Source of the DNA: a bacterium
Lineage (GTDB): Bacteria > UBA10199 > 2-02-FULL-44-16 > JAAZCA01
NCBI GenBank assembly: GCA_963674695.2
Contig: CAXXGI010000001.1
Span: forward strand, 970,813 to 1,034,812
DNA: 64,000 nucleotides
Reading direction: 5' to 3'
Shown here: piece after piece, positions 1 through 64,000 of the stretch
How the letters are laid out: the number at the start of each line of letters is the position of its first letter
Position numbering within the stretch: position 1 is the first letter of the stretch
Made by a program: the position numbers and the translations under genes
Notes under the pieces: model-generated
Databases searched by the model: none
Seen by the model: only the letters and a program-made list of their open reading frames with translations
What the model was told of the DNA's origin: nothing

Positions 1-939
1 AACATCCGGAACCTTCCTGGCGGGACAACATACTGGGAGAATCCGAAGGCTCCTTCGCACGGCTTCGGTGTTTCGAGCCTCGCTGTAGGTGAAAAAATCG
101 GCCTCGCACCGGAAGCTTCGCTCACGATCGCACCGATCGACAGCAGAGGAACAAGCAACCTCCCACTCGAGATCCTAGACGCCCTCGAACGAACGATCGA
201 GGCAGATGAACAGGGAGAGGCGATCTCCGTCGTCGGCATCAGTCTGGGCATGGAGGTCCCGAATGAATTTCAGAATCAGGTCGCTCGCTCACCCATCTAT
301 CGAAAGCTCGTCCGCGCCTGCACCGAACTCCACCGACGCAATATCGCCGTGGTCATCTCCGCTGGTAATTCCGGCGCGGCGGATCAGATCAACATCCTCG
401 GCATGCTCCCGCACGTGACGCTGGCCGGTGCATTGGAGAGTCACCTGACGCGTTCGCGCACAGACGATACGGAGAGCAGCTACTCAACCGGCGCTGGGAC
501 AAACGCGCTTCACCTCTGGGCGCATGCCGATCCGGTGCTCTTCCCGTTCGGAAAGGACCAGGTCGCTTGGCTGAAACGGGGTGGAACCTCATCGGCGCAA
601 CCCCATCTCTCGGGCGCACTGCTGCTCATGCGCGATGTGAACCCCCTGCTCACGGCCGACCAATCGCTCGCCATCCTCGAGGCCACAGCCGATCCATCGG
701 AACAGGACGCTACTGTCCAGATCCTCGATCCGATGGAGGCGCTGGCGGTTGCCGCCATGCTTCCCGGCTCGACCTATCGCGATGATCGGCGCGATGCATT
801 CCTTCGCGCATTGGAACAGACACCCGGGGCCATCACGGCAAGCGCCATTCACGCCACACTCAAGGAACCCCTCAAACAAGCGCAGCGCGAAGCGATCTAC
901 GGCGACCTGCGCGGCTTCTCCTTTCCGAAGTTTCGGTAA
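1..939 (+). CDS. S8 (subtilisin-like) serine peptidase, 5'-truncated by window
   Basis: Frame 1 is open from base 1 and reads SHGFGVSSLAVG...GLAPEA (His motif), VVISAGNSG (oxyanion Asn) and GGTSSAQPHLSG (catalytic Ser). Confidence 0.85.
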   Translation, partial: NIRNLPGGTTYWENPKAPSHGFGVSSLAVGEKIGLAPEASLTIAPIDSRGTSNLPLEILDALERTIEADEQGEAISVVGISLGMEVPNEFQNQVARSPIYRKLVRACTELHRRNIAVVISAGNSGAADQINILGMLPHVTLAGALESHLTRSRTDDTESSYSTGAGTNALHLWAHADPVLFPFGKDQVAWLKRGGTSSAQPHLSGALLLMRDVNPLLTADQSLAILEATADPSEQDATVQILDPMEALAVAAMLPGSTYRDDRRDAFLRALEQTPGAITASAIHATLKEPLKQAQREAIYGDLRGFSFPKFR

Positions 940-1050
940 ATTTTTTATGCAACCATATCAACGCACGCGTTAAAATGGTCGTGACCATATGAACGAAAGA
1001 TTGCGCAGTAATTTCGCCAACTTAAGAATTGCGCCGATGCTATAAACCAC

Positions 1051-1076
1051 GCAACTTCTGTCGATCTGCGCCGACA
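1051..1076 (+). promoter_or_regulatory. GCAAC-N16-CGACA putative alternative-sigma promoter
   Basis: Same bipartite motif and spacing found at five sites, each upstream of and co-oriented with a gene. Confidence 0.5.
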
Positions 1077-1117
1077 ACTCTTTTAAGGGCCGCATCTTTA
1101 TCCAGAGAGAAATTGCC

Positions 1118-2905
1118 ATGGGCAGAGTAACAGAGAGCTTTGGACGACGACAGTGCATCGAAAATATCCCTTCTGCCGATCCGGCAAGGCAGGACTGTTT
1201 TCGCATCGTCAAGGATTGCAAGCGCGCTGACGGAAATGGTGTGAGCACGTTCGTCTTCGAGAAGGAAGAAGGCCCGGCCATCATGCGGACGATACAACCA
1301 GGCCTTCGCAAATGCATGCTCTTCGCACCCGAGGCGGCCAAAGAGGGGTACGTCCTCCAGGGGGCAAAGACCAGGCCCCAGAAACGAAAGCGACGGTCCA
1401 AGACGGCCAAACCCCGGAAACGAACGCGCGCAAAAAAGACAGCACGCGGCGGCAGGGGAAAGAGACTCATCCGATCGGTGCTGAGGGGGCTCGAGGACGG
1501 TCGCGTCGATATGGAGCGCGACTGGGAGCGCGTTCGCGATCACCGCTCCTTCAAGAAGAGTCCCAAGATAAGGGCGGACTACTTCGAGGCGGTGGCGAGA
1601 TCGGACGCGGTCATCCCTGAGGATGTGAAAAAATCGATGTTCACGTGGTTCAAGAAATTTTTCGCCACACATCCAAACGAACGCCTCACGATGTATGGTG
1701 ACATGATCGTCCGCGCAGCCAGCATCGCCGACAGACAGAGACGGTATCCCGAAGCGATCATCATGGACATGGAGAAAGCGGCGAAGGTATACGGAGAAAC
1801 TCTTTTCGACTATTATAAAAACTATGCCAGGCCGCGACTGATCAATCCCAAGACAAACACATTTCACCCCCACGTTGTCGATCACCTCATCCACTACGTC
1901 ACGAGCGAATTGAATGAAGAGATCGAGCGAGACCTCTATGCCGTCGGAGATCCGCGGTTGAATGCATTCATCATACACATACAGCTTCAACCCCGTTATC
2001 TGCATGAAGATGCCGGAAAAGCGGGCGAGGAGCCCTATGATTATTACAAGGGACACGTTCGCGGGCTTCTCATCGATCCGACAACAAACACGTTTCGTAC
2101 CCATGTCGTCGATGCCCTCGTAGAATTCATCATGAAGGGGGGAGAGTTTGAACCCAGGATCAAAAGGGATCTCATCGCCGTCGGAGATCCCCGATTGAAC
2201 AGACTCATCGAATTAGATGATGCTGACGATAAAAAGATGCAGAAACTCCTTGCTGTGCTTGCAGACCCCTACACCCTTCTCAACGGAACCCTGAGTGGAA
2301 GCAACTATCAAATCATTGTTAATCTCCGTAGCGATCTCGGATCTATGATACTGAGCAAGGCCCTCTGGCAAACCGCACACAGAATCCCAATGGCCCCGAA
2401 AATAGCGGGGGCAGGTTTGATGTTTCTCTCCCCACTCTCGGAATTTTTTATCCACAAGTGGGTCTATAAGCGGATCCATCAGAACACCGATCGGGAAAAG
2501 GTCATCGACCCCGCGCCCCGCCAGTGGAACCCGGATCTCGCCAAGGTGTGGCAGGGGGCCATCAGGGCATTAAAACCGTACGCACCCCCCGAGGGGGTCG
2601 AGCCCAGAACGCCGTTCGAGGTGCGCATAAAGGATGCCCTTGAACACCTCAATGAGGCGGACGAAGAGCTGTGTACGAGTTTTTTCTCCCGCCGGCTCGG
2701 AGACGACTATTATGAGGAACGCGAAGCGATGAACGCGTATCTGATCGGCGATCGACGCGATCTCGATCTCAAAACGCTCACGAGGAAGATCGATCGGAAA
2801 TCGAAATTCTGCCGCACGCTCGTCGAAATGCTCGAACACATCCCTCCCGAATTTTCCTATTACGACCGCGCACAAAAACTCCTGCGCGTCCTGTCCGAAG
2901 GGTAA
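1118..2905 (+). CDS. Hypothetical protein with ~60-aa internal duplication
   Basis: 595-aa ORF; two copies of DYYK...LI(N/D)PxTNTFxxHVVD...RDLxAVGDPRLN. Confidence 0.7.
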   Translation: MGRVTESFGRRQCIENIPSADPARQDCFRIVKDCKRADGNGVSTFVFEKEEGPAIMRTIQPGLRKCMLFAPEAAKEGYVLQGAKTRPQKRKRRSKTAKPRKRTRAKKTARGGRGKRLIRSVLRGLEDGRVDMERDWERVRDHRSFKKSPKIRADYFEAVARSDAVIPEDVKKSMFTWFKKFFATHPNERLTMYGDMIVRAASIADRQRRYPEAIIMDMEKAAKVYGETLFDYYKNYARPRLINPKTNTFHPHVVDHLIHYVTSELNEEIERDLYAVGDPRLNAFIIHIQLQPRYLHEDAGKAGEEPYDYYKGHVRGLLIDPTTNTFRTHVVDALVEFIMKGGEFEPRIKRDLIAVGDPRLNRLIELDDADDKKMQKLLAVLADPYTLLNGTLSGSNYQIIVNLRSDLGSMILSKALWQTAHRIPMAPKIAGAGLMFLSPLSEFFIHKWVYKRIHQNTDREKVIDPAPRQWNPDLAKVWQGAIRALKPYAPPEGVEPRTPFEVRIKDALEHLNEADEELCTSFFSRRLGDDYYEEREAMNAYLIGDRRDLDLKTLTRKIDRKSKFCRTLVEMLEHIPPEFSYYDRAQKLLRVLSEG

Positions 2906-2970
2906 CTGGTGAGCTCTGCATGTCACACGTCTTTGCTCACGGTTTACAGTTCACGGTTCACAGTTCACCA

Positions 2971-4452
2971 TTACCACGCCGAGAGCGAGAGGTAGGCGAC
3001 GAGGTTCTGCGGGAGGATGCCGAAGAGGATGACAACCATCGCGGCGATGGCCAGGACCGCCACGAGCGGCGCGGGGATGGCCCGCACCGTTGCATCTTCA
3101 TCGAAGGCGCCCATCGATGCGTGCGGCTCGCAGAAGACCATCGTCCATACGGGCTTGAGGAAATAAGCGATCGACAGGACCGATCCGAATGCGCCGACGA
3201 GCACGAGTCCCACATCGCCGCCCCCGAGTGCGGTGAGAAAAAGATCATAGCGCGCCACGAAGCCGACGGTCGGCGGCAGGCCTGCAAGGGCCAAGAGGAT
3301 GAGGGAGAAGGTTGCGGCCAATACGGGCCGACGAGAAGCCAGGCCTGCGAGCTGGGCACTGTCCACGCTGCCCGCACCCCCGATGGCACTCACCGCGGCA
3401 AAGGCCGCCGCCATGAGCACGACCGTCACGAGCAGGAAGAGGATGAGCGCACGCGAAACACCCGAAGGATCGGCCGCGACCGACGGCAACACGATCAGCG
3501 CCAGCCCCACCTGCGCAATCGCCGCGAAACCGAGCATGCGTTTGAGATTCGTCTGCGCCAACGCGCCGAGGTTGCCCACGACGATCGAGGCGACGGCGAG
3601 CGCTGTGAGCAGACCCCGCCAGAGCGGGCCGATGGCCGCAACCGCGAGCGCCACCCGCATGAAGGCGATGAGCCCCGCCGCCATCGCACCGGTGGTGAGG
3701 ATTACCGCTGCCGCCGGCGGCGCGCCCTCGATCGCATCGGGCATCCAGGCATGAAAGGCCGCGATCGCAATCCGGAGGGCGAAGGCGACCGTCACCAATC
3801 CCACGCCGACCAGGACGAGCGAACGCATCGGAGAGGCCATGCATTCTGGAATGCGCTCGGCGATCGCCCCCAACTCCGTCGCGCCGGTGACGCCGAAGAG
3901 ACAGGCCGCACCCATCGCCATGAAGGCGGTCGCCAGGAGGGAGGGGATGAAGAACTTCACCGCCGCCTCGTGCGCGCGCCCGCCGGCCCTTCCGCCGACG
4001 ATCAACGCAACCGCGCCCGCCGCAATGATTTCGAAGGCGATGAGGATCACCACGAGATCGGCGGCGGCAACGAGGAGCGCCATGCCGAAGGCGATCACGC
4101 CCAACATGGCCGCGGGGACACTTCGTTCAACGCCCTCGCCGCGATCGGAGCAAGAGACGAGCAGCGCAAAGGCCGTCGCGATGATCGCGATCTGCCAGCC
4201 GACGATCGTGACGCGATCGATGAGGAACATTCCTTGTGATGCGCCGGAAGCGGATGCCCACATCTGCCAGGAGAGGAAAAAGCTGACACCGAGACCTGCA
4301 CTGAGCACGGCAATGTGTGCACGCCGGGAGGGGCGAACGAGTTCGATTCCACCGACGACGAGTGCGGTCACCGCCAAGACGATGAGCGGGAGTGCGCTTC
4401 GCACGAATGCGACCCCCCCCTGCCCACCCCACTGTACCACCGCTTCGAACAT
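2971..4452 (-). CDS. nuoN: NADH-quinone oxidoreductase subunit N-like protein (divergent)
   Basis: EAAVKFF, FHAWMPDAIEGAP, GNLGALAQTNLKRML, LAGLPPTVGF; ATG at 4452 after GGAGG; the upstream extension in the ORF track is tandem repeat. Confidence 0.85.
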   Translation of the reverse strand: MFEAVVQWGGQGGVAFVRSALPLIVLAVTALVVGGIELVRPSRRAHIAVLSAGLGVSFFLSWQMWASASGASQGMFLIDRVTIVGWQIAIIATAFALLVSCSDRGEGVERSVPAAMLGVIAFGMALLVAAADLVVILIAFEIIAAGAVALIVGGRAGGRAHEAAVKFFIPSLLATAFMAMGAACLFGVTGATELGAIAERIPECMASPMRSLVLVGVGLVTVAFALRIAIAAFHAWMPDAIEGAPPAAAVILTTGAMAAGLIAFMRVALAVAAIGPLWRGLLTALAVASIVVGNLGALAQTNLKRMLGFAAIAQVGLALIVLPSVAADPSGVSRALILFLLVTVVLMAAAFAAVSAIGGAGSVDSAQLAGLASRRPVLAATFSLILLALAGLPPTVGFVARYDLFLTALGGGDVGLVLVGAFGSVLSIAYFLKPVWTMVFCEPHASMGAFDEDATVRAIPAPLVAVLAIAAMVVILFGILPQNLVAYLSLSAW

Positions 4453-4460
4453 CGAACCTC

Positions 4461-4552
4461 CGTAACTCGTGACTCGTAACTCGTAACTCGTGACTCGTAA
4501 CTCGTAACTCGCGAGCTGTTCACGGTTCACGGTTCACGGTTCACGGTTCACG
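4461..4552. repeat. Tandem 7-mers: (CGT[A/G]ACT)x7 then (GTTCACG)x5
   Basis: Read directly between nuoM and nuoN; overlaps the nuoM stop. Confidence 0.95.
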
Positions 4553-6043
4553 CTCCCCTGCGGGGACGATCATGCGCACGCGTGTCGCCAGCGTGCAGAA
4601 GGTCTTCGCCGAGGCAAGCGCCGGGCCGAGCCACATCCTCGGAGCGACGCCGACGCCGATGAGGATCGCCAGAGCGGGAATGAGCAGCACATATTCGCGC
4701 AAACCGAGATCACGCCGATGGCGCGCCTCTTCATCGGACGATCCCGCGATCAATCGCAGAGCGATGCGTCCGACGGCGACCGGCACGAGCACAACGCCTG
4801 CGAGCGCGATGGCCGCCATGATCGTCTGCGTCTGAAAACTCCCGAGGAAGACGAGCCACTCGCCCGCGAAGACGGCAAACCCCGGAACGCCCGCCGCCGC
4901 GACGAGCAGGACCAGCAGCACCACCGCCATGCGCGGAAGACGCGCACCGAGCTTCGCGCTTCCATCGAGCGCATCGGTCAAACCACGACCGGAGAGCATG
5001 CCGGCCATACCCAGAAGTCCAACGCTGACGAGCCCCTGCGCGGCCAGCACCACCACCGCCCCCGCGCTCGCCTCCACATTGAGCGACGAAAACCCGAGCA
5101 GAACGATTCCCGTCTGGGCGACGGCCAGATACGCGACCGCACGCTTGAGCGTGGGCTGCACCGCAGCCATGAGCGCACCGGCGATGATTCCGACGAGTGC
5201 GAGAATGCAGAGCACGGGTACGGCAACCGCGAGCGCCTCAGGGAACAGCGGCATCGCAAAGCGATAGAATCCGTAACAGCCCATCTTGAGCAGGCCCCCG
5301 ACGATCAGGATCGCCCCGGCGGTGGGCGCCTCGGCCACCGCATCCGCGAGCCACATATGCAGGCCCACGACGGCAGCGGGGATGGCAAACGCGACCGCCA
5401 TGGCCAGGAAGAGCCAGCGCTGCACCGCGAAGGGGAAATCGATCGCGTACCAATCGAGCAGGTCGAACGAGCCCACCACGCCCGCGGCCGCGAGCATCGC
5501 CACGAGGAGCAGCATGCCGCCCGCCATCACGAAGAGCAGGAAGGTATGCGCCGCGCGCAGGCGCCCGGAGAGCCCGAAGCTGCCGACCAGGAAGAAGAGA
5601 GCGATGAGCACCACCTGCCAACTGACATAGAAGAGAAAGATGTCGAGCGCGGCGAAGACGCCCATGAACCCGGCTTCCGCCACGAACAGCCAGACATGAA
5701 ATCCGCGCACGCGTTCATCGACTTCATTCCAGGAGACGAGCACGCCCATGGGCACGATGAGCGCGATCATCAGCATCAGGAGCATCGAGGCGCCATCGAC
5801 GCCGACGTGATAGTGGATGCCGAAGGCGGGGATCCAGGAGGCAATCTCACCGAGTTCGAACTCGCGCGAACCCTCGATGCCAAACCAGGCCAGCGCACAG
5901 AGCGCGAGCGTGACGAGCGCCACGACGAGCCCCACCGCGCGCACCGCCCCCTTCCACCGCGCCGGCACGAGCAGGATGAGCGCCGCACCGAGAAGCGGCA
6001 GAAAGATGATCGCGGTCAGCATGTGGGAAAGCAGCAGTTGCAT
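4541..6043 (-). CDS. nuoM: NADH-quinone oxidoreductase subunit M-like protein (divergent)
   Basis: WIPAFGIHYHVGVDG, ALDIFLFYV, LHMWLADAVAEAPTAG, LLKMGCYG, FAGEW. Confidence 0.88.
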   Translation of the reverse strand: MQLLLSHMLTAIIFLPLLGAALILLVPARWKGAVRAVGLVVALVTLALCALAWFGIEGSREFELGEIASWIPAFGIHYHVGVDGASMLLMLMIALIVPMGVLVSWNEVDERVRGFHVWLFVAEAGFMGVFAALDIFLFYVSWQVVLIALFFLVGSFGLSGRLRAAHTFLLFVMAGGMLLLVAMLAAAGVVGSFDLLDWYAIDFPFAVQRWLFLAMAVAFAIPAAVVGLHMWLADAVAEAPTAGAILIVGGLLKMGCYGFYRFAMPLFPEALAVAVPVLCILALVGIIAGALMAAVQPTLKRAVAYLAVAQTGIVLLGFSSLNVEASAGAVVVLAAQGLVSVGLLGMAGMLSGRGLTDALDGSAKLGARLPRMAVVLLVLLVAAAGVPGFAVFAGEWLVFLGSFQTQTIMAAIALAGVVLVPVAVGRIALRLIAGSSDEEARHRRDLGLREYVLLIPALAILIGVGVAPRMWLGPALASAKTFCTLATRVRMIVPAGEREP

Positions 6044-6049
6044 AATTTC

Positions 6050-6123
6050 CGTGACTCGTGACTCGTGACTCGTAACTCGTAACTCGTAACTCGTGAACCG
6101 TAATTCGTGACTCGTGAACCGTA
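6050..6123. repeat. Tandem 7-mer CGT[A/G]ACT-type repeat (~10 units)
   Basis: Read directly upstream of the nuoM start. Confidence 0.9.
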
Positions 6124-6331
6124 AGCAATCCGGGACTGGATCCCCGACTACACCACTCGGGGATGACATCGCGTAAAAACCAGCCTCCGTGATCCGTTCG
6201 ATCGAAGATCGTGTCGCCGCGAGGGAACACGCGAGGCCATTTTTACAGCTTCATCGGAAAAATGGTCTCGCGTTTTCCCGGAAGGCGCCAAGCAACTTCG
6301 CGCCGCGAGATGAAACTCCGGACTTTCCCCC

Positions 6332-8320
6332 TCACCCCAGCACCAACACCCCGACGACGACGACGGCGCCGATGAGGACATAGAGCAGATACTGTCGCAC
6401 GGCACCGGTCTGTGCAGCGGCCGCGACCGACGCGAAGAAACCGATCGCGCGCGCGCTGCCCCCGATGAGAATACCGGACAGAAACGTGCGGTCGATCAAT
6501 TTCCACAAGATCACGCGCGCGACCCACCCGATGGGGCGCACCACGAGCGTCTGCGCTATTTCTTCGAGATACCAGCCCGAGCGCGCGCTGTGATAGAGCG
6601 GCGCGATGCGCCGGAGCAGACGCTCCGACCAATCGCGGCGCTGCGCATAGATGAGCCAACCCAGGATCGAACAGTGCACCGTCCAGAGGACGGCGATGAC
6701 ATAGAGGATGATCTGCACCGCGCGCGAGACATTATTCATGCCGCGGCTGACCTCGCCCGGCAGGAGTTCGCCCAGCCAGACGCCGAACCGATCGGCGCCG
6801 CCCAGGATTTCGGGGACGGCGAGCACCCCGCCGAAGAGACAGGCGGTGGCCAGCAGCATCAGCGGCACCACCATCGCCACGGGCGATTCGGTCACGCGTT
6901 TGAAACGATCGAGTTCGATCTCGGTGCGACCGAAGAAGATCGCTCCCGCCACGCGAAAGATCGCAAAGGCGATCATCCCCATGGCCGCGAAGGTCATGAT
7001 CCAGATGAGGACCTCGCCGCGCGCATAGGCATGGATGAGAATAGCGGAGAGCCCCGCAAATCCCGCCAGGGGAACCACGCCCGCGAGCGTAGCCGCAGCG
7101 ATGACGAAGGTCCAGGCCGTGATCGGCATGCGCTGACCCAGGCCGCCCATGCCGAAGAGATCGCTCTCGCCCTGCAGGGCACGCATCGCACCGGCGGCGG
7201 CGAGCATGCAGAGCAGGAGTGCAAGCGCGACGACCACGAGATGATAGACGGCGGTGGTAAAGACCCCCAACCCCGCCGCGATGAGGACGATGCCGAGCTC
7301 GGCGGCGGCGATCTGCGCAAGGATGCGTCGCACATCGGTCGACGCCAGCGCCGTGGCGCCCGCCGCGAGTGCGGTGATTCCGCCGAGCAACGCCATCGCC
7401 TTGAGGACACTCGGCGCGAGCGCGAAGATGCCATCCATGCGCGCAACGAGGGCGACCGCCGTAGCGCCGATGACCACCGCCTGCAGAAAGGCCGCGACCG
7501 GAACGGGCGAACGCGTCGTCGAGGGAAGCCAGAACAAAAACGGCACCTGTGCGGAACGCACCGCCACCGCCACGAGCAGCAGCAACGCGATGACGTGCGC
7601 AACCGGCAAAAACGCGGCCTGATACTGCACTACGTTTTCGAACGCGAGCGCGCCATCGCCGGGAGGAACATCGGCCGCCGCCATCGCCCCGACGATGAGA
7701 AAGCAGGCGGCCATGAGCGCCGCATCGCCAATGCGATCGACGACGAAGACCACGACTCCATGCTGCGCACCGTCGCGATCGGAGGAGACGAATCCCGCCG
7801 TCAGCGATGCACACAACCCCACGCCCATCCATCCGACGATGAAGAACAGAAGGTTCTCCGCCAGCACCGCCATGAGCGCGAAGAAGAGCATCGCATGGAT
7901 GAGAGAAGCGGCGCGCGCCAAGGAGCGCCGCCCCTCCATCGCGCCGGGCAGCGCCATCTGCGCAAAGAGGGCCGCGATGCTGAGCGTCAACCCGAGCGTG
8001 AGCGAGAGCTGATCGAGACGCAGACCCACGTCGACCACGAAATCCTTTGAGGCGATCCAGGTGAAGAGCGGTCCGGTGATCGCCGCAGCAGAGCCGACCT
8101 CGAATCCCATGAGCGTCCAAAACAGGACGATCATGATGGCGACGGTGAGCAGGGCACCGACGACGCCGATGAAGACGCTCAGCGGCCGAAATCGTTCATG
8201 CTCGGCGCGTGCGCCCGCCATCGCGATGAACGCGCAGCATGCCGACGACGTCAGCGGAACGGCCAGGACGCACCAGATGAGTGTCTGCAGTGAAACGATC
8301 TGATAGAGCGATTCGAGCAT
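6332..8320 (-). CDS. nuoL: NADH-quinone oxidoreductase subunit L-like protein (divergent)
   Basis: LRLDQLS, GWMGVGLC, RIGD, SAQVPFLFWLP, MGGL, C-terminal QTGAVRQY; position in the K-L-M-N series. Confidence 0.88.
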   Translation of the reverse strand: MLESLYQIVSLQTLIWCVLAVPLTSSACCAFIAMAGARAEHERFRPLSVFIGVVGALLTVAIMIVLFWTLMGFEVGSAAAITGPLFTWIASKDFVVDVGLRLDQLSLTLGLTLSIAALFAQMALPGAMEGRRSLARAASLIHAMLFFALMAVLAENLLFFIVGWMGVGLCASLTAGFVSSDRDGAQHGVVVFVVDRIGDAALMAACFLIVGAMAAADVPPGDGALAFENVVQYQAAFLPVAHVIALLLLVAVAVRSAQVPFLFWLPSTTRSPVPVAAFLQAVVIGATAVALVARMDGIFALAPSVLKAMALLGGITALAAGATALASTDVRRILAQIAAAELGIVLIAAGLGVFTTAVYHLVVVALALLLCMLAAAGAMRALQGESDLFGMGGLGQRMPITAWTFVIAAATLAGVVPLAGFAGLSAILIHAYARGEVLIWIMTFAAMGMIAFAIFRVAGAIFFGRTEIELDRFKRVTESPVAMVVPLMLLATACLFGGVLAVPEILGGADRFGVWLGELLPGEVSRGMNNVSRAVQIILYVIAVLWTVHCSILGWLIYAQRRDWSERLLRRIAPLYHSARSGWYLEEIAQTLVVRPIGWVARVILWKLIDRTFLSGILIGGSARAIGFFASVAAAAQTGAVRQYLLYVLIGAVVVVGVLVLG

Positions 8321-8321
8321 G

Positions 8322-8627
8322 CTATCCCTTCAAGAGCGAAAGGTCATCCACATCGCGCCCGGCGTCTTTGCGCTCGAGCGCACGGGCGAGTCCAAAGCCG
8401 ACGATCACCTGCAGGACCATGATGACGAAAAGGGTGAGCACGAGCACCCGGCCCGCCAACGCAAGATTCCAGCGGGAGAAGGTCACGACCGCCACCACCG
8501 CCGCCAGGAGCATGAGCTGTGCCGACAAGAGGATCGCCACGAGATTTCGGCGTACGATCATGCCGAATGCCCCCAACACAAAGAGCAACGCACTCGCGGC
8601 GAATGCCGGATGCAACGCGGGAATCAT
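8322..8627 (-). CDS. nuoK: NADH-quinone oxidoreductase subunit K-like protein
   Basis: LFVLGAFGMIVRRNLVAILLS...DVDDLSLLKG; start overlaps the nuoJ stop. Confidence 0.85.
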   Translation of the reverse strand: MIPALHPAFAASALLFVLGAFGMIVRRNLVAILLSAQLMLLAAVVAVVTFSRWNLALAGRVLVLTLFVIMVLQVIVGFGLARALERKDAGRDVDDLSLLKG

Positions 8628-9121
8628 CGAACCTCCCGGGTCATGACGACGGCGCTGATGAGCGCAAAGAGCGCGGCCAGCACCGACAGTTCCATGAAGG
8701 CCGAATCCAAAAACGTCGCAGCCAGGAGCGGCATGCCCTGAAACCCGCGCGGAAGCGGCGGCATCATCCCGGCCGATGGCGGCACGAATGCCACGAGGAT
8801 GAGCACCCCCAGATACGCGACCGCGATCACTCCGAGGACCGTGCCGAATCGAACGGACCGGCGCGAACACCGCTGCGCCTCCTGCGCCGAACCGTTTAGC
8901 GCGGCCGCGAAGATGGTCGCCCCACCGATGGCGACGAGCATGCAGGCGAGTGCGGCCATGCCATCGGCGAGCAGCGCCACGAGCCCCGCCGCCGCGATGA
9001 ACGTCACCGCAAACCAACGCGCCCCGTCACGCAGCTCGCTGCGTGTCACCGCGGCAAAGGCCGCAACGACGACGATGGTCGCACAGACGACGACAGCGAT
9101 CCCCTCGACGATCGACGGCAC
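8624..9121 (-). CDS. nuoJ: NADH-quinone oxidoreductase subunit J-like protein (divergent)
   Basis: 165-aa hydrophobic protein with VAIGGA and C-terminal FMELSVLAALFALISAVVM; lies before nuoK. Confidence 0.7.
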   Translation of the reverse strand: MPSIVEGIAVVVCATIVVVAAFAAVTRSELRDGARWFAVTFIAAAGLVALLADGMAALACMLVAIGGATIFAAALNGSAQEAQRCSRRSVRFGTVLGVIAVAYLGVLILVAFVPPSAGMMPPLPRGFQGMPLLAATFLDSAFMELSVLAALFALISAVVMTREVR

Positions 9122-9131
9122 ATCCCCTCCT

Positions 9132-10064
9132 TCACCACAAGGTCATGAGGGCCAAGGCAACCCCCGTGACGAACAGGTTGATACATGCCAACGGCAGAAA
9201 CCATCGACGCATGCGCTGCCATCTCGCCGATTCGCGCTGCGCATCGAGCCGGCGTTCGATCCAACCGATCGCTGCGCACAACGCCGCCGTCTTGATGACG
9301 AAGACGACGAGCCCGGCCCCCATGCTCCACGTGCCGATGGCCCAATCGAGCAACTGATGTCCTGCCACCGGGGTGGCGATGAGATGGCGCAGCGCCGCGC
9401 CATCCAGCGAGGGAATCGCCCAGCCGCCCAGAAAGAGCGTCGCTCCCCACGCGCCCAACACCACCAGCAACATGCCGTCGGCCATGCGGCGAAAGAAGAC
9501 GGCTTCGCAAGCCACGGCGCCGGGCACACTGAATGCCCACAGCTGGGCGGCCCCGAAGAGAAAGAGCACAAACCCGATCGGCTGCACCACGATACCCCAG
9601 CGGAGGAGATCGGCGCCGCCGACATCGAGCATGGCATGCAACCGCATCGATCCGTGCACCAGGGCAACCGCACCGGCGACGAAGAGCAGCGCAGCCCCTG
9701 CGGAGATCAGGCGCAGACGCTTGGCGGGCATCGTCTCGCCATCATCGGCAAGCGTTTGTGCAAACGCACTCGCCAGGATGAGCGCCAAAATGATCAGCGC
9801 GCTGCTGGGCAGATCGGCCAGCGGCGAGATGAAGGCAATCGCACCAATTGTCGTCGTCGCCATGAACGGCACGAGCCCGAGCGCGGCCGCCGCCGTCAGA
9901 AAGGCGATGACGGGAGCCAGCAGCGAGAACGCGGGAAGATCGCCGCTCGCATGTGCGCCCGCATATCGCGCACGCGTCATCCGACAGACAGACCAGACGA
10001 GTCCGCTCGACGCCACGAGCAGGACGCCAACGGAAACGATCGCTTGGATGAATGCAGCCAACAT
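9132..10064 (-). CDS. nuoH: NADH-quinone oxidoreductase subunit H-like protein (highly divergent)
   Basis: LAPVIAF...LVPF, WGIVVQPIGFVLF, TLFLGGW, FVIKT, WFLPLACINLFVT. Confidence 0.7.
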   Translation of the reverse strand: MLAAFIQAIVSVGVLLVASSGLVWSVCRMTRARYAGAHASGDLPAFSLLAPVIAFLTAAAALGLVPFMATTTIGAIAFISPLADLPSSALIILALILASAFAQTLADDGETMPAKRLRLISAGAALLFVAGAVALVHGSMRLHAMLDVGGADLLRWGIVVQPIGFVLFLFGAAQLWAFSVPGAVACEAVFFRRMADGMLLVVLGAWGATLFLGGWAIPSLDGAALRHLIATPVAGHQLLDWAIGTWSMGAGLVVFVIKTAALCAAIGWIERRLDAQRESARWQRMRRWFLPLACINLFVTGVALALMTLW

Positions 10065-10077
10065 CTCACATCCTCAA

Positions 10078-10281
10078 TTCCCTCCCCCTTGTAAGGGGAG
10101 GGTCAGACTGCTGACAAAGTCTTCTCGCGCTGTCATTCCCGCGGGGGTAAGCGGGAATCTCGATTATCACAGCACGTCGAGATCCCCGCTTTCGCGGGGA
10201 TGACAACGGCAGGGTTTGTCATCAATCTGGGTTAGGGTGGGGTAGATCGGGGACTCATGATCTACCTCCCCCCATCCCCTC
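10078..10281. mobile_element. Nested REP/MITE-like composite
   Basis: CCCTCCCC/GGGGAGGG-type palindrome interrupted by a 126-bp element with TIRs at 10104-10118 and 10215-10229, which contains a GTCATTCCCGC...GCGGGGATGAC REP pair. Confidence 0.6.
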
Positions 10282-11127
10282 TTACTGAATCCCCCACTTG
10301 TCGAGCGTGCCGGGACTGGAATCGTTGACGATGCTATAGGTGACGCCATCTTCCTGCTGGGCCTGTAGCTTCAGAAACTCCTGCGCCGCCGCCCGGCCCT
10401 CGAAGCTCTTCTTGTCCTTCATCAGATCGCGATAGGTCCGCAGCGCTTCCTGGCGATAGGGCTCCGCGCGGATGAGCAGCTCGTCGGGGGCAATCGCGCT
10501 GTTGAACAGCACCCAGCTCCACTTGCGGTGCACAAACCAGACGTCTTCGTTCACGCGCGCCCAGAGGAGTCTGCCCCGACGGTTCCACTCCCCCCTCGGT
10601 CGCCGTTTGAGAAAGGCCTTGATGCGCGGCAGCACCTTGTCGGGATGTCCGCGCACCTCGCGCAGCAGGGTGTAGAAATCGGCCTCGGCCGCCCAGGAGC
10701 TCTTCGGGAAATCGGAGAGGAGGCGACGATACTGCACACCTGTGTAGGGGATGTAGGTGATGGCGTGCTCATAGGCGAACGATCCCGACCCAAAGCGCGC
10801 GTTCAACCCCTGCGCCTCGGCCTGCATGCAGGCGGGCGTGCGCGGCGCGCCCTTGGCCCAATAGCACTTCTTCTCCGCGCGTTCGGTGAGGCCATCCTGC
10901 AGCCGATCGAGCAGGCGCCCACAGAGTGCGAGCGCCTCGGGCGTACGCTTTTTCTCCTTCGGGTGCGCCTGCGCCCAGCGACAGATGAGCTCGGCGGCTT
11001 GCTCCGGCTGCGTCTTCATCAGGGCCTTGCCCTGATCCAGCTCGTCGGCCCCCGCCGGCGCCACCCAGAGAAAGGTGCCCACGAGGAGGCAACACACGAT
11101 GCGAGCGATATCAGTGATCCGTTTCAT
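10282..11127 (-). CDS. Exported TPR/BamD-like hypothetical protein
   Basis: Signal peptide MKRITDIARIVCCLLVGTFLWVAPAGA; LLSDFPKSSWAAEA TPR-type motif; overlaps the nuoA-like stop. Confidence 0.7.
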   Translation of the reverse strand: MKRITDIARIVCCLLVGTFLWVAPAGADELDQGKALMKTQPEQAAELICRWAQAHPKEKKRTPEALALCGRLLDRLQDGLTERAEKKCYWAKGAPRTPACMQAEAQGLNARFGSGSFAYEHAITYIPYTGVQYRRLLSDFPKSSWAAEADFYTLLREVRGHPDKVLPRIKAFLKRRPRGEWNRRGRLLWARVNEDVWFVHRKWSWVLFNSAIAPDELLIRAEPYRQEALRTYRDLMKDKKSFEGRAAAQEFLKLQAQQEDGVTYSIVNDSSPGTLDKWGIQ

Positions 11128-11509
11128 CGATTCCCCCTTCTTCAAAGAGATCATCATCCGTGCGGACCGGACGGGCACCGGCCAGGGCCCGAGGGACACA
11201 GCCGATGGCGACGAGCAGCAGCGCGACAAGGCCCGCGATGAGGACGACGTGGAGCAGGGCCGCTATCGCGTTCTCCCCCTCGGACTGCAGGATGAGCCCC
11301 GAGGCCGCTGGAATGAGCGCCAGGGCGATGAGGCCCAGAAACGCCAAACCCGCAGCGCCCAGCACCGCCGCATCTGTGCGCGGCGAGGGCAGCAGACCCG
11401 GAGCGGGCGACGACGACGCCCGCCGACGGCGCATCCGCACAACAAACACCAGGGCGATGAGCGCCGAAATGACCATCCACACGAAATACGCCAGACCGTT
11501 GGATTCCAT
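11111..11509 (-). CDS. Three-TM membrane protein, probable divergent NuoA
   Basis: 132 aa, 3 hydrophobic segments with a loop after TM1, first gene of the nuo-like cluster; YECG and FDxE motifs absent. Confidence 0.5.
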   Translation of the reverse strand: MESNGLAYFVWMVISALIALVFVVRMRRRRASSSPAPGLLPSPRTDAAVLGAAGLAFLGLIALALIPAASGLILQSEGENAIAALLHVVLIAGLVALLLVAIGCVPRALAGARPVRTDDDLFEEGGIDETDH

Positions 11510-11670
11510 AAAAGTGAAGTGTTGTTCAGAGGTTAACCGTCGCGGCAGTGTACCAGGCACGGCCCGCCATGACAACCCCAACCCGAGCGGCGGCGCCGAC
11601 CTCAACCCCCATTTTCATTGAACTGCCGGTGCGTTTCGGCTACGCCGTCTGAACACCATAAGGGGGTTTT

Positions 11671-14022
11671 TTGTTTCGAACGCGCCACACCATAATCGTC
11701 CTGGGTTTTGCCCTCTTCGCGATGTTCTTCGGGGCAGGAAATCTCATCTTCCCCCCGGCGCTCGGGCGCCTCTTCGGCGATGGGTTCTCCTGGGCGGCGA
11801 TCGGCTTTTTGCTCACGGGCGTGGGCCTCCCGCTCATGGGCGTGATGGCGGTCGCCAAGGCCGAGGGCGGCATCGACCGGATCGCGGCACGCCTCGACCC
11901 TCGAATCGCCAAGCTCCTCTCCATCATCGTCATGCTCGCGATCGGCCCGTTTCTGGCCATCCCGCGCACAGCGGCCACCACCTTTGAGCTCGGCATCGCG
12001 CCCAACCTCCCCTGGCTGGGACTCGCCCCTTTCTCCGTCATCTACTTCGTCGTGGTCCTCTTCTTCGCCCTCAATCCGCTGTCGGTGGTCGATCGGATCG
12101 GAAAGATCCTCACCCCGCTGCTCTTGGCCGCACTCCTGGCCCTGATCTTCAAGGGACTGGCCCACCCCATCGCCGCACCGATCGCGGGCGCCACACCCCA
12201 CCCCTTCGGAACCGGGCTCATCGAGGGGTATCAGACGATGGACCTGATGGGCGCGGTGATCTTCGGCATCATCATCTTGAACGAACTGCGCAGTAAAGGG
12301 GTCTTCGAAAAAAGCCTGCAGATGAAGAGCATCGTGCGCGCGGGGCTCATCTCGGCAGGAGGACTGGCCGTCGTCTACGGGGGGCTGGTCTACCTCGGCG
12401 CCACCACCAGCGCCACCATCGGCGAAATGTCGCGCACCCAGCTGCTGCTCTTCATCGCCCATGAACTCTTCGGCCGCGGCGGCGGCATCGTCCTGGGTCT
12501 GGCCGTCTCGATGGCCTGCCTGACCACCGCCATCGCGCTCACCGTCGTCTGCGGGGAATACTTCAACAAGCTCTCCTTCGGGCGACTGAGCTACCGCACC
12601 GTCTGTCTCGTCGTAGCGGGCTTGAGTCTCGTCTTCGCCAACTTCGGTCTCGAGCAGATCATTGCGCTGGCCGTGCCGCCGTTGGTGGCGCTCTATCCCG
12701 TCGTGATGGTCCTGGTGATCCTCTCGCTCCTGAGCCCGCGCCTTTCCAACCGCAACCTCTGGCGCGGCGCGGTGGCGGGCGCCTTCGCCGCGGGGCTTAT
12801 CAAGGCGATCCACATCGCCCAGATCGGCAACGAGCACGTCGATGCGCTCTTCGATCTGATCCCCTTGACCGACCACGGCCTGGGTTGGGTCCTGCCGACC
12901 GTCGCCCTCGGGTTTGCCGGGTCGCTCATCCGCGAACGCGAGGACGAGCATTTTCGCGTGCTGGTCCTCTGCCCCAGCCAGCTCGAAACCCGCGTGGCGA
13001 TCTATGACGACACCATGCCGGTCTTCGAGTCCCGCGTCCCCCACAACCTGGACCGAGCGATGGATACCTCTGAACGCATTGCGGAGCTGAACTCGCTCAA
13101 GGAACACCTGCGCGATCGCCTCTCGCAGGAACACATCGATCTGTCGACCGTGAATGCCGTGGTCGCGCGCGGAGGATTCGTGCATCCGCTTCCGGGTGGC
13201 GTCTACCGCATCGCCGAACCGATGGTGCGCGATCTGGCCGAACACGCCTGGCGCCACCACCCCTCGAACTGGGGGGCGGCTATCGCCTTCGAGATTGCCA
13301 ACGAAAACGATATCGACGCCTATATCGTCGATCCGGTCGTGGTCGACGAGATGGACGAGATCGCGCACCTGCTCGGGCTGCCCGACATGCGGCGCTCCTC
13401 CATCTTTCACGCCTCCAGCCAGAAGCAAACCGCACGTCGCATCGCCAAGAACCTCTGGAAGAGCTACGACCGCATCAACGTCATCATCGCCCACCTGGGC
13501 GAGGGGACTTCCGTCGGTGCCCACCGCAAGGGGCGCGTGGTCGATGTGAACAACGCCCTCGACGGCGATGGGCCGTTTTCGATGCTCAACGCGGGAAGCC
13601 TCCCCACCGTCGATGTCGTGCGCCTCTGTTTCGAAGAGGGCGCCAGCCAAGAAGCGGTCCTCGCCCGTATCCGCAGTCATGGGGGACTGGCCGCCCACTT
13701 GGGCACGGCCGATGCGGAGGTGATCTGTGCGCGCGTGGCCTCGGGCGATACCAAGGCCTGCGAAGCGATCGAAGCCATGGCCTATCAGACGGCGAAATGG
13801 ATCGGCGCGATGAGCATCCCGCTCGATGGCCGTGTGGATGGCATCGGCATCACGGGCGACCTCGCCGCCTGCCCGGAGCTCACCCGCGCTATCCGCAAAC
13901 GCGTACGTCACCTCGCCCCTGTCTTCATCTTTCCGAACGACTCGGAGACACACGCACTCGTCGGAGGCGTGCTGCGCGCCCTGCGCGGCGAAGAGGAAGT
14001 GCGGGAGTATGAACCGCTGTAA
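11671..14022 (+). CDS. brnQ: Fusion of branched-chain amino acid carrier BrnQ with a butyrate kinase-like domain
   Basis: N-terminal FAMFFGAGNLIFPP, AIPRTAATTFE, GYQTMD, ACLTTAIAL; C-terminal VVARGG, VDPVVVDEM, IFH, DVNNALDGDGPFS, AMAYQTAKWIG. Confidence 0.9.
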   Translation: MFRTRHTIIVLGFALFAMFFGAGNLIFPPALGRLFGDGFSWAAIGFLLTGVGLPLMGVMAVAKAEGGIDRIAARLDPRIAKLLSIIVMLAIGPFLAIPRTAATTFELGIAPNLPWLGLAPFSVIYFVVVLFFALNPLSVVDRIGKILTPLLLAALLALIFKGLAHPIAAPIAGATPHPFGTGLIEGYQTMDLMGAVIFGIIILNELRSKGVFEKSLQMKSIVRAGLISAGGLAVVYGGLVYLGATTSATIGEMSRTQLLLFIAHELFGRGGGIVLGLAVSMACLTTAIALTVVCGEYFNKLSFGRLSYRTVCLVVAGLSLVFANFGLEQIIALAVPPLVALYPVVMVLVILSLLSPRLSNRNLWRGAVAGAFAAGLIKAIHIAQIGNEHVDALFDLIPLTDHGLGWVLPTVALGFAGSLIREREDEHFRVLVLCPSQLETRVAIYDDTMPVFESRVPHNLDRAMDTSERIAELNSLKEHLRDRLSQEHIDLSTVNAVVARGGFVHPLPGGVYRIAEPMVRDLAEHAWRHHPSNWGAAIAFEIANENDIDAYIVDPVVVDEMDEIAHLLGLPDMRRSSIFHASSQKQTARRIAKNLWKSYDRINVIIAHLGEGTSVGAHRKGRVVDVNNALDGDGPFSMLNAGSLPTVDVVRLCFEEGASQEAVLARIRSHGGLAAHLGTADAEVICARVASGDTKACEAIEAMAYQTAKWIGAMSIPLDGRVDGIGITGDLAACPELTRAIRKRVRHLAPVFIFPNDSETHALVGGVLRALRGEEEVREYEPL

Positions 14023-14025
14023 ACA

Positions 14026-14176
14026 GTTCGATGGTCCGACGGTTCGTCGGTTCGTCGGTTACAGCGTTTCAATCCTGTGATAGAGCGTCAAATTCGATCG
14101 AACCATCGAACCATCGAACCATCGAACCATCGAACCATCGAACCATCGAACCATCGAACCATCGAACCATCGAACC
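14026..14176. repeat. (ATCGAACC)x10 preceded by degenerate inverted copies
   Basis: Perfect 80-nt array at 14097-14176; GGTTCG-type inverse units at 14026-14060. Confidence 0.95.
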
Positions 14177-14177
14177 C

Positions 14178-17100
14178 ATGCACACACTCGGCATCGACAT
14201 CGGATCCATCTCGCTCAAACTCGCGCTCATCGACGAGAAGGATGAAGTCTGTTTCAGCCGTTGGCAACGGGTCGCCGGCACGCCGATCCCGGTGCTGCGC
14301 GCGCTGCTTTCCGAACTGATCGCCGAATATCCCGACACCGTCATCGACGCCATCGGCGTGACCGGCAGCGGGCGCGAGCTGATCACAGCACCGCTCGGTG
14401 CCCACTCCGTCAACGAGATCACCGCACAGGCGCGCGCCTGCGCGCTGATCACCCCTGAGGCGCGCACGATCATCGAGATCGGCGGCCAGGATTCGAAACT
14501 CATCATCTTCGAGAATGACGAGAGCCGCGACATCCGCGAGTTCCGCATGAACGAGCTGTGCGCGGCGGGCACCGGCGCTTTTCTCGATCAGCAGGCCGCG
14601 CGCTTGGGCCTTTCCATCGAGCGCTTTGCGCAACAGGCAGCCGATGCGACCGACCCGGTCCCGATCGCCGGTCGATGCGCGGTCTTTGCCAAGACCGACA
14701 TGACCCACCATCAGCAGGAGGGTCGCTCCATCCCGGACATCGTGGCCGGCCTCAACGAAGCGCTCGTGCGCAGCTATCTGGCCGGGCTTGTGCGCGGTGC
14801 CGTACTTCCGCGCCCGATCGCCTTCCAGGGAGGAGTCGCCTCCAACGCCGGACTCGTCTCCGCCTTTCAGCGTCTTCTCGGAATCACCTCCGAGGAATTC
14901 ATCGTCCCGGCGACCCATCGCGTTATGGGCGCCATCGGCGCCGCACACCTCGCTTCGGAGCAGACCATCGACCGAAAGACCACCCCCGAAAACATATTGC
15001 TCGTCGTCGAGGGGATCGAGGAGGGCGAACCCACGGAATCGATCGGCAGACCCATGGAGCCCCTGGTTCCCCTCGCACCACAGCCCATCGCACCAGATTT
15101 TTCCCCCCTCGACCTGGATGGGGCCTACCTGGGAATCGACATCGGATCGGTCTCGGTCAAATTCGTCGTCATCGACCGCACGGGCGTGCGGCACAGCGAC
15201 TATCGTTTCTCCGATGGGCGCCCCTTTGAAACGCTCAGGCCCATGCTCACGGAACTCGCTGAACGCCGCGCGGGACACCCCTTTTCCGGCGTCGGCATCA
15301 CCGGCAGCGGCCGCGAATTCATCGGACGACTCATCGGTGCCGATGTCATTCAGAACGAGATCACCGCGCAGGCAGCAGCAGCGGCATTCCTCTTGCCGAA
15401 CGTGGACACGGTCGTCGAGATCGGCGGACAGGATGCAAAGTTCATGCGATTGACGGGCGATCGCGCCGCACACTTCGCGATGAATCGCGTCTGCGCTGCC
15501 GGCACGGGCGCCTTTCTGCAAGAACAGGCCGCACGTCTGGGAATCGACCTGAAGCAAGATTTTGCACGCGAAGCGTTCGCAAGTTCTGCACCCGCTACGC
15601 TTGGCGAACGCTGTACCGTCTTCATGGAATCGGATCTGGTCTCCCATCAACAACGCGGTGCCAACAAGCGCGACTTAATCGCAGGGCTCGCCCTGAGCGT
15701 GGTGCAAAACTATCTCGATAAAGTTGTTTCCGGTCATCCCTGCGGAGAACGCATCCTCTTTCTCGGCGGAGTGGCGGAAAACCGCGCGGTTGCTGCCGCC
15801 CTTGAGCGCATGATCGGAAAGACGGTCACCACCTCAACCCTGGGAACGATTTCGGGCGCCATCGGTGCAGCGCTCGCGGCATTTCATGCACGGCGCGCCG
15901 AAGCATTCTCCGAGAGCCGCTTTCGCTTTGACGCGCTGGCCGTCGAGATCGAAACCTTCACCTGCGAGGAATGCCCAAACCGCTGTCGCATCATGCGCAT
16001 TCGGGGCGGGCGCGATGAGACCATGGGCGGACGCTGTGGGCGATGGGATGCCTCGGCCGCACCGAAGACGACGCCGGGATTCAACGGCGTCATCGAACGG
16101 TGGAAGGTGATGGAACAGAATCCGTCACACGTGACCCGTGATCGACAAACGCCAGCCGTTCCGTCCACGGTTCACCGTTCACGGTTCACGAAGATCGGCA
16201 TTCCCCGCGCGCTGCTCGCCTTCGACCTTCTGCCCGCCTGGCGCAGCTTCTTCGAAGCACTCGGGTGCGAGATCGTCCTCTCGCCGCCAACGGATGCCAA
16301 ACTCCTGGCCGACGGGATGCGCTCTCTCGTCGTGGAGACCTGCCTCCCCATGAAAGCGTTCTGCGCGCACGTCGACTGGCTCGATCGCAACGGCGACATC
16401 GATTTCCTCTTCGCTCCTTCGATCATCATCACCGAACGCGACCGACATGGACGACACACCACCCATTGCCCGTACATCTTCTCGCTTCCGCAGTTCGCCC
16501 AATCCGCCTGTCATGTGCCGATGCTCAAGCCGGCGATCAATTGGATGCACCATCCGCGCGATGAAGTGCTCGCGATGGAAGATGTTGCACGAACGCTCGG
16601 CCGCTCTCGTCAGGAGGGTCGGTGCGCATGGGAGAAGGCCTGTGCCGTACAGGAGGAAACGCGCGCGCAGCTTCATCGCATCGGCACGGAGCAGCTCGCC
16701 GCTTTGTGCGCGAAAACAACGGACCGCGCTTTTCTGCTCATCGGAAAGGATTACACCCTCGCCGACGGCGCGCTCTCCTCAGACATCGCCACGCTCATCG
16801 CTGATCGGGGCGAGGTCGTTCTCACACAGGACATGTGCATCGATGATTCGGGCCAATACAGCGCGGCCTATGAATCGATGTACTGGCACCATGGCAAGGA
16901 GATCCTCGCTGCCGCCGAGCTCTGTGCGCGCACGCCGAATCTCCATCCGGTCATCATCACGAGCTTTGGGTGTGGGCCGGATTCATTCACGCTGCGCTTT
17001 GTGCGCGACATTCTGAAGAACACGCCGCACCTCGTCCTTGAAGTCGATGAACACAGCTCTGCTGTGGGCATGGCCACGCGCTTCGAGGCGTTCATCGACG

Positions 17101-18332
17101 CCCTGCCGAAAGAGAGGCAACGATCGACCGCGCCCACGCGCAGGGCGATCCGTTATACCAAACCGCCGCAGCGCGTCTATCTCCCCTTCTTTTCCGATCA
17201 CGGGTATGCGTTTGCGGCGGCCATCAAAACCATGGGCCTCGAACCGATACTCACCGATCGTCCGAGCCGAGACGGGGCACGCAAGGGCATGCCGTTTGCA
17301 ACAACGGGCGAGTGTCATCCCTACGTCCTGATGCTCGGCGATTACCTCAAGGCTGCTGAAGAGATGTCCGAGGGAGAAGACGCCTGCTACTTTATGCCGG
17401 AAGCGGGCGCCTGTCGTGTGGGACAGTTCGGTGCACAGATGCGGCTTGCTGCCGAGGATGCGGGCGTGACGCTTCCCATTTTCACGCGCATCCTCGATAT
17501 CGTTCCGGCAGGCTCCCGTCGCAACGCCGTGAAGGCGCTGTCCACCTACTGGGAGATGATGCGCGGAATCGATTTCTATACACAGCTCTACTATGAAACA
17601 CGCGCCCAGGAGACCACCCCGGGGACAGCTGATCGCGCTCACGACGAGGGACTGAAACTCCTCTGGGAATCGATCATGCATGATTCCGCGCAGGAGGGGC
17701 TGATCCTCGCACGCGACCGAATGTGCGCTGTCCCGGTCGACAAGACACAGCAACGCTTCAAGATCGCGGTCACCGGCGACTACTACACGCGCGTCTGCGA
17801 CTTTGCCAATGGAGAGGCTTTCCGCGACATCGAACGCATGGGCGGCATGGTCATGATTCCGCCGACGATGACGGAATTCATCAAATACGATTCCCGCTGG
17901 AAGATCCCTGCGGCCATCCACCACCGCAAAGCGACCGACCTGGTGCAAGCACTCGCGATGCGTGGCATCGTGGACAACCGTGAAGAACGAATGCACAAGC
18001 TCTTTGACGAACACCTCAGTTACAATGTGCCGCTGAACTATGATCGCCACATGAAGCTGATCGAGCCCTACATGGAGCGAAAGTATCCCTCGGCACTCAT
18101 CGGCGCCGTGGCGGTGATCCTCGAACAGATTGAAGCGGGAGCGAGCGGGATCGTTTCGCTCATCACCTTTCACTGCACCTATGGGCTCGTCATCGGCGCG
18201 GTGCTCGCCGAGATCAAGAAGCGCCATCCCCGCATCCCGATCCTCACGCTCATCTTCGAGGGATTGGAGGCCACGCACAACCGCACCCGCCTGGAAGCCT
18301 TCATGGAGCGGGTGAAGAGCCGTAAACGGTGA
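14178..18332 (+). CDS. 2-hydroxyacyl-CoA dehydratase activator-like multidomain protein (2x BcrAD/BadFG ATPase, DUF2229 and dehydratase-like domains)
   Basis: Two GIDIGS/EIGGQD/CAAGTG/RC repeats, CxxCxNxC, IGIPRAL, ETCLPMK, SFGCGPDSF, VDEH, ECHP, TRLEAF. Confidence 0.9.
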   Translation: MHTLGIDIGSISLKLALIDEKDEVCFSRWQRVAGTPIPVLRALLSELIAEYPDTVIDAIGVTGSGRELITAPLGAHSVNEITAQARACALITPEARTIIEIGGQDSKLIIFENDESRDIREFRMNELCAAGTGAFLDQQAARLGLSIERFAQQAADATDPVPIAGRCAVFAKTDMTHHQQEGRSIPDIVAGLNEALVRSYLAGLVRGAVLPRPIAFQGGVASNAGLVSAFQRLLGITSEEFIVPATHRVMGAIGAAHLASEQTIDRKTTPENILLVVEGIEEGEPTESIGRPMEPLVPLAPQPIAPDFSPLDLDGAYLGIDIGSVSVKFVVIDRTGVRHSDYRFSDGRPFETLRPMLTELAERRAGHPFSGVGITGSGREFIGRLIGADVIQNEITAQAAAAAFLLPNVDTVVEIGGQDAKFMRLTGDRAAHFAMNRVCAAGTGAFLQEQAARLGIDLKQDFAREAFASSAPATLGERCTVFMESDLVSHQQRGANKRDLIAGLALSVVQNYLDKVVSGHPCGERILFLGGVAENRAVAAALERMIGKTVTTSTLGTISGAIGAALAAFHARRAEAFSESRFRFDALAVEIETFTCEECPNRCRIMRIRGGRDETMGGRCGRWDASAAPKTTPGFNGVIERWKVMEQNPSHVTRDRQTPAVPSTVHRSRFTKIGIPRALLAFDLLPAWRSFFEALGCEIVLSPPTDAKLLADGMRSLVVETCLPMKAFCAHVDWLDRNGDIDFLFAPSIIITERDRHGRHTTHCPYIFSLPQFAQSACHVPMLKPAINWMHHPRDEVLAMEDVARTLGRSRQEGRCAWEKACAVQEETRAQLHRIGTEQLAALCAKTTDRAFLLIGKDYTLADGALSSDIATLIADRGEVVLTQDMCIDDSGQYSAAYESMYWHHGKEILAAAELCARTPNLHPVIITSFGCGPDSFTLRFVRDILKNTPHLVLEVDEHSSAVGMATRFEAFIDALPKERQRSTAPTRRAIRYTKPPQRVYLPFFSDHGYAFAAAIKTMGLEPILTDRPSRDGARKGMPFATTGECHPYVLMLGDYLKAAEEMSEGEDACYFMPEAGACRVGQFGAQMRLAAEDAGVTLPIFTRILDIVPAGSRRNAVKALSTYWEMMRGIDFYTQLYYETRAQETTPGTADRAHDEGLKLLWESIMHDSAQEGLILARDRMCAVPVDKTQQRFKIAVTGDYYTRVCDFANGEAFRDIERMGGMVMIPPTMTEFIKYDSRWKIPAAIHHRKATDLVQALAMRGIVDNREERMHKLFDEHLSYNVPLNYDRHMKLIEPYMERKYPSALIGAVAVILEQIEAGASGIVSLITFHCTYGLVIGAVLAEIKKRHPRIPILTLIFEGLEATHNRTRLEAFMERVKSRKR

Positions 18333-18432
18333 ACCGTAAACCGTGAACGGCAAGCATCATTGTGTTAGAGTTCACTGTTCACTGTTCACTGTTCACTGTT
18401 CACTGTTCACTGTTCACTGTTCACTGTTCACG
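18322..18432. repeat. (GTTCACT)x8 plus GTTCACG, with upstream inverted units
   Basis: Array at 18370-18432 ends at a GGAGG RBS; GTGAAC/GTAAAC units at 18322-18350. Confidence 0.95.
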
Positions 18433-18440
18433 GAGGCATT

Positions 18441-18851
18441 ATGTTCATCCGCTTTCTCCTCTTCGGTATGCTGGGCATCTTCGCCACGCTCCTCTTCACG
18501 GCGGTGGCGGAATCGGTGGCCAAACGAAAATGGGATTTCACGGGACACGCCTCACTCATCCTCTTTCCGCTCTATGGCCTCATCGCCATTCTCTATCCGC
18601 TCATCGCTTTGCGCCTCGGCGGCGTCCCCTGGTATGTGCGCGGCATCATCTATATGCTCGCCTTCTTCCTCGTTCAGCTCGTTGTCGGATGGGCGCTCAC
18701 GCGCTGGCGGATCTGCCCCTGGAGCTATGCCAAGGGCTGGTCGCTGGCGGGGCTCGTGCGCCTGACCGACGCGCCGATCTGGTTCGTCGCGGGCCTCATC
18801 GTCGAATGGATCTATCCGTTCGTGCAGGGGACTGCCTACAGCCTCTCGTGA
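18441..18851 (+). CDS. Small membrane protein (putative ABC permease/DUF1113-like)
   Basis: RFLLFGMLG...GHASL..FPLYG...CPWSY...LVRL..APIWF. Confidence 0.7.
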   Translation: MFIRFLLFGMLGIFATLLFTAVAESVAKRKWDFTGHASLILFPLYGLIAILYPLIALRLGGVPWYVRGIIYMLAFFLVQLVVGWALTRWRICPWSYAKGWSLAGLVRLTDAPIWFVAGLIVEWIYPFVQGTAYSLS

Positions 18852-18900
18852 GTGACCGTTCGAACTGGCGAGTTTGCGTGTGTCCCTTCTAAATGAACGC

Positions 18901-18926
18901 GCAACTTCTCACCCCCCGCCGCGATA
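18901..18926 (+). promoter_or_regulatory. GCAAC-N16-CGATA putative promoter
   Basis: Recurrent motif with exact 16-nt spacer. Confidence 0.55.
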
Positions 18927-18935
18927 ATGGGGGTG

Positions 18936-20423
18936 ATGACAAAGATTTCCGACACTCCTGTTCCCCATCGATCGATCGTTCGACCTGACGATGAAAGCCG
19001 AACGACAGATGGGCGCGAACCCTTGATCGAGGCGTTCCTGCGCGAAGTCACCTATGCGCTCAATGCGTCGCCCGGCGAGGAGCCGGCCGATCTGGAATGG
19101 ATCCGTACCACCCTCATGGAGGCAGCTGATCCCGCCGGAGCATTGCTGCCAATTCTCGTCAAGCTGGCCCATAAGTATATAGTGCCGACGCCGATGATCG
19201 AGGATTTGGAACGTCGGTGGATGACGAAATTCGCCGCAACGACGAAGAACACCGCCCCGACGGAGGAGACGCCGAAGAAGGAGCGCAATCGGCAGACCTT
19301 CTTCGAACTCAAGCTCACGAACACATCTTCACCGCGCATCATGATCGGCGCCGCCGCACAGGCCGATGCAGAGGATACGCCCCTGTCGGCCTATCGTCGC
19401 ACGGAAATCGACACCCTCCTCGCCCTCTTGCGCGGAAGCTCGGCTTCGCAGCGCATGGCGATCGTGGCGAGTCCTTCGGGCTCCTCCCTGCGCAAGCGCT
19501 TCATCGACAGCATCCGCCTGGCCCATGTCGATCGCCTTTCCGTTTCGACCAGCGTCATCGCGCACGCCGACCCCTCTCCGGAAGCACTCGATCGCATGGA
19601 AGAACTCTTCGCTGACCCGAATCACCTGGGAGCGCTCGTTCTGCTCAAGGAGGATGAACGCGCCGTCGATCCGGCACTCGTCTCTTTTTTACGGCAGATC
19701 TTCTTCCAGAACGCCTTGCGCCATTTGATCGTCGTCGTCGAGGGCGGCAGCCAATCCCATGCCGAGCTGACGACACCGCTGGTCCCCTTCTTTCGCTCTA
19801 TCGCCGCGCCCGATCGCGATGCCGTCCACGGCATCGGCCTCAATCCGAAACAGATGAATCGGTTGCAGGTCAGTCAGTATTTCTATGGCACCACGAGGCT
19901 CAGTTCCGATGAAGGCCATAGCCGCGATCAGATCGTCGACCTGATCGTCAAACAGGTGCCGCCGCTTCCATCGGTCCTGGAGGAACTCTCCGCATCGATC
20001 CCCTCCGAACGATTTCATGAGGCACTGCGCCGTCAGTCCCGGATGGACGACCTGTGCATCCAGATCCGTGACTGGACGCAGACCATGTTGAGCAGACAAC
20101 AACGAGGAAACAACGAAAACGCGCCGATGCCCTATATCATCTCTTCATCCCAGGGCGGCGATGAGTGGTACGCCGATCGTCTCGAACAGCTCGGACGAAC
20201 GCATCAGCTCCAGTTTCAACACGAGATCCACCCCTTCGATCCGATCGTCGTGACGCTTGGCGATGAGATGCCGCCGGAGATGATCGAAGGCACATCGGAT
20301 GCTTCCGAAACCCCCCTCGATGACCCATCGGATCTGAACGCCACCGCCTCGACCGAGGCGCTCCTGATGGGCGGCCTGTTCACCTATGCCCCCATCGCCC
20401 TAAACCCCGCGGGCGCGTTTTAG
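18936..20423 (+). CDS. Hypothetical protein, paralog of the downstream gene
   Basis: Long ORF; shares MTKI start and PFFR.I...V..I.LNPK..NR.Q blocks with the 20616 ORF. Confidence 0.7.
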   Translation: MTKISDTPVPHRSIVRPDDESRTTDGREPLIEAFLREVTYALNASPGEEPADLEWIRTTLMEAADPAGALLPILVKLAHKYIVPTPMIEDLERRWMTKFAATTKNTAPTEETPKKERNRQTFFELKLTNTSSPRIMIGAAAQADAEDTPLSAYRRTEIDTLLALLRGSSASQRMAIVASPSGSSLRKRFIDSIRLAHVDRLSVSTSVIAHADPSPEALDRMEELFADPNHLGALVLLKEDERAVDPALVSFLRQIFFQNALRHLIVVVEGGSQSHAELTTPLVPFFRSIAAPDRDAVHGIGLNPKQMNRLQVSQYFYGTTRLSSDEGHSRDQIVDLIVKQVPPLPSVLEELSASIPSERFHEALRRQSRMDDLCIQIRDWTQTMLSRQQRGNNENAPMPYIISSSQGGDEWYADRLEQLGRTHQLQFQHEIHPFDPIVVTLGDEMPPEMIEGTSDASETPLDDPSDLNATASTEALLMGGLFTYAPIALNPAGAF

Positions 20424-20533
20424 GGCGTTTCCCCACTTGCATTTTCGAGCCACTGACGGCAAATCAGCCCCTGATACGGGTTGGGGGACCCTGAAAAGCA
20501 AAGGAATTTGCTTACTGTTTCGGTATTTTTCAC

Positions 20534-20559
20534 GCAACCTTTTCGGGCAGCGGACGATA
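20534..20559 (+). promoter_or_regulatory. GCAAC-N16-CGATA putative promoter
   Basis: Recurrent motif with exact 16-nt spacer. Confidence 0.55.
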
Positions 20560-20615
20560 CCAACTAGGAGTGGCCGTCACCGCCGGTGCGGTGGCGCCTT
20601 GCACCTGGGAACCCC

Positions 20616-22601
20616 ATGACGAAGATCGACACACACGAACAAACCCTCATCCGCAAATTTCAAGCGGAGGTTCGCTCGACCGTCCTGGATGCGACGGGTG
20701 AACAGATCGATACGGACCAGCTCTGTCAAGACGTCTGGGACCGTTACGAGAAAAGCCCGCGCTCCGAACTCTACCACGACGTCTTTCGCACGCTGCGCGA
20801 GGGCAATCACGTCCCAGGGAACGTCTGGGGAGGACTCCTCGGCAAGTGGGCACAGATCCTCAACGCGGACGCCATGGCGAGCACTCGCGCCAAACATGCA
20901 CAGGAGATGAGGACAACCGGCACCGCGTCAACGCTCAGCACCTCTCCGGCGACGCCATCGCCGGAGACGCCGCTCTCGGCCTTTCGTCACGCCATTCAGA
21001 AAATCGTTCTGGAATTGACGCACGAAACCCTCGACACCAACGAGGCCTGTTCAGCGATCTGGGGGGAATGGATCGCCGCGCCGTGGGAGATCACCCATCT
21101 CTACAAACTGCGTGCCGACCTCATGACCAGCCGGGTTCCCATCCAGGCCGTCGATGCCCTCATCACCGAATGGCGTCCCCGACTCGAGGCCTTCGCCCGT
21201 GAGGCACAGGGGCGAAGACAGGGCGGCAGCTCAGCGCGCGGGCCGCTGCATCCCGTGGCACCCCGCAAACCCGCCCCTCCTCCTGTCGCTTCACCATCGC
21301 GCGACACACAGGTCGGGCCGCCGCCATCGCGACCGATCGCACCGATCATCTCCGCAGCAAACGGCAATGCGGTCGATCGGTTCAAATCATACATCGAATT
21401 CGTCAACAAGGACCGAGATGGAAGGATGCGCATCGCGATGCGGCAGACGGCCATGGCCGACGCCCCGAACATCGGCTTCGAGAACTACCGCAACGGGAGC
21501 ATCACCGCGCTGGCAAAGATCCATCGACAGCAGCAACATGCACAGAGCGTCTCCGCAATCGTCCACCACCCCGGAGCCGATTTTGACGAATCATTTCTGA
21601 AACCGCTCCTCTCTGTCTTCACGAAGAGAAACATCCCGGCATTTGTCATCCTCCACGAGGAGATGGTGCCGATGGAACACCTGGAACGCGTCTATGGAGA
21701 CACGCAGACACCGTGCGCGCTCTTCGTCCGCATCGACAGCAACGCGGCACCGGATACGGACCTCGTCACCTTTCTGAAAAAGCGCTTCTTTCGCGCGCGA
21801 TCGCGGCACCTGATCGTCGTCTCCGAAAGTGCCGGCTATGCCCCTGAAATCGTCGGCGCCAAACGCTTGGCCCCATTTTTTCGCCAGATCCTCTCTGGGG
21901 TTCGACCGCCGGTCAATGCGATCTGCCTCAATCCGAAGGAGCTCAACCGTCGCCAGATCGGCCAACTCCTCTTTGGCCTCGGCATCTGGAATCAGCCCAC
22001 CCAGATGGGAAAAATTCAGCAAATCATCGATGCCATCGATGCACAACTCCCCCTCTTCCCGAGGGATGCCCGTCAACTCAAGGAACGCATGATCGGGGTC
22101 AAGAGCACCGTCGAGCTGGATGAGGCCATCGGCGCGTTCGGCCGCGAACGCGAAGAGCGCTTCACACAGATGCATGCGAAACAGATGGACACGAAAAAGA
22201 TCAAGGCGTTAGGGACCATCCTCTTCCATCATCAGTCGCCCTGGCTTCGCGAACGCATCAAGAGGACGGGGATCCAAACCGGAAAGAGACTGGACGAATT
22301 CGAGCGCTTCTCCATCACGATCGACAACCCCGCTTCCAGCCCCAATAACACCGATAACGGCAGTGCATCCCCACGGAGCAACGGGGGCAACGTCACTTCA
22401 AACGGAACGGCAGGACAGTCCGCGCGCGCCGTCACCCCCCTCGTCGTCGAAACAGCGCCGACGACAGCGAACATCGATATCGCTCCCAGCGACCCGATGG
22501 CGCTCGGCGGCAGCGTCTTCGTCGACGACTCGTTCGAGGCCGGAACACTCGAGTGCCCCCCACCCGCACTCGCCGGTGGCATCAATTTCATCCGACTCTG
22601 A
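20616..22601 (+). CDS. Hypothetical protein, paralog of the upstream gene
   Basis: Long ORF with Pro/Ser-rich linkers and the shared C-terminal domain. Confidence 0.7.
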   Translation: MTKIDTHEQTLIRKFQAEVRSTVLDATGEQIDTDQLCQDVWDRYEKSPRSELYHDVFRTLREGNHVPGNVWGGLLGKWAQILNADAMASTRAKHAQEMRTTGTASTLSTSPATPSPETPLSAFRHAIQKIVLELTHETLDTNEACSAIWGEWIAAPWEITHLYKLRADLMTSRVPIQAVDALITEWRPRLEAFAREAQGRRQGGSSARGPLHPVAPRKPAPPPVASPSRDTQVGPPPSRPIAPIISAANGNAVDRFKSYIEFVNKDRDGRMRIAMRQTAMADAPNIGFENYRNGSITALAKIHRQQQHAQSVSAIVHHPGADFDESFLKPLLSVFTKRNIPAFVILHEEMVPMEHLERVYGDTQTPCALFVRIDSNAAPDTDLVTFLKKRFFRARSRHLIVVSESAGYAPEIVGAKRLAPFFRQILSGVRPPVNAICLNPKELNRRQIGQLLFGLGIWNQPTQMGKIQQIIDAIDAQLPLFPRDARQLKERMIGVKSTVELDEAIGAFGREREERFTQMHAKQMDTKKIKALGTILFHHQSPWLRERIKRTGIQTGKRLDEFERFSITIDNPASSPNNTDNGSASPRSNGGNVTSNGTAGQSARAVTPLVVETAPTTANIDIAPSDPMALGGSVFVDDSFEAGTLECPPPALAGGINFIRL

Positions 22602-22635
22602 TCCAACGCAGACTCACCTCTTTATTCCTGATCAA

Positions 22636-22771
22636 CGCTTGCGAGGATCCGTTCAGGGGATCTCTTCTTTCATCGCAATCGAAGCCTTTGATGCTGCGAT
22701 GAAAGAAGAAAAAGCCGTCGAGGCGGCGTGTGAGCCGAGACGGCGGTCCCCTGAACGGATCCTCGCAAGCG
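22636..22771. repeat. Branched inverted-repeat element between convergent genes
   Basis: 25-bp perfect outer IR enclosing 15-bp and 6-bp hairpins. Confidence 0.85.
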
Positions 22772-22801
22772 GTGATGCCTGCAAAATACCACAGCAAGGA
22801 T

Positions 22802-23539
22802 TCACGGGCGGAAGTGCTGCGCGCCTTTATCGATGGAGATGATGGCACTGGTCGTGTATTCCGGGATGAAGTGGCAGGTCTCGGTAAGCGCCACACCGAT
22901 GCGCGCGGCATCGAGGAGGGAGACGATCTGCTTCTGGGCGAGCAGATCCGGAAAAGCGGGATATCCGGGGCTGAAGCGCGCGCCCACATCCGATGCGACG
23001 CCGAGTTCTTCGCGAATGCGTTCATGCGACCAGAGCGCGCAGGCCTCGGCAGCGACCGCGGCCAGGCCTTTCAGATAGAAGGCGTCGCTGTAGTTGTTTT
23101 TCTTGAAGCAATCGGCCGCGATCTCGGCGACGCGCGATCCGACCGTCGCGATCTGGAAGGTGACAAAGCCGTCGGGAAAGAGATCGGACAGACACCGATT
23201 GGGGCTTTTGCGCTCACGCGGAAAATCGAAGCGATATTCGCGGCGCGCGTCCTTCACGAGCAGACCGTTGCCAATGCGCTCGCAGGCGAAGTGTCCATAG
23301 ACCACCGCGGGCTGCATGACCTGGCGCGCATGGCAGATGCCGAGGATGCGCTCGAAGATGGGCAGGACCTTCTCCGCTTTAAACGCCTGCCACGCATCCG
23401 GCGTCTGGTTCTTCCGAAACTGCCACTGCTGGCAGAAGAGCATCTCGCGATCGATGAGCGGCTCGATCTCGGCGAAGGGGATCTCGCCTTCAACTTTCGT
23501 CCCCAGAAACGACGGTGTTTTCTGTTTATCTTCAATCAT
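22802..23539 (-). CDS. metH: B12-dependent methionine synthase activation domain (stand-alone)
   Basis: FDFPRE, AEACALWSHERIR, GARFSPGYPAFPDL, IGVALTE, PEYTTSAI. Confidence 0.9.
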   Translation of the reverse strand: MIEDKQKTPSFLGTKVEGEIPFAEIEPLIDREMLFCQQWQFRKNQTPDAWQAFKAEKVLPIFERILGICHARQVMQPAVVYGHFACERIGNGLLVKDARREYRFDFPRERKSPNRCLSDLFPDGFVTFQIATVGSRVAEIAADCFKKNNYSDAFYLKGLAAVAAEACALWSHERIREELGVASDVGARFSPGYPAFPDLLAQKQIVSLLDAARIGVALTETCHFIPEYTTSAIISIDKGAQHFRP

Positions 23540-23554
23540 GATACATCCGAGTGA

Positions 23555-26044
23555 TCAACGACAGATCTCCTCCATCGCGGTGAGCCCGGAAAACGCATCG
23601 GCGCAGTAGTACACCGGCGCGCCGTAGGCGGGGGCAAGCGTCTGTTCCACAAATTTCGGTGTGAGCGCCGCGCCTCCGACGAGCACCGGAATGGTAAGCC
23701 CCGCTGCACGAAACGCTTCCAAATCCTCGCGCATCGCCTCGGTGGAGGAGACGAGCAGACCCGAGAGCCCGATGGCCGTCGCCTTTTCCTGACGGACCGC
23801 TTCGATGACGTTTGAAGCCGGTTGGCGGATGCCGATGTTGACGACGCGAAAACCGTTGTTGGCCAAAATCGCGTCGACGAGATTCTTTCCGATGTCGTGT
23901 ACATCGCCGCGCACCGTGGCCAGCACCAGCGTCCCCTTCTGCTGCATCCCCTCGCCCTTCAGGTGCGGGGCGACCAGATCGATCGCGGCGCGCATGGTCT
24001 CGGCGGAGGCGAGAACAAATGGCAACGGCACGCCCCCCTGGCCAAAGCCGGCACCGACCTCCTGCATGGCGGGGAGGAGGATCTCGTTGATGACGCGATC
24101 GGCTTCCACCTCGGCAAGGACCGCGTCGACGCATTCGGACAATCCTTCGCGCCGACCGTCGATGACGGCCTGTCGAAGCGCATCCCTCGGCGTCATCGCT
24201 TCTTTGGATATGGTGGCCGTGCGCCGCCCCAGGTCGCCGCTCGTATCGAGGAGCTTGAGCAGTTCGGTGAGCGGGTCATTCGCGTCACGATCGTTATCGA
24301 TGAGTCGCTCACAGAGGATGCGAGCATCATCGGGGATCTGCGCATACGGGAGAATCTTTGACGGATTGATGATCGCGGCATCCGCGCCCGCCTCGATCGC
24401 GCGGTGGAGAAAGACGCTGGTGAGCAGGCGCCTCCCGCGCGGCGGCAGGCCGAAGGAGACGTTGCTCACGCCGAGCAGCACGCGCACGCCGGGGTTTTCG
24501 CGCTTGATGCGCGCGATCGCCGCTAGGGTTTCACGACCGGCATCGAAGAGCTCCGGATCGCCGGAGGCGAGCGTAAAGATGAGGGCATCGATGAGGAGGC
24601 TCTCGGGAGTGAGCCCAGCATCTTCCGCTATCGCGACCAAACGATGCGCGATCGCACATTTCTCCTCGACCGATTTTGCCATGCCGTTCTCATCGATCGT
24701 GAGCGCCACGACCGCCGCGCCGAAACGCCGCGCCAGTGCCAAGACCTTGCGTGCCTTCACGCCGCCATCCTCCAGGTTGATCGAGTTGATGATGGCCCGC
24801 CCCGGACAGCGCGCCAATGCCGCAGCGATTGCATCTGGATTCGTGGAATCGATCACGAGCGGCGCATCCGCGCGCTGCACGACGCGGGATGTCAGCTCGG
24901 TGATATCGCGCACTTCGTCACGACCGGGTCGGGCGACACAGATATCGAGCGCGTGTGAAGCCGAGGCCACCTCGCGGGCGACGTCGGCCATGGCGTCATA
25001 CGCATCCGCTTCCAACAGCTCGCGATAGCGCTTCGACCCGCTGACGTTGGTCTGTTCGCCGACGAGAAAGGGGCGGGGTTCCTGATCGAGCGTCACCATC
25101 CGGTAGAGGGAGGAGACCGCGGAGAGCTTCTGCGGCATCCGACGCGAGACCTCTTTGCCGTGCAGGTGCTGGGCGAGCGCCCGAATGTGATCCGGCGTCG
25201 TCCCACAGCAACCGCCCACCAGGGCGATGCCGTTTTTTTGCGCCAATGCTGCCGTCTTCTCGGCAAAGGCCTCGGGATCGAGCGGATAGTGCGGCTTGCC
25301 GTCGACGTTGGCCGGCATGCCCGCGTTGGGCTGACAGATGATCGCAAAGGGGGAATGGTGCGCAAGTGCAGAAACATGCTCGACCATGCGCTCCGGTCCG
25401 GTCGCACAGTTGAGGCCAAAGGCCGCGGGACCATAGGGCGCGATCGCAGCCAGCGCCGCCAAAATCTCGGTGCCCAAGAGCATCGTGCCGGAGGTCTCGA
25501 CCGTGACCGAAACGAAGAAGGGGAGCGCAGTGCCGCTCGCGGCAAAAGCCTCATGCGCGGCGGCGCACGCCGCCTTGATCTGCAGCGGGTCCTGGCAGGT
25601 CTCGATGAGCAGGCCGTCGACGCCCCCTTCGATGAGCGCGGCGATCTGTTCGACATAGGCGCTGCAGAGTTCGTCGAAGGAGACGTGCCCCAGCGTGGGG
25701 AGCTTGGAGCCGGGACCGATATCGCCCACGACGAAGCGATCGCCCCCCACGGATGCGACCGCCCGGCGCGCGACCGCAGCCGCCTCGCGATTGATCTCGG
25801 CCGCGTCCTTGTCCAATCCATGATCGGCGAGCGTCATTCGGTTGGCGCCGAAGCTCCCGGTGAGAATGCAATCGGCACCGGCCTTGAGATAGAGGCGATG
25901 CACTTCACCCACGATATCCGGATGCGTGCGCACGAGGTTCTCGTTGCACCCGGCCGGCGCGCCGAGGCGTTCGAGCATCGTGCCCATAGCGCCGTCGAAG
26001 ATGAGGACGCGTTTGCCCAACATGTCGGTCAGTGATTGATGCAT
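23555..26044 (-). CDS. metH: B12-dependent methionine synthase (Hcy, pterin and cobalamin-binding domains)
   Basis: DGAMGT, GLNCATGP, PNAG, GGCCGTTP, GVSNVSFG, ATVRGDVHDIGKNLV, GLSGLL. Confidence 0.95.
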   Translation of the reverse strand: MHQSLTDMLGKRVLIFDGAMGTMLERLGAPAGCNENLVRTHPDIVGEVHRLYLKAGADCILTGSFGANRMTLADHGLDKDAAEINREAAAVARRAVASVGGDRFVVGDIGPGSKLPTLGHVSFDELCSAYVEQIAALIEGGVDGLLIETCQDPLQIKAACAAAHEAFAASGTALPFFVSVTVETSGTMLLGTEILAALAAIAPYGPAAFGLNCATGPERMVEHVSALAHHSPFAIICQPNAGMPANVDGKPHYPLDPEAFAEKTAALAQKNGIALVGGCCGTTPDHIRALAQHLHGKEVSRRMPQKLSAVSSLYRMVTLDQEPRPFLVGEQTNVSGSKRYRELLEADAYDAMADVAREVASASHALDICVARPGRDEVRDITELTSRVVQRADAPLVIDSTNPDAIAAALARCPGRAIINSINLEDGGVKARKVLALARRFGAAVVALTIDENGMAKSVEEKCAIAHRLVAIAEDAGLTPESLLIDALIFTLASGDPELFDAGRETLAAIARIKRENPGVRVLLGVSNVSFGLPPRGRRLLTSVFLHRAIEAGADAAIINPSKILPYAQIPDDARILCERLIDNDRDANDPLTELLKLLDTSGDLGRRTATISKEAMTPRDALRQAVIDGRREGLSECVDAVLAEVEADRVINEILLPAMQEVGAGFGQGGVPLPFVLASAETMRAAIDLVAPHLKGEGMQQKGTLVLATVRGDVHDIGKNLVDAILANNGFRVVNIGIRQPASNVIEAVRQEKATAIGLSGLLVSSTEAMREDLEAFRAAGLTIPVLVGGAALTPKFVEQTLAPAYGAPVYYCADAFSGLTAMEEICR

Positions 26045-26170
26045 CGTGCCTCACAACCGCCGCCTCCCGGGGAATTTTCATGTATCTTCACAGATGAAGC
26101 TTGTTCCAGACACATGAATATTCCCCTCGCGGCAGCTCTTTGGGATGTCGTTCCTGCGGGTGGAAACGCG

Positions 26171-26896
26171 TCAGCCATCCAGTTCGTAGTCGACCGTCGA
26201 GACGACGCGGACCTTCTTCTGGATCTGTTCGGCCTCATTGCCGCCGGCGATACCGTCGCGCGCCATAATCCGAAAGACGCCCTGATTGGCGCGGCGAATC
26301 GAACCGACGCGGCTGCCGGAATCCTTTGCGAACTGCTCGGCGGCAGCGCGTGCGTTGGCGGTAGCTAAAGCCAGCATCGCCGGCTTGATGGCGTTGAGCT
26401 GTGTGAAGACATACTGCGGTCCGGAATACCCCTCGAGGATGACGCCTTTGCGCACGAGCTCACCCGTGCGCTGGGAGAGCTGCGCGATCAGATCCACCTG
26501 ATCGGAACGCACGCCGACGGAGCCCGCGATGATGAAACGGTGACCGATATTCTCGGGCCGATACTGTTGGGCGTACATGTCGGTCACGTCCAGCCGCCCG
26601 ATCGTGATCGCCGCTGCATCGATCCCCTGCGCCTTGAGAAACGCGACGATCGTGTCTCGATCGCGCTCGATGCTCGCCTGCACCTCGACGAGCCCATCGC
26701 CCGCCGCCTTGAAGCGGATCGTCCAGACCGCCAGATCGGCCTGCACATCCTTCTCCGCCAGCCCCTTGACGGTGACGGAGCGATCGGCCATGCGAAAGTT
26801 CATCATGCCGCGACCGATGAAGATGCCCCCCGCCAACGACCCAAGCGCGAGGATCAGCGCGGCGATGAGGACGATACCGTGAAGTCTCTGCTGCAT
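26171..26896 (-). CDS. SIMPL (DUF541) domain protein
   Basis: RSVTVKGLAEKDVQAD, ANARAAAEQFA.DSG..VG.IRRANQG, KKVRVVSTVDY. Confidence 0.9.
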   Translation of the reverse strand: MQQRLHGIVLIAALILALGSLAGGIFIGRGMMNFRMADRSVTVKGLAEKDVQADLAVWTIRFKAAGDGLVEVQASIERDRDTIVAFLKAQGIDAAAITIGRLDVTDMYAQQYRPENIGHRFIIAGSVGVRSDQVDLIAQLSQRTGELVRKGVILEGYSGPQYVFTQLNAIKPAMLALATANARAAAEQFAKDSGSRVGSIRRANQGVFRIMARDGIAGGNEAEQIQKKVRVVSTVDYELDG

Positions 26897-26968
26897 AACC
26901 CCTCCTGCGTTGCGTTTCGAGACTCTCCATAACCGCTCTGTGCGCGTGTGTAAACAGGGCAGGAATAG

Positions 26969-26998
26969 CAAAAAGGCCGCCCGCGTCACGGACGGCCC
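26969..26998 (-). terminator. Probable intrinsic terminator
   Basis: GGCCG(T/C)CC hairpin followed by a T-run on the minus strand. Confidence 0.45.
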
Positions 26999-27023
26999 TG
27001 CATGTGCTGGCAAACCTGAGCGT

Positions 27024-27093
27024 TGTCATCCCCGCGAAAGCGGGGATCCCGATTGACCATTACAAGCGGATTCCCGCCTCCGCGGGAATGACA
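27024..27093. repeat. GTCAT-type REP-like palindrome pair
   Basis: TGTCATCCCCGCGAAAGCGGGGATCC...GGATTCCCGCCTCCGCGGGAATGACA. Confidence 0.85.
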
Positions 27094-27156
27094 ACCTTTA
27101 GGTGTACGGGAATAGCCTCATGGACGGCCCTGCATTCGTATCATTATAAATGAGCG

Positions 27157-27978
27157 CTAGAAACGACGGCGAATGACGCCAAGCCCCCAGGCCAGCACGA
27201 GGATCAGCAGCGGCGCGTTCGGCGCGCTGCCCGGAACGGCCATGCATCCGCCGTTGCCCTGCACCTGGTCCGGACCGGGATCGAAGGCGATGCCCTGATT
27301 CGGGTTCGGCGTCGGCGTCTCGTTGGGAATGAAACCGCCGCCGCGATTCGTCGGGCAGTCGCTGGAGCGCTGCTCGGGATTATCGAGGAGTCGGCAGTTG
27401 TCACAGGCATCGCCGAATTCGTCGGTGTCGCTGTTCTGTTGCGTGGGGTTGTAGCGCACCGGGCAGTTGTCGATGTAATCCTCGATCGTGTCGCTATCGG
27501 TGTCGATGCAGGCGCGCAGGTCCTGATCGGCGTTGGCACTGGTGCGGCAGTTGTCGCGATAGTCTTCGATGCCGTCCCCGTCGAAATCGTCGCAGGCATC
27601 GCCCACGCCGTTGCCGTCCCAATCGGTCTGATGCCCGCCGAGCTCCTCGATCTCGGTCATCGGTTGACCCGTTCCGGGCTCGATCACGCCGTCGATGTTG
27701 CAGTAGTCGGGGCTCAAATCGCAGTCGCCGTTGGGATGAATCGGGCAGTTGTCGATGGCATAACCGTCCGGTTCGCCATCGCCGTTGCAGTCCTGGCTGT
27801 CGCTGAAATCCGGAACGCCGTCGCAGTCGGCATCGTTGAGCTCGATCCCGTCCATGGTGACCCCGCAGCCCAAACCATAGGGGGCCACCGCCGGGCAGTC
27901 GTTCGGATCGAGGGCCACGGCCACCTGGGCCACCGCCACGATTGCGAGCATCGTCATGATCGTCAGAAGAGGTCTCAT
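27157..27978 (-). CDS. Thrombospondin type-3 repeat surface protein with MYXO-CTERM-like anchor
   Basis: Signal peptide; DNCP..NP.Q.D.D.D..GDACD repeats; GNGGC + TM + RRR tail. Confidence 0.85.
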   Translation of the reverse strand: MRPLLTIMTMLAIVAVAQVAVALDPNDCPAVAPYGLGCGVTMDGIELNDADCDGVPDFSDSQDCNGDGEPDGYAIDNCPIHPNGDCDLSPDYCNIDGVIEPGTGQPMTEIEELGGHQTDWDGNGVGDACDDFDGDGIEDYRDNCRTSANADQDLRACIDTDSDTIEDYIDNCPVRYNPTQQNSDTDEFGDACDNCRLLDNPEQRSSDCPTNRGGGFIPNETPTPNPNQGIAFDPGPDQVQGNGGCMAVPGSAPNAPLLILVLAWGLGVIRRRF

Positions 27979-28015
27979 CCCTACTCCTCAATAAAACATT
28001 CCATGTGGGTTCATA

Positions 28016-28762
28016 TTATGTGCGTCGACGAATCACGAGTCCGGAAAACGCCGACAGAAAGAGCATCACGATCGAAAGGTCAACCGTACCCGATGCGGCC
28101 ACGCTGCAACCGCTGGAGCCATAGGCTCGCGCCTGGCGCGTGCTCGGAATCGGATCGTTCTCGCTCGCCGCGATCGGATCTTCCTGATCGCAAGCATCGC
28201 CGCGTGAATCCCGGTCGGAATTGGCCTGATCCGGGTTGTAGACGGTCGGACAGTTATCGACGCGATCGCCAAAACCATCGCCGTCGGCATCGTCGAAACA
28301 GGCATCGCCAAAACCATCCTCATCGGTGTCGAGCTGATCGACATTGGCGATCAGGCGACAGTTATCACAGGAATCGCCGACGCCGTCATCATCGTAGTCA
28401 GCCTGGCTCGGGTTGCGTCGATCGATGCAGTTGTCGATGTTGTCCCAGACGTGGTCACCATCGCTGTCCTCGCACGCATCCGGATCCTGCACGCCGTCCT
28501 CGTCCGGCGGATTGTCGACGGCCGGACAGTTGTCCTCGGCATCGACGATCCCATCCCCGTCCGAGTGATCGCACGCATCACCGATGTCGTCGCGATCCCA
28601 GTCGGACTGGGTCGGGTTGGCCACATTCGGACAGTTATCGACGATATGGCCGAAGGCGTCCCGCGTGGGCACGTCGTCTCCGTCCGGATCGTCTAGGGCC
28701 CAAGCATTGCCCGCCAGGGCAAGCACCAGGACCAGTCCAAAAATTCCGATGAGTTTCTTCAT
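28016..28762 (-). CDS. Thrombospondin type-3 repeat surface protein with MYXO-CTERM-like anchor
   Basis: Signal peptide; multiple DNCP/GDACD repeats; GSSGCSV + TM + RRR tail. Confidence 0.88.
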   Translation of the reverse strand: MKKLIGIFGLVLVLALAGNAWALDDPDGDDVPTRDAFGHIVDNCPNVANPTQSDWDRDDIGDACDHSDGDGIVDAEDNCPAVDNPPDEDGVQDPDACEDSDGDHVWDNIDNCIDRRNPSQADYDDDGVGDSCDNCRLIANVDQLDTDEDGFGDACFDDADGDGFGDRVDNCPTVYNPDQANSDRDSRGDACDQEDPIAASENDPIPSTRQARAYGSSGCSVAASGTVDLSIVMLFLSAFSGLVIRRRT

Positions 28763-28814
28763 ATCTGTCTCCCCCACCGGGCGGTTGCCCGGGGATACCC
28801 CCTTCCACTTCTAT

Positions 28815-28840
28815 TATCGGTTGCGGCGCCAAAATGTTGC
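28815..28840 (-). promoter_or_regulatory. GCAAC-N16-CGATA putative promoter
   Basis: Recurrent motif on the minus strand upstream of the TSP3 gene. Confidence 0.55.
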
Positions 28841-28906
28841 GTAAAAAGCGCCATCATCCAACGCCATGAAATCATTTGGATTGTTGGCGTTACTCCCCAG
28901 CGGATC

Positions 28907-28937
28907 AAAAAAACCCCGCCGGAAGGGCGGGGTTTTT
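28907..28937. terminator. Rho-independent terminator (bidirectional shape)
   Basis: A7-CCCCGCC-loop-GGCGGGG-T5 downstream of the 28959 gene. Confidence 0.85.
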
Positions 28938-28958
28938 GAAGTGTCATGCTGTCACCAG

Positions 28959-30449
28959 TCACCGGCGTTTGCGATAGATCATCGGGGTCATCGCCACGAT
29001 CAGGAAGAGCAGGCCAAAGGGATTGGCCGTCGTCGCCTCGACGAGACTCAGGCCACAACCGCCACCCTCGCTCATTGGATTGCCGTCATCATCATCATCG
29101 TCATCGCCGTTCGGGCCAGGGCCTGGGATGACGATCGAACAGCTCACGTCATCCGGATTGTCGTCACAAAAGGCCTCGCTGCCGGGACAGCTCGGGTCAT
29201 CCGGATTGTCGTCACAGAACTCCTCATTGCCGGGGCAGCTCGGATCGCTGGGGTTGAGATCACAATCGACGCCCGGATCGGTGCACGCAGGATCCTCGGG
29301 ATTGAGATCGCAGTCGACGACCGGGTCCGTGCACTCGGGATCATCGGTATGTTCTTCACAATACGCCTCGCTTCCAGGACACAAGGCGCTCTCGGGATTG
29401 AGGTCGCAATCAAAAACATAATAACACCCCGGCGAATTTGGAAATTGCGCGCAATCGATGAGGGTATAACCACCGGGAATGATGACACCCGTTCCGGGGA
29501 TCACGAGATATCCATCGCGATCATTTGGAATCCCATCGCGGTCGCTATCGACTGAACAGAGGTCCGCGCCCGGCTTTAACGCCACGCCCGGCCCCTGCAC
29601 GCAGTTGGTCATCCGAATCCAGGGAGTGATTTCGGTGTCGTCATTCAGATTATTGACGGTATCGTTGTCGCGGATCACGCGAAAGAAGCGCCCTTCGATA
29701 GGATACATGCTTGCACCGATATCATTTGCTTCAAAATCACACTCGACAACATCATCGCCAAGATGGCTGCATTCCCGCATGTCGCCAAGGAAACGCTCCA
29801 TAGCGATCTCATCACTCGCATACGGTGCGAGTCCCTCCTGAATGCGCAGGTCGCGCCAATTCGATTCCATCGCCACATGAATTCGAAATGAATAGTATTG
29901 GGTATTCCCTGATTTTCGAGCATCTATCAGCGTCAGGAAATGATGTGGAACCACGCTCAGATCGAACACCGGGAGATCCGCCTGAACGATGTCGAAGTTG
30001 CGCTCGACATTTTCACAGAGATCCGCATCGCCGAGCTGCGCCTCAATGAATCCATCCTCGATGGCTCCGCGCCGCAGCCGATCGCTGAGCTGACACATGC
30101 GCGCCTTGATATGAACGCCGATCGAATCGTTGCGCTTGATCGCACCGGGAGCAGCCGTCACGGTGCAGCGCGCCTTGTCTTCGTCATCGAGAAACGTGCA
30201 CTGTACATCCTCGAAGCGCGTGGCGGGGTCGGAGAGGAGATAGGCGTACGTCCCGTTGTCGAGAACGACCTCGTCCGGATAGAGCTTGCCGCTCACCTGA
30301 GTCTCAATGATCAGGACGTCCTTGTCCTTCGGAAACTCGAAGCGCAGCGTATAGTCGGACGCATTCTCCGAAAGCGGAGAGTTGCACCCGAATGCCGCGC
30401 CGAAGAGACCGAGGGCGAGAACGAGAATGAGTACGCGCTTGTTCATCAT
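28959..30449 (-). CDS. Cys/Asp-rich surface lipoprotein with C-terminal sorting anchor
   Basis: Lipobox AFGC; 13-aa DCDLNPxxPxC-type repeats; GGGCGLS + TM + RKRR. Confidence 0.8.
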   Translation of the reverse strand: MMNKRVLILVLALGLFGAAFGCNSPLSENASDYTLRFEFPKDKDVLIIETQVSGKLYPDEVVLDNGTYAYLLSDPATRFEDVQCTFLDDEDKARCTVTAAPGAIKRNDSIGVHIKARMCQLSDRLRRGAIEDGFIEAQLGDADLCENVERNFDIVQADLPVFDLSVVPHHFLTLIDARKSGNTQYYSFRIHVAMESNWRDLRIQEGLAPYASDEIAMERFLGDMRECSHLGDDVVECDFEANDIGASMYPIEGRFFRVIRDNDTVNNLNDDTEITPWIRMTNCVQGPGVALKPGADLCSVDSDRDGIPNDRDGYLVIPGTGVIIPGGYTLIDCAQFPNSPGCYYVFDCDLNPESALCPGSEAYCEEHTDDPECTDPVVDCDLNPEDPACTDPGVDCDLNPSDPSCPGNEEFCDDNPDDPSCPGSEAFCDDNPDDVSCSIVIPGPGPNGDDDDDDDGNPMSEGGGCGLSLVEATTANPFGLLFLIVAMTPMIYRKRR

Positions 30450-30490
30450 AGTGCCTCCTTGGCCCGGAAGAGGGCCTCACCGCTTTAATT

Positions 30491-30506
30491 TGCAAGCCCC
30501 ATGCCA
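30491..30506 (-). promoter_or_regulatory. Sigma-54 (-24/-12) promoter
   Basis: TGGCATGGGGCTTGCA about 40 nt upstream of the 30449 start. Confidence 0.7.
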
Positions 30507-30684
30507 GAACACAGCACTCAGAACCAACTGAAATCACTGGAAGAATTAGAACACACGATAAAGAATTGGGGGATGGAGCGTCGTATTTGGCGACAGCAGT
30601 CGCCACGCAAGCGCATTCCATAACGTTCCCGATGCCCTCGAAAAATGCTGGTCATGAGGGGCAGGCATCGCTAGAGAGGGGGCG

Positions 30685-31416
30685 ATGAAGAGTGCCACAC
30701 AGAAGATCCTCATCACCGGGGCCACGGGCTCGATCGGAGAGGCGATCGCGAAACGGCTCGCCGCACCGGGGCGTGCGCTCGTTTTGGGCACGCATCGCAA
30801 TGCCGACGCCGCGCATGCGCTCGCACAGGAGCTCTCGACGAACGCGTGCACCGCCTCGGTGATCGCGATGGATATCACCCCGCCGGAGGCACCGCGGCGC
30901 ATCGTGGGTGAAGCAGCCAACCGGATGGACGGCCTGGATGCCCTGATCCACTGTGCGGCGACGTTTGAGCGCACACCGCTCATGGATCTGGATGAAGCGG
31001 CATGGCATCGAACGATCGATGCGAATCTCACCGCGACCTTCTTCCTCGCCCAGGCCGCCGCACGCACAATGGAGGGCCGCGGCGGCAGGATGATCTTCTT
31101 CTCAGACGTCGCCGCACAGAAACCGTATGGCGACTGGCTCCCCTATAGCATCGCCAAAGCGGGGGTGGAGGCGCTGGTCAAGGGACTGGCCAAGAAGCTC
31201 ACGCCAAAAATCATCGTCAACGCCATCGCCCCGTATCTCGCCTCGCAACCGGAGGGGATGGACGACGATACATTTGCACAACTCATCGCCAAGACGCCGA
31301 TGCAACGCGCACAGTCTCCAGAAGAAATCGCCACGCTCGCGGCATGGCTCATCGATGAGGCTCATTCCATCACCGGACAGGTGATCGCTGTGGATGGGGG
31401 ACGCACACTTCCGTGA
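30685..31416 (+). CDS. SDR oxidoreductase, pteridine reductase/FolM-like
   Basis: ITGATGSIG, YSIAK, VNAIAP, ITGQVIAVDGG; adjacent to queD. Confidence 0.8.
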   Translation: MKSATQKILITGATGSIGEAIAKRLAAPGRALVLGTHRNADAAHALAQELSTNACTASVIAMDITPPEAPRRIVGEAANRMDGLDALIHCAATFERTPLMDLDEAAWHRTIDANLTATFFLAQAAARTMEGRGGRMIFFSDVAAQKPYGDWLPYSIAKAGVEALVKGLAKKLTPKIIVNAIAPYLASQPEGMDDDTFAQLIAKTPMQRAQSPEEIATLAAWLIDEAHSITGQVIAVDGGRTLP

Positions 31417-31477
31417 CACGTGACACGTGACCACGTAACGCATGTCCCTCGTTACGTGTTACGTGTTACGTGTTACG
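31413..31477. repeat. GTGACAC / GTTACGT 7-mer repeats in inverted arrangement
   Basis: Read directly between the SDR gene and queD. Confidence 0.8.
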
Positions 31478-31486
31478 GCATTCAAC

Positions 31487-31888
31487 ATGTACACCGTATC
31501 CAAAACCTTCACCTTCAGCTACGGCCATCGGCTCTTGCACGATGCGGGCCGCTGCCGACACCTGCACGGCCACACCGGACGCGCGACGATCGTGCTCGCG
31601 CGCGATGCACTCGATGCAAACGGCATGGTCTGCCACTTCGACCGACTGAAGGAAACGATCGGCACCTGGATCCACGACACCCTCGATCACGCCCTCCTGC
31701 TCAATGCGGAGGACCCACTGACGCTGTTGCTGCGCGACGCGAACGAACGCTTCCTGCCGATGGAGGGAAACCCAACTGCCGAACGCATCGCCGAACTCAT
31801 ATTCGACCAAGCCCGCACCTTCAATCTCCCCATCCACGCCGTCGAGGTCTGGGAATCAGAGACCTCAAAGGCCACCGTCACCACTTGA
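31487..31888 (+). CDS. queD: 6-carboxytetrahydropterin synthase / PTPS family
   Basis: FSYGHRL, CRHLHGH, LDH, NPTAERIA, VWESE. Confidence 0.9.
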   Translation: MYTVSKTFTFSYGHRLLHDAGRCRHLHGHTGRATIVLARDALDANGMVCHFDRLKETIGTWIHDTLDHALLLNAEDPLTLLLRDANERFLPMEGNPTAERIAELIFDQARTFNLPIHAVEVWESETSKATVTT

Positions 31889-31912
31889 AATTGATCATTG
31901 CCGATGTTCCTT

Positions 31913-32153
31913 GTCCCGACCGAACGCAATGCCTCACTGGTGCGCCTTGCGGAGCGAGCCGTTTTGGCCTGCGAAGAGACGTCGGTTGAGACCCTTAGGT
32001 CTCAATTCCGAGTGATGTTTGAGCCCGCCAAAAATCTTATGCGCTCTTCTTCCTTCGGCGGGCGAGTTCGCGAGGAAAGACGGATCGAGTCAGATGCCAA
32101 AACGTGCAAGCGGAGCGTAAGCGCACCAGTGAGGCATTGCGTTCGGTCGGGAC
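31913..32153. repeat. Structured non-coding element, copy 1
   Basis: 33-bp perfect terminal IR around a ~165-nt core that recurs at 33032. Confidence 0.9.
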
Positions 32154-32181
32154 GTGAAGACGGCAGCACAACTTTATGCGC

Positions 32182-32207
32182 AAAAAAAGGCGACCGGGAG
32201 GCCGCCT
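32182..32207 (-). terminator. Intrinsic terminator of nfu
   Basis: AGGCGGCC/GGTCGCC hairpin plus T7 on the minus strand. Confidence 0.65.
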
Positions 32208-32231
32208 CTTCGTCGAGCTGTTTTGCTTCGT

Positions 32232-32459
32232 CTATCCCGAGACCACTTCCTTCAGTTCCGGAAACGCCTTCTTGAGCGCCGCTTCAACACCCGACTTGAG
32301 CGTCATGAGCGAAAACGGACAGCATCCGCACGCGCCCGTGAGTTTCACCACGACCGTATTGTCGTCCTTGATCTCGATGAGATCGATGCCACCGCCGTCG
32401 GCTGCGAGCCGTGGGCGGATCTGCTCTTCGATGACCTTCTCGACCGCCTGCTTATCCAT
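32232..32459 (-). CDS. NifU/Nfu family Fe-S scaffold protein
   Basis: IRPRLAADGGGIDL, LTGACGCCPFS, TLKSGVE. Confidence 0.92.
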   Translation of the reverse strand: MDKQAVEKVIEEQIRPRLAADGGGIDLIEIKDDNTVVVKLTGACGCCPFSLMTLKSGVEAALKKAFPELKEVVSG

Positions 32460-32475
32460 GTGAATCCTCCTTGAT

Positions 32476-32844
32476 TTACTGCTGATAGTCACTGGCACAA
32501 CTGATCGTGCAGGTTTCCCCCGCACAACTCAGCATGATGCGCGTGTATTTGTCATAGCGATAGGTACCCGACGCATCGAGCGCCTTGCCGAACTGGCGCC
32601 GAAAGGTCGATTCCATCTTCGCCTTCGCGCCGCCCTGCGCCTGCATGCTCTGTGCATAGCGCTGGCAGTCGAGCAAACCCCGCGACGCCTCGGCCTGCGC
32701 CTGGCGCGGTGCAGGCGAAACCGTCTCGGCCTGCGCCAACAACGTCGGCTTGTCCGCCGCCACACTGCCGGATTCCGGATAGACCGCTCCGATCGCCAAT
32801 GCTGCCGAGATCACCACTGCTCCCCATATCATGATTCGCTTCAT
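32476..32844 (-). CDS. Exported hypothetical protein
   Basis: GAAAGGGAGG RBS, signal-like N-terminus, four Cys. Confidence 0.6.
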   Translation of the reverse strand: MKRIMIWGAVVISAALAIGAVYPESGSVAADKPTLLAQAETVSPAPRQAQAEASRGLLDCQRYAQSMQAQGGAKAKMESTFRRQFGKALDASGTYRYDKYTRIMLSCAGETCTISCASDYQQ

Positions 32845-32998
32845 CGTATCCTCCCTTTCATTCTGCGGCCGAATGCGGCACGCAGGGTGATTTCGCGCAC
32901 AGCAAACCCGGATTGTCAAGACGACCAAAACCCGTCATAAGGAACAGGGATCAGGACCGTGCGTCCTGATGGGAGATGTCAAACGGGAACATGTTTTC

Positions 32999-33225
32999 AC
33001 GGCGAGGATTTCCCAGGGTCGTTCATCGCGAAGCGAGCCGTTTTGGCCTGCGAGAAGACGTCGGTTGAGACCTTTAGGTCTCAATTCCGAGTGATGTTTG
33101 AGCCCGCCAAAAATCTCATGCGCCCTTCTTCCTTCGGCGGGCGAGTTCGCGAGGAAAGACGGCTCGAGACAGATGCCAAAACGTGCGAGAGAAGCGAAAG
33201 AACGACCCTGGGAAATCCTCGCCGT
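32999..33225. repeat. Structured non-coding element, copy 2
   Basis: 26-bp perfect terminal IR unrelated to that of copy 1, around the same core. Confidence 0.9.
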
Positions 33226-33254
33226 AAAACCGAATTCCTGCTTTGGAGGTGCGG

Positions 33255-33854
33255 ATGACCGCACGCCGTTCAAAATCTCTCTGGTATCTGGCGATGATCG
33301 CCTATTTTACGGTCGGATACATGACGATCAACGCGCTCTCCCAGGGCCGTACGCACTTCTGGGATGTCTCGCTCCCCTTTGAATCGCAGATCCCGTTCCT
33401 GCCGATCTTCATCTTCGGCTATGTCCTGGTCTACGGAACCGTGGTGGCCGTCTACTTCGTCCTGGACGAGGGCGCCGAGTGGAGACGCGCGGTCGTCACC
33501 TTCTTTCTCGCAACGACCTTGGCGTATGGCTTCTTTCTCCTCCTGCCCGTACGCATGGAGCTGCGACCGGATCTTACGGAACTGACCGGCTTCAATGTCC
33601 TTGCGACCCAGCTCTATTATCGGATCGACCTGCCCTACAACTGCTTCCCCTCGCTGCACGTCACCTATCCGACGCTGGCCACACTCGTTTCCTGGCGCGG
33701 GCATCGCATCTGGCGATGGATCTTTCTCGCGATGACCGCGATCATCGCCGTGTCGGTGGTGCTGGTCAAACAGCACTACATCGCCGATGTCGTCGCGGGA
33801 TTTCTGAATGCGGGATTGTGTTTTTGGATTGCGAAAAAGGCAGTGAGATTGTGA
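33255..33854 (+). CDS. PAP2-superfamily membrane phosphatase/phosphoesterase
   Basis: RP, NCFPSLHV, KQHYIADV. Confidence 0.85.
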   Translation: MTARRSKSLWYLAMIAYFTVGYMTINALSQGRTHFWDVSLPFESQIPFLPIFIFGYVLVYGTVVAVYFVLDEGAEWRRAVVTFFLATTLAYGFFLLLPVRMELRPDLTELTGFNVLATQLYYRIDLPYNCFPSLHVTYPTLATLVSWRGHRIWRWIFLAMTAIIAVSVVLVKQHYIADVVAGFLNAGLCFWIAKKAVRL

Positions 33855-34027
33855 GATAGCAAAATGGTGAGATGGCTAAAGGCAAGATCGTGAGATGGTG
33901 AGATGGCTGAATCGCATGATGGCTAAAATCGATTTTGGGTTGAGCTATCTCACTATTGAGCTATCTCGCGATCTCACGATCTGACTATTGAGCCATCTCA
34001 CCATTTAGCCATTCAGCCATCTCACAA
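33843..34027. repeat. Inverted low-complexity repeat (GTGAGATGG / CCATCTCAC units)
   Basis: Left half is rich in GTGAGAT units, right half in ATCTCAC units, between convergent genes. Confidence 0.85.
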
Positions 34028-34028
34028 A

Positions 34029-34814
34029 TCACACCTTCGAATGCTCGACGCTGATCACCTCAACGCCGTCCTCCAGGACAACACCGAGATCGGCAAAGAG
34101 ATTGGGCGCCTCCTCCTTCATCAGACGACACATCGTCACGGCCAGCTCGCGGATCTCGGTGTCGGCATGCGCACTCCCGCGCATCTCGAAGAAGTGACGC
34201 AGCGCGCGCGCATTGGCGGTGATGAAAATCTTTGTCTCGGTAGCGTTGGGCAAGACCGAGCGCGCCGACTGCCGCACGATCTTGCGCCGATCGGTCTGGG
34301 AGAGCTCCGGGTGGAGCTCCTTCACCACCGGGTCGGTCGCCTCGACCAGGTCACAATAGCAGCGGTGTGCATCCTGAACCGCCTCGAGCCACTTTCCATA
34401 CAGCTCCGGGTGCTCGCGATAGAAGGGCGGGCAGACATAGCGCGCATCAGACTCATCGACATAGCGTTGGGAAAGTTGGCTATATCCCCAACCGGATCTG
34501 TGTCGGATGAGTTCGTGCGTGAGGGAACGCGAGATGCCGGTGATGAGAAAATTCCAGACGCAGTGTTCGAGGACCGAGCCGTGATGGCTGGAGATGATCC
34601 GGTCGAGATAGTCGCGGTTGGTCTTGCGCCCCTTGCCGAAGGACATGTAACAGGTGCGGCCCGCCGTTTCCGCGAGCACCTCGGCGGCCACATCGGTGTC
34701 GGTTGAAAAGGCCATCCCCTCATCGTCGATGAACCCCTCCAACACCTTGGTATCGACTTGTTGTCGGCCAACGAGATAGACCCGCGCTTCGGTAACGATC
34801 TGATCCTTTGTCAT
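34029..34814 (-). CDS. thyX: Flavin-dependent thymidylate synthase
   Basis: HGSVLEH, SRSLTHELIRHR, SQLSQRYV, ARSVLPNATET, NARALRHF, EIR. Confidence 0.96.
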   Translation of the reverse strand: MTKDQIVTEARVYLVGRQQVDTKVLEGFIDDEGMAFSTDTDVAAEVLAETAGRTCYMSFGKGRKTNRDYLDRIISSHHGSVLEHCVWNFLITGISRSLTHELIRHRSGWGYSQLSQRYVDESDARYVCPPFYREHPELYGKWLEAVQDAHRCYCDLVEATDPVVKELHPELSQTDRRKIVRQSARSVLPNATETKIFITANARALRHFFEMRGSAHADTEIRELAVTMCRLMKEEAPNLFADLGVVLEDGVEVISVEHSKV

Positions 34815-34833
34815 TGTTTGTTCCCACTCCGTT

Positions 34834-34929
34834 TGTCATCCTCGAATGGTGTCATCGGGGATCCAGTCTCATAAAGTCGTACACAAAGACACCTGGCTGG
34901 ATTCCCGCTTTAAGCATGCAGGAATGACA
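34834..34929. repeat. GTCAT-type REP-like palindrome pair
   Basis: TGTCATCC...GGATCCAG / CTGGATTCC...GGAATGACA. Confidence 0.7.
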
Positions 34930-34977
34930 TGCGTACAAAACGAGGTTTTTAGAGGTGTTCTCATGCCATTGCAACGC

Positions 34978-37900
34978 CTAGGAACATCCCATCGAATTTC
35001 CGCAGTTGAGACACTTATAGCACGCGCCGTTGCGGACGGTGACGTGCCCACACTGGTCGCAGAACGGGGCGTCGCCCATCATGTTCTGCAGGTGTGCGCC
35101 CATGCCGGCCGTCTTCGGCTTGGCCTCGGCCAACTGCACGACCACGCCGGAGGCGGAGGTCGATGTCGAAAGCCCTGTGGCGGCTGAGGTATGCATCGCC
35201 CCCGCGCTCACCGCCGCGATCGCGGGAAGTGCCTCGTCGGCGTCGTCATCGTTGCGCTTTTTGGGAACCGACGGCTTCACCGTGACGCTCACCCGTTTGG
35301 GGTCGGGCGTCTTCGCCGCCTTCTTGTCCGCAGCATCGCCACGCTCGATCTCGGCTTTGACGTCATCGTCCTTCGTGGGCTTGACCTGCACGAAGTCGGT
35401 GCGGCCGAGGTATTCCATGCCCAGCACGCGGAAGACGTAGTCGATCACCGACGTCGCCATCTTGATGTTGGGATGATCGACAACACCCTGCGGCTCAAAC
35501 CGCGTGAAGGTGAAACAGTCGACGTATTCGTCGAGCGGAACGCCGTACTGCAGCCCCAGGCTCACCGCGATGGCGAAGCAGTTCATCATGCTGCGCAGCG
35601 CCGCCCCTTCCTTGTGCATATCGATGAAGAGTTCGCCGAGCGTGCCGTCCTCGTGCTCACCGGTGCGCAGATAGACCTTGTGCCCGCCGACGCGCGCCTC
35701 CTGCGTAAAACCGCTGCGCTTTTTGGGAAGGCGACGGCGTTTGAGAACCGGCTGTGCGGCGATCGCCGGCTGCGCCGCAACATCCTCAGAGACATCGGTC
35801 GAGTCCTCTTTCCTCTTTCGATCGGACGCGCTCGAAGTGAGCGGCTGGGAGAGCTTGCATCCGTCGCGATAGAGCGCCACGGCCTTGAGCCCCATGCGCC
35901 AGGAATCGACGATGAGGCGCTCGATCTCCTCGGCGGTAATCTCACGCGGCAGGTTGATCGTCTTGGAGATCGCGCCCGAGATAAATTTCTGCGCCGCACT
36001 CATCATCTTCAGGTGCGACATGGGCAGGAGATAGCGCGTGCCGATCTTTCCACACGCGTTCGCGCAGTCGAAGACCGGCAGGTGCTCGGCCTTGAGGTTG
36101 GGCGCACCCTCGATCGTCATGCGTCCGCAGATCTCGGCGCTGGCTTCCGCGATCTGCTTCTCGGAGAAACCGAGCTCACTGAGCAGATCGAACCCGGGCT
36201 TCTCATACTGCTCTTCGGTGAACCCGAAGCGTGCCATCGCTTCGCGCCCCAGGGCCTGCGACGTGAAGGCATAGGGCAGATCGAAGACGCCCGCGAGCGC
36301 TCCTTCGACCTTATCGAGGTCCTCGTCGGAAAACCCCTTATCGCGCAACGAATGGGCGTTGATGTGAGGCGTGCCCACGAGCGACGTGGTCCCCTGAACA
36401 TAGGTGATGATCTGAGCGATCTCCTCGTCGCTGTAGCCGAGACGGCGAAGCGCCTTGGGCACCGAACCGTTGACGATCTTGAAGTAACCGCCGCCGGCGA
36501 GCTTTTTGAATTTCACGAGCGAAAAATCCGGCTCGATCCCGGTGGTGTCGCAGTCCATGAGCAGGCCGATCGTCCCGGTGGGAGCCAGCACCGTCACCTG
36601 CGCGTTGCGGAACCCCCAGCGTTCGCCGTCGGCCAGACAGCGATCCCATTCGTCGCGCGCCGCCTTGACGAGCGAGGAGGGGCAGCTGTTCGTCGGAATC
36701 TCATAGGCCGCATCGCGGTGCATGCGCATGACCTCGAGCATGGATTCACGGTTCTTCGCATATTCGGGGAAGGCGCCGACTTCACCAGCAATCTCGGCGC
36801 TGGCGCGATAGGCCGTGCCGGTCATGACAGCCGTGATCGCCTCACACCAGGTGCGCGCCTCGTCCGAATCGTAGGGAAGACCGTTGACCATCAGCATCGT
36901 TCCCAGGTTGGCATAGCCCAACCCGAGCGGACGGAAGCGATGGCTGTTCGTCGCGATCGGCTCGGTCGGATAGGAGGAGAAATCGACGAGGATCTCTTGC
37001 GCGATGATGAAGACGCGGCAGGCGTGTTGGAACGCCTCGACGTCGAACGTTCCGCTCGCCTCGTCGTAGAACTTCATGAGATTGAGCGAAGCCAGATTGC
37101 ACGCGCTGTTGTCGACAAACATAAATTCGGAACACGGATTCGACGCGTTGATCGGCCCGCTGCCACGACAGGTGTGCCACTTGTTGATCGTGGTATCGAA
37201 CTGCACGCCGGGATCGGCGCAGGCCCACGCGGCGTAGGAGAGCTTATGCATCAGGTCGCGCGCGGGGATGCGCTGGTGCACTTCGTTCGTCGTGCGAAGG
37301 CGGGTCTCCCAAGCATCGTCGTTGACGTAGGCATACATGAACTCGTCGGAGAGCCGCACGGAGTTGTTCGAGTTCTGGCCCGAGACGGTCTTGTACGCAT
37401 CGCCGTTGAAGTCGGAGGAATACCCCGCCTCGATGAGCGCGGCGACCTTGCGCTCCTCGCCGACCTTCCAGTCGATGAAGTCGATGATCTCGGGGTGGTC
37501 GACGTCGAGGCAGACCATCTTGGCCGCGCGACGCGTCGTACCGCCGGACTTGGTCGCACCCGCACCGCGGTCGAGCACCTCGAGGAAACTCATAAGGCCG
37601 GAGCTGGTGCCGCCGCCGGAGAGCTTTTCAAAACGCGAACGGAGGTGAGAAAAGTTGGTGCCCGTGCCGGAACCGAACTTGAAGAGCCGCACCTCGTTCT
37701 TGGCGAGGTCGAAGATGGACATCAGGTCATCATCGACGGCCTGAATGAAACAGGCCGAGCACTGCGGATGTTCGTAGGAGTTTTCCGTGCAGGCGAACGC
37801 ATCGTTTGCGGCATCCCACGTCCAATTGCCGCCGCTGCCCTCGATGCCATAGGAATGATAGAGCCCACAGTTGAACCAGACGGGCGAGTTGAACGCACCG

Positions 37901-38328
37901 ATCTGATGGACGAGCATGTGCGCGAGCTCGGCCTCGAAGACATCGGCATCGTCGGTCGTGGCGAAGTAGCCGCCCATCTCCTCACCCGCGCCGCGAATGG
38001 CGCGCACGATACGGGTGACGACCTGACGCACGGAGGTCTCATGCCCTGCACCCGGAACGCCGCGCTTGCGAAAATATTTCGAGACGAGGATATCGGTGGC
38101 CAGCTGCGACCACCCCTCGGGGACCTCGGCGCCATCCATGCGGAAGACGACGGAGCCGTCGGGATTGGTGATGAGGCTGGAGCGCTTGGTATAGGTGACC
38201 AGATCCAGCGGATCCTTGCCGGGACGAGTGAAACGCCGCTCGAGGCTCAACCCCTTCGTACCCCCCGAAAGTTTCGCCTTGGCCTTGCCCTGCCCCTTGT
38301 TCGTGCGCGCCAACGACCTCGTCCCCAT
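34978..38328 (-). CDS. nrdJ: Class II (B12-dependent) ribonucleotide reductase with TSCPD and Zn-ribbon C-terminus
   Basis: [50 protein letters not shown]...CYKCLNCG. Confidence 0.96.
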
Positions 38329-38386
38329 GATGCCCCCTCTTAGTCGGATAATTTCGTTTTAAGCGACAAAAAGCCCCCCGACGGGC

Positions 38387-38469
38387 TGTGGATAAACAAA
38401 AGGGATAAAACAAAAACAATTTCAATTACTTATAGTCTTTTCCCCCGTTTATGCACCGTCTTATCCACA
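38387..38469. promoter_or_regulatory. Two perfect DnaA boxes
   Basis: TGTGGATAA at 38387-38395 and TTATCCACA at 38461-38469 upstream of nrdJ. Confidence 0.6.
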
Positions 38470-38513
38470 ACATATTGTGTGTATACCTATTGGTAAACCA
38501 CTACATGTTGTGG
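38465..38513. promoter_or_regulatory. Tandem NrdR boxes
   Basis: CCACAACATATTGTGT and CCACTACATGTTGTGG, starts 33 bp apart, upstream of nrdJ. Confidence 0.8.
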
Positions 38514-38749
38514 TGTCAAAGGAAAAAAAGGGAGCGCTACAATTATCTTGCCTATGCTCTTGAATTCCCGTTATACGAAACGCATCTTCGCCCCCTGACC
38601 GCTTTTGTATGGATCGATGACGTCAGCGGAAAATCGCACCCCGGAAGGATCCTGGGCGATCGACCGGCGTAGATGGTTGTGAAAAGGGAATCAACGGGAA
38701 ACGCTTCGGAAACAGACTGTCATTTCGATTGCTTCCGAAAGAGAGTCGC

Positions 38750-39562
38750 ATGAGCAACTTCACCAAATATGCCAGCGGTGCCAAGTCCCCCGACAGTCGC
38801 AACCTCGGGGATGAGTGGGCCAACTGGGATGGACGCGACGGCGGGACCATCCATGAGGGGAAGGGGCTCTTCGCGGCCACCGCCCTCTTGGTCCTCCTCG
38901 GCGCCGGCGCCGGCCTCGCGCTCCTCATCTATCTGATCTCACCGCGACTCACCCAGTGGGCGAGCTGGCTGCCCACATTCGCCTGGGTCGCCACAGGCGC
39001 CGCCATCGTCTTCGCCCTCATCTGGTATGCGCTCTTCGTCACCACCTTCCGCACCGAACGCAACTGTCTGCCCGCCCGAAACTGGACGCGGCCGCTCTTC
39101 GACCTGATCTTCGCCGGCGTCTTTCGCGTGGGGGAGATGCTGGGGATCACGCGCGATCGCATGGGTCACTCCTTCGTGCGCATCTCCAACGCCCTTTCGC
39201 GGTCGGCAAAGAAACCCGGCCGCGACGAGACGCTCCTGCTCCTCCTGCCGCGCTGCCTGACCAAGGAACTGATCAAAGAGATCACAGCGCTCAAAGAGCG
39301 CTATCCGATCCATGTCCATATCGTCTCCGGCGGAGAATTGGCGCGCAAGAAGGTGCGCGAGCTCATGCCCACCGCCGTCATCGGCGTCGCCTGTGAACGC
39401 GACCTGGTCAGCGGCATCCGCGATGTCGGGGAAAAACTCTCGGTCATTGGCATCCCGAACGCGCGCCCCGAAGGGCCGTGTGTCAACACGACGATCGATA
39501 TGAACACCCTCATCGAAGCGATCGAATTTTATGTGGGAAAGCCGAAGGCGATGGTTTCATGA
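38750..39562 (+). CDS. DUF116 domain membrane protein
   Basis: LLLPRCL, GGELARK, AVIGVACERDL..G, N.RPEGPCVNT. Confidence 0.85.
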   Translation: MSNFTKYASGAKSPDSRNLGDEWANWDGRDGGTIHEGKGLFAATALLVLLGAGAGLALLIYLISPRLTQWASWLPTFAWVATGAAIVFALIWYALFVTTFRTERNCLPARNWTRPLFDLIFAGVFRVGEMLGITRDRMGHSFVRISNALSRSAKKPGRDETLLLLLPRCLTKELIKEITALKERYPIHVHIVSGGELARKKVRELMPTAVIGVACERDLVSGIRDVGEKLSVIGIPNARPEGPCVNTTIDMNTLIEAIEFYVGKPKAMVS

Positions 39563-39585
39563 GATGTAACTCTGCTTTCGCTCGA

Positions 39586-39673
39586 TGTCATCCCGAGCGA
39601 AGCCCGGAGGGCACAGTCGAGGGATCTCCTGAGATCCTTCGACTCGTCTGTCCCGGACTCGCTCAGGATGACA
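39586..39673. repeat. GTCAT-type REP-like palindrome pair
   Basis: TGTCATCCCGAGCGAAG...GAGGGATCT / AGATCCTTCG...GCTCAGGATGACA. Confidence 0.8.
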
Positions 39674-39710
39674 GCTCAAGCGGGTCGCTATACACTTGAA
39701 AGGAATCGGC

Positions 39711-40976
39711 ATGACCGACCAGCTGCATCCTGCCTGCTCGATTGGCCCCGGCTACACCTTCTGTGCCCCTTCCCCCGCGAAGGGCTTTTTTCTGGCCGTC
39801 CATCCGCAGCGGCCGCAGGCGGACGATGCCCGATTCATCCAGGACCTCTTTCGCCGTCGTTCGCTCACCCCCACGCCGGCATCGACATCGTTTTCCCATC
39901 CGGCCATCCCGCAGGGGGCGCGCCTCTATCGCGTGGACGCCTTTCTCCCGAAGATCGTACGCGAACGCACCGGCACCACCGTGGATCTCGTGGGTCCGAA
40001 CTGCTATGCGACCGCGCTGACCGCCAGCGGCAAAACGGGTTTCGCCGATCGCTATGTGGACAAGGCGGAATTTCGCTATTTCATCGCACGCGACTATGAA
40101 GCGGTTGTCGCGAATGCCCCCGAGCGACTCGGCGATATCGTCGTCTATGACGGTCACGGCGGTGCGGATGCGGGCGAACACGCCGCTGCACTCCTCATCG
40201 GCGGACTCGTCTTTCACAAGGGGGGATTCAGCCGCAGCTTTCCGTATGAAATCGTTCCGATCACGGGAGCGCTCACCGCAATGGACGCCGCCTACGTCCC
40301 GCCGCGCGAGGATCGCTTCTTCCCAAAACCGAAACCCAAGCCGCGCGCGCCGCAGCGCATCGACCGCCATCGCCTTCGCTCCAACCCGACCACACGGATG
40401 ACGACGGCGACCGCGAGGGATCGCACCCTGTTCCTTCCGTTGATGCGCTCCTATGAAAAGCGATTGCAGCGCGTCTGTTCGCTCACCTGGAGTCATTTTT
40501 CAGATGCACGCCTTGATCTCCTCTCGATGGAGAACATCGGGCACCTCCTGCGCGCATTCGAAAAGCGCCTGAAGGAAAAGGATATCGGCGACGACCTGCT
40601 CAAGCTCGATCCGACGATCGCGGAGACCTATCTGCGGCTCAAGAGCTTGAGCTATCAATATGATGCGATGATCGCCGCCTACTGCCCGATCAAGGAGACG
40701 CGCCGCACAGAGGCACTGGAAGCGCTCTACCGCACACACTATGTGCGCTTCGATCGTCATTTCGATCGCGAAATCGCCGCTCATCTCAAGGCCTGCGGCG
40801 TCCACGGCTACCTGCATCGAGCCGTCCGCGATCGCGTCGTCGATCGAATCAAGACCTACGATCCGGTTCGCTTTGCGGCGAGCGACGGCGCCAAGGGCAT
40901 TCCCTTTTATCGGATTCTTTCCGAAGAGATCGAACGGGTCACCGGATCACCGGCGCAGGGGATTGTCGTCGAATAG
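39711..40976 (+). CDS. Hypothetical protein, possible papain-like/amidase Cys-His fold
   Basis: GPNCYATAL, GDIVVY, EHAA motifs; AAAGGA RBS. Confidence 0.6.
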   Translation: MTDQLHPACSIGPGYTFCAPSPAKGFFLAVHPQRPQADDARFIQDLFRRRSLTPTPASTSFSHPAIPQGARLYRVDAFLPKIVRERTGTTVDLVGPNCYATALTASGKTGFADRYVDKAEFRYFIARDYEAVVANAPERLGDIVVYDGHGGADAGEHAAALLIGGLVFHKGGFSRSFPYEIVPITGALTAMDAAYVPPREDRFFPKPKPKPRAPQRIDRHRLRSNPTTRMTTATARDRTLFLPLMRSYEKRLQRVCSLTWSHFSDARLDLLSMENIGHLLRAFEKRLKEKDIGDDLLKLDPTIAETYLRLKSLSYQYDAMIAAYCPIKETRRTEALEALYRTHYVRFDRHFDREIAAHLKACGVHGYLHRAVRDRVVDRIKTYDPVRFAASDGAKGIPFYRILSEEIERVTGSPAQGIVVE

Positions 40977-41002
40977 GCGGACGTTCACGCGGGGATAATG
41001 CT

Positions 41003-41590
41003 TTATTGGGATTCATTCCGATGTCGGGCGACAATGATCAGGACCTTCACCCCCTCGATCGCAGCATCGACCGCTTGCCCCACCATCTCGATCGCGTCCG
41101 GCATCCGGTCGAAGAGTGCCCCCAACGTATAGCCCTTCTCATGCGATCCACGGGTACAGTGGGCAATATCGCACGCGATATTGGACGCCATCGTCTCTGC
41201 ATCATACTGTTCTGTCAGCGAAATACAGGGAAGCGCTTTGTCCCCATCGAAACAGATGTCGGTGCTCTCATCCTGGACGAGTTGATTGGCCAGTTCGACC
41301 GACTTTTCTGCGATCTTCTCCACAACCGCACTCCGGCTTTGCATCTGTATCCAGCTCTCATGGCACTCGCTGAACCGCTGCGCCGGATTCTTCTCCGAAT
41401 CGGAAAAAATCGAACCGATGGACTCGAGGCTCCACGTCCATTCAAATTTCTCCGGCACCTGGGCCCCGAGCGCATCACATTCCTTTCCCTTCGCCTCGAC
41501 CTCGGCGGGTGTCGGGAGATGGTGTCTCCGGGCGAGGGAATGGGCGATGCCCTGCGTGGCTTCGCGTATCGTCATCAGCTTGTCGACCAT
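41003..41590 (-). CDS. Hypothetical protein
   Basis: 195-aa ORF with AGGAGG RBS and the recurrent promoter motif upstream. Confidence 0.65.
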   Translation of the reverse strand: MVDKLMTIREATQGIAHSLARRHHLPTPAEVEAKGKECDALGAQVPEKFEWTWSLESIGSIFSDSEKNPAQRFSECHESWIQMQSRSAVVEKIAEKSVELANQLVQDESTDICFDGDKALPCISLTEQYDAETMASNIACDIAHCTRGSHEKGYTLGALFDRMPDAIEMVGQAVDAAIEGVKVLIIVARHRNESQ

Positions 41591-41635
41591 GGCCTTCCTC
41601 CTTTGAGATCGTTCGATACCCTGTCCTCCCTTCCC

Positions 41636-41661
41636 TATCGGTTGCGGGCGGAAAAAGTTGC
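41636..41661 (-). promoter_or_regulatory. GCAAC-N16-CGATA putative promoter
   Basis: Recurrent motif with exact 16-nt spacer. Confidence 0.55.
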
Positions 41662-41706
41662 GTCCTAAATAAATGGCCGGATAAAACTGACATCAAGGGC
41701 AAACGG

Positions 41707-44436
41707 CTATTGCAGCGGGGCACAGATGGGGCGAGCATGGGCGCCTTTCCAAACGCCATCGGTAACATCGGTCTCCGGATGTGTGCCGGCCAGACCGATG
41801 GCAATCTCCCCAGGGTCACACATAAAGCCCTCATCGCCGGAATCCTTCATGAGCTTTGGCGTCCACGCATCGTAGGAGAGCGTAACCATCCGGAATTTCT
41901 CATTCGGAACGATCGGGGAGCAGCGAAGTCGCAGATCCTCCTTGCTCTCGACAAGCCCGGTCACCGCATATCCACCCGGGCATCTATCGACTGACGCGAA
42001 GTATTTGATGCGAGTGTGAGCAGGCACCCCCTCGAGCGGCATCGACGGATCGGCATCGATCTCCATCTCATCCTTCATCCAATCGCCGCCATAGAGCTTC
42101 TGCCCGACAAACTGTCGCTCGCCGGAATCATCGACGCCATAGTCGCCGTCGGTGTCGATCACCTCCGTCGCATCCCGATAGATCGGTTCCAGGCGGGAGA
42201 CATACGGAGGAATCCAAAAATCGTCATCGCCGTCCACCCCCTTCCGTTTGACCTGCTCGATAATCTTGCGCATACCGACGAGAACCTGCCTGGGCTCACC
42301 TATGACCTCCGTGTCGCCACTCATTTGTCCCGGGATGGAGATGTCATCCGTTCCGACAGAGATCGAGCCCACGAGCGGCTTCGCAAAGCTCTCTGCATTC
42401 ACCGCGCGACGGCAGCTCAAACCGATGGACTGGATTCGATTCGATTTCCCGAAGAGTCGGATCCCGACCGCGAAGTCCTGTCGTTTGCCCTCCCGGCCCA
42501 AGTCCGTCTCGCATTGACGATGAAAGGCATGCCGTGTCCAATAGGCGCAGAACTCGTCGCGGCACGTCGCATCGAGATTTACATATTTTTTCTTGGCCGG
42601 AGATTCCCCCTCGCGATCGCCCAGACCATTCTTACCAAGATTCCAGGTGTCATCGTCGGCATCGCCCATGGCGGCGGTAAAATAATGGGCGTCGACAACC
42701 CGGTCGCCATGCCCGTTTCGCATCAGCACCGGACCGCTCCCCCCCACCTTGACACAGCGCAGAGCAAGCGCACCGAGCGTCTTTTTCGCCTTCGTGAAGA
42801 GGATCTGACCGACGGCATACCCCGCACGACAGAGCAGCTGTTTCCCCTTGTCGCTGGAATCGATACCGTCGCGAACAACGGAGTACCATTTCTCATCGTC
42901 CACTTCGTCAACCGTTTCCGTTCCGACGGTGATCGGATCGATCGTCTTCCTCACGATACCAACGCCGGGCTTGAATCGCTTGCACTGAATCTTCGTGATC
43001 CGCGTGACATTATCGCCCGCGTCCACCTTGAGACCCGTGAGGATCTCGTCATCATTTGGACACCTTCCCTTGAACGATCCCGCCTCACTGAGCGCATCCT
43101 TGAGACGAACCCGACTCCAATCCGTCGTATACTTCTCGCCCAGGTGCGGACCTTCCTGAAATACCGCATCGCTCGCGGCGAGACAGGCGTCGGAGCGTTC
43201 GGCGGTGCGCTGGGCCAGATCCCGTGTCGCCTCATACAGCTCCTGACTCTCTCGGACGAACTGTTCCCGCTCCTTGCGCACGCTCCGACAGATGTCGATC
43301 GCGCCATCCGTTCCATCGCCGTTGTAGAATTCCTGCATGGCAGTAAAGGTCGACTCGATCCGCTCCGAACCCGCGCGGCAATATTGTGCATATTCGGAAT
43401 CGCGCGAGGTGCAGGCATCGGCATCGCCCTTGAGGATCGTCTTGGCATCCTCGAGCGCCTGGCGCTCCACCTCGAGCGCGGCGACCCAGGCCGGGCCGCG
43501 GCCGTTGCAGCTGTCGTTCGCGATCGTCTCGGGTGTGGATGCCACCGGATCCAACGCGGTAACGGCTGAACCCGCAAACCCGGCGAGCTCCCCCGGCAAC
43601 AGGGGCTCATCGCGTGGAATGCGCGCCAAAACCGCACTGGAATCGCGAGCGAACGAGCTATCCTTCTCAACGGAATAGGAAGCCGCCCTTGTCTGCGCCG
43701 CCATCCGCCGCGACACGCCGAGAAGAACGACAAGCTGCGTCTGACTATAGTGCTCGGTTGCATCCATGCAGGCGCGCACCTCATCGAGTTCCTTGAGCAG
43801 TTCAAACTGGGGCTGTGCCTTGAGATCGTTTATCTGGCCGATCACGCCTTGATGCAGGGGATAGACCTCGATCGCTCGCGTCATGGCCTTGCGCAACAAT
43901 GCCGACTCCTCCTCGACGAGCGCCTTGACGGAGAGCTGGCGCAGGGGATCATCCTCGCCCGCCTCCCCCTCGAGGCAATTCTTAAATCGCTCACGCAGCT
44001 CAAGCGCCCTGTCACCGTCGGGGAGATTTTCACATGCACGTGGGCCGCAGGCGGTCGCGCGCTCATCGATGAGGGAGGCGCGACCATCGGTGCCATGAAT
44101 CTGCACGCGCAGGCGCTCGATCTTGGCCTGGAGGCGCTCGCCATCGCGCACGTAGCGCTCACAGCGCTCAGGCGTAATCACCGGATCATCCGGGTCGTCA
44201 GGGTCATCGGGATCATTTGGATCGTCGGGATCATTTGGATCGTCGGGATCATCCGGGCCGTCAGGACCGACCAGGATCGGACCGCTCACGTCGCCCTCGA
44301 TGATCGGCGCAGCGATCTCATCAACGCCCTCACCGCCGATTCCACTCTGAGCACCGGAACAGGCGGTGAAGATCGCCGCGATGAAGAGGCTCATCATAAT
44401 GATGGAGACAACAGGGGTGCGGCAAACCTGGGACAT
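41707..44436 (-). CDS. Large Cys-rich lipoprotein with DDP repeats, helical middle and beta-prism/lectin-like C-terminal repeats
   Basis: Lipobox FTAC; (DDP/NDP)n; CPNDDEILTGL, CRAGYAVGQI, CPGGYAVTGL, CDPGEIAIGL. Confidence 0.75.
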   Translation of the reverse strand: MSQVCRTPVVSIIMMSLFIAAIFTACSGAQSGIGGEGVDEIAAPIIEGDVSGPILVGPDGPDDPDDPNDPDDPNDPDDPDDPDDPVITPERCERYVRDGERLQAKIERLRVQIHGTDGRASLIDERATACGPRACENLPDGDRALELRERFKNCLEGEAGEDDPLRQLSVKALVEEESALLRKAMTRAIEVYPLHQGVIGQINDLKAQPQFELLKELDEVRACMDATEHYSQTQLVVLLGVSRRMAAQTRAASYSVEKDSSFARDSSAVLARIPRDEPLLPGELAGFAGSAVTALDPVASTPETIANDSCNGRGPAWVAALEVERQALEDAKTILKGDADACTSRDSEYAQYCRAGSERIESTFTAMQEFYNGDGTDGAIDICRSVRKEREQFVRESQELYEATRDLAQRTAERSDACLAASDAVFQEGPHLGEKYTTDWSRVRLKDALSEAGSFKGRCPNDDEILTGLKVDAGDNVTRITKIQCKRFKPGVGIVRKTIDPITVGTETVDEVDDEKWYSVVRDGIDSSDKGKQLLCRAGYAVGQILFTKAKKTLGALALRCVKVGGSGPVLMRNGHGDRVVDAHYFTAAMGDADDDTWNLGKNGLGDREGESPAKKKYVNLDATCRDEFCAYWTRHAFHRQCETDLGREGKRQDFAVGIRLFGKSNRIQSIGLSCRRAVNAESFAKPLVGSISVGTDDISIPGQMSGDTEVIGEPRQVLVGMRKIIEQVKRKGVDGDDDFWIPPYVSRLEPIYRDATEVIDTDGDYGVDDSGERQFVGQKLYGGDWMKDEMEIDADPSMPLEGVPAHTRIKYFASVDRCPGGYAVTGLVESKEDLRLRCSPIVPNEKFRMVTLSYDAWTPKLMKDSGDEGFMCDPGEIAIGLAGTHPETDVTDGVWKGAHARPICAPLQ

Positions 44437-44842
44437 GGTCTCTCCTCCACCCTCCTTATCGGTTGAAGGACAGTCTCAAGGTGCGTGCGATTCGAGCCCA
44501 AACCACGACAAAACTACATTGGCATGCGTTCTCTATCCCTTGGCGGGGCAACTTTTTTCAAATGACGGTCATTTTTTTGGAGAAAATGGGGAGAAAAACG
44601 CCATATATCGGCTCTTCCCCTGGAAGCACCCCGGTCTTTGTGCCGCGAGGGAAAATACAGAGCTATTTTTACAGGTTCACCTGCCCGCCTCCGGAGGGTC
44701 GGGAAAATGGCTCCGCTTTTCCCGGGAGACACCCCAGCCTCTGTGCTTCCGAAAAGACCGATGACGCACCCCTACGCGCTGCGTCATAACCTCCCGTATC
44801 CTCTATTGATTTCCATTTTTGGGATTGATAGAACCCCCGGAT

Positions 44843-45742
44843 ATGAAATCACGAATCCTGCTGGCCATTCTTATTCTGCCCTTTATCGCCGCCTGCTCGA
44901 TGCAATCGATGGCGACCCGGACCATCGGCAAGATCGCCACCCGCGGCATGATCGCCGTCGAGGACGAACGCGACATCCCCTTTGCCGAGGCGGCATCCCC
45001 TGCCCTCATTAAAACCCTCGAGGTCCTGCACTATGGCGATCCGAAGGATGCGCGCATGCTGGCGCTGTTGTCACGCGCCTACGGCACCTACACCTTCGGA
45101 TTTCTCGAACAGGAGCTCATCGACGCCAAGGCCACCGGGAGAAATACGGATGCGATCACAAGCCGCATGAGCCACTTCTACCGGATGGGCCGCGAATACG
45201 GCATCGCCGCGCTCGCGCAAAAGAAATCGATGGCGCGCGGCTTCAAGGAGCCGCTACCGCAATTCAAGAAGGCCGTGGCAGGGCTCTCGAAAAAACACGT
45301 CCCGGCGCTCTTCTGGACGGCGTTTTCTTGGGCCAACTGGCTGAACATGAACCTCGACGACGTCGGCGCCATCATCGACCTCGCCCGCATCCAGGCGATG
45401 ATCGACCGCGTGATCGAGCTCGATCCGACCTACTATCACGCGCAGGCGCACACCTTCCGGGGAGTGATGGCCGCCTCCCGCCCGAAGATGCTCGGCGGCG
45501 ATCCGGAACTGGCCCGAATCGAGTTCGAAACGGCAATCGCGGCCGCGCCCAATTATCTGATGACGAAAGTCCTCTTCGCCCAGTACTATTGTCGACAGGT
45601 GCAGAACTTGGCCCTCTTCACACGCACGCTCGAAGAGGTGATCGCCGCCGATGCCAATAAGCTCCGGGGAGAGAACCTCTCCAACGCCCTGGCGCAGAAA
45701 CGCGCAAAGGTGTTGCTGGGGATGAAGAAGAAGTTGTTTTAG
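44843..45742 (+). CDS. TRAP transporter T component (TatT) lipoprotein
   Basis: Lipobox IAAC; VPALFWTA, RVIELDPTY, RPKMLGG, YAQYY-like FAQYY; upstream of dctPQM. Confidence 0.85.
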   Translation: MKSRILLAILILPFIAACSMQSMATRTIGKIATRGMIAVEDERDIPFAEAASPALIKTLEVLHYGDPKDARMLALLSRAYGTYTFGFLEQELIDAKATGRNTDAITSRMSHFYRMGREYGIAALAQKKSMARGFKEPLPQFKKAVAGLSKKHVPALFWTAFSWANWLNMNLDDVGAIIDLARIQAMIDRVIELDPTYYHAQAHTFRGVMAASRPKMLGGDPELARIEFETAIAAAPNYLMTKVLFAQYYCRQVQNLALFTRTLEEVIAADANKLRGENLSNALAQKRAKVLLGMKKKLF

Positions 45743-45746
45743 GCGT

Positions 45747-45789
45747 TGTCATTCCCGCGAAGGCGGGAATGACAAAATGCGGGAATGAC
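45747..45789. repeat. GTCAT-type REP-like palindrome
   Basis: TGTCATTCCCGCGAAGGCGGGAATGACA plus a partial copy. Confidence 0.75.
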
Positions 45790-45808
45790 CGTCATAAAGG
45801 AGCATTCG

Positions 45809-46819
45809 ATGAAACGTATTATTGCCGGACTGTTCTCCCTGCTCGCCTGCTTTCTCATCGCCACGCCGGTGCATGCCCTCTCCGAGATCAAGATCGCGAT
45901 CCTCGCCCCGGAGGGAAGTGCGTGGCACAAGGTGATGACCGCGTGGAGCGCTGAATTGGAAAAACGCACCAGCGGACGCCTCACGCTCAAGATCTATGCG
46001 GGTGGCGTTCTGGGTGATGAAAAGGATGTCATTCGCAAGATGCGCATCGGCCAGGTACACGCCGCCGGCTTCACCGGACTCGGGCTCGGCATCATCAACC
46101 CGGAAGTGCGCGTGCTCGAACTCCCCATGCTCGTGGAGAACTATGCCGAAGCGGATGCGGTCACCAAAAAACTGCAGCCCAAGATCGAAGCGGGGTTCGG
46201 CAAGAAGGGATTCGAACTCTTGGGCTGGGCCGAGACGGGGTTTATCAACATTTTCTCCACCACGCCGATCGCCTCGCGCAAGGACATGGACGGAAAAAAG
46301 ATGTGGGCCTGGGAGGGCGACCCGCTGGTGCAGACGATGTACGAGGCCTTCAAGATCTCGCCCGTACCGTTGCCGATCACCGAGGTGCGCACGTCTCTCC
46401 AGACGCGCTTGATCGATGCCATCTACACGCCGCCGCTGGGCGCGATCGCCCTACAGTGGTATTCGCAAACGCCCTACATGACCGATCTGAAACTCGCCGA
46501 CGCCACCGGCGGCATCCTGATCTCGAAGCGCGCGCTCGCTGGAATCGCCGCAGGCGACCGGGCGATCCTCAAGGAGACCGCGCGCACCTATGCGAAACAA
46601 CTCGTCGCCCGCACACGCGAGGACAACGAAAAATCGTATGCGACGCTCAAACAAGCGGGGGTCACGACGGTGAAGGTGCCACCCGAAGAGGTCGAGCGCA
46701 TCCGCACGACCAGCCGCACCGTCTGGACGAAACTCGTCGGCACGCTCTATCCGAAAGCACTCTTGGATGAAGCCATCGCCGCGGTCGAAGAATATCGCCA
46801 AACACACAAATCCAAATGA
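45809..46819 (+). CDS. dctP: TRAP transporter substrate-binding protein
   Basis: KIAILAPEGSAW, YAGGVLGDE, KMRIGQ, LGWAETGF, SLQTRLID. Confidence 0.92.
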   Translation: MKRIIAGLFSLLACFLIATPVHALSEIKIAILAPEGSAWHKVMTAWSAELEKRTSGRLTLKIYAGGVLGDEKDVIRKMRIGQVHAAGFTGLGLGIINPEVRVLELPMLVENYAEADAVTKKLQPKIEAGFGKKGFELLGWAETGFINIFSTTPIASRKDMDGKKMWAWEGDPLVQTMYEAFKISPVPLPITEVRTSLQTRLIDAIYTPPLGAIALQWYSQTPYMTDLKLADATGGILISKRALAGIAAGDRAILKETARTYAKQLVARTREDNEKSYATLKQAGVTTVKVPPEEVERIRTTSRTVWTKLVGTLYPKALLDEAIAAVEEYRQTHKSK

Positions 46820-46940
46820 CGAAATCCAAAATCCAAAACAATACCTAATGTCTCAACTCAGAAATCAACGGATCTATTCGTCATTGAATATTGGACATTG
46901 GGGTTTGTTTTGAAATTTGGATTTCGACATTGGGATTTAT
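46808..46940. repeat. AT-rich inverted low-complexity repeat (AAATCC / GGATTT units)
   Basis: Read directly between dctP and dctQ. Confidence 0.75.
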
Positions 46941-46965
46941 CGATTCGACGATCACGGGAGTTCCT

Positions 46966-47517
46966 TTGAAAGAAGACGCACACCACAGTCACCCCATCGT
47001 CACCATCGCCACCTTCTTCGATCGGACGTTCGCCTGGATCGTGGCGACCCTCCTGATCGTCATGTTGCTGTCCATGACGGGACTCGTGGCCGGGCAAGTC
47101 GTGCTGCGCAATATCTTCAACAGCGGAATCGCCTGGGCGGATATCGCCAGTCGTCATATGGTGCTCTGGATCGCCTTCCTCGGCGCCATGCTCGCCACGC
47201 GTAATCGCCAACACATCGCGATCGATGCGCTCACCCGCCTCATCCCGAGGCGCGCGCGCAACAGCGTGCGCATCTTTTTGGATCTCGTCGCCTGTGGCGT
47301 CTGCCTCCTCTTGGCCCGTGCCGCACTCGACTTCGTGCTCATGGAGCGCGCGGCCCAAACTGAACTCTTCATCGGCATCCCCGCATGGATCGCACAGGCG
47401 ATCATCCCGTTCGGATTCGCCATGATGGCACTGGAATATGCTATTGGCGTCGGACTCGACATCTATCGCATCGTCACCAACGTCCCCGGGCACATCGCCG
47501 GAAGGGGGCGCTTGTGA
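46966..47517 (+). CDS. dctQ: TRAP transporter small permease
   Basis: QVVLRN, WAD, LWIAFLGA, HIAIDAL; probable TTG start, uncertain. Confidence 0.88.
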   Translation: MKEDAHHSHPIVTIATFFDRTFAWIVATLLIVMLLSMTGLVAGQVVLRNIFNSGIAWADIASRHMVLWIAFLGAMLATRNRQHIAIDALTRLIPRRARNSVRIFLDLVACGVCLLLARAALDFVLMERAAQTELFIGIPAWIAQAIIPFGFAMMALEYAIGVGLDIYRIVTNVPGHIAGRGRL

Positions 47518-48788
47518 CCGCCCTTTACGTGATCGCGCTCCTGCTCTGTGCCATCTGCGGCGCACCGCTCTTTGTCATCATCGGCGGCATCGCGCTGGCA
47601 CTGTTCTATGCCGTCGGCATCGATGCGCAGGCAGTTATCATCGAGATGTATCGGCTGGCCAGCGCGCCGATGCTGGTCGCCATTCCGCTCTTCACCTTCG
47701 CCGGTTTTCTTTTGGCCGAATCGAGCTCGCCCAAGCGACTCGTCAACCTCTACCGCGCGATCTTTGGCTGGATGCCGGGCGGACTCGCGATCGTCTCCTT
47801 CATCGCCTGCGCCTTCTTCACCGCCTTCACCGGCGCCTCGGGCGTGACGATCATCGCCCTCGGTGGCCTGCTCTATCCGATCCTCACCTCGGAACAGTAT
47901 TCGGAGAAGTTTTCCCTGGGGCTTTTGACCACGAGCGGAAGCCTGGGGCTGCTCTTTCCGCCGAGCCTGCCGCTCATCCTCTTCGCGATCGTCGCCCAGG
48001 TAAACGTCGATGCGCTCTTTCTGGCGGGGATCGTGCCCGGCACGCTGCTGATCGTGCTGCTCTCGATCTACAGCATCTACACCGGGCGCAAACTGGGGAT
48101 CCCGCGCACGCCCTTTCACCTCCGCACCATTCTCAAGGCCCTGCGGGAAGCAATCTGGATCATCCCGCTCCCGTTCATCGTGCTCGTCGGCATCTACGGC
48201 GGTTTCTTCACCGCCTCCGAGGCCGCGGCGATCACGGTGATCTACGTCCTCATCGTCGAAGTCTTCATCTATCGCGACATCTCGATCACACGCGATATCC
48301 CACGCATCGTGCGCGACTCGATGATCCTGGTCGGCGGCGTGCTCATGATCCTGGGCTGCGCGTTGGGGCTTACGAACTACATGGTCGACGAACAGATACC
48401 GATGAAGGCGATCGAGTTGATGCGTACCTGCATCAGCAGTCGCATCATGTTTTTGGCGCTGCTCAACGTCTTCCTCCTCATCGTCGGCTGTCTGATGGAC
48501 ATCTTCTCCGCCACGATCGTCGTGGTGCCGCTCATCCTCCCGATCGCAAAGGAGTTCGGCGTCGATCCGATTCACCTCGGCATCATCTTTCTCACCAACC
48601 TCGAGATCGGATACTCCACGCCGCCGGTCGGCATGAACCTCTTCATCTCGAGCTTCCGTTTCAAAAAACCGATTCCACAGCTCTACCGCGCATCGCTCCC
48701 CTTCCTGGGCGTACTCTTCATCGCGCTCATCATCATCACCTATGTACCGGATCTGTCGCTCTGGTTGGTACAGCTGTTTGGGAGGTAA
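47514..48788 (+). CDS. dctM: TRAP transporter large permease
   Basis: AIPLFTFAG, SGSLGLLFPPS, LFLAGIVPG, TASEAA, GVDPIHLG, TPPVGMNLF. Confidence 0.95.
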   Translation: MTALYVIALLLCAICGAPLFVIIGGIALALFYAVGIDAQAVIIEMYRLASAPMLVAIPLFTFAGFLLAESSSPKRLVNLYRAIFGWMPGGLAIVSFIACAFFTAFTGASGVTIIALGGLLYPILTSEQYSEKFSLGLLTTSGSLGLLFPPSLPLILFAIVAQVNVDALFLAGIVPGTLLIVLLSIYSIYTGRKLGIPRTPFHLRTILKALREAIWIIPLPFIVLVGIYGGFFTASEAAAITVIYVLIVEVFIYRDISITRDIPRIVRDSMILVGGVLMILGCALGLTNYMVDEQIPMKAIELMRTCISSRIMFLALLNVFLLIVGCLMDIFSATIVVVPLILPIAKEFGVDPIHLGIIFLTNLEIGYSTPPVGMNLFISSFRFKKPIPQLYRASLPFLGVLFIALIIITYVPDLSLWLVQLFGR

Positions 48789-48794
48789 ACCTGT

Positions 48795-48865
48795 TGTCAT
48801 TGCCCGACGTGATCGGGCAATCTCGATCGGTCTCACGGGATCCTCCGGTCAAGCCGGAGGATGAC
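48795..48865. repeat. GTCAT-type REP-like palindrome pair
   Basis: TGTCATTGCCCGA...TCGGGCAAT / ATCCTCCGGTCAAGCCGGAGGATGACA. Confidence 0.75.
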
Positions 48866-48907
48866 AAAACGTTATGATCGGATTTATCGGCAGGGCGTCA
48901 ATACACA

Positions 48908-49054
48908 TCACAGCAGAAAAAAATCGGCGAAGCAGTGGCGTTTGGATTCGAAGCACTTGTAGATCAGACGGATGTACTTATAGAGACCGAACTGACGGAT
49001 GAGTGTGACCGGATGGGAGAGAACGTGCTTAGTGGTGATGACGCCGCGTAACAT
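48908..49054 (-). CDS. Small hypothetical protein (48 aa)
   Basis: GGAGG RBS and a sigma-54-like promoter directly upstream. Confidence 0.6.
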   Translation of the reverse strand: MLRGVITTKHVLSHPVTLIRQFGLYKYIRLIYKCFESKRHCFADFFLL

Positions 49055-49080
49055 GATGATGACCTCCACCCTCTTTTGAT

Positions 49081-49096
49081 TGCATAAACGATGCCA
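49081..49096 (-). promoter_or_regulatory. Sigma-54 (-24/-12) promoter
   Basis: TGGCATCGTTTATGCA upstream of the small ORF. Confidence 0.6.
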
Positions 49097-49215
49097 GATG
49101 GAGACGGCCACGCCGCCCAAAAACCTCTCATCATTTCAGCTCGTTATAGAATCGAGCCGAACCCCTCCCTCTCGAATTGAGGGCTTATCTCCCCTGCGGT
49201 GGGGATTCTGACGCC

Positions 49216-52086
49216 TCAATAGATGGAGACCTCTTCGATGAGTCGGGCGAGGTTATACTGCACCTCGATCGGAATACGCTCGAGGCCGCCGAGCACATCG
49301 ACATCTGTCACCACCCCCGTCCGGACATCGATCCCGATGTGAACGATAACCTCATCGTTTCCGCAGGTGAGGATGTCTGCTGTCGGGGCATAGGCACCGA
49401 ACGCGCCGCTGTTGCGATCCATGAGCGCGCAGAACTCCAAGCGATTCGCGACCGGCGTCTCGCCCTGAACGAACATTCGAAACGTCGCATCGCCGAAGAA
49501 TTCCATATTCCGTTCATGCGCCTTGGCAAAGTCTGCCTGCGAATCCCGTTTGACGCTGCCGCGCGCACGCCGATGCACCTCCACCGTGGGACCTGCTTTG
49601 GTCGCAGTTGCCGCCTTGGCATTTGCCGCATCTCCGCCATGATGATGATACGCGGCGATCGTGATGTTATCGGAATTGGTGGAGGGCGTTCGGCTGCGCA
49701 TACGTCGGATCGCGACGACCCGAAGTCGTTCGCAAACCTGTTGGGGAGCCTGCTCCTGGGCGATGACCCCATGAGCCACATCGTGCATCACCGATGCGAT
49801 CACGTCCCGCACTTCCGTGGTCTCGATATTATCCCAGAGTCCATCGGAGGCGAGCAGGACCCAGTCGTTCAGCTCGAGCACCACCTCGCCGGAGAGTTCG
49901 GGCGCATCCGTCAGCACCGATTTGGTAACGATATTGTTGTACGGATGCAAGCGCATCTCGATCGTACTGCGCACCTGCTGCGCGTCGCGCAACTCCTGTA
50001 CGAAGGAGTGATCCTTCGTTCGATGCTTGACCACATAGGAAGCATCTTTCGCCTGGCGCAAGAGCATGCCGCGCGCATCACCGATGTGTGCAAACCGAAC
50101 AACGCCCGCCGCCGGATCGATCTGCGCGGCGACCACCACGGCGTTTGGCGGATGTTGGCGATTCCTTCGCGTCGTAAGCCCGCGCACCATCGGACGCGCA
50201 CGCGCAAAGGCCGCGGTCAAATCGTTGCTCGTTTCGAGGGCCAAGAGCGCCTCCTCGACGAAGACGCGCGAGGCCTCCTCGCCGGCGGCGTGCCCGCCCA
50301 TCCCATCGGCGACAATGATGGCAAAGGGAGCGGGCGCTCCTTCCTGCGCGTGCGCAATGATCGTACCGATACCATCCTCGTTGATCCCATTTGGATTCGA
50401 AAGTTTGGCGACACCCTTGTCGGTGAATCCGTAAAAATCGCCACTCGAGATGCGCTGATGATAGGACCCGTCGCGCCCCCCCAGGATAGAGGCCGAACCG
50501 GCTGCGGGCTTGGTATTCTTCGGCCTGCGTCGCAACAGGCGCACAAAGATTCGCGGGATCGTGACCGACCCACGCTCGCTGGCAAGAGCCGCCGCCACCC
50601 TCTGCGTCAACTCCGCTTGCGTCATCCGCTCGAGCGCCTCCGCCGAAAGGCGCACGATCTGCAAGGCGCCACTGCCGGCGCCGCGCACGGTGAGATAGGC
50701 ACAGGAACCGACGATATCGAGTCCGGAGAGATGATAGCCTGCACGCGCAAGAGTGGCGCCGAGCTTTACCGATGCCGCGAGCGCGATACGCGTGCGCGAT
50801 GCACCCGATGCTGCGAGCCGTCGCAGTGAACCCAGGCCCGCGCGCGCCGCAAGCTCGCCGCGCAGGACGAGCGCCGGCGCTTCGGCGACGAGCAGGACGA
50901 GCGCGCCGGTCATGACGACCTGGCTCACCTCCTGCGACTTATCGCGGGCATATTCCGCCTCGGCTTTGGTGAGTGCATCGGCGTCCGGCGGAAGCGTGTC
51001 CGTCGCCCATCGATAGAGGGCGTGTCCTCCCTGCCAGAGCATGAGCGGGAGGTCGGTGATGATGCGCAGGGCGCCCTTGCCCACCATCGCATTCGTATCG
51101 GCGACCGAGGCATGCCCCATGCCCGTCATCATCGTCCGCTTGGACAGCGCGCGCGCAAGCTCCTCCACGCCCCGGTGAACGGCGGGCGAATCGACATCGA
51201 TCTTCGCGCCCAGGATCTCTTCGTCAATCCCGGTGCGAAAGGCGAAACGCTTGAGGCGCATCACGGCATCGACGAGATCCCCCTCGAGCGCGGCGACGCG
51301 ATCGTGTTTCTGCTCCGGCAGACACCACTCGATGCGACCATCGCTCGTCCAGGACTCGACCATCCCGATTGCCTTCGGATCGATGAGCGGCACCACGATG
51401 TCAGGGGCATCTTCCAACGGCAACTGAATCTGCGTGAGCGTGAGGGCCAACTCGAAGAGCATGGCACTGCGCTGCGAACCGGGCTCGATGCGATCGTCGA
51501 GGAAGTGCCAATAGAGCCCGGATGCCTTGAGCGCGTCTGCCACCCCGTTGTCCTCGAGAGCGATGAGCTCCTCGCTCCCCTCGAGATCGTGCTCGATATA
51601 TTCCTGAAGTTCGGCGGGAACGGACTGGCTAAAGATTGCCTCACGCTGAGAGGAGAGATCGGCACGCGCCTGTGTCGCATCGCGCCCGTTGACGATGGCA
51701 CCGAAGAAGGCGTGCTTGGATGCGCGCAAGGCTTCGAGTCGATCGGAGGTCGCGGCCTCAAGCGAAAAGGCCTGGATCGGTTCCGCTTCAAGTGGACCAA
51801 AGCGATTGGCATTGCTCAAAAGCGCTTCAACGCGATCCGAGAAGAGGGCCTGCGCCTCCGCCGAGAGGTCGAAGCCATCGACGACGCCATCGGGAAGAAC
51901 ATCCGCACCCGTGCGATCCGCCTCGGCGAGCAGCTCCTCGAGCTCACACAGTTGGGCATCGTCGAGCCCGCCCTGGCGTGCCCGATCCATCAGCGCATGA
52001 ATATCGATGCGAAACCCCGCTCCCACGCACAATCCTCCCTGAGGAAAAAAGACCCTCGGGTCAAACCAATGCAAGGAGGGGGCCAA
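49216..52086 (-). CDS. PP2C/PPM Ser/Thr phosphatase domain protein with a long unknown N-terminal region
   Basis: NEDG, VADGMGGH, HIGDAR, TKDHS, ASDGLWD, SDNIT. Confidence 0.85.
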   Translation of the reverse strand: MAPSLHWFDPRVFFPQGGLCVGAGFRIDIHALMDRARQGGLDDAQLCELEELLAEADRTGADVLPDGVVDGFDLSAEAQALFSDRVEALLSNANRFGPLEAEPIQAFSLEAATSDRLEALRASKHAFFGAIVNGRDATQARADLSSQREAIFSQSVPAELQEYIEHDLEGSEELIALEDNGVADALKASGLYWHFLDDRIEPGSQRSAMLFELALTLTQIQLPLEDAPDIVVPLIDPKAIGMVESWTSDGRIEWCLPEQKHDRVAALEGDLVDAVMRLKRFAFRTGIDEEILGAKIDVDSPAVHRGVEELARALSKRTMMTGMGHASVADTNAMVGKGALRIITDLPLMLWQGGHALYRWATDTLPPDADALTKAEAEYARDKSQEVSQVVMTGALVLLVAEAPALVLRGELAARAGLGSLRRLAASGASRTRIALAASVKLGATLARAGYHLSGLDIVGSCAYLTVRGAGSGALQIVRLSAEALERMTQAELTQRVAAALASERGSVTIPRIFVRLLRRRPKNTKPAAGSASILGGRDGSYHQRISSGDFYGFTDKGVAKLSNPNGINEDGIGTIIAHAQEGAPAPFAIIVADGMGGHAAGEEASRVFVEEALLALETSNDLTAAFARARPMVRGLTTRRNRQHPPNAVVVAAQIDPAAGVVRFAHIGDARGMLLRQAKDASYVVKHRTKDHSFVQELRDAQQVRSTIEMRLHPYNNIVTKSVLTDAPELSGEVVLELNDWVLLASDGLWDNIETTEVRDVIASVMHDVAHGVIAQEQAPQQVCERLRVVAIRRMRSRTPSTNSDNITIAAYHHHGGDAANAKAATATKAGPTVEVHRRARGSVKRDSQADFAKAHERNMEFFGDATFRMFVQGETPVANRLEFCALMDRNSGAFGAYAPTADILTCGNDEVIVHIGIDVRTGVVTDVDVLGGLERIPIEVQYNLARLIEEVSIY

Positions 52087-52235
52087 ATGAGCACACCGGA
52101 GGGAAAGAGCTATTCTCTTGATATGATTGAATGTTCAGCGTGTCGCTACAGTGGGACCGCGCGGATCACCCCCCTCTGTCGGGGGGATGAGGCCCCAAAA
52201 AGGCGAGCGCTGGCACCGGCCGATTGGCCGTGAAT

Positions 52236-52712
52236 CTACCGATATTCGAGCCCGATGAGCTCATAGAGGCGCACGCCCTTGGGCGTCTTCACGCGCACCT
52301 CGTCCCCCTCCTCGCGACCGATGAGCGCACGCGCGATGGGGGATTCGATCGAGATCTTCCCCTCCGTCACATCCGCCTCGGCGGTGCCGACGATCATGTA
52401 GGTGACTTCATCACCGGATTCGACGTCGGAGAGGGTCACCGTCGCGCCGAAGACCACCTTTTCCGACTCGATCGTCGCCGGATCGATGACCTGTGCGAGC
52501 GAGAGGCTGTGTTCGATCTCCTGGATCTGACGGGAGATCTGCTGCTGGCGTTCCTTGGCGGCATCGTAGTCCGCGTTCTCCGACAGGTCGCCGTGATCCC
52601 TGGCGGTTTCGATCGCCGCCACATTGCGTGGCCGCTCCACCTGCTTGAGATTCTTGAGTTTTTTCTGAAGTTTGAGTTGCCCCTGGGGGGTCATCGGGAC
52701 GCGCTGTTCCAT
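52236..52712 (-). CDS. greA: Transcription elongation factor GreA
   Basis: ARDHGDLSENADYDAAKE, VVFGATV, ISIESPIARALIG. Confidence 0.97.
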   Translation of the reverse strand: MEQRVPMTPQGQLKLQKKLKNLKQVERPRNVAAIETARDHGDLSENADYDAAKERQQQISRQIQEIEHSLSLAQVIDPATIESEKVVFGATVTLSDVESGDEVTYMIVGTAEADVTEGKISIESPIARALIGREEGDEVRVKTPKGVRLYELIGLEYR

Positions 52713-52850
52713 GGCATGCCTCCTCAAAAATAAGCCGCCCCCCGGATGAGCCGGGGAGCGGACGAGACTGGCTTTTTCTAGCATCCCCCTGGCGACTCCG
52801 TCAAGGGGACAGCGTGGGCAATCGCCGCGCCCCCTCGAAGCAATTCTGAA

Positions 52851-52878
52851 TTGACAGGATCGCCCATTCTGTTATACG
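52851..52878 (+). promoter_or_regulatory. Sigma-70-like promoter
   Basis: TTGACA-N16-TATACG with TGn extension upstream of the 52922 gene. Confidence 0.45.
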
Positions 52879-52921
52879 ACGCGCCCTCATCTACGAGACA
52901 CTAACACCCAGGAGCAAACCC

Positions 52922-54160
52922 ATGACGACACCACTTGGAATGACCGCCCCTATGACCATCGTCCCCGCCGACGTCGCCTTCATGTCGACCCAGCCCGGAT
53001 TCGAGGCCTGGGCACAGGACGTCTATTTCACCGCCATGGAGGAGGGGGTCGACCTCACGCCTGAAATCGCCAGCCAGGCCAACAGCGCCTTCGGTGTGGT
53101 CGAACGCGATGCGGTCCATCTGGCAGGGCTGATCAACCAACCCACAATCGATCCAAACGGCGAGCTCCACCCCGAACGCTGGGGGCTCACATTGCCGTCG
53201 CAGGCAAACGGAAACGGCCATCGCCCCCACGTATCCACCGCGCGCCTCTTCCTCAAGAGCAGCTACATCGGTCCGTGCATTCCCGAAGTGACCGACCAGT
53301 TTTCCACGCGGCAGGAGCGAATCGCTCTCCATCCGCTGTCGCAGACATCGGTCAATGGTGCACAGTATCTCGAAAGCCAAGCGGAGGCGCGCAACAAGCT
53401 CGACGCGATCTGGGCGGCCAACGTCTACAACCCGAACTTTCTCTCGGCCGTTCGCTTCATCGAACGCATGCCCTCCGCCCTGCGCGATGTGGGGTTCGAT
53501 CCCGACGGCCAACACAATGTCATCCGCATCATGCTCGCGGCCGGCGCCCACTTCAGCATGCTTAACGGCATCCCGGAAACGCTGCGCGACGTGGAGACCC
53601 TGAAAAACTTCCGGCGTGTGCAGAATCCGCAGCGCTATGAATCGATGCGCGGCTACGCCCACGTCCATCAAAACGAGGCCTTCACCGCCATCCTCGAACG
53701 CCTCCTGGGTGGTCAGCAAATGAGTTGGGCGGATGTCGCTGAGGCCAGTGCCTTTCGCTTTGCCGATCTGGACGAGAGCCAGCAGGGCAATGAAGCTTAT
53801 GAGAACGCCTTCACCTTCTTCTGGAACTCCGGTTTCAACGTCTACCGCAGCAACGAGCCCATCGCGCACATCCAGTTCGCGCGCTATCTGGCCGACGTCC
53901 TCAAACTCCCGATCATCAAAGGGCGCGGCGTCGACCGCGCCAAGGCCTCCCCGATGCTGCTTGAGATTTGCTCAAGGCTCTCCTTGAACGGCATCGACCC
54001 GAAACGGCGCGACGCCCTCCTCCTGGTCCAGGGCATCCTGGAACGCCTGTGCAATCGTGCGCCGTCCTCGATAACATCACCGGTCACGCCCTGGCCCGTG
54101 CTCAAGGAAGATGCGCTTCGCCAGACGCATGCGCGCCTGTCCTGGCCGACTTCGAAATGA
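52922..54160 (+). CDS. Hypothetical protein
   Basis: 412-aa ORF with AGGAG RBS; no recognised motif. Confidence 0.65.
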   Translation: MTTPLGMTAPMTIVPADVAFMSTQPGFEAWAQDVYFTAMEEGVDLTPEIASQANSAFGVVERDAVHLAGLINQPTIDPNGELHPERWGLTLPSQANGNGHRPHVSTARLFLKSSYIGPCIPEVTDQFSTRQERIALHPLSQTSVNGAQYLESQAEARNKLDAIWAANVYNPNFLSAVRFIERMPSALRDVGFDPDGQHNVIRIMLAAGAHFSMLNGIPETLRDVETLKNFRRVQNPQRYESMRGYAHVHQNEAFTAILERLLGGQQMSWADVAEASAFRFADLDESQQGNEAYENAFTFFWNSGFNVYRSNEPIAHIQFARYLADVLKLPIIKGRGVDRAKASPMLLEICSRLSLNGIDPKRRDALLLVQGILERLCNRAPSSITSPVTPWPVLKEDALRQTHARLSWPTSK

Positions 54161-54189
54161 TGTCATGACCTCTCCGTAAAACAAGGGGT

Positions 54190-54315
54190 TGTCATTCCCG
54201 CCCTTCGACAGAGTTTATCCTGAGCGAGTGAAACAAGTCGAAGGGCTCAGGACAGGCTCCGGGGGGAATCTCGCTTCAATGGCACACCGAGATCCCCGCT
54301 TTCGCGGGGATGACA
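54190..54315. repeat. GTCAT-type REP pair with a nested CCTGAGC-type palindrome
   Basis: GTCATTCCCGC[CCTTCGAC...GTCGAAGGGCTCAGGACAGG]...GATCCCCGCTTTCGCGGGGATGACA. Confidence 0.75.
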
Positions 54316-54431
54316 AAACTGGGCCTCGCCATCAACCACGGCCGCTCGTTTCAAACGAGCGGCCGTTTTATCTGGCATAGCCGGTTTCACCCGTCGTTGA
54401 CAATTCAGGCGCAGGCGATAAGGTGCCGGGC

Positions 54432-54815
54432 ATGGGAGAGCTCATTCCGATCCACGCGCATCGCACGTTCACACAAGAAAACGCTGAAGCCATCCTTCCG
54501 GTCATTCGTCGCATCACCGAACGCGCTTCGGTGAAGATGATCGATCTCAAGGAACAGCTGCAGTGGGTTCCGCGCGACGAACCCCTCTATGAACGATTGC
54601 ACACGCAGATGGAGGACCTCGCCCATCGCTGGGCCGTGCGCATCGCGCAACTCGGCTGCGAGCCGAAGGGGATCTGGGTCGTCAACTTCGATACGGGCAA
54701 CGGGTGGTTCTCCTGGCGTCATGGGGATGAGAGCCTCGTCTTCTTCGATTCCTGCGAATCGATCGATGCGCCCCTGCCCGCCATCACCAGCGACGGCCTC
54801 CCTCTGGAATTATAG
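54432..54815 (+). CDS. DUF2203 family protein
   Basis: FT.E.A..ILP, LG...KGIWVVNF, FSWRHGD. Confidence 0.8.
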   Translation: MGELIPIHAHRTFTQENAEAILPVIRRITERASVKMIDLKEQLQWVPRDEPLYERLHTQMEDLAHRWAVRIAQLGCEPKGIWVVNFDTGNGWFSWRHGDESLVFFDSCESIDAPLPAITSDGLPLEL

Positions 54816-54845
54816 AAACGCTTCCCCCTCTCACAGGAGTTCCGC

Positions 54846-55436
54846 ATGGTGAAACTGGCCATCGTCGAACTGGCCTTCGGGCCGATGATGAATCGCAGCT
54901 ATCTCGTCGCCGATGATGACGCGCACGTCTGCGCCGTCGTCGATCCCTCCTGGGATGCGAAGGGGTTTGTCGATGCCGCACAAGAACACGGATGGGCGAT
55001 CGAAGCGATCCTGCTCACGCACACGCACTTCGATCACATCAACGCCATCGAGGAACTCGCGCGCCTGACGAACGCGCCCATCTCTGTTCATCGCACGGAG
55101 ACGAGCGAACTGCCAAAAAACATAGAGGCACAGCCGACCGACGAGGGGACGACCATCGCGGTAGGCGGACTTCACATCACATGCCTGCATACGCCGGGGC
55201 ATTCCCCCGGCTCACAGTGCTTCCTCGTCGAGGATCACCTCTTCACCGGGGACACGCTCTTCGTCGAGGGGTGTGGGCGCGTCGACCTCCCCGGCGGCAG
55301 TGAAGCCCAGATGCGCACATCGCTTGCGCGCCTGGCCGCGCTTCCGCCGGAGACGATCGTGCATCCCGGTCATCACTATGGCTCGGAGGCGACCTCGACG
55401 ATCGGGGCGGAAAAAGAACGGAATCCCTACCTATGA
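54846..55436 (+). CDS. Metallo-beta-lactamase-fold hydrolase (glyoxalase II-like)
   Basis: THTHFDH, HTPGHSPGS, FTGDTLF, PGH. Confidence 0.92.
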   Translation: MVKLAIVELAFGPMMNRSYLVADDDAHVCAVVDPSWDAKGFVDAAQEHGWAIEAILLTHTHFDHINAIEELARLTNAPISVHRTETSELPKNIEAQPTDEGTTIAVGGLHITCLHTPGHSPGSQCFLVEDHLFTGDTLFVEGCGRVDLPGGSEAQMRTSLARLAALPPETIVHPGHHYGSEATSTIGAEKERNPYL

Positions 55437-57274
55437 GAAAACCATTCCTCGAAATACTTCGCACAGAAGGCATCCTCGCCGACGGCGCGCTCGGAACCGA
55501 AATCTATCGCCGCGGCGTCTTCATCAACCGCTGCTATGATGAGCTCAACCTCACGAACCCCAGGCTGATCAAGGAAGTGCATCGCGACTATATCGCTGCC
55601 GGTGCCATCCTCGTCGAGACCAACACCTTCACGGCCAGCCGTCCCGCACTCGCCGCACACGGACTCGAGGCGAAGACAAAGGCGATCAACCTGGCCGGTG
55701 CCACCATCGCGCGCGAGGTCGCCGGCGATGAGGTCTATGTGGCGGGTTCGATCGGGCCGATCGGCTGGACGAAGAAGGATCGCGGCGGCTTCGCGCCGAG
55801 CGAGATGCACGATGCGCTCGCCGAACAAATCGCCGCACTCGCCGAAGGCGGCGTCGACGCAATCCTGCTGGAGACCTTCACCAACCTCGAAGAATTGCAC
55901 ACCGCCTACCTCGCCGCGCGCGATGCTTGTGCGCTTCCGGTCATCACGCAGGTCTCGGTCAAGCACCTGGGCGAAGGAAACTTCGAAGGCCTGCTGCCGG
56001 AGGACGCCGCGCGCGCGATGGACAGCTGGGGCGCGGACTGCATCGGCGCGAACTGCTGCGACGGTCCGCAGGGTGTGTTCGAAGCGATCAAGCGGATGGC
56101 GGAGGTGACGAAGAAGCCCCTCTCGGCCATGCCGAACGCGGGACTCCCGCAAATGGTCCAGGGGAGGCTTCGCTATCTGGCCAGCCCCGAATACATGGCC
56201 GAATACGCGCGACGCTATGCGCAGGTGGGGGTGGCCCTCATCGGTGGCTGTTGCGGCACAACGCCTGAACACATCCGCGAGATGAAACGGTTCTTGAAAC
56301 CCTTGAAACCAATCGCGCATGGGGAAGAGGCACAGGCCGAGCCCGCGCCCGTCGTCGAGATCTCCACCGTTCCGCCGCAGGACAAGAGCACGTTCGGCTC
56401 GGCGATCATGGAGGGCTTTGCCATCTCGGTCGAGGTCGACCCGCCGCTCGGGCTCGACCCCACCTCGGCCATCGAGGGCGCGCGTCTGCTCAAGGAGATG
56501 GGCATCGACGCGGTCAACATCGCCGACGGACCGCGCGCGATGGCGCGCATGAGCCCGATCGCACTCGCCGTCCTCATCGAACGCGAGGTGGGCATCGAGA
56601 CGGTCGTGCATTACTGCTGCCGAGATCGCAACTTACTCGGCATGCAGATGGATCTCATCGGCGCGGCCGCGCTCGGCCTCAACAACGTGCTGATCATCAC
56701 GGGCGATCCGCCCAAGATGGGACACTATCCGGATGCGACCCCCGTCTTCGACGTCGACTCGATCGGGCTCATCCGCATGGTCGCCAACATGAACGAAGGC
56801 GTCGATTTTTCGGAGCGCCCTATCAAGAACCACACGCGATTTCTGATCGGCTGCGGCGTGAACCCCGGTGCCGTCGATCTCGACCTCGAGGTGGAGCGCT
56901 TCGCCAAGAAGGTTGCCATGGGCGCGGAGTTTGCCTTCTCGCAGCCGATCTATGAGCCGGAACTGCTCGAGGCCTTTTTTGCGCGCACGCAGGAGGTGCG
57001 ACGCATCCCCTTCTTCGTGGGGATCCTCCCGCTGGCGAGCCTTCGCAATGCGGAGTTTTTGCACAACGAAGTCCCCGGCATGCAGGTGCCGGCGGCCATC
57101 ATGAAACAGATGGCGGGGGCCCAGACGCGCGAGGCCCAGCGCGATGTCGGCATGGGTGTCGCCAAGGAGGCGCTCGCTGCCGCGCACGCGATGGATCGCG
57201 TCACCGGCGCCTACATCTTCCCGCCGTTCGGAGATTACAATAAAGTTGCGGAACTGCTGAAGGTGATTCGGTAG
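55433..57274 (+). CDS. yitJ: Bifunctional homocysteine S-methyltransferase / methylenetetrahydrofolate reductase
   Basis: DGALGT, PNAG, GGCCGTTP followed by VEVDPP, NIADGP, CRDRN, ITGDPP, AEFLHNEVPG. Confidence 0.93.
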   Translation: MRKPFLEILRTEGILADGALGTEIYRRGVFINRCYDELNLTNPRLIKEVHRDYIAAGAILVETNTFTASRPALAAHGLEAKTKAINLAGATIAREVAGDEVYVAGSIGPIGWTKKDRGGFAPSEMHDALAEQIAALAEGGVDAILLETFTNLEELHTAYLAARDACALPVITQVSVKHLGEGNFEGLLPEDAARAMDSWGADCIGANCCDGPQGVFEAIKRMAEVTKKPLSAMPNAGLPQMVQGRLRYLASPEYMAEYARRYAQVGVALIGGCCGTTPEHIREMKRFLKPLKPIAHGEEAQAEPAPVVEISTVPPQDKSTFGSAIMEGFAISVEVDPPLGLDPTSAIEGARLLKEMGIDAVNIADGPRAMARMSPIALAVLIEREVGIETVVHYCCRDRNLLGMQMDLIGAAALGLNNVLIITGDPPKMGHYPDATPVFDVDSIGLIRMVANMNEGVDFSERPIKNHTRFLIGCGVNPGAVDLDLEVERFAKKVAMGAEFAFSQPIYEPELLEAFFARTQEVRRIPFFVGILPLASLRNAEFLHNEVPGMQVPAAIMKQMAGAQTREAQRDVGMGVAKEALAAAHAMDRVTGAYIFPPFGDYNKVAELLKVIR

Positions 57275-57349
57275 AATGATTTATCGGTCATGCCCACCAG
57301 TTGATCACAGAATAACGATATGGCGCTATCACCCTATCTGACATCTTGA

Positions 57350-57690
57350 ACCGAAACGGAAAACTGCAAACCGATCGGAAGAAGCCGATTCCGATTGCCG
57401 ATATACCGATAACGGAACCGGATCAGGAGAGCCTCCTGATCCGGTTGTATGCCGCTCGCAGGATCGCCTTGTTCTCCTCCTGTACTCTTGCCGGAATCAA
57501 GGAGAATGCGGCACGATGTGAAATGGAGAGCAAAGAAAGAGCCGATAGGATCAGCAGGATGCTCTACCGGCTCAGGTGAGCCGGCGATCAGGAATCAAAA
57601 AATCAACATCAGGATCATCATCACCATCAGAAGACATTGTGTGTGATGCTATCGCAACCCTCACACCTCTCACACGATCACATCGTAACG
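57350..57690. repeat. Low-complexity intergenic region (CCGAT and AGGATC/ATC units)
   Basis: Imperfect short repeats between convergent yitJ and HAD genes. Confidence 0.5.
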
Positions 57691-57698
57691 ACTGCAAT

Positions 57699-58373
57699 TT
57701 ACCGATCGTTGTCGAGCGTCTCCAGGTCCACCTCGGTCAGCGACGTGGTCACCCAGTCGGCCTCGCGCAGATCCTCGAGCGAGAAGGTGTTTTGCACCGC
57801 AAGGCATTTCAATCCTGCCGCCTTGGCAGCGGCCACACCCTTGGGGGAATCCTCGATGGCGACCACCTCTTCGGGGAGCAATACTCCCTTGGCGCGTTCC
57901 TGCAGCCCTTCGAGCGCGCGGATGTATCCCTCGGGATCGGGCTTTCCCTTCGTGACCGCGTCGGAGGCGATGATGGGCGCAAACAGCTCCATCCATTTCA
58001 GCTGACGCAGCGTGAACTCGATCTCGGTGCGCTGCGCACCGCTGCAGATCGACAGCAAGCGTTTCTCCGCAGCGGCCGGCACGAACGCGCGCACGCCGGG
58101 GAGCACGGGGATGTCGTGTTCGAGCAGACGCAGGGTGATGACGAGTTTCCGCTCGATCAGATCGTTCTTCTCCATCTCGTCGAAATGCCGCCCGTGCAGG
58201 CGCCCTACCGCGTCGAGAAAATCGCGATCGTTGAGTCCCAAATAATGGGCGTGATATTCCTCCGCATCGAAGGTCACCCCAAGGGTTTCGAGCACCTCGA
58301 GCCAGGCATCCATATGGATGGGTTCGGTGTCGGTAATGATGCCGTCGAAGTCGAAGATGAGCGCCTTGATCAT
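57699..58373 (-). CDS. HAD-superfamily phosphatase (beta-PGM/CbbY-like)
   Basis: FDFDGIITDTE, KGKPDPEGY, IEDS..GV.AAKAAG. Confidence 0.93.
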   Translation of the reverse strand: MIKALIFDFDGIITDTEPIHMDAWLEVLETLGVTFDAEEYHAHYLGLNDRDFLDAVGRLHGRHFDEMEKNDLIERKLVITLRLLEHDIPVLPGVRAFVPAAAEKRLLSICSGAQRTEIEFTLRQLKWMELFAPIIASDAVTKGKPDPEGYIRALEGLQERAKGVLLPEEVVAIEDSPKGVAAAKAAGLKCLAVQNTFSLEDLREADWVTTSLTEVDLETLDNDR

Positions 58374-59329
58374 GATGGCTCCTGCTGCGATTTCTGCTCC
58401 GCCTGCTCCGCGCAGGCGGTGAGAAAGCGATCGGCACCGATCGCCCCCATATACCCCTGGGCGACGGCGATGGCCGGATACTGCGGTCGGCCACAGAGCA
58501 CATCCCCGCAGGCGAAGATACCGTCGACGGAGGTCATGTAGCTCTCATCCACCTTGATCAGACCGCCGGTTCCCAGCTCGACCGTCTTCTCCAGAAAAGC
58601 GGTCGTGGGCTTATACTCATAGACATGCGTAATCACACAGGCGACCGGCATCGTCACTTCGCGGCCGCCGGCGAAGAAGTCGATCGACTCGACCACATCG
58701 CCACCGGCGATGCGTTTGAGGCTCGAAGAGAAATGCAGGTCGATCCGCTCGTTCTCCTGCAGCTGCCCGAGGAGTTCGTCGTCGATGTCGAGCTTGCTCG
58801 AAGGGATGATGAAGTGAACACGGTTGGCATGTTCGGCGAGCAGGAGTGCCTCCTCGGAGGCCTGACGCGTCTTGCCGACGACCGCCGCGTCGCTCCCGGC
58901 GAAACGCCGTGCACGCGGGCCAATGGAATACCAGACGCCGCGCTCGAGAAAGGCGCGCTCGCCCTCGAGGTAGTTGGTGCGCACCGATGCCCCCGTCGCG
59001 ACGACCACGGCATCGGCCTCAAAATCTTGTCCGTCCTCGGTGCGCACGCGAAAAGGACGCACATCGGAAGCGATGGCCACGACCGCACCGGAGATGACGT
59101 CGGCGCCGGACGTTTTCGCTTGGGCGTGCATGCGCGCGACAAGCTCCTGACCGGGAATCGATTCGTCCTGGCCCGGGAAATCGCCGACGCGCGCGAGCGC
59201 CCCGATGTGCCCATCGGCGACATCGCGATCGATGAGCAGGGTGCGACGACCGTTGGCCGCTACACATGCGGCAGCGGCGGCACCGGCCGGACCGCCGCCG
59301 ATGATGAGAATATCGTAGGACTGGGACAT
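58370..59329 (-). CDS. Thioredoxin reductase-like flavoprotein lacking CxxC
   Basis: IIGGGPAG, FPG, VVVATGA, GE..F..RGV, TSVDGIFACGD. Confidence 0.85.
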   Translation of the reverse strand: MSQSYDILIIGGGPAGAAAAACVAANGRRTLLIDRDVADGHIGALARVGDFPGQDESIPGQELVARMHAQAKTSGADVISGAVVAIASDVRPFRVRTEDGQDFEADAVVVATGASVRTNYLEGERAFLERGVWYSIGPRARRFAGSDAAVVGKTRQASEEALLLAEHANRVHFIIPSSKLDIDDELLGQLQENERIDLHFSSSLKRIAGGDVVESIDFFAGGREVTMPVACVITHVYEYKPTTAFLEKTVELGTGGLIKVDESYMTSVDGIFACGDVLCGRPQYPAIAVAQGYMGAIGADRFLTACAEQAEQKSQQEPS

Positions 59330-59394
59330 GGGTTGGCACTCCTGTGTTGGGAGGCGATGCTAACCGGGGGGTGGCGTGATGTCAACGGACGAGG

Positions 59395-59553
59395 GATGAA
59401 GGACGAAAGGCGAAGGGAGAAGGGAGAAGGGAGAAGGGAGAAGGGAGAAGGGAGAAAAAGCCTTTTCGCCCCTCACCCTTCGCCCCTCACCCTTCACCCC
59501 TCACCCTTCACCCCTCACCCTTCGCCTTTCGTCCTTCGCCTTTCGTCCTTCGT
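59395..59553. repeat. Inverted purine/pyrimidine 7-mer arrays (GAGAAGG / CCCTTCA-type)
   Basis: Purine tract followed by a complementary pyrimidine tract. Confidence 0.9.
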
Positions 59554-59556
59554 TCT

Positions 59557-60150
59557 CTAAAACAGGCTCTGCTGGGGATCGGGGCCTGCGGCTTCGTCCG
59601 GATGGACGATCTCCCAGCTCACCGGCGCGCGCGCCTTGCCCGGACCGAACTTCGGCGTGTAGAAGAGCTCGCCGTGTTTCGCGCCGTATTCATAGACATC
59701 GCGCGTGATGCGCACGTCGTCGAGACAGTATTTCTTGAGCTCGTCCATGCGCCCCTCGCGATAGTAGACGAGCGCATCGAGACCGGAACCGCTCTTGCCC
59801 TCGCCGATGGTCGCGCTGGCAACGCTCTGTAGACTCACGCGATGGCCCAAGGCTTTCACCATCTCCTCCATGACATCGAGCTGCGGAAACTTCTGGATGT
59901 CGAAGGGGATATAGCGCTGCAGAATGGGAGTATCGAAGCGACGGCTGTTGAACCCGACGAGCAGCGGCCGGCTCTGTAGGCGCTCGGCAAATTTTCCGAG
60001 CTCACTCTCTTCGTAGGTGATGAACTCGCCGGTCGCATAGTCGTAGGCGCCGACGACCGAGATACCCAGCTCGGTAAAGTGCTCGCGCCCGCCGACCTCG
60101 TCGAAGCTCTTCTGCGTTTCGATATCGTAGACGATGATATTGTGTCCCAT
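59557..60150 (-). CDS. RNase H-like (DEDD/YprB-type) exonuclease domain protein
   Basis: YDIETQ, VGFN..RFD, GKSGSGLDA, YCLDDVRIT. Confidence 0.85.
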   Translation of the reverse strand: MGHNIIVYDIETQKSFDEVGGREHFTELGISVVGAYDYATGEFITYEESELGKFAERLQSRPLLVGFNSRRFDTPILQRYIPFDIQKFPQLDVMEEMVKALGHRVSLQSVASATIGEGKSGSGLDALVYYREGRMDELKKYCLDDVRITRDVYEYGAKHGELFYTPKFGPGKARAPVSWEIVHPDEAAGPDPQQSLF

Positions 60151-60188
60151 GGGCAGAGGCGTAGCATAGGCCCCCCTCACGGGCAAAG

Positions 60189-60214
60189 AAAAACCCCGCC
60201 ACGAGGGCGGGGTT
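60189..60214 (-). terminator. Rho-independent terminator
   Basis: CCCCGCC hairpin plus T5 on the minus strand after the 60240 gene. Confidence 0.7.
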
Positions 60215-60239
60215 GAGTTTTCCTGCATAAAATCACGTC

Positions 60240-60767
60240 TCACGGCTTTGGCGGCAACACGGGAACGCCCTCGCTCGGAGCGTCATCTTTTGCGCCACCT
60301 TCATCGGGCCACGATCCACCATTGGAGTCATCAGCACCATCGTCGGGCGCACCCTCATCCGGCAGGTCCTCACTGGGGCCACCGATCGCATCGAACTGCA
60401 TCGAGACGGAATCGATGTTCGGTGAATCGCATCGCTTGTCGATCGTCACCTCTCGGGCATGTTCACCCGCGCTCAGGAGCGTCGAGCAGATCAACGGTTC
60501 TTGCGATTCCAGCTCCACCGCATGCTCACCGCTCATGACGCGAACGAAACACCCGTGGCGCCTCGTCGCGGCAAAGGAGACGATCCGCGCTCGGCGAACG
60601 ACCTCCATGCAGATATCCTCTGTGCCACCATCGGGAGGAAGCCCCCGTGCCACAGTGAGATCGAGCTTCGGCATGTATGCCACACGATACGACGAAGCGA
60701 TCGCCGATGTTGAAGCGAACACAATGACCAGAACAACCAGGGTGCAAAGAGCTGACAAGGCCTTCAT
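60240..60767 (-). CDS. Exported hypothetical protein with acidic tail
   Basis: Signal peptide, AAAGGA RBS, downstream terminator. Confidence 0.6.
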   Translation of the reverse strand: MKALSALCTLVVLVIVFASTSAIASSYRVAYMPKLDLTVARGLPPDGGTEDICMEVVRRARIVSFAATRRHGCFVRVMSGEHAVELESQEPLICSTLLSAGEHAREVTIDKRCDSPNIDSVSMQFDAIGGPSEDLPDEGAPDDGADDSNGGSWPDEGGAKDDAPSEGVPVLPPKP

Positions 60768-60961
60768 AAGGATTCCTTTCTCTTGTTGTTATCTAAATGG
60801 TCATGTGAGTTATCGAACCGGAGGGGGGGCGAAGTTTCTCCTGCCCTTCACCTTTTGGGAACAACGGATACCAGTAAGCATGATACCGTTGTGTCAGCCC
60901 CCCGGACGATGGTATGCTTTTCATAAGCGGGGACGTTTCGTTGCTACATAAATCTTATACA

Positions 60962-63175
60962 ATGATGCGTTTTTTTCGCCTCCACCTCATCTTCATCGCC
61001 ATGGGGGCGGCGGCGATGGCGGCGCAGATCCTCGTGATGCGCCGCCTCATCGTCCTCTTCGGCGGAAACGAGTTGACCGCGGGCGCCATCTTCGCGGCAT
61101 GGATGGGATTTTCCGGCGTCGGCAACCTGATCGCGGGCCGCTTCGCCGATCGCCTGCGCGATCCGGTGCGCGCCGCCGCCGCCGCGCTCTTTGCCCTGGC
61201 CCTGGCCACTCCCGCGACCGTGGCGCTCTCAGGGCTGGCCAAGGCCGTCGCGGGCATCCCCCCGCCGGAGATCACAGGACTCCCCTTCGTCATCCTCGCC
61301 ACGCTCGTGCTGCTGGCCCCGATGGGTCTTCTCATCGGATTGAGTTTCACGATCGCCTGCCGTCTGCCCGCGTCCGGAACCGCCTCCGACATCGGGCGCG
61401 TCTATCTCCTGGATCTGATCGGCGCCGGCATCGGCGGCCTCCTGCTTTCCACCTATGCCATCGCCATCTTCACCTCGCTGCAGACAGCGCTCATCGTCGC
61501 CGCCGTCCTCGCCGCTGCCGTGGGCTGGGCGTTTGCGCGCCCGGGCATCAAGATGGCGTCCTTCGGCGTGGTCGCGCTATTGGCGCTGGCCATCTGGTTT
61601 GCGCCGACCGTCGATGGGATGATCGCGCGGGTGCAGTGGAGCGGCTTCAATCCGATCGTGCAGCGCGAGTCGCTCTTTTCCAACCTCATGGTGACGGAAA
61701 ATCAGGGCGAGCGAACACTCTTCATCGACGGAAGACCCGCCTTCTCCCTTCCGCTTCCGGAGACCTACGAGGCGAAGGCCTGGGTGGGACGGCTGGAACA
61801 CCCCGCTGCCGAAAAGATTGCAATCATCGGCGGCGGCATCTCCGGCATCCTTTCACAATGGCGCCTGCACCCACCTGAACGTGCATACTTTCTCCGCCTC
61901 GATCCAATGGTGACCGAACTCGAACGCACCGCCATGCCCTCGGCGTTCGAGCCATGGCCGGAGTGGGCCGAGATCATCACGGGGGATGAGCGCCGTAGCG
62001 TACGCGAGGGGATATCGAACGCGTCGCACCATGAGGGACTCGACCTTCTCATCGTCGATGTCGGCGATCCGGAGACCGCCGCAACCGATCGCTTCTACAC
62101 GCGCGAATTTTTCGAGGAGAGCGCGCGCATCCTCCAGCCCGACGGCGTGATGATGCTGGCGCTGATGCAGCCATCGAATGTGGTGAGCGAAGAGTCCGCC
62201 GCGCTCTTGGGATCGGTCACGCGCACGCTCGGAACGGTCTTCGCCCACGTCGTCGTCCTGCCGCTCGATCGCTATTACTTTTTCGCTTCGCAAGAAGCGG
62301 GCGCGTTGACCGATGATGCAGCTCTCCTCATGCAGCGCGCGACGGAGATGGCGATCGATGCGCCGACGCTCACCGTGTGGATGCTGCCGAGCATCGCCCC
62401 CGAGCGCGTAACGTCCGTGCGCGAGGCCGTCGATGCGGCCGCACACATCGCCCCCATCAACACCGATCGTCGACCCATCGCCTATCGCGCCGCGATGATG
62501 ATGTGGGAGACGCGCGCGGGATCGTGGGGGAGACGATTCGTCGCCGCAACCGAGCTGCTGCGCCCCTGGATGGGGGCATCGCTTTCATTACTGATGGCAG
62601 GCATCTGCGTCCTCTTGGGACGTCGGCACCCGAACGCCGCCGAACGCATTCGCGCGACGTGGCTGCTCTATGCCGTTGGATTCTCCGCGATGTCGTTCGA
62701 AATCGCGCTGATCGTTTTCTATCAGATGCAACAGGGTCTGCTCGTCGCACAGATCGGATTCATCCTGACCGCGTTCATGGTGGGGGCAGGCGCGGGCGCT
62801 CTCATCGCAATGGGATGGCTGCGCGGCAGGCGCGCTTCGCTCTGGCTCCTGGTGGGATCCCCCGTCCTGATGGCGGGGTACATGCTCCTGCTCTTTCTCG
62901 TAACGCGCGTGAACTTCATCCTCGCCAATGCCCTCGCGGGGATGCTGACCGGTTGGATCTACCAACTCGCCGCCTCACGCCTGGCGGGAAGAAGACACGG
63001 CATCGGTACCACCGCCGCCATCGTCGAGAGCAGCGACCACTGGGGCGCCGCTGTCGGCGCGCTCATCACCACCCTCATCACCCTCCCGCTCTTCGGCATC
63101 ACCGCCACGCTGGCCACCGCCAGCTTCACCTTGATTCTCGCCGCCCTGACCATCGCCGCCCTCCCGAGAACCTAA
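60962..63175 (+). CDS. Spermidine synthase-like membrane protein (membrane domains flanking an aminopropyltransferase-like core)
   Basis: VYLLDLIGAGIGG, IIGGG, DLLIVD, RFYTREFF, INTDRRP. Confidence 0.85.
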   Translation: MMRFFRLHLIFIAMGAAAMAAQILVMRRLIVLFGGNELTAGAIFAAWMGFSGVGNLIAGRFADRLRDPVRAAAAALFALALATPATVALSGLAKAVAGIPPPEITGLPFVILATLVLLAPMGLLIGLSFTIACRLPASGTASDIGRVYLLDLIGAGIGGLLLSTYAIAIFTSLQTALIVAAVLAAAVGWAFARPGIKMASFGVVALLALAIWFAPTVDGMIARVQWSGFNPIVQRESLFSNLMVTENQGERTLFIDGRPAFSLPLPETYEAKAWVGRLEHPAAEKIAIIGGGISGILSQWRLHPPERAYFLRLDPMVTELERTAMPSAFEPWPEWAEIITGDERRSVREGISNASHHEGLDLLIVDVGDPETAATDRFYTREFFEESARILQPDGVMMLALMQPSNVVSEESAALLGSVTRTLGTVFAHVVVLPLDRYYFFASQEAGALTDDAALLMQRATEMAIDAPTLTVWMLPSIAPERVTSVREAVDAAAHIAPINTDRRPIAYRAAMMMWETRAGSWGRRFVAATELLRPWMGASLSLLMAGICVLLGRRHPNAAERIRATWLLYAVGFSAMSFEIALIVFYQMQQGLLVAQIGFILTAFMVGAGAGALIAMGWLRGRRASLWLLVGSPVLMAGYMLLLFLVTRVNFILANALAGMLTGWIYQLAASRLAGRRHGIGTTAAIVESSDHWGAAVGALITTLITLPLFGITATLATASFTLILAALTIAALPRT

Positions 63176-63188
63176 CAGCGGGGTTCGC

Positions 63189-64000
63189 TTACTCCCCAAA
63201 CACGATGGCCTGGAAGCGCAGGAGCTTGACGCCCTTTTCTTTCCAGCAGTTTGCCCCCATCCCCGACTTGCGGCAGATGCCGTCGAGATACTGCTGCTTG
63301 TTCCAGCCCTGTTCGGTCGGGACCTGGGGGAGGAGCACGCCGCGGTGACGGCTCGATTCGAGGATGAGGCCATCGGTGCCGACGCGCACGGCGAGCGGGT
63401 CGGCCAGTTCCTCGGGCGCGGTCAGCACCGAGACCTCGACGTGAATGTCTTTGAGTTCATTGGGTTTCACCGGCGGAAAGCGCGGATCCTGCGTGGCGGC
63501 GGCCACGGCCATCTCCTGGACGGTTGTATTGAGCGGACCGCGCGCGATGATCTGACCGATGCAACCGCGCAACTCGCCCTGTTTTTTGAGCGTCACGAAC
63601 GCCGCGCCATCCTGTGCGAGCACCGGGTCAGTGGGAAGCGCGGGGAGCTTCTGCCCGTGCACCCGCGCCTTGACCGTTGCGCGCGCCAATCGCAGGAGTT
63701 CGTTTTTTTGTTTCGCGCCCAGCTCATGTGCATTCGGCGCGATGACCGCGATCGCCGCATAGCCGACGACCTTGCTTCGATCCCCCGAGGTGTCGCCGGA
63801 GTTGGCATACTGCAGGAGTTCGAGCTTTGCCCCGCGCGCTTTGGCGATCGTCTTCAGGATGAAGACGGGGGAGGAACCGCAGAGCTCCGCCTCGCCGTGC
63901 GCCACGCCGGCATAAAATGCTTTGGGATCCTTTTCGCAGACGAGATCGAGCGTCTTGCGATCGATCGCCACGGCATCATTATAGGGATGATAGTGCGAGA
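63189..64000 (-). CDS. AmmeMemoRadiSam MEMO-AMMECR1 fusion protein, 5' part outside the window
   Basis: SHYHPY, LCG, YANSGD, VVGY (MEMO); AFVTL, LRGCIG, DPRF, EVSVL, LLPQV (AMMECR1). Confidence 0.92.
   Translation of the reverse strand, partial: SHYHPYNDAVAIDRKTLDLVCEKDPKAFYAGVAHGEAELCGSSPVFILKTIAKARGAKLELLQYANSGDTSGDRSKVVGYAAIAVIAPNAHELGAKQKNELLRLARATVKARVHGQKLPALPTDPVLAQDGAAFVTLKKQGELRGCIGQIIARGPLNTTVQEMAVAAATQDPRFPPVKPNELKDIHVEVSVLTAPEELADPLAVRVGTDGLILESSRHRGVLLPQVPTEQGWNKQQYLDGICRKSGMGANCWKEKGVKLLRFQAIVFGE

What the first reader, a model, noticed from the sequence alone, without database searches (positions are those of the whole stretch)
2971..11509. Membrane-arm-only complex I paralog with most proton-pumping residues replaced
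Seen: the order A?-X-H-J-K-L-M-N, with no nuoB-G and no nuoI, and all ORFs full length. Compared by eye with canonical motifs (E. coli numbering from memory): NuoL GWEGVG->GWMGVG (E144), GKSAQ->VRSAQ (K229), LIHAA->FLQAV (H254), THAFFKA->VVALALL (H338/K342), FSKD->AGLS (K399). NuoM FWE->SWQ (E144), AVKMP->AIPAA (K234), H248/H322/H348 lost, K265 and E407 kept. NuoN K217->R, K247->M, H305->Q, K395->R, E133 kept. NuoK both Glu->Gln. NuoH lacks ERK, QxxADxxK and the acidic PFDxxE loop that meet the quinone site. Flanking Gly/Pro structural motifs are kept. Inference: selection preserves the fold but not redox-driven pumping, so this may be a repurposed channel, transporter or scaffold rather than a respiratory complex or a decaying pseudogene.
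Basis: partly seen in the sequence, partly recalled or inferred. Interest (0 to 1): 0.85.

Follow-up and report, generated by a model that had tools for sequence, protein, structure and literature searches.

The report
Pump-dead complex I membrane arm
This anaerobe has lost the whole electron-transfer half of respiratory complex I and most proton-path residues of the membrane half, yet keeps the membrane genes and a periplasmic helper protein intact, so the remnant probably has a new, non-respiratory role.

Summary

It is not a paralog. It is the lineage's own nuo operon, which in relatives reads nuoA-B-X-C-D-E-F-G-H-J-K-L-M-N with nuoI unlinked. Here it has lost B-G and nuoI. The 100%-complete genome holds no NuoB/C/D/I of complex I type and no other antiporter-like gene.

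Seven of the 22 species genomes of the order carry such reduced, residue-degenerate clusters, scattered among canonical ones on trees. All seven keep L-M-N.

The genes are not drifting neutrally:
- There are no stops, where 6.5-8.7 are expected.
- Replacements are 64-69% hydrophobic, where about 36% is expected.
- Proline and arginine are avoided.
- The lateral-helix end of NuoL is the best conserved part.

X is a secreted TPR-like protein of a small uncharacterised family, and it evolves at the canonical rate.

Best reading: a redox-dead, pump-dead membrane arm kept as a folded membrane scaffold, probably together with X. Its function is unproven. A slowly eroding relic is the main rival.

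The parts
11111..11509 (-). A?: a 132-aa protein with three hydrophobic segments at the position that nuoA holds in relatives. It may be a degenerate NuoA; homology is not demonstrable.
   Evidence: ORF. Codon-position GC is 0.74/0.48/0.75, like neighbouring genes. hhalign against NuoA of relatives gives 1.2%. tblastn with NuoA of 2 relatives does not hit it. Similar small TM ORFs lie upstream of X in G002 and G008. A promoter-like site lies at 11575-11547, but the count is not above chance.
10282..11127 (-). X: a 281-aa secreted TPR-like all-helical protein with two invariant cysteines. In relatives it is encoded between nuoB and nuoC.
   Evidence: No Pfam or NCBIfam match. Signal-peptide-like N-terminus and invariant C88/C100. 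AF2 model has pLDDT 87.9 and pTM 0.81. Only generic TPR folds match (Z up to 10.7). Synteny. Keeps 97% of canonical-invariant sites and evolves at the canonical rate.
10065..10281 (.). X-H' spacer (217 nt) holding multi-copy repeat sequence. The nuoC-G genes of relatives would lie here.
   Evidence: Contig depth is 260-590 here against about 22 in flanking bins. Gene order in relatives.
9132..10064 (-). H': a degenerate, N-terminally shortened NuoH homologue (310 aa) without quinone-site or E-channel charges.
   Evidence: PF00146 at 31.2 bits over residues 194-300 only. hhalign 98.7% to NuoH, aligning to E. coli residues 80-321. 3 of 24 conserved charged columns kept.
8624..9121 (-). J': a degenerate NuoJ homologue (165 aa).
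   Evidence: PF00499 E 0.088, below the cut-off. hhalign 96.7%, E 4.6e-10.
8322..8627 (-). NuoK homologue (101 aa) with both membrane glutamates replaced by glutamine.
   Evidence: PF00420 2.1e-16. E36Q and E72Q.
6332..8320 (-). NuoL homologue (662 aa). The proton-path residues are lost and the C-terminal lateral-helix region is best conserved.
   Evidence: Share of conserved sites kept is 0.32-0.57 in residues 131-450 against 0.71-0.83 in residues 451-662.
6044..6331 (.). L-M spacer (288 nt) with a heptamer tandem array at 6050-6124 directly upstream of the nuoM start. In relatives L and M are 10-90 nt apart.
   Evidence: relatives.
4541..6043 (-). NuoM homologue (500 aa from MQLLL). E144Q, K234P and three His are lost; K265 and E407 are kept.
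4453..4552 (.). M-N junction with two heptamer tandem arrays (4461-4511, 4518-4552); multi-copy in the metagenome.
2971..4452 (-). NuoN homologue (493 aa from MFEAV). K217R, K247M, H305Q, K395R; E133, E154, K158 and H224 are kept.

Best explanation
The cluster is what remains of this lineage's own respiratory complex I after the whole electron-transfer arm was lost: nuoB, C, D, E, F, G and the unlinked nuoI.

What remains is the membrane arm (H', J', K, L, M, N, perhaps a degenerate A) plus X. X is a lineage-specific secreted TPR-like protein that sits between nuoB and nuoC in relatives.

The arm can no longer do redox-driven proton pumping. No antiporter-like subunit keeps a full TM5-Glu / TM7-Lys / TM8-Lys(His) / TM12-Lys(Glu) set, both NuoK glutamates are Gln, and NuoH has lost its quinone-site and E-channel charges.

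The proteins are nevertheless still made and selected to fold and assemble in the membrane.

My inference, not shown, is that the arm survives as an inert membrane scaffold or anchor. The NuoL lateral helix would still clamp L-M-N together, and the scaffold would act with the periplasmic protein X, whose own function is unchanged. Ion-motive work in this anaerobe would be done by Rnf and ATPases instead.
For: Loss of the peripheral arm:
- The genome is 100% complete in 3 contigs and has only these three PF00361 genes.
- It has no PF00346 and no PF00329 match.
- Its single PF01058 hit belongs to a soluble NiFe-hydrogenase operon.
- It has no NuoI over the cut-off: best 47.8 bits, against 110-122 bits in 5 of 5 canonical relatives.
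- tblastn with NuoA/B/C/D of 3 relatives finds nothing. NuoE/F/G queries hit only 25-47% paralogues far from the window.

Orthology:
- The canonical operon A-B-X-C-D-E-F-G-H-J-K-L-M-N is present in relatives.

Pump death:
-. Conserved charged/His columns kept: L 12 of 26, M 14 of 22, N 8 of 12, K 3 of 6, H 3 of 24.

Still under selection:
- A neutral simulation, run until the observed loss of invariant sites, gives a mean of 8.7 stops in L+M+N+K, or 6.5 under a conservative calibration. 0 of 300 replicates were stop-free in either case. The observed number is 0.
- At substituted sites, 64-69% of residues are hydrophobic against 35-37% under neutrality (z +10 to +12). Pro is 1-4% against 14-16%, and Arg is also depleted.
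- The lateral-helix/TM16 region of NuoL keeps 71-83% of conserved sites, against 32-57% in the pump core.

Recurrence:
- 7 of the 22 genomes of the order have reduced, degenerate clusters. All have uninterrupted L, M and N frames.
- On the X tree these genomes need 4 changes, and 0% of bootstrap trees unite them.
- G007/G012 are sister to canonical G005 on the LMN tree.
- In that pair dN/dS is 0.28-0.45, against 0.06-0.15 in a canonical pair at similar synonymous divergence.

X constraint:
- X keeps 97% of canonical-invariant sites. Its identity to canonical family members is 0.59, against 0.60 among those members themselves. This holds even in G002, whose L/M/N are only 19-24% identical.

Alternative ion-motive machinery:
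- The genome has RnfD at 344 bits and several ATPase subunits, but no COX1 and no cytochrome bd.
Against: - No expression data exist.
- Formerly invariant sites are lost at least as fast as variable sites: L 0.53, against 0.90-1.00 in canonical genomes. Replacements at key positions differ between lineages. This is the signature of relaxation, not of a new shared function.
- Different genomes have lost different further genes. G009 lacks H, G014 keeps only X-L-M-N, and G008 keeps a lone D'. This looks like stepwise erosion.
- G007/G012 keep the degenerate arm without X, so X cannot be the universal reason for retention.
- Repeat-filled spacers now separate X/H', L/M and M/N.
- dS is saturated in every comparison, so no trustworthy dN/dS exists for the query branch.
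- The stop-codon test ignores indels and rests on a simple mutation model.
- Selection against toxic truncated or misfolded membrane proteins could mimic 'fold-preserving' selection without any function.
Confidence: 0.45

Rival explanations
1. A functionless relic in slow decay. The lineage stopped using complex I, the soluble-arm genes were deleted, and the membrane genes linger only because they are co-transcribed with the still-needed X. Nonsense or helix-breaking mutations in expressed polytopic proteins are harmful, so the frames stay open. The arm itself would do nothing and will eventually be deleted.
For: - Site-rate heterogeneity is flattened: invariant sites are kept only 53-73% of the time.
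- Replacements at key sites are lineage-specific, with no convergent motif.
- There is a graded series of further gene losses across genomes.
- Spacers are expanded and filled with repeats.
- X is the only gene at the canonical rate.
- H' and J' are barely recognisable.
Against: - All seven reduced genomes, of 1.8-3.6 Mb and from at least six genera, still keep L-M-N as full frames, with terminal branches of 0.3-2.4 substitutions per site.
- G014 has deleted H/J/K but not L/M/N.
- G007/G012 keep the arm without X at dN/dS below 0.5.
- The assembly region of NuoL is preferentially conserved.
Confidence: 0.3
2. An ion or solute translocator with altered chemistry. The arm would still conduct something, for example as a passive H+/Na+ leak or channel, or as an Mrp-like exchanger. 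It would use the remaining charges (N: E133, E154, K158, H224; M: K265, E407; several Lys-to-Arg changes) without redox drive.
For: - NuoN and NuoM keep part of their charged set.
- Stand-alone homologues such as Mrp and DabB are known to work without a redox arm (PDB hits 7qru, 6z16, 9rd0).
- K395R in NuoN recurs in 5 of the 6 reduced genomes with a NuoN in the alignment, the query included.
Against: - No subunit keeps a complete set.
- NuoL has lost all four core positions and NuoK both Glu.
- Arg cannot shuttle protons (general chemistry, recalled).
- The replaced residues differ between lineages, so no common new pathway is visible.
- The eight ORFs of the cluster show no Pfam match for MrpE/F/G or DabA.
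Confidence: 0.12
3. A still-respiratory membrane arm served by an unrecognised, non-homologous electron-input module encoded elsewhere.
For: - A MenA-like prenyltransferase is present (110.8 bits, over the cut-off), so a quinone may exist.
- Two NuoEFG-like soluble modules exist elsewhere on contig C1.
Against: - There is no NuoB/C/D/I to connect to.
- NuoH' lacks the interface and quinone-cavity residues and its N-terminal part.
- The proton-path residues needed for any coupling are gone.
- No redox gene is adjacent.
Confidence: 0.04

Closest known systems
Respiratory complex I (NDH-1, nuoA-N), 14-subunit type, as in E. coli or Thermus (PDB 7p61, 4hea)
   Same: H', J', K, L, M and N are homologues, in the same order, of the membrane-arm subunits. 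Relatives in the same family carry the full operon. NuoL keeps its full length, including the lateral-helix region.
   Different: There is no NuoB, C, D, E, F, G or I anywhere in the genome. Most proton-path and quinone-site residues are replaced. An extra secreted TPR-like subunit gene (X) is present. nuoI is unlinked even in the canonical relatives.
11-subunit 'partial' complex I operons lacking NuoEFG (cyanobacterial NDH-1, Fpo, Campylobacter type), as discussed in PMC4453560 (passages read)
   Same: They are a reduced form of complex I that has lost an input module.
   Different: Those keep the Q-module (B, C, D, I), a functional NuoH and intact pump residues, and remain redox-driven pumps. 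Here the Q-module is also gone and the pump residues are degenerate.
Mrp-type multisubunit cation/proton antiporters and DabAB CO2-uptake complexes (stand-alone antiporter-like modules; PDB 7qru, 6z16, 9rd0)
   Same: They use antiporter-like subunits without a complex I peripheral arm.
   Different: L/M/N here score as NuoL/M/N, far above the Mrp models. The cluster has no MrpB/E/F/G or DabA partner. The conserved Lys/Glu that those systems need are lost.
Pseudoenzymes / 'dead' paralogues retained as scaffolds (general concept, recalled)
   Same: Catalytic residues are lost while the fold, the open frames and some constraint are retained.
   Different: Here it is a whole multi-subunit membrane machine, it is orthologous rather than paralogous, and no scaffolding role has been demonstrated.

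Membership tests
Respiratory complex I (NDH-1 / Nuo) | Membrane subunits NuoH, J, K, L, M and N homologous and co-linear | tested here: met
   Pfam and NCBIfam for N, M, L, K; hhalign for J' at 96.7% and H' at 98.7%; same order as in E. coli and relatives.
Respiratory complex I (NDH-1 / Nuo) | Q-module NuoB, NuoC, NuoD and NuoI present | tested here: not met
   No PF00346 or PF00329 in the 100%-complete genome. The only PF01058 hit is a hydrogenase subunit. The best TIGR01971 hit is 47.8 bits against a cut-off of 113. tblastn with relatives' A/B/C/D finds nothing.
Respiratory complex I (NDH-1 / Nuo) | Conserved TM5 Glu, TM7 Lys, TM8 Lys/His and TM12 Lys/Glu in each antiporter-like subunit, and two Glu in NuoK | tested here: not met
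   L has lost all four; M keeps 2 of 4; N keeps 1 of 4 (plus two Lys-to-Arg changes); K has both as Gln. All 13 canonical relatives keep them.
Respiratory complex I (NDH-1 / Nuo) | NuoH quinone-cavity and E-channel charged residues | tested here: not met
   3 of 24 conserved charged/His columns are kept, and the N-terminal part is missing.
Respiratory complex I (NDH-1 / Nuo) | NuoA present | tested here: inconclusive
   A 3-TM ORF lies at the syntenic position, but hhalign gives 1.2% and tblastn finds nothing.
Mrp-type cation/proton antiporter | MrpA/D-type large subunits plus the small MrpB/C/E/F/G subunits | tested here: not met
   NCBIfam scores for the Nuo models exceed those for Mrp by far (L: 310 against 136 bits or less). 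No Mrp small-subunit family matches among the 8 ORFs.
Mrp-type cation/proton antiporter | Conserved membrane Lys/Glu of the ion paths | tested here: not met
   These are the same columns as above.
DabAB (DAB) inorganic-carbon pump | A DabA (DUF2309) partner next to a single NuoL-like DabB | tested here: not met
   None of the 8 ORFs matches such a family. DabB2 (9rd0) is only a distant hit, E 7e-10, against 1e-52 for NuoL chains.
TPR-like helical repeat proteins (for X) | Stacked helix-turn-helix repeats forming a superhelix | tested here: inconclusive
   The AF2 model is all-helical with pLDDT 87.9. The best matches are TPR proteins at Z 9-10.7 (YbgF, YfgM, MamA, BamD), which lies within the range that the tool calls common for helical repeats. 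There is no Pfam TPR match.

The most novel reading that the evidence does not exclude
X plus the L-M-N arm is a new kind of envelope machine derived from complex I. The antiporter-like subunits have been stripped of proton chemistry and are kept as a rigid membrane platform clamped by the lateral helix. The platform positions a periplasmic TPR adaptor (X) that may dock on the lineage-specific periplasmic N-terminal extension of NuoL. This state has arisen repeatedly in an uncultured order of anaerobes. It would be the first case of a respiratory complex surviving as a multi-subunit 'pseudo-enzyme'.
Probability: 0.3. Interest if true: 0.85.

Novelty: new variant of a known kind. Interest (0 to 1): 0.7.

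Why it matters
Complex I is usually either complete or lost as a whole. Known 'partial' forms still keep the quinone module and still pump.

Here a natural series of genomes from one order shows the enzyme at several stages:
- the full operon;
- no N-module with dead Q-site residues (G007/G012);
- a lone degenerate NuoD (G008);
- membrane arm only (the query, G002, G009);
- X-L-M-N only (G014).

In every case the antiporter-like trio stays open-framed and membrane-like while its proton-path residues vanish.

This matters for three reasons:
1. It is a natural mutagenesis experiment. It shows which residues of NuoL/M/N/K/H are needed for folding and assembly and which only for pumping.
2. It suggests that the membrane arm can have a role independent of energy conversion.
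3. It points to an uncharacterised periplasmic subunit (X) of the complex I of this lineage, whose function may explain the retention.

It is also a warning for annotation. These genes are called 'NADH-quinone oxidoreductase subunit L/M/N', but the organism cannot have complex I activity.

Tried and rejected
- The genome-contig scan with alignment A1 used the generic GWEGVG pattern. It gave no close relatives, so I used the genome search instead.
- Complex prediction of NuoL (A3) with mature X (A2, residues 27-281) gave no answer: score 0.00, and the controls were not run. This is no evidence either way.
- The look-up of sequencing runs listed 3 runs of one study and no RNA holder.
- Read laying showed contigs identical to the window, apart from two spacer positions (6235, 10166) and high depth over the repeat spacers. 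It therefore gave no polymorphism for a pN/pS test.
- Codon models were not usable. The first IQ-TREE run timed out. GY+F3X4 runs gave omega 0.015-0.059 for both reduced and canonical sets, with tree lengths of 5.9-41 substitutions per codon, which shows synonymous saturation. I do not rely on them. NG86 values are also saturated in dS and are given only as rough comparisons.
- The NuoA identity of A? could not be shown.
- I looked for a link between reduction and loss of quinone or oxidases and found none. A MenA-like gene is present in 22 of 22 genomes of the order, 11 of them over the cut-off. Cytochrome bd is present in 3 of 22, all canonical.
- I looked for shifted compensating charges and found none convincing. 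The crude hydropathy-core count was uninformative.
- Fold search for X gave only generic TPR or helical-repeat matches. The atlas gave unnamed clusters. The profile search found a small family: 15 clusters at E <= 1e-30 and 86 at E <= 0.001, the weaker ones apparently TPR-repeat matches.
- Literature searches listed no paper describing a peripheral-arm-less, residue-degenerate complex I. I saw only listings and abstracts, plus passages of PMC4453560. Subscription journals and supplements were not searched.
- The AU test did not formally reject a single origin of the X-bearing reduced genomes (p 0.0575).
- The promoter-like site upstream of A? is not above chance.

Full report
**What is there**

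On the minus strand of window 2971-11509 lie eight ORFs:
- A? 11111-11509
- X 10282-11127
- H' 9132-10064
- J' 8624-9121
- K 8322-8627
- L 6332-8320
- M 4541-6043
- N 2971-4452

The longer ORF limits 4530, 6169 and 11229 run into repeat spacers or upstream sequence.

Pfam and NCBIfam identify N, M and L (PF00361, E 1e-43 to 9e-34; best NCBIfam models NuoN, NuoM, NuoL) and K (PF00420). J' and H' get only marginal matches, and X and A? get none. Profile comparison against NuoJ and NuoH of relatives plus E. coli shows that J' (96.7%, E 5e-10) and H' (98.7%, E 1.5e-16) are true homologues. H' aligns only to E. coli residues 80-321.

A? has coding-like codon-position GC and three hydrophobic segments. 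It gives no detectable similarity to NuoA.

**The residue claims**

I fetched the E. coli K-12 nuo operon and aligned each subunit with E. coli, 13 relatives that have a complete operon, and 6 relatives with reduced clusters. PDB alignments agree.
- L: E144M, K229R, H254Q, H338V, K342L, K399L (and D400S).
- M: E144Q, K234P, H248V, H322Q, H348Q, with K265 and E407 kept.
- N: K217R, K247M, H305Q, K395R, with E133 kept.
- K: E36Q, E72Q.
- H: the ERK triplet, D63/K66/K70, E157, and D213/E216/E220/E228 are replaced or missing.

I also made a count that does not depend on recalled numbering. It uses the charged/His columns conserved in at least 13 of 14 canonical sequences (E. coli included). The query keeps 12 of 26 in L, 14 of 22 in M, 8 of 12 in N, 3 of 6 in K and 3 of 24 in H.

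I found no compensating Lys or Glu beside the lost positions.

**Not a paralog: the lineage's own operon, reduced**

- The genome is 3.03 Mb in 3 contigs and 100% complete. It has only these three antiporter-like genes.
- NuoL homologues in public data fall into a distinct group at 39-46% identity, then drop to 35% or less.
- All 40 related species genomes searched have an orthologue.
- In the relatives with complete clusters the order is nuoA-B-X-C-D-E-F-G-H-J-K-L-M-N.
- nuoI is encoded elsewhere in these relatives: 110-122 bits in 5 of 5 canonical genomes tested.
- X is thus a regular, lineage-specific member of the operon, found in 24 of 41 genomes including the query.

**The peripheral arm is gone from the whole genome**

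- There is no PF00346 or PF00329 match.
- The single PF01058 match sits in a Fer4 / FAD-NAD / small-subunit / NiFe large-subunit operon, that is, a soluble hydrogenase.
- The best NuoI-model hit is 47.8 bits.
- tblastn with NuoA/B/C/D of three relatives finds nothing.
- NuoE/F/G queries hit two distant NuoEFG-like loci at 25-47% identity, and an RnfC.
- The organism has Rnf and ATPase genes but no heme-copper or bd oxidase. A MenA-like gene is present.

**A recurrent state**

The order holds 22 species genomes. Fourteen have a canonical NuoD (over 350 bits), one is only 78% complete, and seven are reduced:
- The query and G002: A-like, X, H', J', K, L, M, N.
- G009: X, J', K, L, M, N.
- G008: A-like, X, D', H', J', K, L, M, N.
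- G007 and G012: truncated A, B', C', D', H', J', K, L, M, N, without X, E, F or G.
- G014: X, L, M, N only.

None of the 5 reduced genomes tested has a NuoI over the cut-off.

The D' proteins have lost the conserved His and Tyr columns H224 and Y273. I recall these as the quinone-site residues; they are recalled, not shown here. B' of G007 keeps its four Cys.

All seven have lost many pump residues, with different replacements in each. One change does recur: K395R in NuoN, in 5 of the 6 reduced genomes with a NuoN in the alignment, the query included.

On the L+M+N tree the reduced sequences have long branches. The path to the query is about 1.0 substitution per site, against 0.14-0.34 for terminal branches in canonical family members. 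G007/G012 are sister to canonical G005 (SH-aLRT 99).

On the tree of X, which is not accelerated, the five X-bearing reduced genomes are scattered. G009 groups with G006, G014 with G015/G017, and G008 with the G001/3/5/10 group. The tree needs 4 changes, and 0% of bootstrap trees unite the reduced genomes. The AU test against one clade gives p = 0.0575, so a single origin is disfavoured but not formally rejected. G014 also belongs to another taxonomic family.

**Relaxed, but not neutral**

Relaxation is strong. At sites invariant in the 13 canonical relatives, the query keeps 53% (L), 66% (M), 65% (N) and 73% (K), against 0.76-1.00 for canonical sequences in leave-one-out tests. This is no better than at moderately conserved sites.

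Three tests argue against pseudogene-like drift:

1. Stop codons. I simulated neutral mutation, using the base composition of the cluster's four-fold sites (85% G+C) and starting from a canonical relative's genes. I ran it until the observed loss at invariant sites was reached. L+M+N+K then carry a mean of 8.7 stop codons, or 6.5 under a conservative calibration. No replicate of 300 was stop-free, indels were not even modelled, and the real genes have no stops.
2. Residue choice. At sites that differ from a canonical relative, the new residues are 64-69% hydrophobic, against 35-37% expected. Pro is 1-4% against 14-16%, and Arg is 4-6% against 13-14% (z from -8 to +12).
3. Uneven constraint along NuoL. 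The pump core (residues 131-450) keeps 32-57% of conserved sites, lowest around TM7-8. The C-terminal part, with the lateral helix and last TM, keeps 71-83%. G009, G007 and G012 show the same trend.

For the same-genus reduced pair G007/G012, NG86 dN/dS is 0.28-0.45. For the canonical pair G001/G010 it is 0.06-0.15 at similar four-fold divergence. dS is saturated, and ML codon fits were unreliable.

**X**

X has an SPase-I-type signal peptide and two invariant cysteines. Its AF2 model is confident (pLDDT 87.9) and shows an all-helical repeat. That fold resembles TPR proteins only generically: Z 9-10.7 for YbgF, YfgM, MamA and BamD, and Foldseek E >= 3e-3.

The family is small. There are 94 clusters at 90% identity, all 'hypothetical' and labelled by depositors as Deltaproteobacteria, Pseudomonadota or 'bacterium' MAGs. 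At 50% identity there are 15 clusters with E <= 1e-30.

X is the one gene whose evolution is unchanged. It keeps 97% of invariant sites, and its identity to canonical family members is 0.59, against 0.60 among those members themselves. Even in G002, whose L/M/N are only 19-24% identical to canonical ones, X keeps 100% of invariant sites.

One lead is inference only and is confounded by kinship. All 23 other genomes with X have a NuoL that aligns from residues 1-4 of the query's unusual N-terminal extension. Eleven of the 17 genomes without X align only from residue 9 or later. By the known topology of NuoL (recalled), that extension should be periplasmic, so it could be a docking peptide for a TPR protein.

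**Interpretation**

Shown:
- This is a redox-less descendant of complex I that lacks its pump residues.
- It is the lineage's own operon, and the same state recurs in relatives.
- Its products are still under selection for intact, membrane-compatible and apparently assembly-competent proteins.

Inferred:
- The arm persists as an inert scaffold, probably together with X (confidence about 0.45).

Main rival:
- It is a relic kept only by co-transcription with X and by selection against toxic fragments (about 0.3). Flattened site rates, lineage-specific replacements, stepwise further losses and repeat-expanded spacers support this rival. The retention of L-M-N in all seven genomes weakens it, because that includes G014, which deleted H/J/K, and G007/G012, which lack X.

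Less likely:
- An altered-chemistry transporter (about 0.12).
- An unknown redox partner (about 0.04).

**Limits**

- No expression data exist.
- No close relative or polymorphism is available for a clean dN/dS.
- The complex prediction gave no answer.
- Paper supplements and subscription journals were not searched.

Noticed in passing
window 2937-2968, 4461-4552, 6050-6124, 14097-14176, 16161-16190, 18320-18431: Short tandem arrays of 7- or 8-nt units (for example CGTAACT/CGTGACT, GTTCACG, ATCGAACC x10) sit in intergenic spacers, often directly upstream of start codons. There are 62 perfect arrays of at least 4 copies genome-wide, most often with unit ACGAGTC. Metagenome contig depth over them is 10-25 times that of the flanks.
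   Followed up: partly
relatives: L097, L098, L112, L114 and others; G001:C2:140647, G015:C8:36181, G025:C16:53120: In the canonical relatives nuoI is not in the operon (H is followed directly by J) but is encoded at an unlinked place. Their NuoH is about 420 aa, roughly 100 aa longer than in E. coli, because of an internal insertion: the Pfam NADHdh match comes in two stretches.
   Followed up: partly
window 11671-14022 (+): A 783-aa fusion of a branched-chain amino-acid transporter (PF05525, E 1e-119) with an acetate/butyrate-kinase-family domain (PF00871). It is divergently transcribed from the nuo remnant.
   Followed up: no
window 14031-18332 (+): A 1433-aa protein with two BcrAD/BadFG ATPase domains plus DUF2229 (a CoA-enzyme activase type). 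Its first ~50 codons run through the 8-nt tandem array, so the true start is probably downstream.
   Followed up: no
window 1118-2905 (+): A 595-aa ORF downstream of nuoN with no Pfam match. It has a Lys/Arg-rich N-terminal stretch and internally repeated segments (the 'DPRLN...' motif occurs twice).
   Followed up: no
L107 (G003), L097 (G006), L099 (G009), L105 (G011): C-termini of X: Some X orthologues carry a Pro/Ala-rich C-terminal tail ending in a conserved P-[KQ]-R-W-[QND] motif. The query's X lacks this tail.
   Followed up: no
G000:C1:481800-484650 and C1:799600-804100; G000:C3:1031047-1035223; G000:C3:1043867-1045952: The genome holds two NuoEFG-like soluble modules, a four-gene soluble NiFe hydrogenase operon, and an Rnf cluster (RnfD and RnfC). 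With no oxidases found, this fits a fermentative anaerobe that uses ferredoxin.
   Followed up: partly
L102 (G007) 5660-7723 and L103 (G012) 13117-14817: Genus g8 keeps degenerate NuoB'/C'/D' without NuoE/F/G/I or X. B' of G007 retains the four conserved cysteines, while D' has lost the conserved H224 and Y273 columns. This is a possible intermediate stage, or a different repurposing.
   Followed up: partly
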